DNA of 61,466 nucleotides, counting the filler, from Dugesia japonica (Eukaryota), in assembly GCA_001938525.1 (NCBI GenBank). It is 6 parts of 6 records of this genome, joined end to end, with 100 filler letters (N's around TTAATTAATTAA, not from the genome) between each part and the next. Parts side by side here need not be neighbours in the genome. Positions count along the whole stretch, not along the records: positions 8,304 to 19,470 come from MQRL01631098.1; 5 more parts are not named here. One strand, 5' to 3'. Under the pieces are notes generated by a model. That model had not been told where the DNA came from and ran no database searches. It was given only the letters and a program-made list of their open reading frames with translations. The position numbers and the translations under genes are program-made. This document shows positions 1 to 61,466 of the stretch, one piece after another; the first letter of the stretch is position 1; each line of letters begins with the position of its first letter.

Positions 1-520
1 AATTTCAAAATCTACTGATTTTGTAATGTATTTAATACTGTTTTTTCGGTTTGATCAATTATCAATGTTAATGAAATATACTTGCTAAATGGATCTATAA
101 TAGCTAATATATATTTTTTCCTATTTCTCGAGGTTTTAAACGGTTCACAAAAATCAATTTTTATAATTTCAAATATATCTGTAGGCAACGTTTTAATTAT
201 TTCTTCTTTGGTTTTTGAAGTTACGGTTTTCTTTTGTTGACATTTTCACAGCTTTTTACAGTTTCATATATTATATCAGTTTTATTTTCCATATCAAATT
301 GTCTCGAAATATATTTGATAACATTTTTTGATCTAGCATGACATAATAATTGATGAGTATAATCAATGAATTTGATTCGCATTTCTTTTGGAATCCAAAT
401 TTTATTGTGAATAGCATAAACAATATTCTCAATTAATTTAAATTTATAATTTCTTTCAAAGCTTAAGTCACATTGATTTCTTTACACTCATCTTGCCATT
501 TACAATTATCATTTTGTAAC
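1..520 (-). pseudogene. pol: Ty3/Gypsy integrase remnant (Zn-binding domain and start of the DDE core), frameshifted
   Basis: Minus-strand translation: IWIPKEMRIKFIDYTHQLLCHARS...VKSCE/CQQKK (HHCC), then FEIIKIDFCEPF...KYILAIIDPFSKY. Confidence 0.85.
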
Positions 521-1207
521 ATTAATGCCAATATTTTTGATCCTGGTGGAATGCGGAAAGGTGTTTAAGATTTTGATATTGTGTGTGTTTGAAAAGTTTA
601 GATGAATATTTTGGTGAAGGTTTGGTGGAGAAGGAATCTGTTTGTAAAGATGTTTGTGTATGTGTGAAAGTGGACTCGGCTGTGTTGTGAGAATTTATTT
701 TAACTTTTTGGAGGTTTTTATGATATGAGCATGTCATGACTAAAATTCTGTGTATATGGGATGTATATATATCTAGAGGACTTATGGGATATGATACATG
801 GTTTTCTCTACAAGAAGTGTTAGCACGCTGGCACAGCTGATAAATTATCACGTGCTTTTTTTGAATGGTTATAGTTTTATAAGGATATGTTTGATTTTGG
901 TGATTGGTGGCTTGTTGAAGATGTAATGGGATGGTGAATATTCTGCTCGTAGAGGGGAGTTAAATTAAAGATTTTCATATCGATATTTCGATTGGTTAAT
1001 TTTTGTAAATAGTATAATAGTGCTAAACAGTATTTCTTTGGAGGGAAATATATATTGTTTGATAGGAATTTAATTAATAGACATTATGAGACTTAAATGA
1101 ATTTTTTCTATAAGGTGGTGGTAGAGTAGTGAATTTTTAAAAATGGTGTTTTTAAATAAAAATATTGTTTTTAATAAAATAATGTTTTATGGAAAATAGA
1201 TGTATTT

Positions 1208-1320
1208 TTGAGCAGTCTTGATATTTATGTACCAGATGGGGCAGTTTTGATATTTATATGAGATCGGGCAGTATTGATTTGTTTTTGCAAAAGATTGGGC
1301 AGTCTTGATATTTTTGTATA
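1208..1320 (-). repeat. Cluster of GGGCAGTCTTGATATT-type motifs
   Basis: About four imperfect copies; reverse complement of the AATATCAAGACTGCCC motifs at about 45430-45640 and 50070-50185. Confidence 0.7.
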
Positions 1321-1418
1321 TGTTCTGGTTAGTCTAAAATTTAAATATTTCAATTAAAATTAATTACTTTAAATTTATTTATTTAAATAAAATTTAATTA
1401 ATAAGATAAAATATTCAT

Positions 1419-1646
1419 AGAGGGGAGTCTTTGTGATATTTATATTATATAAAATATTCATAGAGGATATTAAATCTTCCATGATTATTTACATGATAAA
1501 CTATTCAAAGTGAAACTTTTTTTAAAAAGTCATAAATTTAAATTGATATTTTTTTGTACTTGAATTGTACTTGTTCTGCATCCTTGTTGAGAATTTTCTA
1601 AATTTTTACAATTAAATTTAATAAATCTGACGGAACGTTATCCACA
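1419..1646 (+). mobile_element. Probable polypurine tract and short 3' LTR of a Gypsy element
   Basis: AGAGGGGAG at 1419-1427, then TGTGA at 1432; candidate end TCCACA at 1646. Confidence 0.45.
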
Positions 1647-2095
1647 TATCCTTAAAAATTTAAATATTAAGTCATAGTATTGTTAGGGTGGAACACCCAG
1701 ATAATGAGAACCAAAACCACGGGGTCGTCAAACACGAAATAAGGAAAATTTGTCACCCCAATATCGTCAAAAGATAACAAAAAATGAAGAAAGTTGATAA
1801 ATATGAATAACATAACCAACCACCATCATAATTAATTAAGAAAATTATTAATTTAATATTGGTCAACGGAGAAAAAGCAATAAAGAAATTAATTAAGTAA
1901 CAGAAGAAAATTAATTAAATTGAAATAAAAAAGAAATGAAATTAGTCAAAAATCGGTTTTATCAGGATAACTTTGGCCCCTGAAGTCGGAATGAATCCGG
2001 ATAAGAATAAATGAGAAGGAGATATCCCGGTGCAATTAGAATGACAAAAAAGAAAAACCTACCATCGTCTAAAAGGTGGCTACAGGGTTCCCAAG

Positions 2096-2300
2096 ATTGG
2101 ACCAATGAAAAGTCTAAAAATAAAAATATAAAAACGAATTAAAACTCACATGATAGTCCAAAAATACCGGCCAACAGAATTGCAGGAAAGTCTGCAAAAT
2201 TCCAGAGAAGAGGTACCAATGCCAATGAAATCGTGCGATTTTGAACTAAAAATATCGGACCAATAATCAGCAAGTGAGGGTGTCTCGGAAACCCTATAAA
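2096..2300 (+). promoter_or_regulatory. U3-like promoter: CCAAT cluster plus TATA box
   Basis: CCAAT at 2102, 2216, 2222, 2260; ATTGG at 2096; TATAAA at 2295. Confidence 0.55.
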
Positions 2301-2929
2301 AAAGTACCCCAGTTTTAGCAAGAATAATCATTGTTTAAGAAAGATTTTACATCAACCAACTGCTAACTAGTTAATAAAGTGAATATCCAATCTCAACCTA
2401 CAAGTCAAAGGTATTTCATTGAAAATTATCAATTTTGTATTGAGTCTTTAAACCGATAGAATCTATAAAGGAACATCTCGTTATCAGAAAGAACCGACAA
2501 GTGGAACCAAGTAGATTAGCTCAGATTAAATTGGGAAATTGGGTCTACGAAGAAGTCATAGTAAACGTCCACACCGTTGTCACCCTGTTGCAGAAGATAC
2601 TAAATTTCAAATAAGTAAAATTTATTTTCTATGTTATGTATATTATGATAATGATGTTAAAATGTTACAATAAATGTATAAAAAAGAAATTGTTATCTTA
2701 TTAAAATAAAAATTAATTACAGAGTAAACGGGTTCTCTAGAAATAGCATATTACTGATAGTTAAAAGTAGACACGAATTGTTCTGTTTATTATTGATTGT
2801 CGGCCGAAATATCTTTTTGAACCATAATATTGGGAAAATAAAATGTAAAATAAAGCAGTAAGTCCATCCATAATGAATATTTATTAATCAAATAAAATGA
2901 AACCAACTCCGAATAAGTTATTTCACATT

Positions 2930-3770
2930 ACCTTCAATAATAATAAAAATCCGGGTTGCGGGAGTCAGATATCAAACTTTCCATCATGAGCAAGGATGCA
3001 TTTCAGAAAATTCCATCAGTATTAATTGCTACTGTAAGTTGTCGATAAATCTTTGCATTATGCCATGAGGCAAAATTCCGATAGAACTTGTATTTAGGCA
3101 CTCAGATAAAATATCATTTCCCAGTAGATGGTTGAATATTTTTCTTGCAACTGTATGAGGAGCCTCTTTTAGCAGTGATTGCATAAGGATCGATTTATTC
3201 CGTTGGAGTAACATAAATTATGAAATATCATCCATTACCGGTATTTTCAGGTATGACTCATCACACACGAATAAACTATGCCAAATTCCATGTTAACCGA
3301 TAATGACACACCTGCTTGTTTGAGCATTCCACTGTGCATGCAACAATCGAGAGTTGTGTAGTCTTCTCGTGAGACACACCTAACCTGATAAATTCGTTGG
3401 AGATAATTTGAGTTGTTGCCAGTAAGTCAAAATCACTACGATACGGGTATCGCAATAATTTAAATGACAGAAATTTCCAATATTTTACATCACTGTTGAA
3501 TTTTGTGAATATTGTTACCTTGCATATCCTTATGATCACCCTTATTTAATTTTATTGTTATTATTACGGTTATTATTATTATTAATATCATTATTATTAT
3601 TATTCGTATCACCCTTGTTAATAATCCTACTATCTGCATTGGTGTTATCAATTGAGGGATTTTGGATATCATTATTAAAATTAACATTATTNTATTGCTA
3701 AGGGGGTTGTCAATTTTTTNTCCTATATATATTTTGTAGTTTTAACCACATNATCCATGTCCGAACGGCT
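2930..3770 (-). pseudogene. Disrupted antisense cargo gene of element A (Asn-rich N-terminus, Cys-containing middle, helical C-terminus)
   Basis: Consecutive minus-strand ORF pieces 3276-3539 and 3029-3214 and an upstream poly-Asn stretch, broken by stops/frameshifts. Confidence 0.4.
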
Positions 3771-3833
3771 TCATTAAAATTAATACATTTAGTATTATCC
3801 GACAGGAATGATGATGAGTTTTATTTAAGGAAA

Positions 3834-4073
3834 CTAAATTATTAGTAAGGTTGGTAAATATCTTATCCTATATGCAGCTCCGGACCAGCGAATAGTGTCG
3901 GATTTTACGAGAAAACGCGCAGCAACGATAAGCTGTTCGTAATCAACAAATGATAGCCCACCGATTAACTTCAGGCCGGATGAAACAGATTTGTGCTGTT
4001 TCGCCGAAATGTTTCCTAAGAACATGCAATAAGATTTAGAGGCGGGATAGTTTTCTTATTTTTTTGTCGTCAT
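3834..4073 (-). pseudogene. Small antisense cargo ORF of element A
   Basis: MTTKK*ENYPASKSYC runs in frame into ORF 3834-4025; acceptor-like TTTTATTTCCAG ending at 4098; minus-strand AATAAA at 3820-3825. Confidence 0.4.
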
Positions 4074-4197
4074 GGTTAGCGATGCGCTGGTTTGTACCTG
4101 GAAATAAAATATTAAATTGCGTGCATTTAGTGTGGTTGTCTTTTATGTTCCAAATTGCTATAGTTAAGTTTGATTCATTCTATTTTTTATCTTAGAT

Positions 4198-4563
4198 ATG
4201 GAATCAGTTTGGATACGTGTCGTGGATAGAAGGACCCGACGGCTAATCCTATGGAGGTGTCACAACCCTCATCAACGTGATGCCGGGATTTTAGTCGATC
4301 GCTCGTATTTACCCCCGGTCGAGTCCATAGTGGGACGTATTAACGATTTTGGTGAAAGACAAAGATATCGGGTGTGGACTGGTCCCGATCGCACACATAC
4401 TACTTCTTTCACGTATCAACGGACCACTCCTCCACCCGCCCCTGCGATTCAGGCGTTCATAGCGAATCTTTCCTGGGGAGTCCGAGAACCAGATGGGGTC
4501 ACGGATGTGGAAAATACCGCCCCCGACCCCGATAATAATAACCCTCCATCATCCAATGTTTAG
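4198..4563 (+). CDS. Orphan 121-aa protein, cargo of element A
   Basis: Intact ATG ORF, clearly more GC-rich than flanks; TTTTTTATCTTAG ends at 4195; AATAAA at 4576. Confidence 0.6.
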   Translation: MESVWIRVVDRRTRRLILWRCHNPHQRDAGILVDRSYLPPVESIVGRINDFGERQRYRVWTGPDRTHTTSFTYQRTTPPPAPAIQAFIANLSWGVREPDGVTDVENTAPDPDNNNPPSSNV

Positions 4564-4789
4564 TGTTGATAGAATAATAAATAAGTATTCAATTCATGCT
4601 TTAATATAAATTTTCGAATGAATAAGAGTTCTAGTAGTCAAATATAATTAGATTTTAATTTTAATTTTTTTTGTGTAATGAGATGGGCCGTATAATTTCA
4701 TTTATTAACGTTGGAGTAAAATGATCAACTGATCTAATACTAGTTGTATTAAGTAAAAATTTATCTCATTAGGCCCTATTTGTATTTTA

Positions 4790-5149
4790 GTGCATTCGTC
4801 TTTAAATAGATTCCAGGCCCCTACTAAGAAAGTACGGGAAGATAAAGATAACCAAGAGATGACTTGGGACCTTTATAGGATGGCAAAAAGGCGATGGGAA
4901 GCGGAAATCGCCACAGCAGACGCTAAAGTAAAGCGATACAAACGTAAATGCCTAAATTTTAAGGCAGAGATGGAGGCCTCCCATAATCAAGAGCGGGTGT
5001 GGAAGTCTCAGGTCGAGACTCTTACCAACATGATCAAGNNNNNNNNNNNNNNNNNNNNNNNNNNNNNNNNNNNNNNNNNNAAGTTACGAGCCACGATGCC
5101 TCTACCACCCCTCTTGATTGATAAGGGCACTCAAACGAATCGGTCTTGA
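4790..5149 (+). CDS. Orphan basic coiled-coil protein, cargo of element A (spans an N gap)
   Basis: Open frame begins at TATTTTAG (AG 4789-4790); first ATG 4859; charged helical sequence; AATAAA at 5179. Confidence 0.5.
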   Translation: MHSSLNRFQAPTKKVREDKDNQEMTWDLYRMAKRRWEAEIATADAKVKRYKRKCLNFKAEMEASHNQERVWKSQVETLTNMIKXXXXXXXXXXXXXXKLRATMPLPPLLIDKGTQTNRS

Positions 5150-5366
5150 GTTACTCTAACTACATTTTAGTAGTTTTTAATAAATTAATTTTGTCCTACT
5201 TTGTCTAAGTCATTACGTTAATTCTAAATTTGATTTTTGCCAAATTGACTATACTTTTCATTCAGTGCCCCGAATTAACTTCCCCAACAGTATCCGGAGG
5301 TGCCATAGAATTATGCGCCACTTACTGGTCGAATGACATTTAAAACGTAAGACCGATAAGGCACTT

Positions 5367-5642
5367 ATGAGACATCTCAATCAGAGGGATCAACTTATAA
5401 AAAAATTAGATCTGATCGTAAGAAAACAAACGGATCGGGCAGCCCAAACCAAGGCCCTTGAGGCAGAGAATAGACAAATACTGTTGACAAAGATCGAATT
5501 TCTCAAACAGTATATCGCTGACCTCTCCCGACAGATAAACAGCCCCACAATATTACAATGGGATGATAACGACGATATAGCTGCGTTCAATTTCTCTGTG
5601 TCGATCCAGACCAATGGTTGGATCCAGGAGCGCTTGATTTAA
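5367..5642 (+). CDS. Orphan coiled-coil protein, cargo of element A
   Basis: 91-aa ATG ORF; in-frame ATG at 5313 separated by one TGA; TTTTCATTCAG ends at 5265; AATAAA at 5660. Confidence 0.5.
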   Translation: MRHLNQRDQLIKKLDLIVRKQTDRAAQTKALEAENRQILLTKIEFLKQYIADLSRQINSPTILQWDDNDDIAAFNFSVSIQTNGWIQERLI

Positions 5643-5891
5643 TTTAAATGTTTTTATATAATAAATATTTGTAATTTCTTGTCTTGGATAATACCAAAAA
5701 ATTAAAAAATATTGAACCCGAAGTATAGGTTTATCGGTGTGTACCTTCCATTAAGAGTAGGGTCAACTGCCATAAACTGAAAACCTACCCCAGAGACGGT
5801 AGGGTAAATTCTTGAAAGGGTTCCACTGAGGGCTGTTTTTTCCCCAGCCACTTTTTCTGGTTACTCGACTCAGGTGGGGCCCCAACAGTAT

Positions 5892-7195
5892 TGTTAGGGT
5901 TTCATCTAGGTGGATTAAATTTAATAATTAAGTCTAGGGTGACCTAGTAAAACCCCACGTAGAATTTAATCTGGCATCTCCAAAAATCTAGATCTTTGGA
6001 ATAGAGCCGTTGATATGGAATCCGAGTACAAACTCGCATTCCTTTGATTTGGGCTCAAACTTCACGATATTCACTTGATTTTCAAATTATTCTTGATTCC
6101 TATTAATTATTTTCCTAATAGTCTTTATTTTGTCGATTTAAACTTTATGAGTCGTTTAGCAGTCTTAACTATTTTATCAAGTTTAATCTGAATAAATTAT
6201 AAATTTTTCCAGTTTGGGGTTAAATTAATTTTCATAAAAACAAAAAATAAATTTTAACAGCAAAAAGTATATTAAAAATTCCAACTTTACTGGTGGTACA
6301 TTAACTTAACAATTAAAACAATCTATAGAACTAACGTGATCTAAATCCCGATACAGAGCAAGCATAATGTTGTGATATTCATTATTTCCATTGTTGATAG
6401 TGACCCGAGAGGTCCTCCATAATGTTCCATATTGGAATCAAGCCGGAAATTGCTTTACCTGAAATCAAATAGTTAAAGTAATAACCTTCTGTAATAATTG
6501 AAATTTTTTGTTAGACTTCAGTATTTTTTCTTGATAAAGATTTATTTTTTGGTGAAAATTACATCGGTATTTATACCTGTTTTTCTTCACACCTTCGTTT
6601 CTTTTATTGGTTTTTTGAAAATATACGATTTTTCTAATGCTTCTATTGGCTTGATCGTCACATGAGTCCTTCTTATTGGTTAATAGTTTTGAATTCCAAA
6701 ACTATTGGTCAATCTTCAAACCCTTGTATCTTCTTTCCTAATTTTGCTATGACTTTTTAACTTAGATTTTCGAAATTTCCGATTTCTCTTGACCATAATG
6801 ATTTTAATTGCTAATTTTTCCTTCACGGGTAGTTATCGATTTTGTCATATTTAACAAAATGTTTAATTTTGTTTAAAAATAAATCATTTTAATTCGTAAT
6901 ATTTATTTTATTTAAATAAATATATTATTCATTTTATTTTCTTTTTAATTAAAATTTTGATGTTCATTTTTTCGTTTTCCGATCTGAAATTAATTTAAGT
7001 TCGTCGTTTTTTCTTTCATTAATTAATTTAATCAATTCCGAAAAACTTCTGTCCCGGAATTCAAAGCTCTTGTTTAATAGATTCTTCGTCTTGTCCTCTT
7101 TATTGATTGCTCATAGTGCTCACTTTCTCCGATCAATTTCCAGCTCACTAATTGAACCTAAAAGACAATTATAATAACACTTAAATTCACATACA
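5892..7195 (-). mobile_element. Large LTR fragment (element B), reverse orientation
   Basis: Starts TGTTAGGGTTTCATCTAGGTGG, the near reverse complement of the end at 19407; colinear inverted similarity to 17800-19407; minus-strand TATA at 6570-6575 and several ATTGG. Confidence 0.75.
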
Positions 7196-7639
7196 CTCGG
7201 AGTTTGCATTCAATTGTACTGTATCAAAGTCAACAGAATAATTATACACTTCTAGAATTTAAAATGGCCACGGAAGAAATGCGAGTGGCCTTTTAAATTC
7301 AAGGGGAAGAAAGAAGGGACTTGCCTGTCTTAGTCCGTATTTTTACAAATACTCCTATAAACAACAGTAGAATTAGAAAATACGAGTTATTAAAAATATA
7401 TTCTGAAAATTTACATAAACAGTAAAAATTTATTAGGATCATGTAAATTTTAAAGTTTGATAAATTTGTAAAAAATCGCGCCTAAAAGTGTAGACATAAT
7501 TCCAAAATTTCTTATTTGAGCATTATTTTTAAATTTTGATGTCATTTAAATACTTTAAAGAAAATATAAATTAAGAATATTACATTGCATTAATATCAAT
7601 TATATTTAAAACCTTAAATATTTACTTTGCGGAAAGACA

Positions 7640-8060
7640 AACTGAAAATGAAAAGATATTGCATTCATTGTCAACATAACTCATGCATGAGTTATATACA
7701 CTCAATTATATCAATCAGACTAATGCTTTCGTCATTACGGTTAAAATAGAAAGAAAACGTGTTACAAACAATAAAATTGAATTCCCTTGCTTCAAACTTT
7801 CAAATTATCCACGAAACTTCTTTAAATCACTGAAAACTATCTTTGACAAATAAAAAAAGAAAAGTTGTGTTCTAAATTTGATTTTACAAAGCTTCAAAGG
7901 TGCTTAGTAGCTAGAATTATCGGGCAGAAAAATTCTAGATAGGCTTACGTTTTGTGAAAAATACGAAGAATGAAACGCTAAAACTAAAATGTGGTATTTA
8001 CAGATGAATTGACGTTTGAACAATTATTCAATAATACTTCACGTGTTTTCCAGTGAAAAT
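7640..8060 (+). pseudogene. Tc1-like transposase remnant
   Basis: DRLTFCEKYEE* followed by NVVFTDELTFE, resembling Tc1 RL.FA..Y..W...VIFSDE. Confidence 0.45.
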
Positions 8061-8203
8061 CAATTAAAAGAACAATAACAAAATGAGAAATCAGAACCTT
8101 GTTTTTAATTTAAAGTTTTTCAATAATGTAATATAAAATATTTTCATTTACTGTTCTAATCTTTTGAATTGAAAGTCATTTATTTTTAATTGCATATTTC
8201 AAC

Positions 8204-8303
8204 NNNNNNNNNNNNNNNNNNNNNNNNNNNNNNNNNNNNNNNNNNNNTTAATTAATTAANNNNNNNNNNNNNNNNNNNNNNNNNNNNNNNNNNNNNNNNN
8301 NNN
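8204..8303. other. Artificial assembly spacer (also around 19515, 30479, 40259, 51184)
   Basis: Identical N-TTAATTAATTAA-N blocks; the core has stops in all six frames. Confidence 0.95.
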
Positions 8304-8369
8304 AAAAGTAGAATTTAATTGTTGGAAAAAAATTACATTATTATTAATAATATTGATGTATTATATTTT

Positions 8370-8532
8370 AAAATTATTGAATTTATTTTTCGACTTTGCC
8401 TTTGTCAGGAATTTACTTTTTAAAAATTAATTAGTAATTTTTAAAAAGCCAATTCATGACGAAGACAAAGTCTAAATATAGAATTATTATCAAAAAACAA
8501 ATTTTGATCGAAGCTTTTATTTTAAATGAATA
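8370..8532. mobile_element. Degenerate palindromic Penelope-like element end with two mutated hammerhead motifs
   Basis: Same arms as 27009-27244; reads QILIEAFILNEY, similar to a GIY-YIG C-terminus. Confidence 0.6.
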
Positions 8533-9259
8533 TATTTCATTTGTTAGGAACCAATTGTATTTCCAAAATAAAGCAAATATTATTCTTGATTTTCCTTTAT
8601 CAAATCACTCTTTCAAAACTCAAATTGATTATTGGAATAAAATATAAAAATTAGGCTTCATCCATATATTATGTACGCAATAAACTCCAGATTCTGAAAC
8701 ATCTCCCGTCACCCTCTTGCATCGCGTACATTTTTAGACCACCCTCACCTATATGTACATACACAAGGCGGTCTTTTCTCAGTGTAAATTAGCATAAAAT
8801 AATTGTCGTTTTTAAAAATGGTTTTCATAGCGTATATTTTTAAAATTGAAGTTTTTATTAATTCAATAATAGTTATTAATTAAATGTACTTTTATAGAAA
8901 AATAAAACCAAAAAATAGTAATTTTGGCAAAAAATCAAGCCCTAATAAACCTGAAGAATTATAAATCATATTTGTTCATACCAGTGATAACCCTAAAATA
9001 TGGACTAAATCTAAATCTGGAATTAATTTGATCACTATGATAATATAAACTAAAAATGTGTTAATCATTTAAAGAAACAAAAACAAATTAAATTAAAGAG
9101 ATGAATATTAAAACTTCGATTAATCTTAATATATATATATATATATATATGTATATACTTTGATTATTTTCATTTATAAATTTTAACATATTAAATGTTT
9201 TCCGGTTAGCCAAGTACTATATAAATATTTCATTGAAATTTTATCCAGGAAATGATGAA

Positions 9260-9650
9260 TAAAATAATCGAAAAATAAAAATTTCGATGGTTTATACAGA
9301 CAATATTCTCATATTTACCGAAACAAAGGAGTAATACTATTAAATAGTCAATAAAGAATTGACAGAAACTAAGAATACTGGTTTAAGGGTATAATCTGGA
9401 GAAATGCCAATTCATACGAAAGAAGATCAAATTTCTAGAACACGTAATCAGTAAAGAAGGTATAAAAACCGATCCAACTAAAATAGAAGCAATTAAGAAC
9501 TTTGGTAAACCAAAATTCTTTTAGATGAGAAGCTTTTTGTGAATTTGCAATTACGATCGCAAATTTATTAAAGACTATTCGAAAAAATCTAGATTGTTGG
9601 AAGAACTGTGTAGTGGACAAATTAATAAGATTGAATGGGCAAACAAATTA
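9260..9650 (+). pseudogene. pol: Ty3/Gypsy reverse transcriptase C-terminal remnant
   Basis: VYTDNILIFTET (YxDD decayed); NLEKCQFIRKKIKFLEHVISKEGIKTDPTKIEAIKNF; CNYDRKFIKDYS. Confidence 0.85.
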
Positions 9651-10316
9651 AAATAATAATAGCAATAATGATAATAAAAATATTTTCCAGTAGGATGGAT
9701 ATCAAGAATAATTAAAAATAAAATAACTATCAAATTAATTGTAATGATACTAATAGCCTCAATAATATTAGCAAAAAGACAGGTTAATAAAGCAAATTAA
9801 CAAATGATATTTCTACTATTATGGCTCGACATTAATAATTTGGGTAGATATTACTCATAATAACCACACGTAAGTTTAATACAACTGATTCTTATTAGTG
9901 ACTAGTCAGTAGCACATCATCAACGGTAGTGACTAAGAATAATTATAATCAACAAAATTGGATAGATTTAACAAGTAGTGCAATAGTTGGATGTCAGTTA
10001 CACTATCATAAGTTTAAGAGCTACAATGCTTAATATTGTAAGTTCTTTATTATTAAAAATTTTTGTATTTTTNNNNNNNNNNNNNNNNNNNNNNNNNNNN
10101 NNNNNNNNNTTTTAAGTAAAAGTTTTTACATGAAAATAATTATATGACAATTTTTAGATAAATTTTAGGTCAATTTTTAGATATAAATTTATAGAGAAGA
10201 AGAAATTATATATTTATTTACAAAATATTGGTTTTTTTGGGGTGTGTTTAACTAAAAATCATGGGAGTTTATATACCTTTTTTCTCTATCATTGGCCCAC
10301 TATTTTTGTTTTTCGG

Positions 10317-10340
10317 TTCTTACATTTTATTGGCGCCAAC
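10317..10340 (+). promoter_or_regulatory. Candidate LTR end and tRNA-Lys-type primer-binding site
   Basis: ...TCTTACA TTTTAT TGGCGCCAAC, one base short of TGGCGCCCAAC. Confidence 0.4.
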
Positions 10341-11404
10341 TCCAAAACTCTTACATTTTCGAAGATTTTTAGTTATTCTATTGTTGCCTATTTTTAGAGC
10401 ACCTGCTGACTTTCTTGTCTTTATTCTTATAACGTTTTTTGGTTTACCATTGGCCTAAACTTTAAAGCCTTTTTACCAATCTTTTGAAAGTGCTAACATC
10501 TTTGACGCCACAAAATCAAATTCCTCTTCACATAAGCTTCCTAATTTTTCTTGTCCCGAAGGTTTTGATCCATCCGTAGGAAAGTTATTCGCCTTTTTAC
10601 AATTTCTGACTGAATTATTTTTCTTTTTCTGGAAAAACTAATTAATTTTCATTCATTATTTTTAGTTGTATTTTTATAATATTTCGTTTATTTTGTTTAT
10701 GAATTATAATTCCTATAATTGGATTTGATTAATATTATTATTTTTGTCACTTCTTTATTCTTAATGTACTTCCTCTTATCTTCTTTTGATTATTTTTTAC
10801 AATTTATTATCTAGATAGAATATATTATTAAATAATACCCTTGTTTCATATTCTTTCTTCTTACATAGCTAAAGCTAAAAGTTCTTTTTTAATCGGGTGT
10901 TCCAACAATTGTAATAACAATTTAGTAAATCTAACCTGCATCTCATCAACTGTAACAACAACTGCATCACCTTTGTCTTCTCAAATAAATGACTTTAAAT
11001 ATTTCATTACATTAACTGCACTAGGAATAGCATTGAATTTAACGTTTTAATTGAATTGGTGGTGATAGCAACCTCGCAGAATGTAACTTCTCACTGAATT
11101 ACCTAAAAATATTTTTAGTTATGATTACCATAGTAACATCGTCTCATTGAATTGCATGGATTGTTTAAAGATGATTGGCTTCAATAGTGACAATCTCTCA
11201 GCGTATGACGTAGTTTTTGTTTACCAATGGTGATAGCAACACCATCTCTTTAAATTGGATAGAATATCTCGGTTTATTAATTGTGGTCATAATATCATCT
11301 CATACAATTGCACAATATAATTTCAGTTTATTAGCTGCGATAGGAATTACTTCTAATAAAATTGTACAAAATAATTTCGGTTTAGTAACTGTGAAAGAAA
11401 TATT

Positions 11405-11830
11405 TGTTCAGATATAAAAAATAATTTAAATTTAATTGCTCTTATAAAAAATGATTTTTCATGGCTAATTTCATGTAAAATGGTTCAGATATAAAAACGT
11501 ATTTTTCATAGTTAAATTCAGGCATAATTGTTCAGATAGAAAAAGGAATTGAATTTAATTGCTCTTATAAAAAAGGTTTTTTTTTCATAGCTAATTTCAT
11601 GTATAATGTTTCAGATATAAAAAAGAATTTAAGTTTAATTGCTCTTATGATAAAGGATTGTCTCATAGTTAATTTTGCGAATAGTGGTTAAAATATAAAA
11701 AGGATTCCACGCTTCTAAACAAAAAAAGGATTTTCACGCATAATTATTCGAATATTAAAAGGATTTCAAGCTTAATTGTTCTCATAAAATGGGAATTACA
11801 TGGTTGATTTTACGCATAGCTGTTCAAAGA
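11405..11830. repeat. Degenerate tandem array of alternating ~33 and ~46 bp subunits
   Basis: Recurrent TTCAGATATAAAAA, TTTAATTGCTCTTATAAAAA and TTCATAGCTAATTTCATG. Confidence 0.75.
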
Positions 11831-12218
11831 TAAAATGCAATTAATAAGCTTCAAGGGCTTGGACGAGGACGTCGAATTTGAACAAACAAGGTTGGGTAAG
11901 GAATGAGGAATGTATTTCCAGGGCATATCTAAAATAACATACAAACTGAAACCAAAACAAAGGGGTACAAAGATAAATAATGAGGGTAAAATCATATGGT
12001 CGGAGATAAATAAACAAAAATCTTGTTACAGGTACAGAGCATTCAGCGGAGCAAGCACATTCAAATCGGAAATCGTTGCAACAAATAAGCACTATCCAGG
12101 TATAAAATTTTAATAATTATCATTATAGATGAACAACGATAACCAGTCATTGAACCAAAAGCNNNNNNNNNNNNNNNNNNNNNNNNNNNNNNNNNNNNNN
12201 NNNNNNNNNNNNTTATAG

Positions 12219-14150
12219 ATGAACAACGATAACCAGTCATTGAACCAAAAGCCTGTGGAGAATTACCAGGGTAAACCATTTGACGGAAACCTCGACTATG
12301 TAGACGAATTCCTATGGAGCTACGAACATCACGCAAATTTCTATGGTTATAGTGAAAAAGATAAAATCAAATTGGTAGCATTATACCTGAGAGAGAATGC
12401 TTTAAAAGTTTACCGACAACATAGTCAAGAAACTGATGAACCATTCAAGTCACGGAAGGAAGTAGACCTACTTCTTAGACAAAGTTTTGAAGAACAAAGA
12501 GACTTCCTACAAGCATCAAAGGAATTCTCACAATGTCAGCAGCAGGACGAAAGGTCATCTCAGAATTACATTATACTATTTAGACAACGATTGTTTAAAG
12601 TACCTTGGTCAAAGGAAACCTGCGATTAGTGTGTCGGAATCTACATTAAAGGAATCAAAAGTAAAGAAATACAACAAATAGTTACACTAAAAGAATCCAA
12701 AACAATTATGGAAGCCATTACAATACATCGAGAGGAAGAGAAAAAGATCCTAGGGCATAATTATGTATCCATGCGATGCAAGAAATATCGCAAAAAAGGA
12801 CATACGGTGAAAGAATGCTTATCAAAGAAGAAGAAATGTTGAAAGTGCTGGCGCAAGGGACACAAAATGGAAGAGTGTCCGAACCCAGCACTCATATGTC
12901 GCTATTGTCATAAAATGGGTCACCGATTATTAAATTGTCCCAAGAAAAGATGTCGAGGTAGTAGAAATAATATGGAAGAAAAAGCGGTACGTTGTTGGAA
13001 TGGAAAATGGCAAGTTTGAAAAATATTACCCAAGAATAATGAACCAGAAAGATTGTATATGCTACATGTTGAATCAGACAAGCCCCCCATAAATCAAGAA
13101 ATGAAGAAAGCAGCAAAAGTTCCGATCATGAAAGCAATGGAAGAATGAGCACTAAGAGAACAAGAAAATAAACTGATATGGGGATGGTATGAACAACTTG
13201 CAGGAAGAAAACAAGAAAAAAATGAAACCTTTGGCAAGATTAGCAGGCCTAACAAATGAACAAACGATAATAAAATGTTTCAGATCTGGCTTACGAGACC
13301 CATTGGTAAGAAGTCATGAAGCTTCAAGCAAACCCCCTGATTTGACTACCGCTATATTAAAAGCGGAAGCAATGAGTAAAATATTAGCAGAGCAACGAAT
13401 AATTTTAGGAAAGGAAACTGCCAGTCAAGAAACAAGGTGTAAACAAATTAACATGAAATTTAGATGTCAAAATTGCCGGAGAACGCATAATAATACTAAT
13501 CAATGTACAATCAAATGTACTTAGTGTAGCATCTGCGGTAGGAAAAATAACCTTATGGATAATTGTTAGCACGGATATTGTAGCAAATGCGGTAAGAAGG
13601 GGCACCCGGAAGAGAGATGTCTTCTCAAGAGAATCCAAACAGAAGAGGATCAAAGAGACGATAACGAAGGTAATGAAACTCATACCCAACAAATTGTGAA
13701 CAAAAGCAAAGAATCAACAAAATTGCATATGCTAAGAATCAAAATACCCGAAAGTCTAGGAATTAAGGAATTATTATCAAAGGCTCAGCGAGTACCAAAA
13801 TGTTACGATTGCAACAAACGAGGACACCAAGCTAAAGATTTTCAACCAAAAAATAAAGTGTTATATCTGTAAAAAAACTAGGTCATATTGCAAGATTATG
13901 TCGGCACAGAATATACATTGCAAAACCACGGAATGTAACTGAAGTCGGAAGAAATTTTGATTCCGAAAAAAATCATTCTTCAATGAAATATGATCAAGGG
14001 TATCGAATAGAAAAAGATAAAGAGGAGGAAAATATAAAGAACAAAGAGATCAAAGAAATTCTGTTCAATGAAAACTGTCAGTTACGAGAACAAATGAAAA
14101 ATAATCAGCAAAGAATTACTCGACTCAGAGAAGCCCTGCTAAACTAAAAC
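12219..14150 (+). pseudogene. gag: Ty3/Gypsy Gag with a second capsid-like block and three CCHC clusters
   Basis: KPFDGNLDYVDEFLWSYEHHANFYGYSEKDKIKLVALYLRENA; second block IIKCFRSGLRDPLVR...PPDLTTAILKAE; knuckles such as CRYCHKMGHRLLNC and CSKCGKKGHPEERC; scattered stops. Confidence 0.85.
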
Positions 14151-14289
14151 TCAAAGTAAGATAAAGCTCGCCGGAAGAAGTAATGCAAAATGAAAAGAAA
14201 ATCTCTCCAGACAAAAAATAAACACAGAAACCAACGTACAGGAACAAAATGAACAAATAGCAGTAATAGAAACACAGGATGGCGGATGT

Positions 14290-14619
14290 AGCCTTTCACT
14301 AATAATACGAATTAACAACCAACCAATGAAAACACTGTTAGATACTGCAGCATCTCAATCAGTATTAAACATAAAAAATATATCTCAAGGCAAGAGAAAA
14401 GAAATAAAACCCCATACAGCACGAGCAACAGGTGTTAACGGAAAAACAGTGCAGATTATTGGGACATTAGAGTGCAATACACAACTCAAAGGAAGAACAA
14501 TAAAACACTATTTCCTTGTAATGAAAACCAAAGTAGATGCAGTACTAGGAACAGATTTAGTGCCAAAACTGTTAGTGGGAACAAAGTTAGATTTTACTAC
14601 ATTTCAAATTGAAGTGTAA
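14290..14619 (+). pseudogene. Retropepsin-like aspartic protease
   Basis: TLLDTAASQSVL (DTGA variant), ATGVNGKTVQIIG flap, DAVLGTDL. Confidence 0.85.
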
Positions 14620-15299
14620 AAGCCAAGACCAGAAACGATAAGCATGTTGTAATTAAGCCGGAAAATGAAAGAAGTGAATCACGTAACTGCAAATCCGGAA
14701 AAAGACCAAAACATCTTGGATTATCAATGCCAAAATTGCTCAACTAAAGAAATTAGGAATATAAAAACCGGGGTGATAACCAAAGAAGGGAAGCAGAAAT
14801 TGATTGGATAAATAAAATCCAGGAGATCATCAAAGTGATAAGTGAAAATAAGCAATTAATTTCAACTAGAACAACCGAACTCATAGGAGCCCTCCATAAT
14901 TTTTAACCAAGGATAAATCAAGAAAATTAAGTGTTATTAGAAGAATTAGTTTACAACCAAGGTCCAAGATTATCCGGTCTAGATCAAGAATAATTATAAT
15001 AAACTTTTTCTGGCTGTACAATAAGAAAAAACTAATAATATCAGGAGACTACCGCTGGTGTGATATAGCGGAATTAATTAGAAATAACGGCCAAGAGTCA
15101 AGAGAATCAGCAGACGGAAAATCTACAGAATTATATTTTGGTGCTACACTTATTGACAGCGAGTCCATGGACCCAATGCAATTAGGGGGGACTCTGAAAA
15201 AATGCTGGAATCGATATTTTCGTTCAAAGTAAAGGAGACGGGCCAAACAATAGACATCTAAACCGATTAAAGATAAGCGTAAGAAAAAAAGGTCTCCGA

Positions 15300-17584
15300 G
15301 CAATAACATTATTTATCGAACAGATACTATCAAAATTGCAAGAACCAAAATTGGCAATGAATAAGAAAACAAAGTATGAAAGGAACATTAAAGAAGAAGA
15401 AATTTTGAATGTATCTAAAGATGTACTACGAATGGTAACTATGCAGCTACAATAATTAAACAAAATAACTCACAAGGTAAATCTAATGCCTGAAGAAGCA
15501 GAAGAGAAAACCGCGTTAGTAGCAAGGATACTAAAACTCATAGAACAAGATCGGCGGATCATTATCAGTATGCAAAAATGCAAAAAATGCGAAAAGAAAG
15601 GAAATATAAAAGAAAGATGTTGGGCAGATAAAATATGCCACTACTGTATCAAAAAAGGTCACATGGAAATATTGCATCAATAAATGCAAAAGGGCTAAGA
15701 AAGAAACAATACAAATTCGCCACAGTAAAGAAGAAGAACAAGAAAAGGCAGTGACCAACTCAATTAAAATCTGCATGCTACAGGTGGAAACTGTAGAATC
15801 AATAGAACCAGACGACTTCACAGAAGTAGTAACAAAAAAGAAAAAAGGAAGAAAGACAACTGGAGAAATGAAAACCAGAGTCACTCTAAATATACAGGAA
15901 GCTGGAATAAATCAAACATATAGCCCAGAACAAGAAAACTATATAACAAGGACGAACTCAAATCAAGAGTCGGTACTATCATCAAATAACGACAATACAA
16001 ATCAGATGGAAGTATTGTTATGGATATTAACGTTACAACTAAAGGAGTTGGAAGAGGTAACCAATGCAGTACAGAAAGTATCAGTAGAAGCAATAGTAGA
16101 AAATATCCTCAAGTCAAGGCTATCAAAATTCAGAGAAAAAGAAAAAAGGACTAAATTCGCAATGCAATTTTTGTTAAAAACATGGAATGAAACGTTAGAA
16201 GTAATAATGAAATTCGCAATACTTAAACAAAAAGAAAACTATAAATGTAGTGAATGTGGTAAGCTCGGTCATTTGGCAACCTGGTGCTGGAAAAATAGAC
16301 TATGGGAATATTGCGGGGAATCAGATAACCCAAAGAGACTTTGTTGGAAAAAACCATGCCAATTATGTGGCAAATTAGAACATACAGAGAAACAATGTAA
16401 AAAAGAATCGCATATCGAATCTATCTTTAGAGGAGAGGGTGGTATGAGATGTAGAAAAAGAGACCACACGATAGCTTCATGTGGGTTAAAATGAAAAAAA
16501 TTTGGCCGCAAAGGACATACTGAAATAGTATGCCAGCCAGACAAACAATGTACTAAGTGTAGAGGGAGAGGACATTTAGCAGAACATTGCAGTATTCCTA
16601 GAGGTTTCGACTGTGGTAAAACCAGACATAACATGAGAAGGTGTCGATTTAAAGCAAGCAATGAAGACTTTGCTATAATAATAGAAAGATCTAAAAAGTT
16701 GTATATGTTACAAGTAACCAATGGAGAAGAAAAAATGCAATTGCACGAAATCCTAAAAGGAAATAAACTAGTGACATATGAGGAACAAGATAATCACCAG
16801 GCAGTACCAGAAGACTGGCAGAAAATGCTTAATACATATGATGATCGGATATCTAGATTAAAGGAAGCTTTACGGTTTAGTCAAGTAAAATGCCGAATTT
16901 CAAACTCTTAGCAGACACTGCAATAGAAGAAAAAAGAAATGCACTGGTATTGTACGATATAGCTATGACCAACTTACAAAAGAGAGTAACATTCAGCCAG
17001 AAAAATTGGGAAGAATATCAAGCATTATTTAAACAAAAGAAAAGGACTGAGATAGCAAAACTTGGAGCTGTCTGTCAAGCTAGGAAATGGAAAACAAAAT
17101 ACGAGGAATTAAAAAGACAAGCCAAACAAATTGACCGATCGAGTAAATCAAATCTGGACGAGGACAAAAACCTGGTGGAAAAATACAAGGTACAGTTGTT
17201 AAAAGAAGAACCAGCCAAAAGGGAAGAAACGATACGGACGAAACTCTAATTGTTGGCGGAAGAACAAAGAGGGACTAATAAAATTTTTTTAAAAATGATT
17301 AAGGATAGAGAAACTTTCTACGAACAGCAACAAAGCTGAAAGGCCAGGGCAAATTGGAATCAACCAATGCAAACAACTGGCCATATTCAATAACCAAGGG
17401 GGAAAATAACGAGATTTCAAGTAATGTAGGCCTAATGAAACCCATGGCGATAATAATCCCAATAATGAAGAAACAATCTGCCAACGTTATGGAGCAATCA
17501 AACAATCCGATAGCAATTCATTCAGGAGAAGCCATTGGTCATCGCTATTCTTCGCTTTCAAGGATGACAGAAACTTTTGTCTGA
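15300..17584 (+). pseudogene. Post-protease polyprotein remnant with further CCHC clusters and coiled coil
   Basis: CKKCEKKGNIKERC, CSECGKLGHLATWC, CQLCGKLEHTEKQC, CTKCRGRGHLAEHC; purine-rich plus-strand bias; ORFs 15486, 15751, 16633, 16890, 17354. Confidence 0.7.
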
Positions 17585-17799
17585 TCTTTTTCCAAATAAA
17601 CTTGACTATATATTAACTATAAATATTGGTGTGTATTATTAAAACATGTTATAAACGTGGTATGTAGAATTAAAAGGTCATTGTACAGTTTGTGTCATAT
17701 CATGTTCTGAATTACAGTTAGTCTTAATCACTTTATATTATCTAATCTTGTGCTCGCTTTAAAAACTATTCGAACAATATAGTAGTTGATTTATGATTG

Positions 17800-19407
17800 T
17801 GTATGCTGATTTAAATGTTATTGTAATTACCTTTTAAGTCGTGTGAGCTGGAAATCGATCGGAGCAGGTAAGCACATGAGCAACCTTCCAGGAATAAATA
17901 CGAAGACTTAAGTCAACAAGAGTGTTAAATTCCGGGACGGAATTTTTTCGGAAGGGGAAGTATTTTGTTTGGGTGAAACACCTGAGAATAGAAAATAAAC
18001 CAGCGATAGGTAAACCTGGAATTCGAAAGAATGTCACATGAAAGAAACAAAGAACACAGACAAAAGAAGGAGTTAGGCCAGTTAAGGAAAGGAATAATTG
18101 AAGAAAAGACCGAAATTAATGAACTAAATATTGAAGATGATCCGTAACCTATTGAGTCACAAAGAGAGAAAAGAAATGTTGGAAGACACAAACAGACTAA
18201 CAAAAAATGGACAATTAATAACGGAAGAAAGTAATTCATTAACTAAAAAAGAAAGTCGAAGGAAATGAATAATCAACTTACAGAAAAAAAATTAAAAGAA
18301 TTAATTAGTAAAAGAAAACAGCGAAATTAAATTAAATTTAGATCTGAAAAACGAAAGAATGAACATCAAATTATTAATGAAGAAGAAAATAAAATAAATA
18401 ATTTATTTATTTAAATAAAATAAATCATACAAATTAAAATGATTTACTTTTAAAAGAAAATTAAATACGTTATAAAATATGGCAAAACGACAACTTTCCA
18501 TGGTGACAAAATTAGCAATTCTAAGAATTCTGGTCCAGAAAAACTCTGACATTTCACAAATTTAAGTTAAAAAGTCATAACAAGATTAGAAAAGACGATA
18601 CAGTGGTTTGAAGATTGACCAATAATTTTGGGAATCCTAAAATAACCACCAATAAAAAGAACTCGTGTGACGAACAAGCCAATAAAAACGTTAGAAAAAT
18701 CGTACGACTCCCAGTAACCAATGAAATAAACGAGGGTGTAGAAGAGAACCGGTATAAATACCGATGTGATATTTCATTAAAAACTACTCTTTTTCAATTA
18801 AAATTACTGAAGCCAATTTTTGCGGTAATTATTGTTTCATTTAATTCATGGTGTAACGATTTCCGACTTGAATATGGAAAATTATGGATGACTCTTAGAA
18901 TCGTTGATGGCTATCGAAGGCGAAACAATTCATGTGCTATGCTGCTCCGGATCGGGGTTTAGTTATGTTTGTTTTATAAGTTAGTTAAGTTTATGGACAA
19001 GTGACCGTAACAATTTATAACATATTTTTCACTTGTTAAATTCGTTTCTTTTTATTTTTATTGATTAAATAATCTATAGACTAGAAAAAAATTATGATAG
19101 ACTGCATTTAGGATAGATAATACACTAACATCTAATAAAAGACGCACAAAGTGAAAACGGATATAATAAGGACTACTTAGAAAATAAGTAGTAGGAATCA
19201 AGTATGATTTAAAAATCAAGCGTGTATTTTAAAGTATGAACCCAAAGCAAAGGAATGCGAGTCTGTACTCGGATTCCGAGTCAACGGCTCCATTCTGAAG
19301 ATCTGGTGTTTCGGGGACACCAGAATAAATTATTCGCAAGTTTTTACTAGGCCCACCACCCTTGACTTAATTACTAAAAATACAACCCACCTAGATGAAA
19401 CCCAACA
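17800..19407 (+). mobile_element. Large LTR (element C), same family as element B
   Basis: Ends CTAGATGAAACCCAACA; four CCAAT boxes at about 18619-18722 and TATAAA at 18753; left boundary uncertain. Confidence 0.75.
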
Positions 19408-19409
19408 TG

Positions 19410-19470
<61 letters not shown>

Positions 19471-19570
19471 NNNNNNNNNNNNNNNNNNNNNNNNNNNNNN
19501 NNNNNNNNNNNNNNTTAATTAATTAANNNNNNNNNNNNNNNNNNNNNNNNNNNNNNNNNNNNNNNNNNNN

Positions 19571-19630
<60 letters not shown>
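19410..19630. repeat. (ATT)n/(AAT)n microsatellites at contig ends (also about 26805-26874, 30535-30603, 56575-56636)
   Basis: Directly visible. Confidence 0.95.
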
Positions 19631-19634
<4 letters not shown>

Positions 19635-22600
19635 TCATAATTGTTGTCACCTAATAATAAATATATTTAAATATAAATAATATATGTGTATAATTGTATA
19701 TTAAAATTATATCTTCTTTTTTAATTTTTTTTACAGACTGTTTGTTCTTTCTTTTTAAAAGAAAGAGGTCTGAATAATACACAAAAAAACAAACAAACAA
19801 AAAATCAACAGATGGACATTTGCCACTGTCACTTGGACACAGATCATCAACGCTTGATCTTGATCGCCCCAAGATAATAATCTTTGACTTATTTAAAAAA
19901 ATAGCAAGAAAACGAGATTTTATAAAAATATTAAAAAGATAATTTTTTATTAATGTGTATTTGTAAATAATCAGTGACCCAAATAGCATTCTTAGGAATC
20001 ATATTTACTTTTTACTTTGATCAGCAGCTAAAAAGGTTATCAACTCCTGATTTTGATATTAGTTTTGATAATTACTCAGGTTAGGTTCAAAAAATTAAAA
20101 TAAGTGCTAAAACAAATAAAATAAATTTTAAAATAATATTAAAATAATGTACTATTTTTCGTAATACAATGTTCAAAATTTTAATATTTAATGCTCATAA
20201 AATATTGTTCATTAAGTATTTTTATATTGCTCAATTAATTGCTAGCCTTACTGTAATAGACGATATCTTAATCTAGACATAATCCATTATCTACTTCATG
20301 ACAAACATATTGAATCTTTCTTTAAGCTCAGCGATTGGAGAAAGTCTGTTCCTGAAAAATTTGATCTTTAGGTAACCAAATAATAGACATGTCATGCAAT
20401 TAGGTCGTACAAATGATGCGGTCACTAAAGTCTACTTTGTCTTCCAATCCAGTGATTTGGAATTTTCAGGTTGAACCAGTCTTCTACTAAAAGTAAATAA
20501 TGCGCCAGCTCAAAACCTCCAAGCCTTGAAGTGAAAATAGGAATTGGTTTTTTTAGAGTTACAATTATCCCAAAAACAGCAATAGTGATGGTTAATAACT
20601 CTTGGCATAAACTTATTTCGACTAATCAAATATCCTCGTAAATAAAGAATTATATTGTCTCACAAAATTCTATCAAAGTCATTTTAACCAACCTTGATTA
20701 CTGAGATAGATTAAATAAATGAAAGTCTGTTTCTCTTTTGGCATTCTAATAACTGCTTCGTGTTGTTTTACAGAAACATGTCCATTTAATTTTATTATAT
20801 CGTGCACATTACCAGTCTTCTTGATTTTTCTGTCTACTTGGGGGTGGAATGTTAAACTGATGTTTGCACTACTTGAAAATTCACAAATTTCATGTTCCAC
20901 AAAATAATTTGAATTCTTCCAGAGAAAATTGAATAGCTATTGTATTTTAATTATTATACATTTAATTCGTATGAACATATTACTAATATCTAATTCTAAA
21001 AATTTGTAATTTTAAATGACAATATGTTAACATACATAATAAATATCCCGAATATACAGATTAGCGTTTAATTTTAGTTGTTTAGACAATTTCAAATTAA
21101 AAAAAAACAAATTCATACAATATTGTTTTATATGTTTAATTTTATCAAATACCAAATTTAAAAAAAATTGATAAAATAATATTTTCAAAATTCTTTCATA
21201 ATCCAAATAAAATCCAAAATTAATTATACGGTATCAACTAAAATATTTTTGAATTAAATTAATTTAAAACAGACTTTGCTTTTAAATGAATTTCCTGGCA
21301 AAGAAAATATTTGTTTTAAACAAAGGCTTTACTGCAAAATAAAAATTAATAAAAAATAATTTATGTTTATTCAGTTAAAACAAACTATTATTTTATAAAG
21401 TTAAAATTAAATTTTTTATTAAAGAAAAACGTCGATATATTAATTTGAAAAATGTTTTCAATTGAAATTTATTTCCTTTTATTCATTTCTTCAATGCTAG
21501 AAAATAATATTAAAGTTTGAAATATATTTTACTAAAATACAACTTTAACAACTTTGAGGAAGAAAAATGATGAAAACAAAATAATTATCTTGGCAAAAAT
21601 GTTATCAATAGTAAAATTGAAATGACCTAATAATAAACTAAATGTAGAAAAAATAAGAGAAGATAAAAACAAAATGATAGAAAAAGAAGATAAAAATAAA
21701 GAGAAAGAAATGTTATCAAATTCATAAAAGGTTTCTTTATTATAATTAATCAATGCAGGATTTTGTTTAAAACGGGTTTTATAAGTTATAAATTATAACC
21801 AATTAATCTCAAAGTATTCTTTGATTGATATAATATTTCTTTTCTCATTAATTTCTTGCTCTTAGAATCTAAATTCTAGCTACGAAAAATGAATACAGTC
21901 GTGTTCTATCCACAAAACATATAAATATACTTATTGTATTTACACTAATCTAATCTACATCTCTTATTTTCCTGGAGGCATTTCCAGAGCCATCTGCTGT
22001 AGCAATTGATTTAACGAGCAGTGTAATTAAGAAATCTTTCGTTTGTATTCCACTAATCGTTACTATGCGATCATAATCTCGGTGAAAAGTGTGACTATCG
22101 AATAGTCGTGAGATGTTGAATAGTAACCCAGTGATTATAGCGTTTTTCTCCTTCCACATTTCTTTCATCGCGTTCTAACTTTTTTGAATGTTCGTTCCTG
22201 ATTTTCCAGTCGTACATTTAATATACATTATACTATTCTCTTGAACCCACCATGAATTTGGGTTCGTTTCATATTCTCCTGGAGAATAACAAACTGGCGA
22301 CATATTGTTTACCCGCGGAGTAGTGAATCGAACTCATGATTTTGAATTTTATAGACATCTACAATAATCAAATCAACACACAATAATCAAAATAAACCAC
22401 CGCCATAAAATCCGATATAACTCAATGAAAGTAATATCTCAGTAATTATTCAATATAGGGTTTACTTTTTGTATTCCAATAATACTCGATATAGCTGGTT
22501 AATAATCTTAACGATGCATGGATGATGATTTCGAGAAAAGTCGGCATTGAAAAGCATTGGTAAGACCGCAACGAACTACAGTAAGTTAAAAATAAGTAAA

Positions 22601-24039
22601 AATATTTTACACCAAAAATTAGAGGCGTGAAACCTCATAAAGTTAACTTCCACAACTATTTAAAGAAAACCTTTTGTTCAATATCAGCAAATTTAATTTT
22701 AATATGATTTTTATTTTTCTCTGGCATGATTAAATTGAAAAGTTGCCCAACCACAAACTTAGTCTGAATTCAAAAATATTATAAGACATCCCTTTTAGAT
22801 TCAGTTTCAATTGACTCTTACAATCATAAATTCTTACCATTAGGAATTAGTAAGAACTAACTTGAATTGTAAGGAAATATTTGGGTTTAATTTTTTTGTT
22901 TATTTGAATAAAATATAGTAAAAAATTTATAGCATGCACTATTTCTCGTTCACTTGTTAAAATGTTTCTTAAACAATTATCATTTGGCAGTTAATATAAT
23001 TTTAAAAATAATTTTTAACAATTTAATTTCTATTCAAATCGTATAAGATATTATGATGTTATTATTAATTGAAAATTTAACAAAAATACTAAACAGACAA
23101 TTTTCATTCTAATAAATCATCAAAATTTTTTTTCTTTAGTTGTTCGCCATTAGAAATTTCGACAAAAGTCTTCTTCGAGGATTTAATTTTTTGATTGAAA
23201 ATAATTCAAACTTTCAAATTTCTTATTTCACTTACCATATACAAAGCTTTTCAATTAAATACTATTGGCTTAAATTCGGAAAAATAATCATAAAAAAAAT
23301 AAAAATAGTAAAAAAATAAAATAAAAATAAAATTATTTTAAATTTAAGCCGATTTACCTAATTTTGGAAAAAAAACATGTTTATTATTCAACGAATTCTA
23401 CAAAACCCAGTTGATTTTCGATTTCCTCATCACAAACCACTAATTCATCATTTGCTTTCTCAATTTCCATAAATTCAAATCAAAATGTCATTGATCAACT
23501 TATTAATCATTTGTCAATATAATTAACCACAATGTTTTCTTTTAAAAAACCTTTTGTTTAAATTCAAAAAACTCCGGTAAATACAATTTCATTTAAAAAT
23601 TATAATTTGCAAAAAACAAAAACTGATTTACAATTGGATAATAATTAAATTTATTATTTTTCAAAAGTAATACAATTAAAAAAAAGAGATTTAATCTAAA
23701 ATCGATAGTAATTTTCTAGATTTCTCAGAATCATATGAAATTATCAATGTAGATGTATAAATTGGGTTTTAATCGTTTGATAATTTTGTGAATCTTCCGA
23801 TAATTAATAATTTTTTAAATATCGAATTCTGATTTCCACAAAAAAAGACTAGTAATTCGATCAGGGTAGTCAATAAATAATATGTCTAATTCTTTAAATT
23901 GATCTGTTAAAATTATTACGTTTAATTATTACACAATATAAAATCTGATTCATTAGACAAAACTTTGCATATATTTCTATCTCTGTCTATTTTTATTTAT
24001 TTTATATCTATTTATAAATCAATTTTTAAAGCAATTTTC

Positions 24040-24900
24040 AAAGCCTTCCAGATTAAAAAACCAAAACGTCGCTGTTAACACATTACCCTAAGAAAGATTA
24101 TGAAGTACACTGAACGCTACTACAATTATATTTACAATTAGGTGTTAAGATTCCAAAGATTTATGGAACAGTAAAATTTACTTAAGATAATATTTTTAAA
24201 AAATATCTCAGTAATACTCAGTTAAGATCACAAAGTAGATCAAATTTAGACAAAATATATTATAAGGTATTCTAATAGCAGTCTATGAAAGAAAACAATT
24301 AAAAACCTTAAGAAGAGGCTCAATCTTAGAATTTGTAATTCAGCAAAAACGTTGATGACTTGTTCATCAAAACTAACTTTTAGAAGAACAAAGAAAATAT
24401 ATAAAGATCTAATTGAAGTCTAGCTAAATAAAGAAACAATTTTTTGGAATCGACCTAATTATATGCCAAGCAGTGTTGGATCTATCAAAGCTAAGAATGT
24501 GAGATTTGCAGTAAAGAAGAAAACTATCGTAAAGAAAAATAATTTTCATAAACCATAGTACCTGGAGATGCAGATAGCTTCTTCTTAGAAGTTAAAAGCA
24601 TTAAGATATAAAAACTATTTAAACAAATTGTGCCAGATAAGTAAGTGAACACATTAAATTAAAGAACAGAACAATCAATTTATAATAACAACTTGAACTC
24701 TGTAGTAGGCAAATTCAAGGATGAAGATAAGAATAACAAATATAAGGAATGGATATTCCTGAGATCAAAATGTTACCGTCTCCTTAATGAAAAGCAATTC
24801 ATGAATGTTAAGTAGGTAATATTAAAAGATACTGAGATCAACCATCAATCGTGTCTAGATTGTTAAAACAAAAATCAATCGGTCTCAAATCGTCTTATAT
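24040..24900 (+). pseudogene. Polinton/Maverick protein-primed DNA polymerase B, C-terminal remnant
   Basis: YEVH*TLLQLYLQLGVKIPKIY, NTQLR, YYK..AVY, VLDLSK, GDADSFF (DTDS), VVGKFKDE, FLRSKCY. Confidence 0.85.
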
Positions 24901-25589
24901 ATCATAAAGAAATACCTCTGTGTACTTATACTTATTTTATGTATACTTTCACACACCACACTTTGTGCGTTCATCAGTTTTTCTTTATTTATTTATCGTT
25001 TAAATTCGTATGAACAGTTTAATTGTTCGATAAAGAATAATATATTTAATTTATTGTGTTTATATTTTATCAAGTTTTTTATAACCTCTGAAATTAACAA
25101 CCGCTAATGCAAACGTAAAATTTTATTTTATAAATTATAAAACTTAATTTCAAAGCCCAAAATTCATATTACAAAAATACGAACTAATAATTTATGAAAA
25201 TATAAACATAAAATTTAAAATATAAGTTTATTTTATAAAAATAAGAATTTCAAAATATAAAGCAGGAAATAAGAGTCAAATCACAGTCAAACGTGTGTGT
25301 ATGTGAAGTTATAAAAATCTTAAATAAAATTTCAAGAGTAAAAATATTGACTGAAAAATGTTGTTCCGGTCGAAGAAATTGTTCCGATACACTCCTATCT
25401 AACTGCTTTCTTCTCTTTGATTAATTAATTAATATTTTATATGTTAGTTTAATTAGGTCATTAAGTATGAAATATCGGATTTTTAATCAAACCTTTATAT
25501 TATTATATAACAAACAAAAAGCAATACATTTATTTGAAATATGAACCAAAACTATCGGCACAATTCAGATATCCTCATAGAAACTTTTT

Positions 25590-25905
25590 TATTCCATCAG
25601 TGAGAAAGTTTGATGGTACAATCATTTAGTGAAAAAAACACAAAAGACGTGAATTGATTAATTTTCCAACCAAGACGTTGTCTAATGTCTGGAATAAATA
25701 ATAACTAGTTGGAACAATTTATGGTGAATACAATGAGAGATAGTGTTTCCAAATACAACCGTTACAATTTGTGCAGGCCTGGGCAACATATGATCAAGCG
25801 TTGTCTTGCAAGAGATTTAGTCTGTCTCTATTGATCAATCTCAGCTGCTTAATCGCAAGCCATCTCATCATATCGTCCAATTGGTTGCAGTAGACATCCG
25901 CCATA
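25590..25905 (-). pseudogene. mariner transposase remnant
   Basis: ADVYCNQLDDMMRWLAIKQLRLINRDRLNLLQDNA*SYVAQ, then YSP*IVPTSYYLFQTLDN (YSPDLAP motif). Confidence 0.85.
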
Positions 25906-26810
25906 AACAGACTTAATCGGCATATTTTAATGAATATTTAGCCTTGGACTCTGTTTTGGATCTTTTATTTTATCCAACCATTAAAATTAACGCTTGCGAA
26001 TATCGAACCAAATCCATTTTCTATCACATATCTCGATATATTGAGAACAAACATATCTATGCAGTCAAACAAAAAATATAATCATCAAGGTCAAATATTA
26101 AAATATAGGCTTTTAAATGCCAAAATATGTCAAACTTTGTACTTCAAGAAATCCAAAATTTCATTCTCAATTATCTAATATAATTAATAAATAAATATAG
26201 AATTTTTATAAACAATTATTTGAACAATTCTATTAAATACGATAAAAATTATTAACATTTTGCTTATTATTTCAAGTAATTAGTAGTAATTTCAGATTTA
26301 TTTATTTAGAATAACTATTAAAAATTCAGGAAATATGATTTATATATATTTAAATGGAAATTTAATAGATAAAACTTTATCCTAAATTTCTTTAACGTTG
26401 GCATCAAATAATTAGTAATAAAATGTCTGATAATTCTTTGAGAAAATAAACAAAATTCTTAATGTGAAATTTTTTTTTATCTGTTTATAAATTAATAAAT
26501 TCAAATTTATTGTTTCAAATATAAATTTGTAATCTTCATGATAAGAATGAATACGGAAAAATGATCCACTATTTCGTTTTGTTTCATTTTTTAACAAACT
26601 ATATCAATTTGAAAGATGAGATGTCATTTTTATCAGCAATTGCGATCAAGTTGACACACGGGTTTTCCAAGTTTTCTGAAAGTTGGAAATTAATTGAAAT
26701 AATTTATTACCGAAAAAATATGTTTTTGTCAAAAAACTGATTTCCGAGAAAAATTATTCATGCAAAATAAATATTAAAATTTTTATAAAATATAAATATA
26801 AATATTAATA

Positions 26811-26868
<58 letters not shown>

Positions 26869-26971
26869 TAATAANNNNNNNNNNNNNNNNNNNNNNNNNN
26901 NNNNNNNNNNNNNNNNNNNNNNNNNNNNNNNNNNNNNNNNNNNNNNNNNNNNNNNNNNNNNNNNNNNNNNN

Positions 26972-27244
26972 AGAATAATTGTTGGACTTAACCATTGATC
27001 GTTTTATAGAATTCATTTAATATAAAAGCTTTGATAAAAATTTAGTTTTTAATTATTGATATTGGATAAAAATTCGATATTTCGACCTTGTCTTCGTCAG
27101 GAATTGACTTTTTCAATTCCTTTTTCAATTGACTTTTTGAAAAAAGTCAGTTCCTACGAAGACAAGGTCGAAATATCGAATTGTTATCCAATATCAATAA
27201 TTAAAACCTAAATTTTCATCAAAGCTTTTATATTAAATGAATTC
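26972..27244. mobile_element. Palindromic Penelope-like element end between (AAT)n tracts
   Basis: Inverted arms of about 105 bp (27009-27113 and about 27140-27244); related sequence at 8370, 32270-32360, 36300-36450, 40180-40214. Confidence 0.75.
27071..27105 (-). ncRNA. Minimal type I hammerhead ribozyme
   Basis: AATTC-CTGACGA-A-GAC-AAG-GTC-GAAA-TA-TC-GAATT: core boxes, 3-bp stem II, 5-bp stem I, palindromic minimal stem III. Confidence 0.75.
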
Positions 27245-27439
27245 AATAATAATAATAGTAGTAATAATAAAAATAATAATGGTTTTGGAAATAATTAAGA
27301 ATAATTTCAACCAATATAAATTAAGATAAATTATTTTTATTAATGATCAGTTTCTATTTCAATTTGTCTTATTAAATAAGTTTATAGTTTTAAATTGAAA
27401 ATAAAAATATTTTCGAAATTAATTGTTATTATTTGGAAA

Positions 27440-29030
27440 GTAAATTATCTTTAGAAAATGTACCTAACATGGTGGTGAACATAGTGAAACCAGATTTAAT
27501 TACAGACAGATTATTAGCAAAGATGTTCTGCAGAGATAATATTGAAAAATTCATAAATCGTTGGGAATAGTATTTTAATGCTGAAAACAAATGCCCAGAT
27601 GAAACAACACGAAAGACCAGTATATTGTTTGTAAGATGACAATTTGCTGGAAGAATATTCGAAGACATTGAAAAAGATTGAAGGTTTTCTGGCTCGTTTA
27701 CGTTTGGCATTTAAGAAAGAAAAATCTGTTATCAGAGATTTTCGAAATTTGATTAACTAAAAGCTTGGAAATGAAGAGATTCAAGTTTATTTTAAGAATG
27801 TAACAGATTTAGTGAAAACATGCTAGTATATTGTTTAAAAGACTAACAAAGTTGAAGAAGAGTATAGAATATAGAAGAAATTGAAGAAACCATAACGTTA
27901 GTAGATCAAGTAGAGAAATGAAAAGATAAATTTGATGTAGTTAGAAGTTACGCCAGAGTTACAAGTCAAAATTAACTGAAATCTGTCAACCATATCAGTC
28001 AACCAAAAAAGTTGTAGAGAGTTGAACTTGCCATAAAAAGGACATATAAGTCTAGTTTGTCCAGATACAAACCCAAGCAAAATGATTTGGATGAAAAGGT
28101 GTTCCATATTAAAAGGTTATGTCAAAAGATGAGGTGTAAACGATGTGAAAATTGTGAACATAAGGCATAAAAATGTTACACCAATTTGAAATTGAAAAAA
28201 ACAACTGGGAACTTTGTGACTATTGGAAGCCAAGAAACTGATATAATCAAATACACGCGATTGTAGACAAAGAAGAAACGAGAGATATGAAGAAGTATAT
28301 GACAGTAATTTCGGAAGACAATAACCAAAAGACATTTCTCCACCAGTAGAAGAGTTGGTTGGAGACATCCATTATTAAATGAAGTCATTAATTATTCTCA
28401 AGTGGTCAATAGTTAGATGATACCGGGAAAGTAAAAAAAAAATATGCAAGTTCTTAAAGACGGAAAATTTTGGGATGATAGAAAAATAGAATGAATTAGA
28501 AGATTTAGGTAGAACAGAAAACCAATATTTCGAACCATAAATCGGAAGGCAGAGCAAGTGCTACGGTATCAATTCAAGGAAATAAAGATGAATGCCTTTT
28601 GAAAACATGGGCTCAAATACAAAAAAAACGCTATTATTTTGAGTTATAAATTACAAGAACTACATTTGAAAGATTGAGATGTGCAAATCATAATACAACT
28701 GAAATTGTTGAGAAAATCAGAACTGGAGTAACAATTGATGGCGTTTGTAAAGAGGTTACTTTCTTACTTGCAGAAACAGTGACATCAGATCTGATTGAAG
28801 AAATATATGAAGAAGACTTTTGAATACATGTTTGTACGAAAAGAGCACAGTAAAACTAATGAAAAAAAATCGACAATCACATTTGTAATATTGAAGAAAG
28901 TTTGGGAGACAAATTAAAAAAGGAGAGCCATTGACAAGAGCTTTAAGTATTCTGACGATCAGAGATGACCAACGGTTATTGAACATAATTGAAAATAAAG
29001 AATATGTTTTCATGGCAGATAAATGAGATT
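27440..29030 (+). pseudogene. gag: Decayed Ty3/Gypsy gag and start of pol
   Basis: PNMVVNIVKPDLITDRLLAKMFCRDNIEKFI; decayed knuckles; PPVEELVGD; homologous to gags at 46960 and 55718-56445. Confidence 0.75.
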
Positions 29031-29056
29031 TAGGACGCATTATTATTTTAAAGAGG

Positions 29057-29089
<33 letters not shown>

Positions 29090-29519
29090 TTTTATTATTA
29101 ATTTTTAAACTTAGACTGTGTTGTAGAATGATGATCACACCATTGATTCTATTGCATCATCATTTATTTATCCATTTATTTATCTTTTTATCTTTTTTCA
29201 TCATTTATTTATCTATTTAAAAAATTCGTATTAATCATCAATACACAACTATTTACAAATTCATATTAATATAGCAACTTATTTATTTAAAAGTTTTAAT
29301 GTTAATAATATAAATTAAATATAATCAAAATTCCCAAAAGATTAAAAAGAAACAAAACTATAAATTATTTACATTAATAGGAACACAAATAAATGGAAAC
29401 AAAAACAAAAATTAATTAAATATTTATCATTTTTCATTAAACATATTAAATAGTCGATTTGATAAATAAAAGAAAATAAATGAAATTCTATTTTTTTTAC
29501 AATTAAACTTTCTTTGTAG

Positions 29520-29621
29520 ATATTTGTTGGAATGTTTAGATTTGCCAATCCTATGATCAGCATCATCATTTGTGGGAAATTATCAAAGGTCGAATTCGAT
29601 GCTGCTGCTTTAGCTAACAGT
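29520..29621 (+). CDS. slc47a: Internal exon of a MATE (SLC47A-type multidrug and toxin extrusion) transporter gene
   Basis: TTCTTTGTAG acceptor, GTTAGT donor, phase-0 102 bp: IFVGMFRFANPMISIIICGKLSKVEFDAAALANS, matching MATE 'ISSVFCGHLGKLELDAVTLA'. Confidence 0.8.
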
Positions 29622-30534
29622 GTTAGTAGTAAAAATTTTGTTTAATTTTTTTTTCTTTAATAAATTGCATAGATTCTTATTTTGTGTTTTATTCTCACTT
29701 CAATGAAAACTAATTGTAAATAATTTTGAATAATTAATAATTTATCAGTTATAAAAGTATTTCAACCACGCCTAAAGATGAACTATGTTTGTAATATTAT
29801 TTAATGATAAAATAATTAATGATTTCATTTAATAATTGTAAAATAAATGTTCTAATTAAAACAAAATAAATAAATAAAAATATGACAATATTCTTATTAT
29901 TTAGTTGTAGTGAGAGAATAATTTCATGTAGTGATTTTGATATATTATTTACTAAATATTTAAATAAATTTCAGATAAAACAATTTTCTTTGAATACTAA
30001 CAATTCTTATATAATTTATTTGTGAATTAGATACAAAAAATATGTTTCTCTCTGAATAATAAAATAAATTACAAATACGATTTTTAATTTAATACTGATT
30101 TTATTTTAATTAAATAAAGTATACTTTTTCTTTCAGGTATTTGGTTATTAAAAAGAATTATAAAATTATAACTAGATTTTATTAATTAATTTTCTTTACG
30201 AATTTTAGATTCATTATTATCACTGTAAGAATTTTAATGTTATTAAAATTGANACGTTATTATTTCAATAAAAATAAAACTTATTTTTTAGATCTTGAAA
30301 TTATTAAAACAAATATAGAAAAACAAAATAAAAATATTTTATGATAAACAAAATATGGACAAAATGTTAAAAATTTTAAAGTATTTATGAAAATAAACAT
30401 TTAGAAAGAGTTTGTCAAAATATTTCTAAGAATANNNNNNNNNNNNNNNNNNNNNNNNNNNNNNNNNNNNNNNNNNNNTTAATTAATTAANNNNNNNNNN
30501 NNNNNNNNNNNNNNNNNNNNNNNNNNNNNNNNNN

Positions 30535-30603
<69 letters not shown>

Positions 30604-30689
30604 GGTTCCTAGTCAAATTACAAATCACTTTGCAATGAAACTAGAAAATCTATTTCATTTTTGTGTAAACTAACTCATCTATAATAAGC

Positions 30690-30890
30690 AACCAAGTTGT
30701 GAATATAACATGTCAATCAACGAAACAAGACAAATTTCATTGTCTATAGCTCGATTGAATGCAGCTGTATCAATTTGAATTACAAGCTCCCATTTCTTCT
30801 GTCACTGCTGACACATAACAGAATGCTATTATTATTTTGTCAATCAAATTTTGCAAGAATTGACACCCGTGATATTATCGGTTACATTTC
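30690..30890 (-). pseudogene. Possible integrase C-terminal core fragment
   Basis: LCVSSD/QKKWELVIQIDTAAFNRAI resembles W...L....FAYN. Confidence 0.3.
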
Positions 30891-32800
30891 CATTCAATAA
30901 AACTACTGATTATGGGAATGATGTTGTGACTCACGTGAATTAATTTTAATCGCTATTTTATATTTGTATATAGTTTATTTTATACCAAGAATCATGTAAC
31001 AATTTCATTTATAAATTTGTCAAATTTTTCATTTATCAAAACAATTTTAGATAAATTAAGTAAATTAATAATGGCAGCAGTTATTTATTATTGGGAATTT
31101 GTAAAGATTTTGCCAATTAGAAGAAATTTGGCATTGGTTTTATAACTGTTTTCATAATATCCAAATTACTTAACTCTACGTTAATCGCGCGAATGGCGAT
31201 TGTCATTCAAACTTTAAAAATAATATTTCGTAATTTCGAGTTTTAGATTCATTTAATTTTAAAATAAGTAAGTCTTAATCCATTCGATATTATGTTTCTT
31301 AAAGAAAAATGATTTAAAATCAATAAAAATTGGGAAAATGTAATGAATGACAGAGATCATCCGAGAAAATATCATTAGATTAAAAACCGTATAAAGGCTT
31401 CAGTTGGAAACTTAGCAGCCAACATTTTTCGAATTTCATTTGAAATGTTTTAGTAAAAGATTGATATTTTACTATTAAATAAATTGAAAGTGTCAATAAT
31501 AAATTTGATAATTCCAAAAAGAGTTATTTGTTACATTTATTAATATTCTCAGAAACTTGTTTTTCTATTGATTAAACTTATAATTTTCTTTTCACCTAAC
31601 TTGGATTACAAACCACTAAATCGTACAAAATTGTCACAATAAATTAATGTTTAGGACAAATGTTTAGGGAATTCTGGTTCTTAATATAAATATATTGAAT
31701 ACAGTTAGATTTTATTGGTCATATTATAAAACATCAAACACTAATCAATTGTGACATGAAATTTTTTTGAAAAAAGTTCACCTACATTTGTAAAAGTGAA
31801 TAGCATAAAAAAATATAATTTATTCAGAATTTATTATTAGAAATTTAGTTGAGAAAATTTTATCAGGAATTTATAGTATAAAATATTTAATCGATTTATT
31901 ATTCAATTAAAAATGTTTCAAATATCATTAAAACTTTTCTATTTGACTACTTTGTTCAACATATTTGGACATAGTTTTCATCAGGAACATATTGTTCATT
32001 TATTCATTGATTATAATCAATAATTATTGATTTGTTTAAATATTTCAGTTGCAATCGAAACTTATAGTAATTTTATTTAAAACCATAAATTTAATTTTAT
32101 TATTGGAATTCATGAATTTCCGTGTATGTGATTGAAAACTGATTTTTAAAAATAATTTTATAATTTGACTTATATTAAACTTTTATTAAATTAAAAGCTT
32201 CTATCAAAATAGTTTTTTCTTTGGTAGTTATAAGAATTTTAAACTGTTGAATGCAATAGTCAAAAATTCGTTTAACTACCAAAGAAAAAACTATTTTGAT
32301 AGAAGCTTTTAACTTAATGAAATCACAAATACGATCAATTGTTAAGTCCAACAATTATTCATTGTAAATCTTTTATTAAACAACTTATATTTTAAAAATG
32401 TTTATACACAATGGTACCACATAAAGATTTTGTAACAATAAAAAATATATAAAAATATATTAATTTTTTAAGAAANGAGATCAACAATTTATAGACATTT
32501 TATAACTGCAAAATGCGGTTAAATTTCATCTTTTTTAAAAAACTTTTTATTATTATTTAAGTCAAAGTATCAGTTAGACGGCATTTTTACACAGTCGGTT
32601 TTTGTAAAAATCACAACAATTTACCAATAATGACAATTAAAAAACTGCTTACAAGAGTTTTGGAATTCTAGTAAGAGACCATTAAATATCATTTGTTCAT
32701 TTACTACTTAAAAATTTTAATTAAGTATAAAATAAATATATAAAAAACGATGGCAAATGTTTAATAAAAAATAAGTAACGCCATTTAAAATAAAACTGTA

Positions 32801-32844
32801 TTGTTATATATTTCGACGGATCAAAATTCGTCATCATCAGACAA
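32801..32844 (-). ncRNA. Minimal type I hammerhead ribozyme, second Penelope-like family
   Basis: TTGT-CTGATGA-T-GACG..CGTC-GAAA-TATA-TA-ACAA; decayed relative at about 55335-55380. Confidence 0.7.
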
Positions 32845-34203
32845 AAATGAGTTTATTCAGTCTATATTATTCAAACAAAGATTCATGCGATTATACTGAA
32901 CATCAGACGGCTATAATTGTTAATTTCTAACAATTTTCCAATAAAAAAATACATTTATATTCTAATAAAAAACGTTTTCACTATAATAAAATTTTTATTA
33001 AAATCACTGTTTTAAACCAATGAAAAATATATAAAATTTTTAATTTATAATAAATTTTTTTCATAACCTATAAAATAACAAAAATTGAAAAAATATTTTA
33101 GAAAATAAAATACAAAACCTATAAAAAACATGAATATAAATTAAAATTTAAAAAATTGAAAAAATTTTTATATCTAAAAAATCTAAAATCATAAATCTTT
33201 ATTATAAACTTTTATTTTATTTTTTTCTGTTTTATTGCCACTATCGCTTATTCTTTTGTAACTTTATAAATCGAGATATAATGCAAACAGTTCTTTGTAA
33301 TTATAAAAAACAAAAAAAAGATTAAATTACTTTTTAAAAAATCTCATAAACATGTATAAATTTGCTAGTTACTTAACATATTGATAAACACTTATACAGC
33401 CTCAATTGCATTAGCAAATCGCACACTAATTATAAAAATTACAATTTATAAAAATTATTTTTAAAGAATAATTTTACAGTTAGAAACCTATAAAAAAATC
33501 AAGAAAACTAATTATGAATATTTTTCATGAAAATGTCAATTAAATAAAACATTTCAAGACGTAACTTGATTTTAAAAATTGATTTTCAAAGAAAATAAAA
33601 TCGATTGCCACATTTGATATATTAAATTATATTTTATTAATAAATAACATTTTAAAATTTTCATGAAAATTTTGTTTATATATTATTTATTATTATATAT
33701 TATGTGTGTGTGTATGTTAACAAATGATAATTTCAAAATTATTTTTAAAAGCAAAATTCAATTTTTTAAAAAAACAATGCTTACAAAAAATAGAAATTTA
33801 TTAGAAATTAATGAAGATTTGTCACGCTCGATTTTCATGGAAAATTATAAAAACATTATTTAATTCTAATAGATGAGCATTATTTAATATTTCTCATTCC
33901 AAATTTCATATTTAAAATATTTTTTGTAAAAATGTATTTATTATTTGTTTAAAAATAAATGAGCAACGCTTTTTTGAATTTTATATAAATTAGAATAATA
34001 TTTTTGAATATAATTGGAAATTTTAATCTAAATAATTGAGTTTTGATTTATTAAGCAAAATAATTTTATTTAAAATTTAATTTTAAAAAATTAAACTTTT
34101 TAAAATTATATTAGTGAATATTAACGTTACTTTGTCAAGAGAAATAGTTTTCTAAAATTTTAACAGTTTGTAGAATAAAAGTTTAAAAACCGATGATATA
34201 AAA

Positions 34204-34529
34204 TAGTGGTCCCTAACCCCCGGTCCATGGAGCAAGTTTTACCGGTCCGCAGGGACATTTCAATTTGATTCATTTATATACTTTTGAGAAATTCACCTGC
34301 GGCCTTCCCACAAACATAAGGAAGTTGAAAAAAACGCATATTTTTGACTTTTTTAAAACCCAAAAAATTTACAAATTCCTTCGAATATAGGAAGCCTCTT
34401 TATATTCGAATATAAGGAGGGGCACATAAATGAATCAAAATTTTGATAAATCCAAAGTTTAAATTAAGTTTGTTAATAAATTAATATCAAAAAAATCTTA
34501 GTGGTCCGCGAGAAAAATTATGAACGCTG
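34204..34529. mobile_element. hAT (Charlie/Buster-like) non-autonomous element
   Basis: TAGTGGTCCCTAACC...CGCTG termini with subterminal GGTCCGC motifs; no clear TSD. Confidence 0.55.
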
Positions 34530-34809
34530 AAAAAACAATAAAATAAAATAAACCTTTAAACGCTATATATGTATATGTATATCTTTCATAGTATAATTTA
34601 AAATTTACTAATGTTAGAATATTTAATTTAACTAGGGATTTTTCGTTTTGATTTGCTATAAACAGTTACCTGATGTTAACAAAGCATAATAAAAAGTGAA
34701 AAATATAAGATTTACAAGTATGATTACGCCGATTTTTACGATTTAAAAAATCAATGACAATGTAAAAAGTCAAGGTAAAATTTTATTACAATAATTTCCA
34801 TCATTAATA

Positions 34810-35320
34810 ACAACATGTTTAGAAATTTCGGGCAATTTATGAATTCAATCATAGAAGAATTGATCTTGTTTCGAGGAATTCCAATCATCTAGCCATTTTT
34901 TATATCTTCATAATTTGTGAAGGTTTGCTCCGGCAGACCATGTGCCCTGAACTGGAACAAGTAGTAATTCAATAGAGCAATGTCTGGTAAGTACATCGAG
35001 TTGGGTAAGACTTACCATTCCAGCTCTTTGAATCTGTCTCGGACAAGTCGTTTCCATGCCTGACATCCTATTCTGATCGTTTGGATGTAAGTGCATGACT
35101 TAATTTCATTATTTCATGTTCATAACGATTGTTAGTAAATGTTTCTACTGGTTCTAGTATCTTAAAGTACAGAATACCTTTTTATCCCACCACACACAAA
35201 AACATTTTTTCCTAAATAATTCATCGTCTCTCCCTGATCAACCCACAATATTTTACGCCTAGGATTACCAAAATAAATACACTTTTCATCTCCAGTGACT
35301 ATAAGATGCAGAAAAGACTT
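34810..35320 (-). pseudogene. Mos1-like mariner transposase remnant
   Basis: FLHLIVTGDEKCIYFGNPRRK, CVWWD, KELEW*VL...YLPDIA, WLDDW...FFYD*IHKLPE. Confidence 0.9.
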
Positions 35321-37559
35321 TTTAAAATAAAGTAGTCAAAAAATCAGAAAATATTGAAACTCTAATTAAATACAAATTTTTTTATCTTAAATAATAAAGT
35401 GTTTTAATCACAAATCAATATAATTTATAATAATTTTATTCAATAAAAACAAAGATAAAAAAATTGATATTCCAAACATCCTTATTTACAGTTGTAAATT
35501 TGGGATAAATATAATAGTTGTAACTTGTTTCTATTTAAATTTTAAAAGAAACTTGATTTACGCTTTCCTTTTTTGTTGTTACGGAAAAAAATATTAAATT
35601 TTATTTAGATACTCACAGATCAGAGGTTTAAACAATAAAATAGTGAAAAATTTCTCCAAAAATAATTATCACAACAACAAACATAAAAAACCTAAATTAA
35701 TTTAAATAATAATGTATAAATACAATCAATGAAATTTAATTGCATATTTTCTATAAGACAATACAACAATACAATTGATGTTTACATATCATTTCTTGAA
35801 AAATAACAAAAAATTCCTCAATAATATTCCCGAAATAACAATAGATAAAAGATATCCATTATTATCATTATTAATTTTAGTTTTAATTAATCAATTATTC
35901 ATGAAATCTTAAGTATGTTCATGGTAATATTTCCCCTTAAAATTACTTTAATTATTTTCTTTATTTAAAAAGTACTATTTGAAACATTGAAATAAATTTG
36001 CTAACAATATAATAAAAAGAAATAAAGAATTTAATTTGGTCCTGCTATATCATAGTTTACAACATAATAAAAACAACAATTAACTAAAATTCAATTAACT
36101 TTAGTAACTTGAAATTAAAATAAAAAATTTGGAAATGAAAAAAATGGTTTTTGTTTAATTAGCAAATCAATCGAATTGAATGATAATTAAAAGTAAAAGA
36201 ATATTTAAATATGGAGATTAAACTTTAGATTAGTTACCGAATATTGTTGAACTATATAAAAATAATAATAAAATTAATTATAGAATAATTTAACAATTAT
36301 TGCGAGAATAATTATTGAACTTAAACATTGATCGCATTTGAGATGTCATTTAAATAAAAGCTTTGATAAACTTTTTGGTTTGTTTTTTTTTATTTTTTGG
36401 GAGATATTGGATTTTTCGAGTATGGTCTACTTCAGGAATATAACTTTTTGATAGATTTAGCCAATTTTAGAAAAATTTTGCAAAATTATTTGTATTTTAT
36501 TAACATTTTATTGGATCATTTTAATTAAATTTAATTTAAATTTTAAATGTTTTATTATTAAATTATATATATTAATTTTTTTTATTTATTTATGTTTATT
36601 TTAACTAATATAATTCTTATAAACCACATGGATTTAAGGTTGATCTTCTTTGATCAATATTTCTTCATGTTTCTTTCTGTGAAGTGTAGAAATTTAGCAT
36701 GTTCCTAATGCTTTCCATGTTACATGATGTTTTTAAATATTTAAATTATAATTAAATTAAAATTTAAATTTTATTTAAATAATAATAAAATAATAAATAA
36801 AAATTTGCTCTGTAATTTTAATTTATTATTTATTAAATGAAAAATTATAGTGATGAATTTTTGGAAATATATTCTATACTTTAAAAGTGTGTCGATATTA
36901 TTTTTAGTGTTAAATTGTATTGTATTAATGAAACTTATGCTTATAACTTACTAATTTGTAAAGGTTATATGGTTTTCTCTATTGTGTTGTAAGGAATATT
37001 TAAATATTCGGATAAATTTAAATGTAAAACTCAGCAAAACACATCTTAATGTTCAGAAAATGTCCAAAAATAAGTGTAAATTTACAAAAATATTACCTAA
37101 TTCTGAATCAATGCGTACTTAAATATTTATTTGAAAAAAATTGTTTTATTAAGACAATTTATAAATAAACTTTTTTAATAATTCTGATATTTTCTGATAA
37201 ATAATTGTTATTTTTTAAAAATAATGTTTCTTAAATTTTTGTAAGTGGATTAGCAGTTAATTAATATATTTAGTTGGATGCGAAATTTGAAGTTCTATCT
37301 GATTACAGAGGCAGAAAATAAGTACAAAAGATATCATTTGAATAATTTGTAATATTTGTAGAAGCTTTAAAACTATTATTAGGTGAAGGAATAAATAATC
37401 GAGATTTTTGTTATATCATTTTTATGAAATTGTTTAAATAATCTCTTTTTATTTACAAACATTCAAAGTTAATAATCAATTAGTGGAAATATAAACTTTT
37501 AATTATTCATAAAATTAATTTGATTAACTTTTAAAATTCTAGTTTAAAATCATGGATTT

Positions 37560-38600
37560 TACTAAATAACACATTCGAGTAAACTCTTCGAGTTTAAGAC
37601 CAATGTAAACGTAATGGTAACGACGAATAATATTTGTGTCGCATATTTAGATTCCATTGATATCCGTCAATACCAGAATTGGTTTTAAAAGTTTCGGAAA
37701 GAAAATTTTGATCTGCAAAACAATCCAACATCGGGCACCAACTCTAGTGGATAATGACATTTTGAGTGCAAACGTCGAATTAAAACCTTGTCAATCAACA
37801 TATAATTTGATCTACAGAGTTGGTTGCGATCAAAAAATGATTCGGACCCATTTAAAGAAGATATGAAAAATCTGTAAGATGAGTGTTTGGGTTCTACGCA
37901 AACTGATAGATGAGAATCGAATTCAAAGAACAAAAACTTGTGTTGCACTACTCTCCAGAGTACAAGCCAACCCATATTTTGATCGCTGAAAATGAAAAAT
38001 GGTTTCTGTATGTCAATAAGAAAAGAGATAGGCAAAGGTTAAATCCTAACCAAATACCCATACTAACTGTCGAATTTTGTCGACACACTAAAAATGTGTA
38101 TTGTCTGTTTGGAGGGACATCCATGGTATTCTATGAGAATCGTGTCATTAATGTCAAACCCTATGCTCAACAACTAAAGAAATTATGTCAAAATATCTAA
38201 CCTACTCTAACTAATAGAATAAATGTAGTCGTGCTACACGATAATGTGAGACCACATACTGCTCGATTGACTCGATAGAAAATAAAGAAGCTTGAATTGG
38301 AGATATTATCACATTCACCTGACATCGCACCATTAAATTATTATTTATTCTGATCTCTTCAAAATCCTTTGGATTTGCAGAAGTTTCCAGGTAAAGAAAC
38401 AATCACAATAGAGATCTTGGCCTTTTTAAACTCCAAAAAACTGGAACCTATCGCAAAGTCATTTAGGCTCTAACACAGCAATGGGTCTAAGCCGTCCAGT
38501 CGAATGAAGAATATATCATTGATTGACATTCAAGAATCTTGTTATAGTATTGATTTAAATATATATAAAAGGCAATCACTTATTCCTTGACTCAATATTA
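37560..38600 (+). pseudogene. mariner element remnant
   Basis: QNWF*KFRKENFDL (HTH region), LIAENEKWFLYVNKKR, HSPDIAPLNYYLF*SLQN, terminal EEYIID*. Confidence 0.85.
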
Positions 38601-39569
38601 TTGCAACCAGATAAAACAGAAAAAATTGACATTAATAAATTTTTTAACAGATTTTAATTATTTCTATTTAGATTATACGTCAATCTTGAAATATTGCTCA
38701 AATTATTTTATCGGACTAGATGTATAAAAAGGTAGATTATAAATAATAATATTGTAACGAATAGAAAAGTGAGAAATATAGAGAATGAAAATATCTTTAT
38801 TTATTTATATTTTATAAAATATATTCATAAAATATGAAACGAATTTTTGAAATAATTAACATTAATTAAAGGTTTATAATTAATGAATTATTGCACTTCT
38901 TTCGATAGTTTATCAAAATTTAGTTACCCTAAAACGATGCTTTAACAATAGACCTCACAAATAAAGATATTAAATACTAGTCTTTTGGCGAGCCATCGGT
39001 TAGATACCACATTTTTATAGATTATGTAACTGAATGAAAACGTTAACAATTTTTTATTTTTTTAATTTTCAAATCATTACCGGACTTTTAAAGAAACTAA
39101 AAATTAATTTAAAACTTTATGATATCAAACAATAATAAGACAAATTAAATATGAATTTTACTGAATTAAGTTAAAAGACATTAGTTTTTTTGTATATTGC
39201 AATAATTTCTGACTTTTAAGAATGAAGTGGTGTAAAAATGTATTTCGCAATTTTATTATTTATTCCATAAATTTTTTACATATATTTTTAAAAAAATTAA
39301 AATATTTATGAAATTATTTAATATATAAAAAAACAATTCTACAAATATGACCGTAAAAATAATAAAAAATAGTTTTTGGAAAAATTCTAATGACAATAAA
39401 TTAAAACAAAATTTGATAAATTTGGCATAGGAAATGAAGGATAATCATAAATTTATTAATTCTCAGAGGTTTCTACTGTGATAGTAATGGTTGAATGAAT
39501 ATGGACGAGTCTGTCCATCCAGTCAGCTAGTTGTATATTGATGATAAAATATACACACACATAAATTTG

Positions 39570-39760
39570 ATCAAGTCACAACAGCCCATCAAAATCATCG
39601 GTCTCTAATGAGAGCTATTGTCAAATTGTTAGCGATATATCCTAATGCATCTTTGTCATTATCATGCAAGACAACACAGAATCAGTTTATCAATTATAAA
39701 TCGTCAAACCCGGATATTTGATCTTTTCAACTAATCCAACAAGCAGTATATTTTTTTATA
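39570..39760 (-). pseudogene. Short, very decayed mariner fragment
   Basis: LHDN followed by F*WAV at mariner-like spacing. Confidence 0.3.
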
Positions 39761-40316
39761 ATTTCGCTCTAATTAAATGAAACTCTAGACATGCGCGCCC
39801 AATTCCTCAAAAAGGAAATATTCAAAATAATACATTAATTTAGATCAGCGCGCATCATAGTGTAGAGAAACTTATGCAGTATATTGTGTTGAGTGAAAAA
39901 TTAAAATAGTTGTTATTAGTAGGAAACGTCACTGAAATATAATTGCATCATGTTGGATCATTACTGGGATCTTTCAGAAAATCAATTTAAAACATTCAAT
40001 TAATTTATAAATATTAGTAAATAGATTGAAATTTATTATCAATGGTTTAGATTATTTTAAAAATTACTAATATTTATATTGAAGAACACATCTAACTGAT
40101 AAAAATATTTTAAAAATGATTTCAGTAATAAAAATAATAATATTATCATTATTATTATTGTTTTACAATTGCAATTATTGCGAGAATAATTGTTGGACAT
40201 AACCATTGATCGTTNNNNNNNNNNNNNNNNNNNNNNNNNNNNNNNNNNNNNNNNNNNNTTAATTAATTAANNNNNNNNNNNNNNNNNNNNNNNNNNNNNN
40301 NNNNNNNNNNNNNNAT

Positions 40317-40844
40317 ATTTGGAAATTTTACAAATTAGATGATGATCCGATTATATCAGAGACAAATTACGTTTTTAAATATCCATTTATGGATATATTT
40401 TTTAGAAATTCTCGTAATAATCATCAATATCAAGATAATTTTAATATCACGGCTGTTTTTTCTAAGGAAGCAATATATCCAATAATTAAAAGACCATTTC
40501 ATGGAATATGGATAAATACACCCTGCGATATTGAAAGAGTTCTGAATGAAATATTGCTTAAACCAAAAGAATGTGTGAGTTCGCATATGAGCCATATTAC
40601 AGTAAAAGGGATGAAATCAATTAAACGTATTAATTGTAATCTTATGAAAGATGTATATCCATTTGTTGAAAGAAAATATTACATTAAAAATTCAGAATAT
40701 TTAGTTGTAGAAAAACTGGTAAAGAATGGTTGGACAATTCAAACAGTTGAATATTCTGTTCCAAAGATTTGCAGCCAAGAATTGTATTATTCTTCCAAAC
40801 AAAAACTATACAGAAACTATTTCAATTTACTAAATTATATTTGA
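40317..40844 (+). CDS. Uncharacterised intronless ORF of at least 175 codons, possibly a Polinton accessory gene
   Basis: Frame is open from the gap edge (IWKFYKLDDDPIISETNYVFKYPF) through ORF 40389-40844; polB remnant nearby. Confidence 0.55.
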   Translation: MWKFYKLDDDPIISETNYVFKYPFMDIFFRNSRNNHQYQDNFNITAVFSKEAIYPIIKRPFHGIWINTPCDIERVLNEILLKPKECVSSHMSHITVKGMKSIKRINCNLMKDVYPFVERKYYIKNSEYLVVEKLVKNGWTIQTVEYSVPKICSQELYYSSKQKLYRNYFNLLNYI

Positions 40845-42066
40845 TTTATTGTATTATTTTCTTAATTTCTCTTAGTGAAATTAATTTCCGTGTAAAACTG
40901 TATTGTAAATGTTCGTATACTTATAATAAGTATTTGATAATTTTTTAAGGTTGTAAGAAATTGATATAATGTAAGATATAAAATACATGAAAAATTTTGA
41001 AATTTTTTAATGAAAATATTTTTTTAAATTTGATTTTCTAATTTTTAACGATCTATGGGATTTTATTGTAAATTTTAATTTGATTCTAGTAATTCTTTAA
41101 AATTATGATTGAATATGCTTTACAAGTGCATTACATGGACATGCATACTGCCTTTAAAAGAGACCTGTTGACAAGCCTACCAATAACATACTTGCTTATT
41201 TAATACAACAAATTATAATAACATTGATTACTTCTAAAATCATTAATACAAAACATTTCATCTTTAGTTTTAAATTCAAAAAATATTGACAGCAACAGTC
41301 TAACTTGTTTTTAAATTTTTGAACTTTTTGATTCTAAAATATATGTACCGAATTTCTTTTGAAACTTTAAAAAGAAAATCATCAAAAATCAGCAAAATTG
41401 AAAGAGAACAATTTGAGTATAAATAGAAAAAGATAGAGAACAGAAAAAATGCATTAAAACAGAGAACATGTACTCTTAAAAGAGACCTGTTGACAAGCCT
41501 ATGTATATTGCATGCAAAGTACATAAATATTGCACGCATATTACATGTATATTGAATCTATAATACATGTTTATTAAACTTTTATTACAATATTTAGAAA
41601 ACTCAAAATTTTTAAAACATTTATTTCATATTACATAAGATATTACAACATGTTAGACACATTGCTTTTATTCAATTCTAGAAAGTTATTTCATTAAATT
41701 TCTTATTTAAATTGGTTCTCTTGTTGTTTGACATGATTTACATTTAACATATTCATAATAGATTTTCATCAATTTATTAATATCAATATCAGCGTTTTAA
41801 TCTTAACTAGTAAATTTCTGGTGCGCAGTATAGTAAACATTCCTTTAATTTTGTATAAAATGTTTCAAACATTCAAAGAATTACTTCTTAAACATACCTA
41901 CCAATACAATTTTATTTGAAAATAAATAAACCATGTTGCAACACATCACTATGTGTTTCTTTAAGATCAATCGTTTCTTGAGTATCCATCGTTTTATCTT
42001 TGAAAATGTTATCATTTTCTGTGATATCATTTGCTTCTTCTGTAATTTCGTTAACTAATCACATTA

Positions 42067-42846
42067 TCAAAATGTAAGTATGTTAAGCAACCTCTTCATT
42101 TTTTCATTATTTTGAAAATGAAAGAATTCCCAACTTTGACAAACTAATGGTTTTTCACAAATCCAACAGTCAGAAGAAGTATGATAATTAATTATATCTT
42201 TTTGTGTTACATTTAATGTTACAGGTTTTTTCCAATAATCTCCAATTAAATTATACATAATTTCATCACTTTTAATTACATATTTAATAAATTCTTTTAT
42301 ACAATTTCTACCATGAAAAACCTTGGTATAATCTTGTACTTGTTATTGATATAAAGATTTTAAATAGAGTGTTAATGTATATGGAATATGGGTATTAACT
42401 ATTCTTGTATCAGTAGTTATAACTCTCGGAGTTTTTTCATAGATATGACTCAATATCAGTGTAAATTGCAAATGGTTGTTTTAACTTATAATGAAATTGT
42501 TTAAACTTTAGATGAGATATTATTTCTTATTTGTGTTTTAATGCTTAGCATTTTCAAGTAATTAGGCTTTTCTTTCTGAATTCTGACATTGATTAAATTT
42601 ATTTATGACATCATTCAGCTGATTTTTTATATCAACTTAGATAATTAATCTATTATTAATATTTCCTTTAGAATAATAAGGGTGAAGATTTATAACATTT
42701 AATCTATTAATTTTCCGTTCTTCTCTATTATATCTACATACTTCACGTCGATTTAAACGAAAAGTGGATCTATAAGTTCTAGTTATCTTATTTCTTCTTA
42801 TAATTTGAGGTAAATTAGGATTCTTATTTTTTCTTAACTCTGGCAT
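42067..42846 (-). pseudogene. Polinton/Maverick DNA polymerase B, N-terminal/exonuclease remnant
   Basis: QPFAIYTDIES (PFVIYADFES), NTHIPY, FHGRNCIKEFIKY, DCWICEKPL. Confidence 0.8.
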
Positions 42847-44277
42847 GTTTTTTTTATTAAATTAACTTTTTATAATTATTATTGTTAGTGTTATTTATTT
42901 AAAATAATGCAAATTTAAAAAAGCTTAGTATTACACAAGTTGAATGAATAAACCTTGTAGCACGCCGATTTCATTTTTCAGCAGTTTTATTATTATTCGT
43001 ATTATTATTATTATTTTTACTATTTTTATTATTAATACTATTATTGTTTATTATTATTCAATAATGTTATACTACAATAATATATTAAAAATCTACCAAT
43101 GTCGTCGTCTAATGTAATGATACCACGATGTCTATAAATACATCACAATATAACATTGAACGAAATATAATCCACTTTATTTTTTATCGATTTGCTTGGT
43201 AAATACTTCAAAAGATTTAAAATATTTGCTATTTGCCGATTTGTTATTCTTCTGGAAAATTTTAATGATTCTATAGTAAGTTTTTATTATTTTCTTTCAG
43301 GAACGTACATATGATCCATAATCAAAAGCATTAGCAAGATAAATTTACTGAAAATGGTTCTGAGTAGCAGCGTTTATATATTCAATTAATACGAAATCTA
43401 CACTTTTAAAAAACACGTACGCTCATATAGGTAAACATGTCCTCTTTCAAACCACATCAGATTAATTTTAACCCCACAATTAATAACAACACCAGACAGA
43501 TTTTAAGTGCAATGTATGATAACTCATCACTGTAGTGTCATGCGGACATGGGTCTCTAACATTCAGTTGCATTTTGTACTAAAAAAGGTATAGGTATATT
43601 TCAAAGGTCAAATCCATCTTTGGAACTTCAAAAAAGTGAACACACACATAAAAACGTTTGAGTCAAATTTAAGATTTTGAAATATCTTTATACACACTCA
43701 AAGCACACACAATAGGATTTCTTTGAATAACATTTTTTAAATAAAAAACCATCTATTATAAAGAAGAATATATATGTTTTAATTTTATTATGACGATAAA
43801 TAAAAAATTTTTAATTATTGATTTTAAAATTATTAAACTATTAAATCTATTATTTTTTTATGATACTTAAAATCATAATTATTACAGAAAAATGAAATTG
43901 TACAAAAACTATTGCACAAGTGTGAGTCATAATGGTGACTGTCATAGTCTTATAGAAAGCTTTATAAGAAAAAGTACTTTATGTGTCCTAATTGTAGGAC
44001 ATTAGAATAAGTCAATATAATTGTTTTTTAGAATCCATACATATCAACTATCAAGTTTTAATGAAAATAAGAAAAAATTTTAAAAACAATTTTTAATGAA
44101 TGATTAATATATATTTATAAGTTATTAGAAATGCAAACTATAATTATACTTAGAATGGAATGAATTCATAATAAATAAATAATCAACCATGATTGTGATA
44201 ATTGATATTTAATCAACCGTACATTTTGTGAAAAAGAATAGTGTTTTGATTTTTCATATGCATTATTATTATTATTA

Positions 44278-45660
44278 AGTAGTTAGATAGTGGCACATGG
44301 GCACAAATTAATAAATCAAGAAAATTAAGTGCCTATGAATTTTAGACTGTTCATTTTTTGCAAAATAACAGACTGTCACATCTAAAGCAAAAATATTTTT
44401 TAAAAAAATCAAAAATGCCTAAAAGTAGTTAGATATGTCCGCACTGCCGCACCTCCCTCCCCCCCATAGCCAGAAAAAATTTTTTCGCGACAAAATTTTT
44501 TTGACAAAATTTTTTTTAAAAATTTTTTTGAAAAATTTTTTTTGAAAAATTTTTTTTGACAAAAATTTTTTTTTTGAAAATTTTTTTTGTTAAGAAAAAA
44601 TCTTTAAGAAAATTTTTTTTTTCAAAATTTTAAAATTTTTTCAAAAGTATTTCTAGGTTAATGTGTGTATGCTATCGATGTTTTGAAAAGTGAAAAAGAT
44701 GCGCGCCAGTATGCGTCGCAATGTTCTGTAACTAATTTTTGAAAAATATGATCGGATCAATAAAATATTTGAATTTGAATTTAAATTTTTATTGTTTTAT
44801 TTGTTGTAATTGTTTTTAATTGTTTTTAATTGTTTTAATTGTTTATTGTAATTGTTTTAATTGTTTTTTGAGATATGGACTTGAAACTATTACCATCAGT
44901 CTTAAAATTAAAAGTTATCTATACATAGTCTAAAGTACTATGCTCAAAAAATGCTTCGTTTCGACTCCATAGATTTGTCCGCACTGCCGCACCCCCCCCC
45001 CTAGCCAGAAATTTTTTTTTACGAGTAGATGTAAAATTAAAAAGTAATATAGGAATGTCTCATGAAATTGTATTGTAAAATGCTTCCTTCTAGTTGAAAA
45101 TTAGTAAGAAAGATTTTTGTTTTAACAAAAATTTTTTTTTCAAACTTTTTAAAAAGTAATTCTAGCTGAATGTGTGTTTCAAACTCATGGGAATCTTTCT
45201 AAAATGTTCAAGATTCATTTTTCAAATATCATGAGAGCCATAATGAAGAAAAGTTCAATTTGAAACGAAAATTAACTGATTCATCGATTGATGTTACAAA
45301 GAAAAAACATTGTATTTAAATAAATCCTTTTTTTAAAAACACTTTTTTTTATTTTATTGATCCGATCATATTTTTCAAAAATTAATTACAGAACATTGCG
45401 ACGCATACTGGCGCGCATCTCTTACAAAAATATCAAGACTGAGCCATCTAAAGTAAAATATAAAGAAATAATCAATAATGCATCAATCAAGACTGTCCGA
45501 TATTTTGTAATAATATGTCACAAAATTTCAAGTCTGTCCATACCATGCATAAATAACTTGTAAATATCTTACAAAATATCAAGAGGAAAATATCAAGACT
45601 GCCCGATATCTTGTAATAATAACTTTAAAAATATCAAGAGGAACATTGGGGTTTTGATGG
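44278..45660 (+). mobile_element. Nested Polinton-like termini
   Basis: AGTAGTTAGA starts at 44278 and 44424; GC-rich blocks, A/T runs, internal direct and inverted repeats. Confidence 0.6.
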
Positions 45661-45759
45661 TATTAATTTAATTGATTCGTTTAAAGAAATAAATAAAATG
45701 TTATACATTATTAATAAATTAAAAAAAACTAAGATAATCAAATTATTCAATGTAAACTA

Positions 45760-46585
45760 AAATACCCTCATAGGTCTTATATTACACAGTTGCTATGAAA
45801 ATAATATACTCATAAAACCTATATTACTTAGTTGATAAGTACATAATGCTATGATATTATACAAATATTACACTCATAAATCCTATATTCCATGATTACT
45901 GTGTACACATACCTTCATAAGCCTTATATTAAACGTTTTCTATGTAAATAATTCCTTCATAAGTATAATATTATACGGTTGTTATGTAAATAAAACAAGG
46001 TAACTATGACAATAATAGACTCATAAGTCTTATATTACACAGTTACTATGTAAATAAAACACTCAAACACCCTATAATATATGGTAACTATGTAAATATT
46101 AAAAGGTAACTATGCAAATAATACACTTATAATCCTTGAGTACATGGTTGCTATGTAAAAAATGCATACAAAAACCATTAAACAGTTGTTTTGTAAATAA
46201 TATATGCGTAAACCCTATAATAGACGGTTGCTATTTAAATAATACAAGGTAAATATGGAAATAATATACTCATAAACCTTATAATACTGGGTTACTATTT
46301 AAATAATACACACAAAAATCATATATTTAACGGTTGTTATGTAAATATTAAATGGTACCTAAGCAAATATTACACTATTAAACCTTATATTACATGGCTA
46401 ATATGTAAATAATATACTCATAAACTCTATATTACATTTTTACTATGCAAAAAGTACCTTCATAAGCCTTATATTACACGTTTGTTATGTAAATAATTCC
46501 TTCATAAGTTTTATATTTCATAAACCTTATATTTCATTGTTGGTATGTAAAAAATACAAGGTAGCTACGCAAATAATATACTCAT
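45760..46585. repeat. ~42-bp degenerate tandem array with ~21-bp half units; resumes at about 49347-49505
   Basis: Consensus-like AATAATATACTCATAAACCTTATATTACACGGTTACTATGTA. Confidence 0.9.
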
Positions 46586-49346
46586 TGTGAGGAAATGTAT
46601 GTTTCTTAAATGTTTTAAGTGTTTTTATTTTTTATGAATGTGTAATTGATGGAAGCTTTATTTGTTTATTGAGAAGTTTTAGAAACTCTTGTTTAAATAA
46701 TATTTGTGGCGGATTTTTAAATACGGAGTAAAATTGTAATTATTCTTTAGGAACTTTATTCACTTTTGGTATAAAGCAATACGCAAGGTTTAAATATTTT
46801 TTATTAATTACTAATTATATAAAGAATAGTATTTTGGTGTAATTATTTTCTAGATAAAACATTTGTCACATTTTAATATAATATTTTGCAATATTATTTA
46901 AATCTTGCAGATAGTATTTTTTCATTTATTTATTGTTGAACAATTGTTTTTAGAAATAAATGTTATCAACAGAAGAAAGTGTTTTTAATGTAGTGTATGT
47001 AGGCCCAACCCCTAATATGGTGGCAGCCGTCAATACGGACTCCATAGCGGACCGGTTGATGCCCGAAATATTTGGAAGGCATGATGATGTCGCAGAATCT
47101 ATAAGGAAATGCTACTTATACTTTGAAGTCAAGGAAATAACTAATAAGAGAGAGCAAGAAAGATTACTTACTTGCATGATAAAAGAAGATCTACTAGGAA
47201 AATATGTTAAAACTTTAGGAAAAGCAGATGGTTTCCAAGGGCGTTTGAGTAGAGCTTTTAGTAAAGAGAGAGAAAACAGCAAAACTCTTGGTATTGTGTG
47301 CAGGAAATAAAAAGGTTTAGGAAGACGTGGTACTGAGTAGAAGAGATAAAGTAGAAGAGATCAAAGAGACAATCAAACTATTAGATAAAGTAAAAGTCAA
47401 TGGGGATTCAGATAATGTTATGAGTTTTGCAAAAGTGGTTAAAGGTACTAGAGTAGTCAATCAATCTTTAGAAATAAGACGATCAGAAAATCGGAGGATA
47501 TAAAAAGAGACATCTAGAAAACCGAAATTATGGTAGCGAGCAACGGAATAGTAATATGGAGGGGCGGCCGACGTTGTAGGGGATGTAATAAAGAAGGTTA
47601 TTTAAGACGGGAATGTACTTTAAGTCCAAGGATAAGATATTGGACATGTGGACAAGAGGGTCATGTCAGCAGAAAATGTCCAGGTAGACACCAAGTTCAT
47701 TGTTTTCGATGTGGATTGAAAGGTCATATCAGTATGGAATGTCATGGAATAAATAACAGTTTTGGAAATTATAGAAAATATGATACGGATGGAAATTAAA
47801 AAGAGTATGTTAAGAAAGACGGGTAATGAAGAAGTACTAATCAGGTGAATAGAGGTAATAGATACAAACAATTGAATGCCCTAGAAGGGGGGTTGAGCCA
47901 ACAAGAAGAAGATGAAATAGAAAGTGTGGAAGTTAACGCTAGATTCCCAAAAGCACGGGCTCTAATAGTAGGGTAGTTAATCGTAGCTATATATTAAAAG
48001 GTAGTTCTATCAAATATCCTCGATTTATGTAAAGATGGGAGAACGCGAATGTGGTAGGACGGAGCTAATAGTTTTCATAGTAGGAAGTCGAGTACTGCCA
48101 AATATGATTGGAAGAATGAAAATTTTAAATTTTGATTATGCCAAAATGACGAAGAACGAAAAAAAAAGAAAGGAAAATTTATATCTGTAATTTGGAGGCC
48201 AATTTTGGCAGACATGTTAATAAAAACGAACGCTGGCAGAGAGCAAGTGCTAGTATAGAATAGGAAGGTGATAATCATTTAAAGGAGATTTGCAAAATGA
48301 GAGGAGAGGTGTTCATAGCGGATAAATGGGATGTTGGCAGGACTCATTTAATCAAACATAATATAGTTACAAAAGGTGGACCTATTAATGTAAAACCATA
48401 TAGACAGCTGATCAATCTCGAAGATATGATAGATGATGCAATTAAAAATCTGTTAGAGAATGACATTATTCGAAATTATAATTCACCATGGAACACACTT
48501 TTGGTATGTGTGTGGAAGAAGGAGAAAAAAGACATAAGATTATGTCTGGATTTTAGAAGATGGAACGAGATCACAGAAAGACAAGCTTTCCGAATATTGA
48601 GGAAATGTTGGACAAATTGAGTGAGACAACATATTTCAGTTTGATTGATCTGGGCAATGCGTATTACCACGTGGAATTGGACAAAAACTCTCAAGAGAAG
48701 ACGATATTCTCCACAAAGCAGGGACAGTAAAATTTTAAACAGATGCCATTTGTAATAGCGGCAGCTCCTGGAACTTTTCAGGAGATGATGGTTGAAGTAA
48801 TAAGAGGAATACGAGGAGCAATGGTATACTTGGGTGACATATTGGTGTTTTTGAAGTCGAGGGAGGAACATTATGAGATTACAGAAAATGTTTTAGACAG
48901 AATCTTGGAAGCAGTTCTGAGAATAAATCCAAAAAATGCTCTTTTATGAAACGGGAAAATTTTTAGGACACATAATAAGTGAGAGAGGAATTCAAACAGA
49001 TCCATTAAAAGTAGAAGCAATAAAATCTTTTGGAGAGCCAAAATGTGTGAAGAAACTACGTAATTTTTTGGCATATGCAACTACTACTGGAAGTTTATAA
49101 AAGATTATGCCATGAAGGCTAGAAAACTGGAATAATTATGCAGTGGTCAGGGCAACGCAAAATTTGTTTTGTCTGCAGAGTTGTCGGAGATTTTCGAAGG
49201 ATTGAAAACAGCACTAACCATAACACTAATGCTGGGGTTCCCAGATTTACGGAGAGAATTCATCTTGGACATGGACGCAAGCTTTAGCATGGTTGGCGCA
49301 GTGTTGGCACAAAAAGACGAATATGTGAAAGAAAGAGTGATTGCGT
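46586..49346 (+). mobile_element. 3'-truncated Ty3/Gypsy element: 5' LTR (46586-46870), gag, RT, start of RNase H
   Basis: TGTGA...TCACA LTR; gag 46960; knuckles such as CFRCGLKGHISMEC; RLCLDFRRWN, IDLGNAYYHV, MPF, YLGDILVF, FILDMDAS...GAVLAQ. Confidence 0.9.
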
Positions 49347-49959
49347 AAACCCTATAATACTGGGTTACTAGGAATTAATACAATCATAATCCTTATAATA
49401 GATGGTTGCAATGTAAATAATACACTCACAAATCTTATATTTTATGGTTGTTTTGTAAATAATACCAGGTAACTATGCAATTAATATACTCATAAACTAT
49501 ATTATTCAGGATTTTAAATAGATTTTTTATTAAAACTTGCATTGGTAAGGATATTTTTTATAGAAAATTACCACTAGTAATGTTTTTAAAAAAAGTTCTG
49601 TTTTTTATCTTTTTGTAATGAAAAGTTTTAATTTGAATATTTATTCATGTAATTATCCCAAAGACTCGCCTCTTTAAAGTTTTTTGAGAGGTAAATTTTA
49701 TCATGCAAATATCAAAAAGACTTCCCTCTTTGGTTAGTTTTACTAGTTATATTTTTATAATGTAAATATCACAGACTCCTATTTGAAGTTTTTTGATAGA
49801 TATATATTCATAAATGCAAAACAGAAGGAATACAGTTGCAACACACATACACTGAAAATCACAAGTATGAGAATTTTTAAAACTCAACAAAGCCGCCATT
49901 TTGAATTTTTTAATAAACACAATAAATATGTAACTCAGATGCAACACAGATATACTGAA

Positions 49960-50560
49960 AATTATGTGGCTACGAATTTTAGACTGTTCATTCCTTGCAA
50001 AATCACAAAACTGTCACATCTAAAGCAAAAATTTAAAAAAAAAATCAATAATGCCTAAATCGCTTACAAAAATATCAAAACTGAGCCATTTAAAGTAAAA
50101 TATAAAGAAATGATCAATCAAGACTGTCCAATATCTTGTAATAATATCTTAAAATTTATCAAGAGTGCCCGATATCTTGTAATAATATCAGTAGGTAGAT
50201 ATGAGCGCACCAAGGCGGGCCCCTCGAGGGGGGTGGGGGTACCCCCGATGAGTCATAGCCCCGTCCATTTTTGGACACGCCCACTTTTTATCTTTTGCCC
50301 CACCCATTTTTTGGCCACACCCACTTTTATCTTTTTTGCCACGCCTACTTTTTTCTCCGCCCACTTTCTAGTGATGAGTCATACTTTTTTTCGAAAATTT
50401 ATCTATGTCAGAACAAAGACCATACCCCTCACCCTCCGGCCATTTTGAATTTTGTGATGAGTCATACTTTTTTCTCGAAAATTTTTCAGAACAAAGACCA
50501 TACGCCCCCTCACATAAACACATAACTTAAAAAAATTTTTTTTTTGTTTAAATAAATTTT
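49960..50560 (+). mobile_element. Second copy of the 44330/45420 repeat followed by another Polinton-like terminus
   Basis: GAATTTTAGACTGTTCATT...GCCTAAA copy; AGTAGGTAGATATG at 50190, then GC-rich GCCACGCCCACTTT repeats. Confidence 0.6.
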
Positions 50561-51435
50561 TTTAAATTAACTTTTGTTTTTAAATAATTTTTTTTTTACA
50601 TTTATTTTTTTTTAAAATTTTTTTTTCTATTTAAGTTTACGTGACTTATTAAAGTCTTTGTTAAACTTGCATTAAAACTGCACTTTTTTTCCCCCTACAC
50701 ACATGAAACAAAATTAAGACGAACCAATGATGATATAAAATGTGAATGATTATATATAAACCAATTCTCATTTCATTGTTTTTTTTCCGAATGAAAATAT
50801 AAATGAATCTAGATCAATTTCAATGGAGGCACACTGTCATGGATACGTGCAATGAGCAAGCAGTGGTAACATTATTTGTTTTTTTTTAAATGCAATTTTT
50901 TTTGTTAATTATTAAGATTTTTTATTTTTTTTTTTAAAATTTTTAAATATTTTTTTTTGTAAAATTTTTTTTTTAAAAATATTCATTTTTAAATTTTTTT
51001 CTTTAGTTTTTTTTTGTCATATTTTTTAGAAATTTGATACAATACTAAAGAAAACAAAATATCTAGTTACATTAAAAAATTTTTTTTGAATTTACCAACT
51101 AAACTATATATAATCACAAACCAAAATTATTGATTTTTTNNNNNNNNNNNNNNNNNNNNNNNNNNNNNNNNNNNNNNNNNNNNTTAATTAATTAANNNNN
51201 NNNNNNNNNNNNNNNNNNNNNNNNNNNNNNNNNNNNNNNTATACTAAGTATGATTAATAAGTTAATAATGTACATTAGTTGAAATGAACCTATATTTTCA
51301 AATAATTTTATTAATTTAAAATGGAACATATGTGAATGATTGACTGAATTATTTGGTTTGATAGATAGTACAAGAATAATTAATTGAGTGAAGAATTGAT
51401 AGATTGTATATAGTCACTTGTCAGTATTAGAGTCA

Positions 51436-52021
51436 TTATTACAGAAATTTATGTAAATTTTAACCAGCTTTAGAAAAGTTCCTGTTAATTTTCAATGATG
51501 ATTAAAATGTTTATGAAAATTTTCTACGATAATTAAAAAGATTGTGGAAATTATCGATGATGATTAAAAAGATTGTGGAAATTTTGACTAGTTTTAAAAA
51601 AGTTTATGTAAATTTTCAAAGATTTTTAAAAAGTTCGAGTAAATTTTAGAATTATTTTCTCGCTCTTTTAAATAGGATATTTTGATTTTAGAAAGGTTCA
51701 TGTAAAATTTAACTAGTTTTAGAAAGGTTCCTGTAAAGTTTGACTAGTTTTAAAATAGTTCATGTAAATTTTAAACATTGTTTTAAAATATACTAAAACA
51801 AACTTTTTACAAAGTTTAAATGATTATAAAATTTTCAATTATGCAATCTCAATAAAAAATTTCNNNNNNNNNNNNNNNNNNNNNNNNNNNNNNNNNNNNN
51901 NNNNNNNNNNNNNTTATTACAGAAATTTATGTAAATTTTAACCAGCTTTAGAAAAGTTCCTGTTAATTTTCAATGATGATTAAAATGCTTATGAAAATTT
52001 TCAACGATAATTAAAAAGATT
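51436..52021. repeat. ~31-bp degenerate tandem array
   Basis: Units like TTTTAGAAAGGTTCATGTAAAATTTAACTAG; about 51436-51545 recurs after the gap. Confidence 0.8.
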
Positions 52022-52799
52022 AATTCTTTATTATTATCCCGGAATTTATTTTTCATACTACTTAGAAAACTAGTAGATTTATTACAGAAATGTAAAACAT
52101 TGATTTAATACTAAATTATTAATGATAGAGCTCATTTAGTTCTTGAATTATACTTAATACCAGGAATATAATGCATCGATTATTCTTTTAAGTTTAATCA
52201 AACTACTATTAAAACAATTGAAAAATTTATCGATTTTTCAAGCAATAAAATTTGAGAATTTTCCCAAAATTTTTTTTTTAGAAATTTCTGGTTTTATATT
52301 AAATTAAAAATTTTGGGTAAAAGGCAGAAGAATGAATTGAAATTCTGTAAAAAAAAACAAAATNNNNNNNNNNNNNNNNNNNNNNNNNNNNNNNNNNNNN
52401 NNNNNNNNNNNNNNNNNNNNNNNNNNNNNNNNNNNNNNNNNNNNNNNNNNNNNNNNNNNNNNNNNNNNNNNNNNNNNNNNNNNNNNNTCTTAAATATTTA
52501 TTTTCTAAAGATATGTTTTGACAAACTTTTTATTATCTTCATGCAAAATATTTTAATTCATTTGAAGTTTTGATTATGTAACCAATTATGCAATCTGTTC
52601 ACTAGATAAACTTAATTAAAAACATTTAATAAAGACCTAGAAAACCATATTTTAACCTCAAATTTTGGACCAATCAATCTAATCTTCAATGCTTCACACA
52701 TAATTCTCTCCAAAATGTTTATTCATAAAATTATTAAATTAATAATACTAATAACTAATTTACAACTAATATAATGATCAGCGACATTACTTCCACTAC

Positions 52800-52960
52800 T
52801 AACTCGACGATCCTCATTGTATTCCATCATTTAATCTCAAATTCTGAAGCGTTCAAACCATCTTTTGCAAGTTGCTTTTGAAGTAGCATTGTTGACTTAA
52901 GACTCCACAGATATTCTTTGAGTTTTTGAAGCAGACATTTTAATGTTAGAATAGAACAGT
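52800..52960 (-). pseudogene. mariner N-terminal HTH fragment
   Basis: SASKTQ.NICGV..NNATSKATCKRWFERFR. Confidence 0.55.
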
Positions 52961-54199
52961 ATCTCTTACCACAAATGGTGCTAATTTCGTATATATTTTT
53001 CCATCTAAAAAAAGCTAAATCCATCTAAATTTTCTCCATGGGAAAACATATTGTTAGTATAAGGAAATAAATAATAATTAAAAAAATTTCTACCAATAGA
53101 AATTGTTGAATTTATGTTGAATAATTTTTTAGTTCCTATTTCAACAAAGTTATTAATACATTTTCTTAGTTGTAATTTGAAATAGAAATGTCTGAAATTA
53201 ATTGTTGAAATTTGCAAAATCAATTATCGTTAGAAGATATACCTAACAGTTAGAAGTATCAGAAAATCTTTTACTGAATATTTTTGATAGCAGTTAGTTC
53301 AATTAAATAAATCAATCATTTTTAATAGTATAGATTTTTAAATAAACTAGCTCACTTTCAAAGCACACACCTAGTATTCCAGATTAAATTGTTGGATAGT
53401 AATTCAAGTTTCTCTACGGGAGCTTTACGAAATCCTAGTGCAGATAATATAACTTAATGTTATCTTGTTTTATTTAATTGAGTTGGTATAGCTGAGAAAC
53501 GATAATTATTTTTAACATTTCATGTCTCAAAAGCAAATTTGCACTGATAGATTATGTTTAAATACACTGAATAATTATAGTTCTAAAAAATCTTTAGGTA
53601 ATCGAAGTAAATACTTTTTTTCATTTCATTAATAAAAGTTGTTCAATTAACAAGTTATTTCACTGTTATTTATTTTATATTTTTTACAAAATTTACCAAT
53701 TAAAAACTCAGTGAAATACCACATTTTAACAAAGCATACATCCAAACTGTCCCTACACTTGTGGATATTTTTAGAGACTCTTTCAAAGCTTACAAATTTC
53801 TTAAGAAATACAAATTTATAACAAATTAAAATCGAAAAACAATATTAAATCAAAGAGAAATAAATGGAAAAATCAGTCTTTCGGAAATCAAAATCAGGAA
53901 AATAAAACAAATTAACTTGGTGATTTTCCACAATAAAACCTTTTCTAAATTTTGGAGATTATTATATTTATTGAAATTCGAAAATAATTTACTAAAAGCC
54001 ATAACTCAATCTAGTTAGAGATCAAATAGAAATCCATCAATGACTAGATAAGAAATTTATCAAGACCTAAAACCAAATTTATTAATTATTACAGTACAAT
54101 TTACCGAAATCCAATTTATTTTCAAAAAATGAAATTCAACCGTTAAGTATAAGTTGATTAAAATTACCCAAAATTAAACATAAATATATCTTTGTTAGT

Positions 54200-54760
54200 T
54201 TATTTGAATTCGGAAAAACCACCGAATATCTAAAATATGCAAAATCATTTGTAATTAATCAATACAACCTACTTGTGAAATTAATAACCAGCATGTATTC
54301 ATTCTAATAACGACTGGTTAGAAGAAACCTATCTTCAACTCTTTAAAGAACAATGTAAGATGTGTGTAGTATATGTGCACTAACAAGTGTACAATATTTA
54401 TCTACAGTAATCCCACCAATAGATGGAATTTTTTAAAAACTTTTGGTAAAATTATATTAAGCCAGCAAAGGAACTCCACCATTTATTTTTTTAAGTAAAA
54501 GGAAAACATCATGCATTTAAGGATTGACTATTGAATCCAATTAAATTGTTGATGCAATAACTAACGCATACTTCTTTTTGGTATTGCTAACTAAAATAAA
54601 TCCGAAAATAACTCGCTATTCATTTCAAAATCTAATCTAATACAGGTAATTTGTAAATTTAATGACTATAATTATCCAAATTTTAGATTGCACATCGAAG
54701 TAGATTAGAGATGGTTGAACACAAATCAGTAAACTAGAATTTTGCAGTAACGAAATTTTT
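54200..54760 (-). pseudogene. Very decayed Gypsy RT-like fragment
   Basis: SFAGLI*FYQKFLKN resembles RSFLGL..YYRKFI.N. Confidence 0.3.
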
Positions 54761-55717
54761 ATTGACAATACAGTTAAATATTGAATTTAACAAAGTATAT
54801 CAACTTAAGACATTATTGTATCAAATGTAGTCTCAAAGTACAAGCTAATTCTAGTTTACCCTTTCCTTTCTTGTTTTGTTTCCTTAAATATTTTTATCTT
54901 ATTATTATAGTTTTTCAAAGATGCAATCGATAAAACTTGATGGACAAATATCCAAGATTAGTTGGTAAAATTGAAATTGAGTAAGATGTAAAATAATGAT
55001 TCATGATTGCAAAACTATTTAAAATTATTTCATTTTTAATGGAGAATTATGTGATACAAATATAATGATTGGTTGATAAAAGCATTCAATATATCTAAGT
55101 ATTATTTTTCAAACATTTTTGTTAATAAAATTTAGAGATATATGTTTGGTAGCACAACTTACACACTAATTAGATGAATATAAAATAAAATTGGTATTTC
55201 AGAATGTCGGTCTGTTAATTTATGATCCAAATTTATAATCAAATAATAATGAGAATAATAATTACAGAAATAATTAGAATAATTATAATTATTATGGTTA
55301 TTAAAAACTAAATATCACCATTTAAATATATAATAATTTGTTGTTATATATTTTGATGGATCAATCGTCATCGCCAAGCAAAATATGAAATATAAACAAA
55401 TAAATAAATTATATATANNNNNNNNNNNNNNNNNNNNNNNNNNNNNNNNNNNNNNNNNNNNNNNNNNTTTTTTAAAACATTTATTCATAAGACATGTTTC
55501 GGACAAATCTATGTCCATTGCGGTAAAATAAGAAGGAAATTTTTTATATACTGTTGCGTAATCAATCCAATCAAATAAAATTAAAATAAATTTGAAAGTG
55601 AATGTGTGTCAATTTGAGTATTAAGAATCGGAATATGCAACCCAATTCTCAAAGCCTCACACTCAATTCTTTCAAAATAGTTACCAAAACCGCTGTTGTA
55701 AACTGTAAACTCACCAA

Positions 55718-56227
55718 TGCAGATTTGTTGGAAGAATATGTAAAGACGTTGAAAAAGGTTGAAGGTTTTCAGGCTCGTTTTAAGAAAGGAAAAACAAAAT
55801 ATCGAATGTGTATTATGTCATAAGATGGGTCATACTAATACAAATTGTCCGACCAAAAAAGTGGTGGAGTGTTGGACTTGTCATAAAACAGGACATATAA
55901 GTCGAGATTATCCAAATAAAAAACCAACAAAATATTTTGGCTGTGGAAAGGTTGGCCATATTCGAAGGTTATGTCAAGAAGTAATGTGTAAACGATGTGG
56001 TAATGGTGGACATAGTGCAGAACAGTGCTACACAAATTTAAAATTGAAAAGAACAAGTGAGAAATTTTTGACTGCAGAAAGATCAGGAAACCGATATAAT
56101 CGAGTACATGCCATTGAAGATGAAGATGTCAGTACAAAAGATGGATATGAGAAAGTATATGAAAGTGATTCCAAATAGCAATACCTAAATGGTAAAGCTT
56201 CACCGTCAGATGAGTTGGTTGGAGACA
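55718..56227 (+). pseudogene. gag: Gypsy gag C-terminal half with four CCHC knuckles
   Basis: DLLEEYVKTLKKVEGFQARF; CVLCHKMGHTNTNC, CWTCHKTGHISRD, CKRCGNGGHSAEQC. Confidence 0.85.
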
Positions 56228-56445
56228 AGAGACTAATCTCTCCTGTTGTTTCACATGGGTGATGTTTTTAGCTTCAAAATACAATTCACGCCGCTTGATG
56301 AATTTATCAATATCATTTTCTCTGCAGAACATTTTCGCCAATAACCTCTATGCGATAGAATCGGTATTTACGGCTGCCACCATGTTAGGTAAACCTACAA
56401 TTGGTAATTCATTTTCAAAATCAAAACTAATATTTTGAGACATCA
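56222..56445 (-). pseudogene. gag: Gypsy gag N-terminal half on the opposite strand
   Basis: MSQNISFDFENELPIVGLPNMVAAVNTDSIA*RLLAKMFCRENDIDKFIKRRELYFEAK, homologous to ORF 46960. Confidence 0.85.
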
Positions 56446-56573
56446 TTTATTTTACTACTACAACTGTGCTTTTTTGGAAATAATTATAATTTAAAAGAAC
56501 TGATTGAAATTTTATACCGAATTAACTCACTTTCTATTCGCTAAAAATATTTTATAATAGTTTTTTTCTTATA

Positions 56574-56636
<63 letters not shown>

Positions 56637-58199
56637 NNNNNNNNNNNNNNNNNNNNNNNNNNNNNNNNNNNNNNNNNNNNNNNNNNNNNNNNNNNNNNNN
56701 NNNNNNNNNNNNNNNNNNNNATAATTATAACTCATCACAAAAAAATTGTTTTAAATTTTCTTTATCGAACATTTTTTAAATATTATCAATTACTCAGTAA
56801 TAAAAATTATTACTGAAATTAATTATTACTGAAAACAAGAAATGGTTAATTCTAATAAAAATATTTTTATAATATAAAAATATTAAAATTATTATGTATA
56901 GAGAGATTAATTTCTAGATAAATTATTGGAACTTCATGAATAATTCAAAATGAGAAAGCTGCTAAAATGGAAACAAAAGAAATTTTTTTAGAGAGCAATT
57001 AATTTTTAAAGTAAAATTATGAATTTTACAATTGCTTTATATAATGATTATTGCAAAGAATANNNNNNNNNNNNNNNNNNNNNNNNNNNNNNNNNNNNNN
57101 NNNNNNNNNNNNNNNNNACTTTTTACTTTTAATTGATTAATTTAATATTTGTATTTCCCGATGATTTGGTTAGTTTTTTTATTTCTTGTTATTAAAGATT
57201 ATTTTAGATTTTCGATTTGAAAAATCAAAGCGCTATATGAAAAAAAATTACATTCTTAGATTTATATTTTTTAACTGTTATAAATTATATTAAAATTTTA
57301 TCAAACCAGCTTTTTGAAAATTATATTTCCCAAAATAACGTATGAAAACCAAGTAAAACTAAGTAATTACAAAACCTCAATGAAACCAATTTAATAGCAA
57401 ATTTGTACAGTCATAAAAGAATCATTCCACCGAAACTTAATAAATGAATTTAAAAAATAAATTAATAAAACAATAAAATATAAAAGTGGATTAATAAATA
57501 AATTATAACAAATAACAGATAATAAACAAATTTGATGAAAATATATAAAAATTTGTATTTAACCCTTTCATTATTAAATTAAATTATTTTGTGGAAAATA
57601 TTATTATTTAAAATTTTAATTTAAACCGGAAATAAGTAAGTAAAACATCAGGCAGCATTCGTGTTGTTGTGTCATAAATTGGTCCATGACACAAATATTT
57701 AAATATATTATTTAGTTTCTATTTAAAAATAGAAACCCATAATAAATAAAACTATTGGCAATATCAAATAAAACACATAAACTTTAATTATAAAATTTAT
57801 TCATAAAAACAAAACATCAATATTTTGATCTAGATTAGAACATGAACAGTCTAAAAATGAAATCATAAATAAATTATTTTGATAGATACCCTATAGAAAA
57901 ATAAATTCAATTGTTTATATCTATTAATAATCATTATGGATAATTATTATAATAATTGAAGATTACAAAAGAGATTCAATATTAACTTAATACTAATATT
58001 AACTTTAAACTTTTTAGAATAATTCATTTGGATATGAAAATAAAAATAATCTTTGTAGTGGTCCTAAAGAGGACCATTATGCTTTCGCATTCATAAAAAT
58101 AATAGAATTATCAATATGATATGATACGACACAATAATTACGATTTTTAACAATATATACGATAACAATATTGTCGACTTGCTGAATGTGTTTGATTTG

Positions 58200-61100
58200 A
58201 TTATAATTTCTCTGTATTACTTATTGACATTTTTCACTCTAAGATATACGTTTACTCGTTTCTAATTGAAATAATAATAAAGGGTCCGATAAATTTTGAC
58301 CAAATCCTTCTCTTTGTTCGTTTCTCACCGTTATACGGTCTCCCACATTTAGTTTCTTATTCCATCCATCATACATTTCTGCTCTTCTAAGGTTTATTGT
58401 TTCCATATTCTTTTTAACCTTTTCATGTATCAATTTTAATTCACCTTGTAGATTAAATAAAAACTGGTCATAACATATTTGTCTCAATATCGTTGTTTTT
58501 AGAAATATCGCAAAACTGTAGCCTTGGTTTAAGTACAAATATAATTTCATACGGCGAATACTTGGTTGTTTTATGAGCACTGATTCTCAAATTATATTCA
58601 ACTGTCTGTAAGAATTTGCTCCAATCCTTTATATTCCGTTTTTCCATTACTGCACTTATTATCCATTTCCTGTTCTGAGTGTCCTCTCTATCAAACCGCC
58701 TGGTTCCTGATAATAAGGTAAAGTAAATGATTTTTTATTCCTAATAAAGTACACAATTGTCTAAACAGGTAAGATGTAAAATTTCTTCCACAATCAGAGT
58801 GAATTTGCTTTGGTATCCCGAATTTTAAAAACCAACGTAGTTGTGAGGTCAATTTTTAAATGAAAATTAAGAAAATAAATAAAATGTTTTTAGGTGAATT
58901 AAATTAAATTACTTTTAATAAATAAAAAGTTTCAATTTTTAATTTTGGAAAAAAGATCACTAATTAAAACACGGGATTTTAGTTTGTTTGATTAACAAAA
59001 ATTATTGGTTATAGTTTTGATTTTAATAAAGCGTTGTAATGAATTCGAATTTTGATATTGATGATGCGATGAGTTTTCCAAACTCAACTAACAGTAGTCA
59101 TAGATCTTCAATCATTTGTTTTGAATCTATTCTTTTTAACGGTATACGGCAAACAAATTTTGAGAAATAATCAATCACTTCCATAATACACTTAAATCCA
59201 TCAGTAGTTGAATTACAAGGTCCGCTTATATCTATCCCTATCATTTCGAAATGTTCATTTGAGACTAGATTCTGTAGCAGAGCTCTAATTCGGAAGTTTA
59301 AGTATTTATTTCTTTGGTAAGGTTCACATTTTTCAATGTAGTCCTTAATGTTAATGTCCTTAATCCTTAATGTATTCACGCTTAATAGCTTCTGCACATT
59401 TTTCTATTCCAATATGACCGAGACCCGAATGAAATTGATTTTTTATTTCTTCTCTTTTAAATGGTTGAGTAATAATGCTATATCTTTCCCCTTTATACAA
59501 ATAAAGAATATCTCCTTTAAGGCGTAATTCTGATCTTAATTTCCATAATTTAAAACATTCAACGGTACTGATTATTTCACTGGCGTGTTCTTCCGCACTT
59601 CTACCTTCTTTTATTAATTTAGTAATTATACTGAACGCGTCTTTTGGTCTATCTTTTTTACTGATAATACTGATAATAATACTTTGACAAAAAAGTCAAT
59701 TCTGAGTTTTGATTTAAAGTATTTATCAAATCGTATTTATAAACTTGGGTGTGGCGTTCTTTTGGGTCTGAGGGTTTTAGGGCGCATTGTTCACAATGTA
59801 TCTACGCCGATGTGATCATTGCTTTCTCTAAAAACCACCTTCATGTCATTTACTTCCAATTCTGCCCGACAAACACAAACACTGAGATGTATTTGAAATA
59901 TCCAAATTCAACAACCACTTTCATGCTTCATAATCCGTACAAACAGTAAATTTTCGTTAGAAGTGGAAAACTCAGTGAAAACGTACTTTCTCGAATGATA
60001 TTGTTTTCTAAAAGTTTATTTATCATTTTTCTAACTTTTTCTTGTAAACTCTTTGTATTTTTCGGGATTTAAATACTATTGGATACTATTATTCTCCATT
60101 TCTATACCATGTTGAATAGCATTTGTTCTTTATATATTCATTTTATGCTTACTGGAAACATCTATATTATCACATAGTATTCGCATTAGTGCCATAATTT
60201 CCGATTCTTTTCTTTCATTTTTAGTTGCAATTTAATATTGTTCAAAGTTCTGGCAGTATCTGGATAATCAGCCTTGACTTCATTAATCGATAAAGTTTTG
60301 TAACCTGAAACTACGTTGAAAATTTTGTCTTCTCATCATTCCACACATCTTAAAGATGTTCCTGTATGCAAGGTTTTAGATTCTCCATCGAGTATATAGA
60401 TTCTTATAGGAATATATACAGAATAACTCTTCACTAAACTGTCATCTATTAATAAGTCTATTTCAACCATTTTACATTTTTCACCATAAAATACGCAATC
60501 TGGCTCGATGCATTTTCGTTATCATTATTAACAGTCATACCTCTTATAAATATTCTCCAACATTATTTATTTTTACATTACACGCTACTACTACTTTTTT
60601 AAACATTCTTATATTGAGCCACTGCACTACTTTCTATATTTGGACTTTGTAATTTCGTCGATATTAGTTTAAAGATGAAGCAACCACTGTTTCTGATACA
60701 AATGATAACAGAAACTCTTATATTATTATGTCATCTTTTGAAGGTACACATATTAATATAATATTTCATCATACTTCTCAACCCTATGTACACATGGGGA
60801 AATACCATGGGCATAATATTGAACAGGCATCTTCTTAAAATTGGTCCAATGTTTACATTTAGAGTTAGAGTTCCTAAATAATTTACTGAGTTTTCATTTG
60901 CAAAGGTCACTCTAGTTGTCGAATTCTGAATTTGTTGATCATAATTTTGTTTCACTAATCTATTTGCTAGTGTTTCGCTGATTACGTTGAGATCAGCACC
61001 AGTATCAGCGCCAGTAGTTGATGCTCAACAACACGTTTATTTCTTGTTCGTTTCTTTCTTGACGTTGAAATCAAATTAGGTTCATATTTTCTATTTATTG

Positions 61101-61466
61101 CTTTGAGTTTTGTACAGTGTCCATTAATAAAACTAATATAGTTGTCCAATAAATCTTTCTTTTCTGCAAAATTAGCTATTAGCTGTTTTGTTTTAGTTGA
61201 TCACCACGCTTGTTCAACCGAGATTTTTCTTGAAGAATTATCCTGTAAATAATCTGAAGTCGTTTGAATCGTTACTAGACTATAAAATTCATTATCACTA
61301 AGGAATATTAAATCTTCTAAAGCATTATCTTCTTTATTTGAAATGTTTTTATCGTCTTCTGTTTGGAAATATCGAAAGTTTTTTCCTTTTTAACAAAATT
61401 TTATTAAATGATTCCCTCGACAGTTAAAACATTTTTTAAATCTGCAGAATTTCGCAATGTGGCCAA
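58200..61466 (-). mobile_element. pol: Decayed Ty3/Gypsy element: protease, RT start (mostly deleted), integrase
   Basis: DTGADLNVI near 60985-61006; KLLENNIIRES; HSGLGHIG, FEMIGIDISGP, VIDYFSKF, FGIPKQIHSDCGRNF, GLIERT. Confidence 0.85.
58842..59093. mobile_element. 252-bp solo LTR inserted in the integrase
   Basis: TGTGAG...CTAACA with GTAGT on both sides (58837-58841, 59094-59098); removal restores the integrase frame. Confidence 0.85.

Follow-up and report, generated by a model that had tools for sequence, protein, structure and literature searches.

A probable solo Gypsy-type long terminal repeat with an unusual cassette of accessory genes

Within the window analysed here, a stretch of 61,466 nucleotides including filler, we find at 1681-5887 a repeat of 4.2 kb with the termini TGTT...AACA, as read from the sequence, that is probably a solo long terminal repeat (LTR) of Gypsy type carrying an unusual accessory-gene cassette (Table 1). 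It belongs to a repeat family, and its frames look constrained as coding sequence. From our point of view, the evidence leans towards a solo Gypsy-type LTR in which about 3.6 kb follow the promoter and in which the frames would likely be expressed via a common first exon and alternative last exons. The solo-LTR anatomy and the layout of alternative last exons that a preliminary description had proposed from the sequence are supported, and so are the multi-copy status and a conservation of the frames at the level of the family.

The left terminus (TGTTAGGG, starting at 1681) and the right terminus (CCCAACA, last base 5887) are inverted matches in 7 of their first 8 letters, and both are flanked by GTAT, the chance of any such 4-mer match in the flanks being about 1%. 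These ends had been described before, together with CCAAT and TATA promoter motifs and the absence of a transposition enzyme, and all three statements held: the motifs are present in the U3-like part (with the TATA box reading TATAAA), and no Pfam family was matched below E 0.007 by any of the eight frames of the element in a scan in which the pol, gag and protease remnants neighbouring it did match. No flank resembling a PBS or PPT was seen by eye beside the element. A second LTR-like end, which the preliminary description had overlooked, starts at 5892 immediately 3' of the right GTAT, and the same GTAT adjoins both. The window is AT-rich and contains ATT microsatellites, by which it looks planarian-like, while a host exon at 40320-40841 gave no match. 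Rfam returned four weak matches, all far under the gathering score; inspection by eye spoke against a hammerhead-like motif at the terminus, the fold of which is no better than that of shuffles (z -0.08 and 0.88); and the terminal motif had 0 matches in viral and metagenome collections.

Table 1. Coordinates of the features of the repeat, given along the whole window
Feature	Position	Strand	Evidence
Left target-site duplication GTAT	1677..1680	.	sequence
U3-like region with TGTTAGGG end	1681..2327	+	CCAAT 2102, 2216, 2222, 2260; TATA 2295
Predicted shared first exon	2328..2410	+	donor AAG/GT at 2410/2411; sequence, inferred
Frame L, candidate last exon 1	2460..2614	+	acceptor ending 2459, AATAAA 2669
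Frame E, broken antisense gene	2934..3384	-	weak acceptor ending 3385, phase 0; AATAAA 2885
Frame D, antisense exon	3834..4097	-	acceptor ending 4098, phase 0, ATG 4073
Frame A	4196..4563	+	phase-1 acceptor ending 4195, AATAAA 4576
Frame B	4791..5149	+	phase-1 acceptor ending 4790, AATAAA 5179
Frame C	5266..5642	+	phase-1 acceptor ending 5265, AATAAA 5660; coiled-coil-like
U5-like terminal module, ends CCCAACA	5711..5887	+	common to far larger repeat family
Right target-site duplication GTAT	5888..5891	.	sequence

Three other stretches of LTR-like sequence are similar to the U3-like part. They span 10110-10907, 6450-7250 and 18050-18850, and the third sits downstream of gag and protease remnants. 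The similarity is weak and the sequence AT-rich, with scores of 151, 109 and 111 that were reached by 0, 0 and 2 of 100 shuffles, respectively; the scores of four control regions were reached by 11 to 66 of 100. Since a duplication of 4 bp together with TGT ends would suit integrase-type DNA transposons as well, and no link to gag-pol was shown, the repeat could be imagined as a complete non-autonomous element instead of an LTR, either Ginger- or MITE-like with TGT ends or TRIM/LARD-like, and served by an integrase in trans. Ginger- and MITE-type DNA transposons, however, carry inverted repeats of tens of bp at their termini, which are absent here beyond the 7 of 8 letters, and self-comparison revealed within 1681-5887 neither internal repeats nor the pair of direct repeats enclosing an internal region that marks TRIM and LARD elements. 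As the 5' part is moreover similar to LTR-like promoters elsewhere in the window, we regard this explanation as highly unlikely.

All frames lie 3' of the TATA box. The predicted first exon offers nine open codons in phase 1, and the acceptors of frames L, A, B and C are uniformly of phase 1 (chance 1 in 27, with L counted by hand), which fits one common first exon joined to alternative last exons and adds evidence to that of the preliminary description. Frame L had gone unnoticed there; it comprises 52 codons from its acceptor, has no Met and follows a predicted intron of 49 nt. For the three plus-strand ORFs that had been reported, the acceptors and poly(A) signals stood: the acceptors of A, B and C are three of the top four among 231 plus-strand AGs by a simple score of our own, and AATAAA follows the stops at 12, 29 and 17 nt, an event with a chance of about 10% per stop in the flanking AT-rich DNA. 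Two of the proposed starts did not stand, as there is no ATG at 4790 and 5367 is only the next ATG past a stop at 5334. Frame A encodes 121 aa from ATG 4198, 2 nt past its acceptor; frame B is open from its acceptor, with the first ATG at 4859; and frame C of this copy is in frame from its acceptor up to the stop at 5334. In seven RNA reads that stem from a diverged relative, the match runs on gap-free upstream of the first ATG of frame B (17 of 30 letters alike by eye, mismatches 5/2/6 at codon positions 1/2/3), and the coding part of B therefore likely starts at the acceptor. An assembly gap of 42 N lies inside frame B (5039-5080). By eye, frame B is coiled-coil-like and ends in DKGTQT, which is similar to an LC8 anchor. 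An IQT near the end of frame C was not taken for a further LC8 site; near 5600, just before it, this copy differs in length from most contigs.

The read and contig evidence covers 3753-6200, the contigs coming from two DNA-type runs, X1 and X6; 19 of the 24 listed sequencing runs contain part of the stretch, with no RNA run among them. To this region 4,650 (X1) and 4,113 (X6) contigs aligned, 3,549 and 3,168 of which are less than 95% alike. Summed contig depth amounts to 137,000-216,000 over 5721-5884 and to 4,000-5,400 in the next bin, and this drop of about 50-fold marks the right end of the element; judged by the contigs, which concern the right end only, a dispersed multi-copy family shares this terminus. 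Depth is about 10-20 times higher over the frames than over the spacers, where it has to be considered that depth sums are not copy numbers and that AT-rich spacers may be under-covered. Across 24 bins, with one mixed bin excluded, median depth was 3,824 (X1) and 2,216 (X6) in 17 mostly coding bins and 203 and 244 in 6 spacer bins (P = 0.0006 for X1, the bins not being independent), and frame A reached 1750-2090 against 98-281 in its flanking spacers (X1); exceptions are the deep spacer bin 5639-5720 and the shallow coding bin 3835-3916. Among the 12 near-fixed differences listed for frames A-C, drawn from the best-supported 40 of 284 variants, none fell on a third codon position (P = 0.008), which is the pattern to be expected of a family that is variable there and constrained at the other positions.

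The terminal 160 bp are 20-100 times deeper than the frames, from which it follows that most relatives with the same end lack the cassette at 85% identity. It could hence be argued that pieces of multi-copy genes or elements were captured as cargo by an ordinary short LTR and that the conservation reflects copies elsewhere rather than a function within this LTR. The depth that varies from frame to frame would agree with this, as would a related LTR-like repeat ending at 19407, in which the TATA box is followed by only about 650 bp and which shows no similarity to the element in its leader or its terminus. Single contigs, however, link frame B to the acceptor of frame C (depth 103) and frame A to its own poly(A) signal, others retain the order B-spacer-C, and the stretch from C to the terminus is deep. 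As the uniform phase and layout are moreover unlikely to result from independent captures, we consider captured cargo rather improbable.

In about a quarter of each of two poly(A) RNA runs (X21 and X24), aligned to the 3753-6200 part of the window, 116 and 18 reads were found, most of them on the 40-nt terminal core, with 0 reads at an identity of at least 95%. Junction reads at the predicted acceptors, which the preliminary description had put forward as a check, were absent from both. LTR elements are released from repression by smedwi-2 RNAi (PMC8532177). The copy at 1681-5887 is also decayed, with frames C, D and E broken and no ATG in any frame of the predicted first exon, and it probably no longer makes these products. 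The earlier proposal that solo LTRs spread proteins independently of gag-pol is hence not shown. These private breaks, the lack of near-identical RNA reads and of joints, the first exon without ATG and the need of frames B and L for an upstream start would also suit real accessory genes that are active only in the full-length element, via an internal coding donor as for retroviral 3' LTR genes, with solo copies being silent relics. The frames are nevertheless located 3' of the LTR's own TATA box, a short predicted intron joins the first exon to L, with a phase identical to that of A-C, and frame A has its own ATG directly behind the acceptor, so that this alternative appears unlikely to us, if less so than captured cargo.

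Protein comparisons gave no match for frame A and for part of frame E, read with X at its stop, in homologue searches, for frame C from 5337 in a scan of 1.84 billion proteins, for the frames compared with Pfam, and for frames B, E and D among PDB sequences (best E 0.38). Frame B was compared with the large protein collections as short patterns only, and its matches to one locus each in the metagenome and viral scans (18 and 23 residues) were attributed to chance. Foldseek, suggested earlier for all ORFs, was applied to frame A, for which the single-sequence AlphaFold model (pLDDT 41) and the best match (E 2.2) were uninformative. Impressions by eye of a CARD- or F-box-like frame E and a winged-helix-like frame D received no Pfam support. 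One could take the lack of homologues in every library searched, the poor fold of frame A and the missing spliced RNA as signs that the frames have opened by chance in non-coding LTR sequence of higher GC content. Three frames of at least 95 codons within 4100-5710, however, were matched by only 12 of 1000 block shuffles, acceptor, phase and AATAAA coincide, depth follows the frames, and the third-position pattern likewise speaks for coding, which leaves this explanation barely plausible.

On the minus strand, the ORF reported to diverge from about 4100 does have its acceptor, ATG and an AATAAA 9 nt past the final stop, but in this copy frame D is interrupted at codon 6 (4058-4056); in other copies it is deep only over its 5' part, about 3917-4080. 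The second minus-strand gene was correctly described as disrupted, as frame E carries stops and frame changes. No antisense promoter was identified. If the host is a flatworm, spliced-leader trans-splicing (PMC9851317) could supply an AUG to both phase-0 antisense acceptors.

Returning to the solo LTR with alternative last exons, LTR-LTR recombination would have produced the solo copy, transcription would start at about 2330, and the common first exon would be spliced to a chosen last exon with its poly(A) site, the start codon being supplied by the first exon of intact copies. Most likely, the frames would encode small accessory proteins serving the parent element. The TQT anchor of frame B, of the type bound by LC8 (dynein light chain), could dimerise B or tether retroelement particles to host transport, although binding to LC8 is absent for many TQT peptides (PMC6607443). 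As the LTR contains the promoter, the exons and the poly(A) signals alike, these products could be made by an intact solo copy even without gag-pol. One could speculate further, and more doubtfully, that the accessory-gene programme has moved into the transcribed part of the LTR, with one promoter and short exon, four last exons and two antisense genes, and that each intact solo LTR is a self-contained multi-gene unit that outlives gag-pol and supplies small host-interacting proteins in trans, one of them a possible LC8 binder.

Solo LTRs are usually seen as promoter or enhancer relics. If the layout is expressed, LTR-LTR recombination, the usual route by which the host deletes genes of such elements, would leave several genes intact and multiplied. 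The first strand transfer would further have to wait until reverse transcription has copied about 3.5 kb of R-U5, and the full-length RNA would have to pass several poly(A) signals of the 5' LTR, both of which bear on the limits of LTR size. The orphan proteins are, in addition, candidates for new element-host interactions.

Among LTR accessory genes, which include HIV nef and foamy bel, nef lies in U3 and MMTV sag is a single ORF that likewise sits in U3, 5' of the LTR promoter. In contrast to sag and nef, as many as four sense frames and two antisense ones are found here 3' of the TATA box, and each of them has an acceptor and a poly(A) signal of its own. The likeness to MMTV consists in an accessory gene inside the LTR, and the part of PMC11998498 on sag describes solo LTRs that arise by recombination as well as purifying selection on the gene. 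Burro, a planarian giant Gypsy-like element, shares the Gypsy-type setting, the large repeats and the accessory coding capacity in the excerpts of PMC6431247 and PMC13465017, and Burro1 is reported to aid regeneration by means of an anti-apoptotic domain that it has captured (cited in the excerpt of PMC13465017). Compared by these partial descriptions, however, the extras of Burro (BIR, BCL2-like, MATH and env-like) are part of the polyprotein or of an accessory ORF upstream and not of the LTR. Lastly, plant Ogre elements are similar in their multi-kb LTRs (1.9-6.5 kb in the excerpt of PMC6431247) and Retand in its extra ORFs of unknown function, some of them antisense (PMC11963269), but the extra ORFs of Ogre and Retand belong to the internal region and are consequently lost when a solo LTR is formed.

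At both ends, the 4.2-kb element has the structure given in the preliminary description, which had noted TG...CA termini, a GTAT duplication and a CCAAT/TATA promoter. The left end reads GTAT followed by TGTTAGGG (1677–1688) and the right end CCCAACA followed by GTAT (5881–5891), with an inverted match in seven of the first eight letters and a chance of about 1% for a 4-mer match in the flanks. Some 615 bp in from the left end there are CCAAT boxes and, at 2295, a TATA. When the element was compared with itself, direct terminal repeats did not show up within it. From our point of view, it is very probably a solo LTR, and a non-LTR unit appears very unlikely. When its first 740 bp were aligned with three other LTR-like stretches of the window, the scores were reached by 0, 0 and 2 of 100 shuffles, compared with 11–66 of 100 for four control regions; the post-TATA parts of these stretches are unlike the element's leader and terminus (score reached by 3–99 of 100 shuffles). 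To the left the element is bordered by a Gypsy pol on the minus strand, decayed but still matching rve and the integrase zinc finger in Pfam; the right flank begins, at 5892, with another LTR-like end. The latter belongs to a second family whose left copy begins right after the element's right GTAT, an abutment suggesting that one target site was used repeatedly.

Features of the window (positions along the whole stretch)
Feature	Position	Strand	Remarks
Element	1681–5887		
Predicted shared first exon	2328–2410	plus	donor 2410/2411
Frame L	2460–2614	plus	no Met
21-nt stretch	2594–2614	plus	between CAG and donor-like site 2615; open in phase 1 only; could be an optional micro-exon en route to downstream exons
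Frame E	2934–3384	minus	
Frame D	3834–4097	minus	
Frame A	4196–4563	plus	
Frame B	4791–5149	plus	
Frame C	5266–5642	plus	
Right-end join	5638–5927		one low-depth contig in each DNA-type run joins 5927 back to 5638, 11 letters between; possible local duplication or assembly difference
Terminus (U5-like end module)	5711–5887		
40-nt core	5805–5845		common to expressed diverged relatives; draws most RNA reads
Second LTR-like family	5892–7196 and 17799–19407		inverted copies, 73–75% alike, own CCAAT/TATA; 18299–19407 (73% in self-comparison) lies downstream of gag and protease remnants
Diverged relative of element's 5' end	10110–10907	minus	starts TGTTGGAACACCC; 59% alike along 527 bp; TATA some 635 bp from its start; neither a corresponding far end nor a duplication seen
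Possibly non-autonomous or deleted giant element	12100–17400		decayed gag, many zinc knuckles, aspartyl protease, more knuckles, coiled-coil frame, then LTR-like repeat; no reverse transcriptase frame seen
190-codon frame	40263–40844		by eye like the end of what we take to be a LicD/fukutin-type host gene; no Pfam or homologue match
Decayed Gypsy gag-pol (by eye)	45760–46590 and 47000–49350		flanking AT-rich tandem-like repeat
Same AT-rich repeat	49346–49513		

Four of the 24 listed sequencing runs were compared with 3753–6200 at 85% likeness, namely two DNA-type runs (X1, X6) and about a quarter of each of two poly(A) RNA runs (X21, X24). The DNA-type runs yielded 4,650 (X1) and 4,113 (X6) contigs, mostly less than 95% alike; pieces without any difference from the element copy had a depth of 4–8. 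Summed depths, which are not copy numbers and in which AT-rich spacers are possibly under-represented, had medians of 3,824 (X1) and 2,216 (X6) over 17 coding bins and of 203 and 244 over six spacer bins (one mixed bin left out), the exceptions being the shallow 3' half of frame D (118/124) and the deep spacer before the terminus (2,042/2,536). Over the last 160 bp the depth reached 137,000–216,000, so that a far larger family has the same end in common, and its fall to 4,000–5,400 just past 5884 marks the element's right end. X1 is possibly the assembly's source and would then not be independent for the element copy; the family would still be evidenced.

Within the frames, most listed contig pieces are gap-free although they diverge by as much as 15%. 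Frame B and the C acceptor are spanned by single contigs. Among the 40 of 284 differences listed, the 12 that fall in frames A–C are near-fixed against the element copy; 11 are non-synonymous, and third codon positions are not hit at all (P = 0.008). This we take to be private decay of this copy, visible at positions the family holds constant. We are confident that the frames are under coding constraint across the family. Three such long frames arise in 12 of 1,000 shuffles, and chance openings are hardly credible.

Downstream of the TATA, GC-richer blocks (37–51%) alternate with spacers of 13–27% GC. As had been described, an acceptor-like AG stands ahead of each of frames A, B and C. These AGs rank in the top four among 231 on the plus strand (by an ad hoc score, and an earlier reader had picked them partly on this ground), and the stops are followed by AATAAA at distances of 12, 29 and 17 nt (a chance of about 10% for each). 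Phase 1 is used at all three acceptors and, by hand count, also at the weaker acceptor of frame L, 49 nt past the donor. The first-exon donor is preceded by nine open codons without an ATG; among 20 plus-strand donor candidates in 2320–4195, only that at 3251, within antisense frame E, comes with an ATG whose phase-1 frame stays open. Splicing of a shared first exon to alternative last exons is predicted and somewhat more likely than not. The antisense acceptors (4098 and 3385) are both phase 0. The element copy is decayed: frame D meets a stop at codon 6, and the second minus-strand frame, E, is disrupted by several breaks, as anticipated. This copy further has a stop at 5334 in frame C and differs in length from most contigs near 5600.

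The RNA runs, compared with 3753–6200 only, gave 116 (X21) and 18 (X24) matching reads, mostly on 5805–5845, none with at least 95% likeness and none with a splice joint, so that the junction reads sought at the predicted acceptors did not appear. The core at 5805–5845 lies where a predicted terminal stem begins, but shuffled sequences fold equally well. Frames B, C and D are touched by a few reads from diverged relatives, their strand not being reliably readable. Seven of these run gap-free upstream of B's first ATG, with 17 of 30 letters alike and, in a codon-like pattern, mismatches at codon positions 1/2/3 of 5/2/6 (counts by eye); these reads suggest that a relative is transcribed and that B is coding from its acceptor. 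Planarian LTR elements are held down by SMEDWI-2 (PMC8532177), which could explain the element's RNA silence if the host is a planarian, a host type to which only the AT-richness and the ATT repeats point.

The preliminary reading of the LTR as an expression cassette is partly supported, by family constraint and uniform sense phase; the two RNA runs gave no joints. As the most likely reading, we lean slightly towards a solo LTR whose transcribed part would act as an alternative-last-exon cassette. That solo copies yield protein at present is doubtful. Among the rival readings, expression of the frames only from a full-length element is unlikely, and a cassette that is passive cargo is improbable.

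No homologues of the frames were found in Pfam, protein collections and PDB sequences, which covered the frames unequally, and the predicted fold of frame A was uninformative. Frames B (by eye) and C (weak coiled-coil-type Pfam matches) look like coiled coils. Frame B ends in DKGTQT; a TQT anchor marks LC8 partners and neighbouring coiled coils aid binding, although many TQT peptides do not bind LC8 (PMC6607443). Contigs parting from the element copy near B's end (three in X1, one in X6) break at 5139, just past this putative anchor, which is only suggestive.

In the portions of the literature consulted (including PMC13465017, PMC11410931 and PMC9851317), no two-strand multi-exon cassette 3' of an LTR promoter was described; the primary Burro papers may already report LTR transcripts of this kind. 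Its separate traits have precedents: MMTV sag is an LTR-encoded gene (PMC11998498), as proposed for the element's frames, Ogre and Burro have multi-kb LTRs like that of the element (PMC6431247), and Retand carries antisense extra ORFs (PMC11963269), comparable to frames D and E.

Follow-up and report, generated by a model that had tools for sequence, protein, structure and literature searches.

What kind of element leaves a long Gag-like reading, crowded with zinc knuckles and lacking a polymerase, in a planarian genome? The question is raised by positions 12219-17584 of the window, the whole 61,466-nt stretch of Dugesia japonica DNA that was analysed, where a sequence-only reading had proposed a Gag-Gag-protease-knuckle polyprotein belonging to a non-autonomous element or to one half of a split genome. 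We consider that 12219-19407 probably represents one copy, decayed and truncated at its 5' end, of a repeated LTR element of Ty3/gypsy type that has Gag and protease but not Pol, and the family itself is likely of the 'semi-autonomous' Gag-protease type, like Sabrina_SA and WHAM of wheat, with duplicated coiled-coil/knuckle modules in the place of Pol. The element measures 7.2 kb with the 5' LTR excluded, its parts all lie on the + strand with no internal LTR match, and its coding region (capsid, knuckle clusters, retropepsin and predicted coiled coils) spans 12219-17348, the open-frame signal stopping near 17348 instead of at 17584 as first read. Nor is the polyprotein an intact gene: the reading, assembled from nine hand-chosen frame pieces, holds 17 stops in 1584 codons, and the copy at 12219-17584 is dead, a fossil without sign of host function.

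The reading begins with a Gag capsid of Ty3/Arc type (12219-12776, one stop), supported by Pfam (Ty3_capsid, E 1e-7; Retrotrans_gag, E 3e-6), by an ESM Atlas score of 0.93 and by PDB matches to Drosophila Arc1 and Arc2 only (E 0.006-0.015). Just upstream lies an assembly gap (12163-12212) with an exact 40-nt duplicate on either side (12123-12162 = 12213-12252), which probably represents a contig overlap; 47- and 79-nt tandem repeats detected by TRF upstream of gag (11443-11656, +), either leader or unrelated flank, have a summed depth far below that of the element. The second capsid block implied by the term 'Gag-Gag' could not be confirmed. The candidate, a helical block at 13152-13437 with a frame break near 13230, resembles a capsid C-terminal half solely by its ESM Atlas neighbours, a weak likeness (0.90, with Caulimovir_coat_dom in 53% of members, and 0.87, Retrotrans_gag); it gave no Pfam, PDB or pairwise match and does not align to the capsid at 12219-12776. 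Its fold, predicted from one sequence (pLDDT 75, pTM 0.35), matched generic helices only (best Z 3.4, rmsd 1.9, 40 aligned), with no Foldseek match at E 0.001.

The protease was borne out: an open frame at 14278-14616 matches retropepsin-type aspartic proteases in Pfam (Asp_protease_2, E 4e-6; RVP, E 3e-5) and also Ddi1 and the EIAV protease (E 1-2e-4). The catalytic motif is D-T-A, a variant form shared with the RT-linked relative P0013, and its activity is putative. A representative protein set contained 27 generic retropepsins with 22-37% identity to it and no family member. At the other end of the element, a polypurine tract (PPT, 17950-17962) precedes a 1.44-kb 3' LTR (17966-19407) of the form TGTT...AACA, whose inverted ends match imperfectly. 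At 5892-7196 an inverted sibling shares the terminal motif of this LTR, which is exact in the sibling and has three mismatches in the LTR at 17966-19407, owing to a one-base difference in length between the two ends. The window yielded no 5' LTR, and neither a primer-binding site, looked for by eye, nor a target-site duplication could be placed. A Ty3/Arc-type capsid with a CCHC nucleocapsid, a retropepsin behind Gag and a PPT before a TG...CA LTR are all gypsy features; RT, RNase H and integrase in that order are absent, which rules this copy out as an autonomous Ty3/gypsy member and leaves no RT by which to assign its clade.

About 17 CCHC knuckles, intact or decayed, had been counted by eye, and 17 sites were indeed found at those places, in five clusters of 3+3+2+2+7. 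The full CX2CX4HX4C pattern is kept at six of them (one with an internal stop), eight retain three of the four ligands and three retain two; 14 sites thus keep at least three ligands, whereas 500 triplet shuffles of the element yielded 0.12 such sites on average and never more than 2. Cluster A (12777-12938, 3 sites; zf-CCHC, E 0.005), cluster B (13465-13620, 3 sites, by ligand pattern) and a third cluster (13801-13901, 2 sites with a frame break between them; zf-CCHC, E 7e-4) stand before the protease, as does a heptad-rich helix at 14055-14138, a coiled coil predicted by a simple heptad score only. The remaining two clusters lie, as proposed, behind the protease with predicted coiled coils, in the usual place of RT. 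Module C (15330-15786) comprises a predicted coiled coil, two knuckles (15579, 15636) and a motif that we call LxML (15769), and module D (15787-16716) a similar predicted coiled coil, seven knuckles (16246-16644) and another LxML motif (16699). The helices of C and D align at z 6.5, exceeding 200 of 200 shuffles, and judged by these sequences the two modules are homologous. A host multi-knuckle gene was considered as the source of cluster D and is unsupported, the PDB matches at E <1 being weak: the best is a retroviral nucleocapsid (E 0.07), and CNBP is absent among them.

The LxML motif recurs behind clusters A (LYMLHV, 13053-13070), B (LHMLRI, 13723-13740), C and D and seven codons behind the protease (ISMLxL, 14638-14655); the third cluster is without it. 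All five occurrences in six frames of the 61 kb fall inside the element, a count made with a pattern written after they had been seen, which inflates its shuffle figure, and each is a candidate protease cleavage site. The motif is carried by none of 27 protease relatives.

Is Pol truly missing, or has it merely decayed beyond recognition? HMM scans of six frames of 12219-17700 and of the three + frames of 17600-19400 gave no Pfam match to RT, RNase H or integrase, the Pol parts of four relatives found no match in the element, and no Pol trace was seen in the 3350 nt between protease and PPT. The same tests detected decayed neighbours, namely, within the window, an RT/RNase H region at 47.9-49.4 kb (E 5.5e-15 for RVT_1), an RT at 9.4 kb and, elsewhere, three stretches of integrase; the claim that this copy lacks all three domains holds. 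What lies behind the protease instead is about 900 codons. Modules C and D together have 0.76 breaks in every 100 codons, and none of 60 shuffles is equally open; the ordinary pol at 47.9 kb is more decayed, with 2.9 breaks per 100 codons. Between protease and module C, a decayed spacer (14656-15329) is coding-like (1 of 60 shuffles as open), belongs to no family and holds no RT remnant. The stretch 14617-14960 was considered as a remnant of a protease-RT linker, for which Pfam and searches with the relatives' Pol gave no support. Behind module D follow a charged helical tail with a predicted coiled coil (16717-17348), shared by few copies from about 16935 onwards, and a non-coding-like 3' spacer (17349-17949; 15 of 60 shuffles as open).

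The element has multiplied as a family: 10,027-13,891 contigs aligned to it in three DNA runs, mostly less than 95% alike, summed depth not being equivalent to copy number. Contigs bridging its junctions come from other loci, since they are only 83-89% alike; they link capsid to cluster A (12483-12793), the A linker to B (13099-13520), the protease to the region downstream (14458-14957), spacer to C (15118-15634), C to the D linker (15424-15844) and the D linker to the tail (16696-17194). Joints found in three DNA runs lead from the tail straight to the 3' end (17456 to 17879; 17672 to 17847), and another, also in three runs, connects protease and tail (14609 to 16935) with 282 letters between, too short to hold RT. 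The parts are one repeated design rather than nested scraps, because several junctions between modules are bridged by diverged contigs, the stretch following the protease is coding-like and LxML recurs.

The idea that the locus is a pile of nested fragments from unrelated gag genes, which would have overturned the sequence-only reading, is accordingly largely excluded by bridging contigs, repeated motif and open-frame test, and we regard it as very unlikely. It can draw on the facts that no contig spans the whole element, that five intervals are unbridged among the 32 pieces listed, beside 36,345 others (12793-13099, 13725-14425, 14957-15091, 15948-16696 and 17735-17966), that the block at 13152-13437 does not align to the capsid, and that one contig omits this block, joining 13012 to 13862. 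Yet the single strand without internal LTR match, six junctions recurring at other loci, the same motif behind four clusters and the protease, and the apparent homology of C and D all speak for a common design. A domesticated host gene in the manner of Arc, PNMA or PEG10 is extremely improbable: domesticated gags often lack pol, and the capsid matches are to dArc1 and dArc2, but this copy has 17 stops, an attached PPT and LTR and many diverged relatives, and only 2 of 529 aligned RNA reads are at least 99% alike to it. Nothing points to an obligately split genome of which this element would be one half and a pol-only partner the other, an idea that we hold to be highly improbable. The element does carry all but Pol, and its PPT and LTR start also occur with other interiors; but no partner lacking gag was seen, the window also contains an ordinary gag-pol gypsy, and the known helpers RLG_Cereba and RLG_Wilma are, as the available parts of the reports describe them, complete elements (PMC11302176, PMC9744471).

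A more serious rival, unlikely but deserving attention, is an autonomous family with a very long Gag-protease-knuckle region and pol behind cluster D, from which this copy and a few others lost or exchanged pol by deletion or recombination. Summed depth in X1 is 3,413-317,346 over 11665-16934 and 168-1,358 over 16935-17864, a drop of at least 100-fold whose pattern recurs in X4, X6 and X8; most copies must differ from the 3' interior of this one, given this collapse, and it sits exactly where pol could begin, although that the sequence behind the last knuckle cluster is pol in most copies seems doubtful to us. Loose ends before 17910-17925 in X4, X8, X13 and X16 reveal reads and contigs of relatives that share the PPT and LTR start with a different interior; they are only a hint of a partner with the same LTR ends. 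RT is present in 4 of 17 scanned protease relatives, and gypsy polyproteins can contain long insertions: the available part of the description of Burro/GYPSM1 gives it an ORF1 of 4,873 aa that includes an AIR1 motif and SMC-like as well as other domains (PMC6431247). Such a family would, however, have its protease separated from RT by roughly 770 codons of knuckle modules, whereas RT starts some 185-340 residues behind a protease motif in the four RT-bearing relatives. There is no RT remnant after D, the D-to-tail junction is common to other loci, and in the inverted sibling the PPT is preceded by about 160 nt of the same spacer, without a long open frame. Word-indexed searches, which are weak evidence, gave no relative at E 0.001 or better for capsid plus cluster A (0 of 484 candidates) or protease (0 of 290) against longer proteins, or for module D against near-length proteins (0 of 1597), and nothing with the protease or PPT motif was found in viral and metagenome contigs. 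The non-autonomous interpretation fits this copy, with its PPT, LTR, Gag and protease and no pol; an autonomous partner is presumed.

If the semi-autonomous reading is correct, one long polyprotein would be made from the + strand and processed by the protease that it contains, at the five LxML motifs or close to them, freeing capsid and coiled-coil/knuckle modules. Modules C and D would have arisen by internal duplication and replaced Pol. Retroviral nucleocapsid binds and condenses RNA, and the freed modules may do likewise with the element RNA, favouring its packaging with the RT and integrase of a partner with a similar LTR; Pol would thus be borrowed, and the element would supply particle proteins. 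We further speculate, as a rather improbable extension, that a parasitic lineage swapped pol for an amplified coiled-coil/zinc-knuckle array, released at LxML, whose multivalent capture of RNA competes for helper RT and integrase or shields the RNA from small-RNA silencing. If true, this array would be a dedicated modular packaging-competition protein, unreported in the literature searched.

The lifestyle is not new, since Gag-protease elements without RT or integrase have already been described in wheat. According to the accessible part of that work, RLG_Sabrina_SA and RLG_WHAM are high-copy Gypsy elements with GAG and protease, thought to be mobilised by RLG_Wilma (PMC9744471); the planarian element shares their high copy number and domain content but differs in its 17 knuckle sites in five clusters and its roughly 900 additional codons behind the protease, and neither an LTR pair nor a partner was seen for it. 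RLG_Quinta, as far as its report was available, likewise combines Gag with an extra, unknown domain, has no RT or integrase and has the same LTR ends, PBS and PPT as its helper RLG_Cereba (PMC11302176), but only GAG and DUF1 are listed for it, whereas the planarian element has a protease and its extra domains are knuckle/coiled-coil repeats. TR-GAGs, in the part of the source consulted, are also non-autonomous LTR elements with a gag ORF, PBS and PPT; they are shorter than 4 kb, Copia-like, with one ORF of about 430 aa and one zinc finger, and were selected for lacking protease (PMC4350172), while the planarian element is longer than 7 kb with the 5' LTR left out, is gypsy-like and has a protease. 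Burro/GYPSM1 of planarians is another gypsy polyprotein swollen by extra domains, including a zinc finger (AIR1) and SMC-like domains, yet its accessible description has it keeping PR-RT-RH-IN and env, with 2-3 CCHC knuckles after gag and the extras before the protease (PMC6431247); compared by description, its pol, in-frame env, and BIR, ankyrin and BCL2 Pfam matches are absent here. Ordinary gypsy elements in the window (46960-49400; 55.6-56.2 kb) also have close knuckle clusters (3 and 4), but each has a single cluster, and RT and RNase H are present in the 47-kb element; between cluster D and the 55.8-kb cluster there is a weak tblastn match (E 0.001). The unusual part is the knuckle load and its position. 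Within the portions of the planarian literature examined no such element is described, and a wider search for this layout, in literature that includes few subscription journals and not Repbase, found none, so that it may already be entered in a repeat library.

Non-autonomous elements that retain Gag and protease are scored as truncated by pipelines requiring RT and integrase. Should most copies carry pol after all, the family would still be unusual among gypsy elements in placing knuckle modules between its protease and RT. If the design is family-wide, it would mean that loss of pol can accompany the gain of nucleocapsid-like modules, some 900 codons in all, that stay open in many copies, and would constitute a natural test of the role of extra knuckles in RNA packaging and helper exploitation.

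The element, a decayed Ty3/gypsy-type coding region (12219-17348, +), begins with a capsid, its N-terminal 186 codons matching Ty3_capsid (E 1e-7) and Retrotrans_gag (E 3e-6) in Pfam and, in PDB, solely Drosophila Arc1/Arc2. Pfam assigns the protease (14278-14616) to Asp_protease_2 and RVP, and it also matches Ddi1 and the EIAV protease; among 1.84 billion representatives its relatives are 27 retropepsins of 22-37% identity, and its D-T-A motif recurs in an RT-linked one, P0013. Two ENA polyproteins, P0002 (2296 aa) and P0007 (2855 aa), carry a viral fusion glycoprotein domain before the protease, an order reminiscent of Burro, and three D-T-G protease-like motifs apiece, an odd repetition; P0007 additionally has RT, RNase H and integrase. 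Frame-by-frame reading of the element gave 17 CCHC knuckle sites grouped 3+3+2+2+7, nine of them behind the protease, which bears out the finger count, the positions and the post-protease clusters of the sequence-only reading. All four ligands are kept in six sites, three in eight and two in three, while triplet shuffles of the element held on average 0.12 sites with at least three ligands (maximum 2; 500 shuffles). This copy is dead because it has 17 stops in 1584 codons, summed over nine pieces with frames chosen by hand; none of the 14 stop-to-stop frames of at least 120 aa in the whole window covers it.

A second capsid-C-terminal-like block had also been proposed; by eye, the block at 13152-13437 resembles that half of a capsid. 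Its ESM-Atlas neighbours (unnamed clusters, 0.94; Caulimovir_coat_dom, 0.90; Retrotrans_gag, 0.87) weakly favour the proposal, but neither Pfam nor PDB nor pairwise comparison gave it a match, either in a single frame or with X bridging the frame break, and its single-sequence fold was uninformative; a second capsid is thus unproven. Directly upstream of gag, inside the high-depth zone, lies a frame of 91 codons with one stop (11838-12110, +) and no convincing family. An AT-rich run ending in AG, seen by eye before the gag ATG, is perhaps a splice acceptor, and the assembly gap at 12163-12212, with identical 40-nt copies on its two sides, probably reflects overlapping contigs.

Pfam matched no RT, RNase H or integrase in six frames of 12219-17700 or in the three plus frames of 17600-19400, and the element and its leader, searched as 18 individual pieces with E allowed up to 10, were likewise blank. 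With the decayed RT of the window itself as query, the element gave nothing better than E 9.7, and with the Pol parts of four relatives nothing at iE <1 across 14600-17966. As positive controls, Pfam detected RVT_1 (E 5.5e-15, 47.9-49.4 kb) in a decayed ordinary gypsy element with RNase H and a three-knuckle gag (46960-49400, +), and the relatives' Pol detected a lone RT fragment ahead of the element at 9.4 kb (9269-9647, +) and three minus-strand integrase fragments (3-173, 58671-58825 and 59155-59352). Since Pfam by itself overlooked the short RT piece at 9.3 kb, tiny remnants could escape it, though not the search with the relatives' Pol. For this copy, the claimed lack of all three enzymes stands.

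A polypurine tract (PPT; 17950-17962, +) directly precedes an LTR-like block of 1442 nt (17966-19407, +; TGTT...AACA), and no 5' LTR was found upstream in the window. An inverted sibling 3' end, comprising spacer, part of the PPT region and LTR (5892-7196, -), shows 72% likeness across 1154 nt of LTR and 75% across 161 nt of pre-PPT spacer; it lacks about 340 nt of the LTR start and terminates with the same motif. An LTR-like start from 1681 (+), with a terminal motif nearly that at 17966 and a body without match, possibly marks a related family with shared integrase ends. In four raw RNA runs, drawn from three studies and sampled at 6-25% each, 27, 395, 54 and 53 reads aligned, two of the 529 being at least 99% alike; they fall mainly on the LTR, 81-98% extend into differing sequence, and A-runs make up several of the loose ends. 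Over the interior, the RNA run X13 is thin (bin depth 0-2.5), with first mates lying more often on the minus strand, a bias that plus-strand RNA produces in most stranded libraries; siblings are at most weakly transcribed. X13 also placed 32-33 reads over 17958-17970 and none over 17603-17863, with 13 reads showing loose ends before 17924, as also occur in runs X16, X4 and X8. The PPT and LTR start are thus common to relatives whose interior differs, a pattern compatible with a helper family.

Could the stretch be nested fragments of unrelated gags? We compared the minimum-break path through the frames with 60 shuffles per region. No shuffle was as open as the real sequence before the protease or in the coiled-coil/knuckle modules C and D (15330-16716; 0.76 breaks per 100 codons vs 2.9 in ordinary pol), and one of 60 was in the spacer behind the protease (14656-15329) and likewise in the tail (16717-17348); 17349-17965 was no more open than its shuffles (15/60). 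The helices ahead of knuckle clusters C and D align (z 6.5, exceeding 200 of 200 shuffles) and their knuckles have a C-W linker in common, which suggests that C and D arose by duplication of one module. The pattern [LI][YHCSF]MLx[VIL] (LxML) was defined from its five sites after they were seen. Across all six frames of the window it has no occurrence besides these five, all inside the element: it follows clusters A, B, C and D after 38, 34, 30 and 18 codons, respectively, and the protease after 7; it is absent behind the third cluster and from all 27 protease relatives. Contigs of four runs aligned at 80% likeness (13,891, 10,534, 10,027 and 1,511 placed) were in the majority less than 95% alike, and zero-difference pieces placed this locus itself in three of the four runs, so the diverged contigs come from other loci. 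Among the 32 pieces listed (beside 36,345 others), contigs 83-89% alike bridge 12483-12793, 13099-13520, 14458-14957, 15118-15634, 15424-15844 and 16696-17194; five intervals are unbridged and none of these pieces spans the element. Openness, C/D homology, LxML and bridging contigs make the element one design, and we regard nested fragments as improbable.

Whether other copies contain pol bears on the lifestyle. Among the 15 of 159 joints listed, 17456->17879, 17672->17847, 16841->17301 and 14609->16935 (282 letters between) each recur in three DNA runs with a depth near that of one contig, so some other loci pass from tail to PPT region, or from protease to tail, with no space for RT. At the last joint, protease meets helical tail without module C or D; this related locus would be a shorter relative or ancestor of the element's design. 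Summed depth, which is no copy number and is uneven inside bins, is 3,413-317,346 over 11665-16934 and 2,939-115,083 over PPT and LTR in run X1, falling to 168-1,358 over 16935-17864, a pattern repeated in the other three runs; the last 900 interior bases of this copy are thus not common to most copies. This dip is the ground for supposing that the family carries pol and this copy is a derivative, which we consider an appreciable but distinctly smaller chance. The non-autonomous lifestyle first proposed fits this copy, with its PPT, LTR, capsid and protease and no Pol, but most copies differ over 16935-17864. One half of a split genome, the other proposal, seems very unlikely, and a domesticated gene more unlikely still. 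On balance, we favour membership in a Gag-protease, semi-autonomous gypsy family.

As a whole, the window has an AT-rich sequence (G+C 18-39%), gapped and full of repeats, with no tRNA gene found, and has the character of eukaryotic genomic DNA; the stretch was detected in 11 runs from seven studies of one organism, at best with 0.36 of sampled words. A degenerate array (45755-46585 and 49346-49526; spacings about 42/64/106/147 nt) lies on both sides of the 47-kb gypsy element. Related gag fragments at 27245-29035 (+), with a weak match to an RT start (28901-29035, E 0.001), and at 55.6-56.6 kb, with four knuckle sites, show 75% likeness across 377 nt. In a G+C-richer island (4174-5640, +), three short frames (about 129, 130 and 100 aa) of no clear Pfam family may belong to another mobile element as accessory genes. 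Five spans (8204-8303, 19471-19570, 30435-30534, 40215-40314 and 51140-51239) hold pairs of 44-N runs separated by 12 bases, the linker being TTAATTAATTAA where read; these are assembly joins without biology.

In the semi-autonomous lifestyle that we favour, a single polyprotein would be made and would cut itself near the LxML sites, candidate cleavage sites by hydrophobic make-up and position. The capsid would assemble, the knuckle modules, their valency raised by coiled coils, would bind RNA of the element, and a partner would supply RT and integrase via common LTR ends and PPT. Precedents are wheat RLG_Sabrina_SA and RLG_WHAM, which encode no more than GAG and protease and are presumed to rely on RLG_Wilma (PMC9744471), and RLG_Quinta, with GAG and an unknown domain, whose LTR ends, PBS and PPT are common with RLG_Cereba (PMC11302176). 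TR-GAGs stay below 4 kb and contain a single zinc finger (PMC4350172), and the Burro elements of planarians encode huge polyproteins while retaining pol, with 2-3 knuckles following gag (PMC6431247). The available portions of PMC11410931, PMC8532177 and bioRxiv 10.1101/2024.12.18.629116 do not describe the element's layout, and no many-knuckle, pol-less element was found in the literature searched, which lay outside Repbase and most subscription journals and supplements. At the level of this copy the element belongs with Sabrina_SA and WHAM, and would work like them. It is a real feature whose likely lifestyle is already known; what is unusual is its set of 17 knuckles, of which nine follow the protease, together with the repeated motif.
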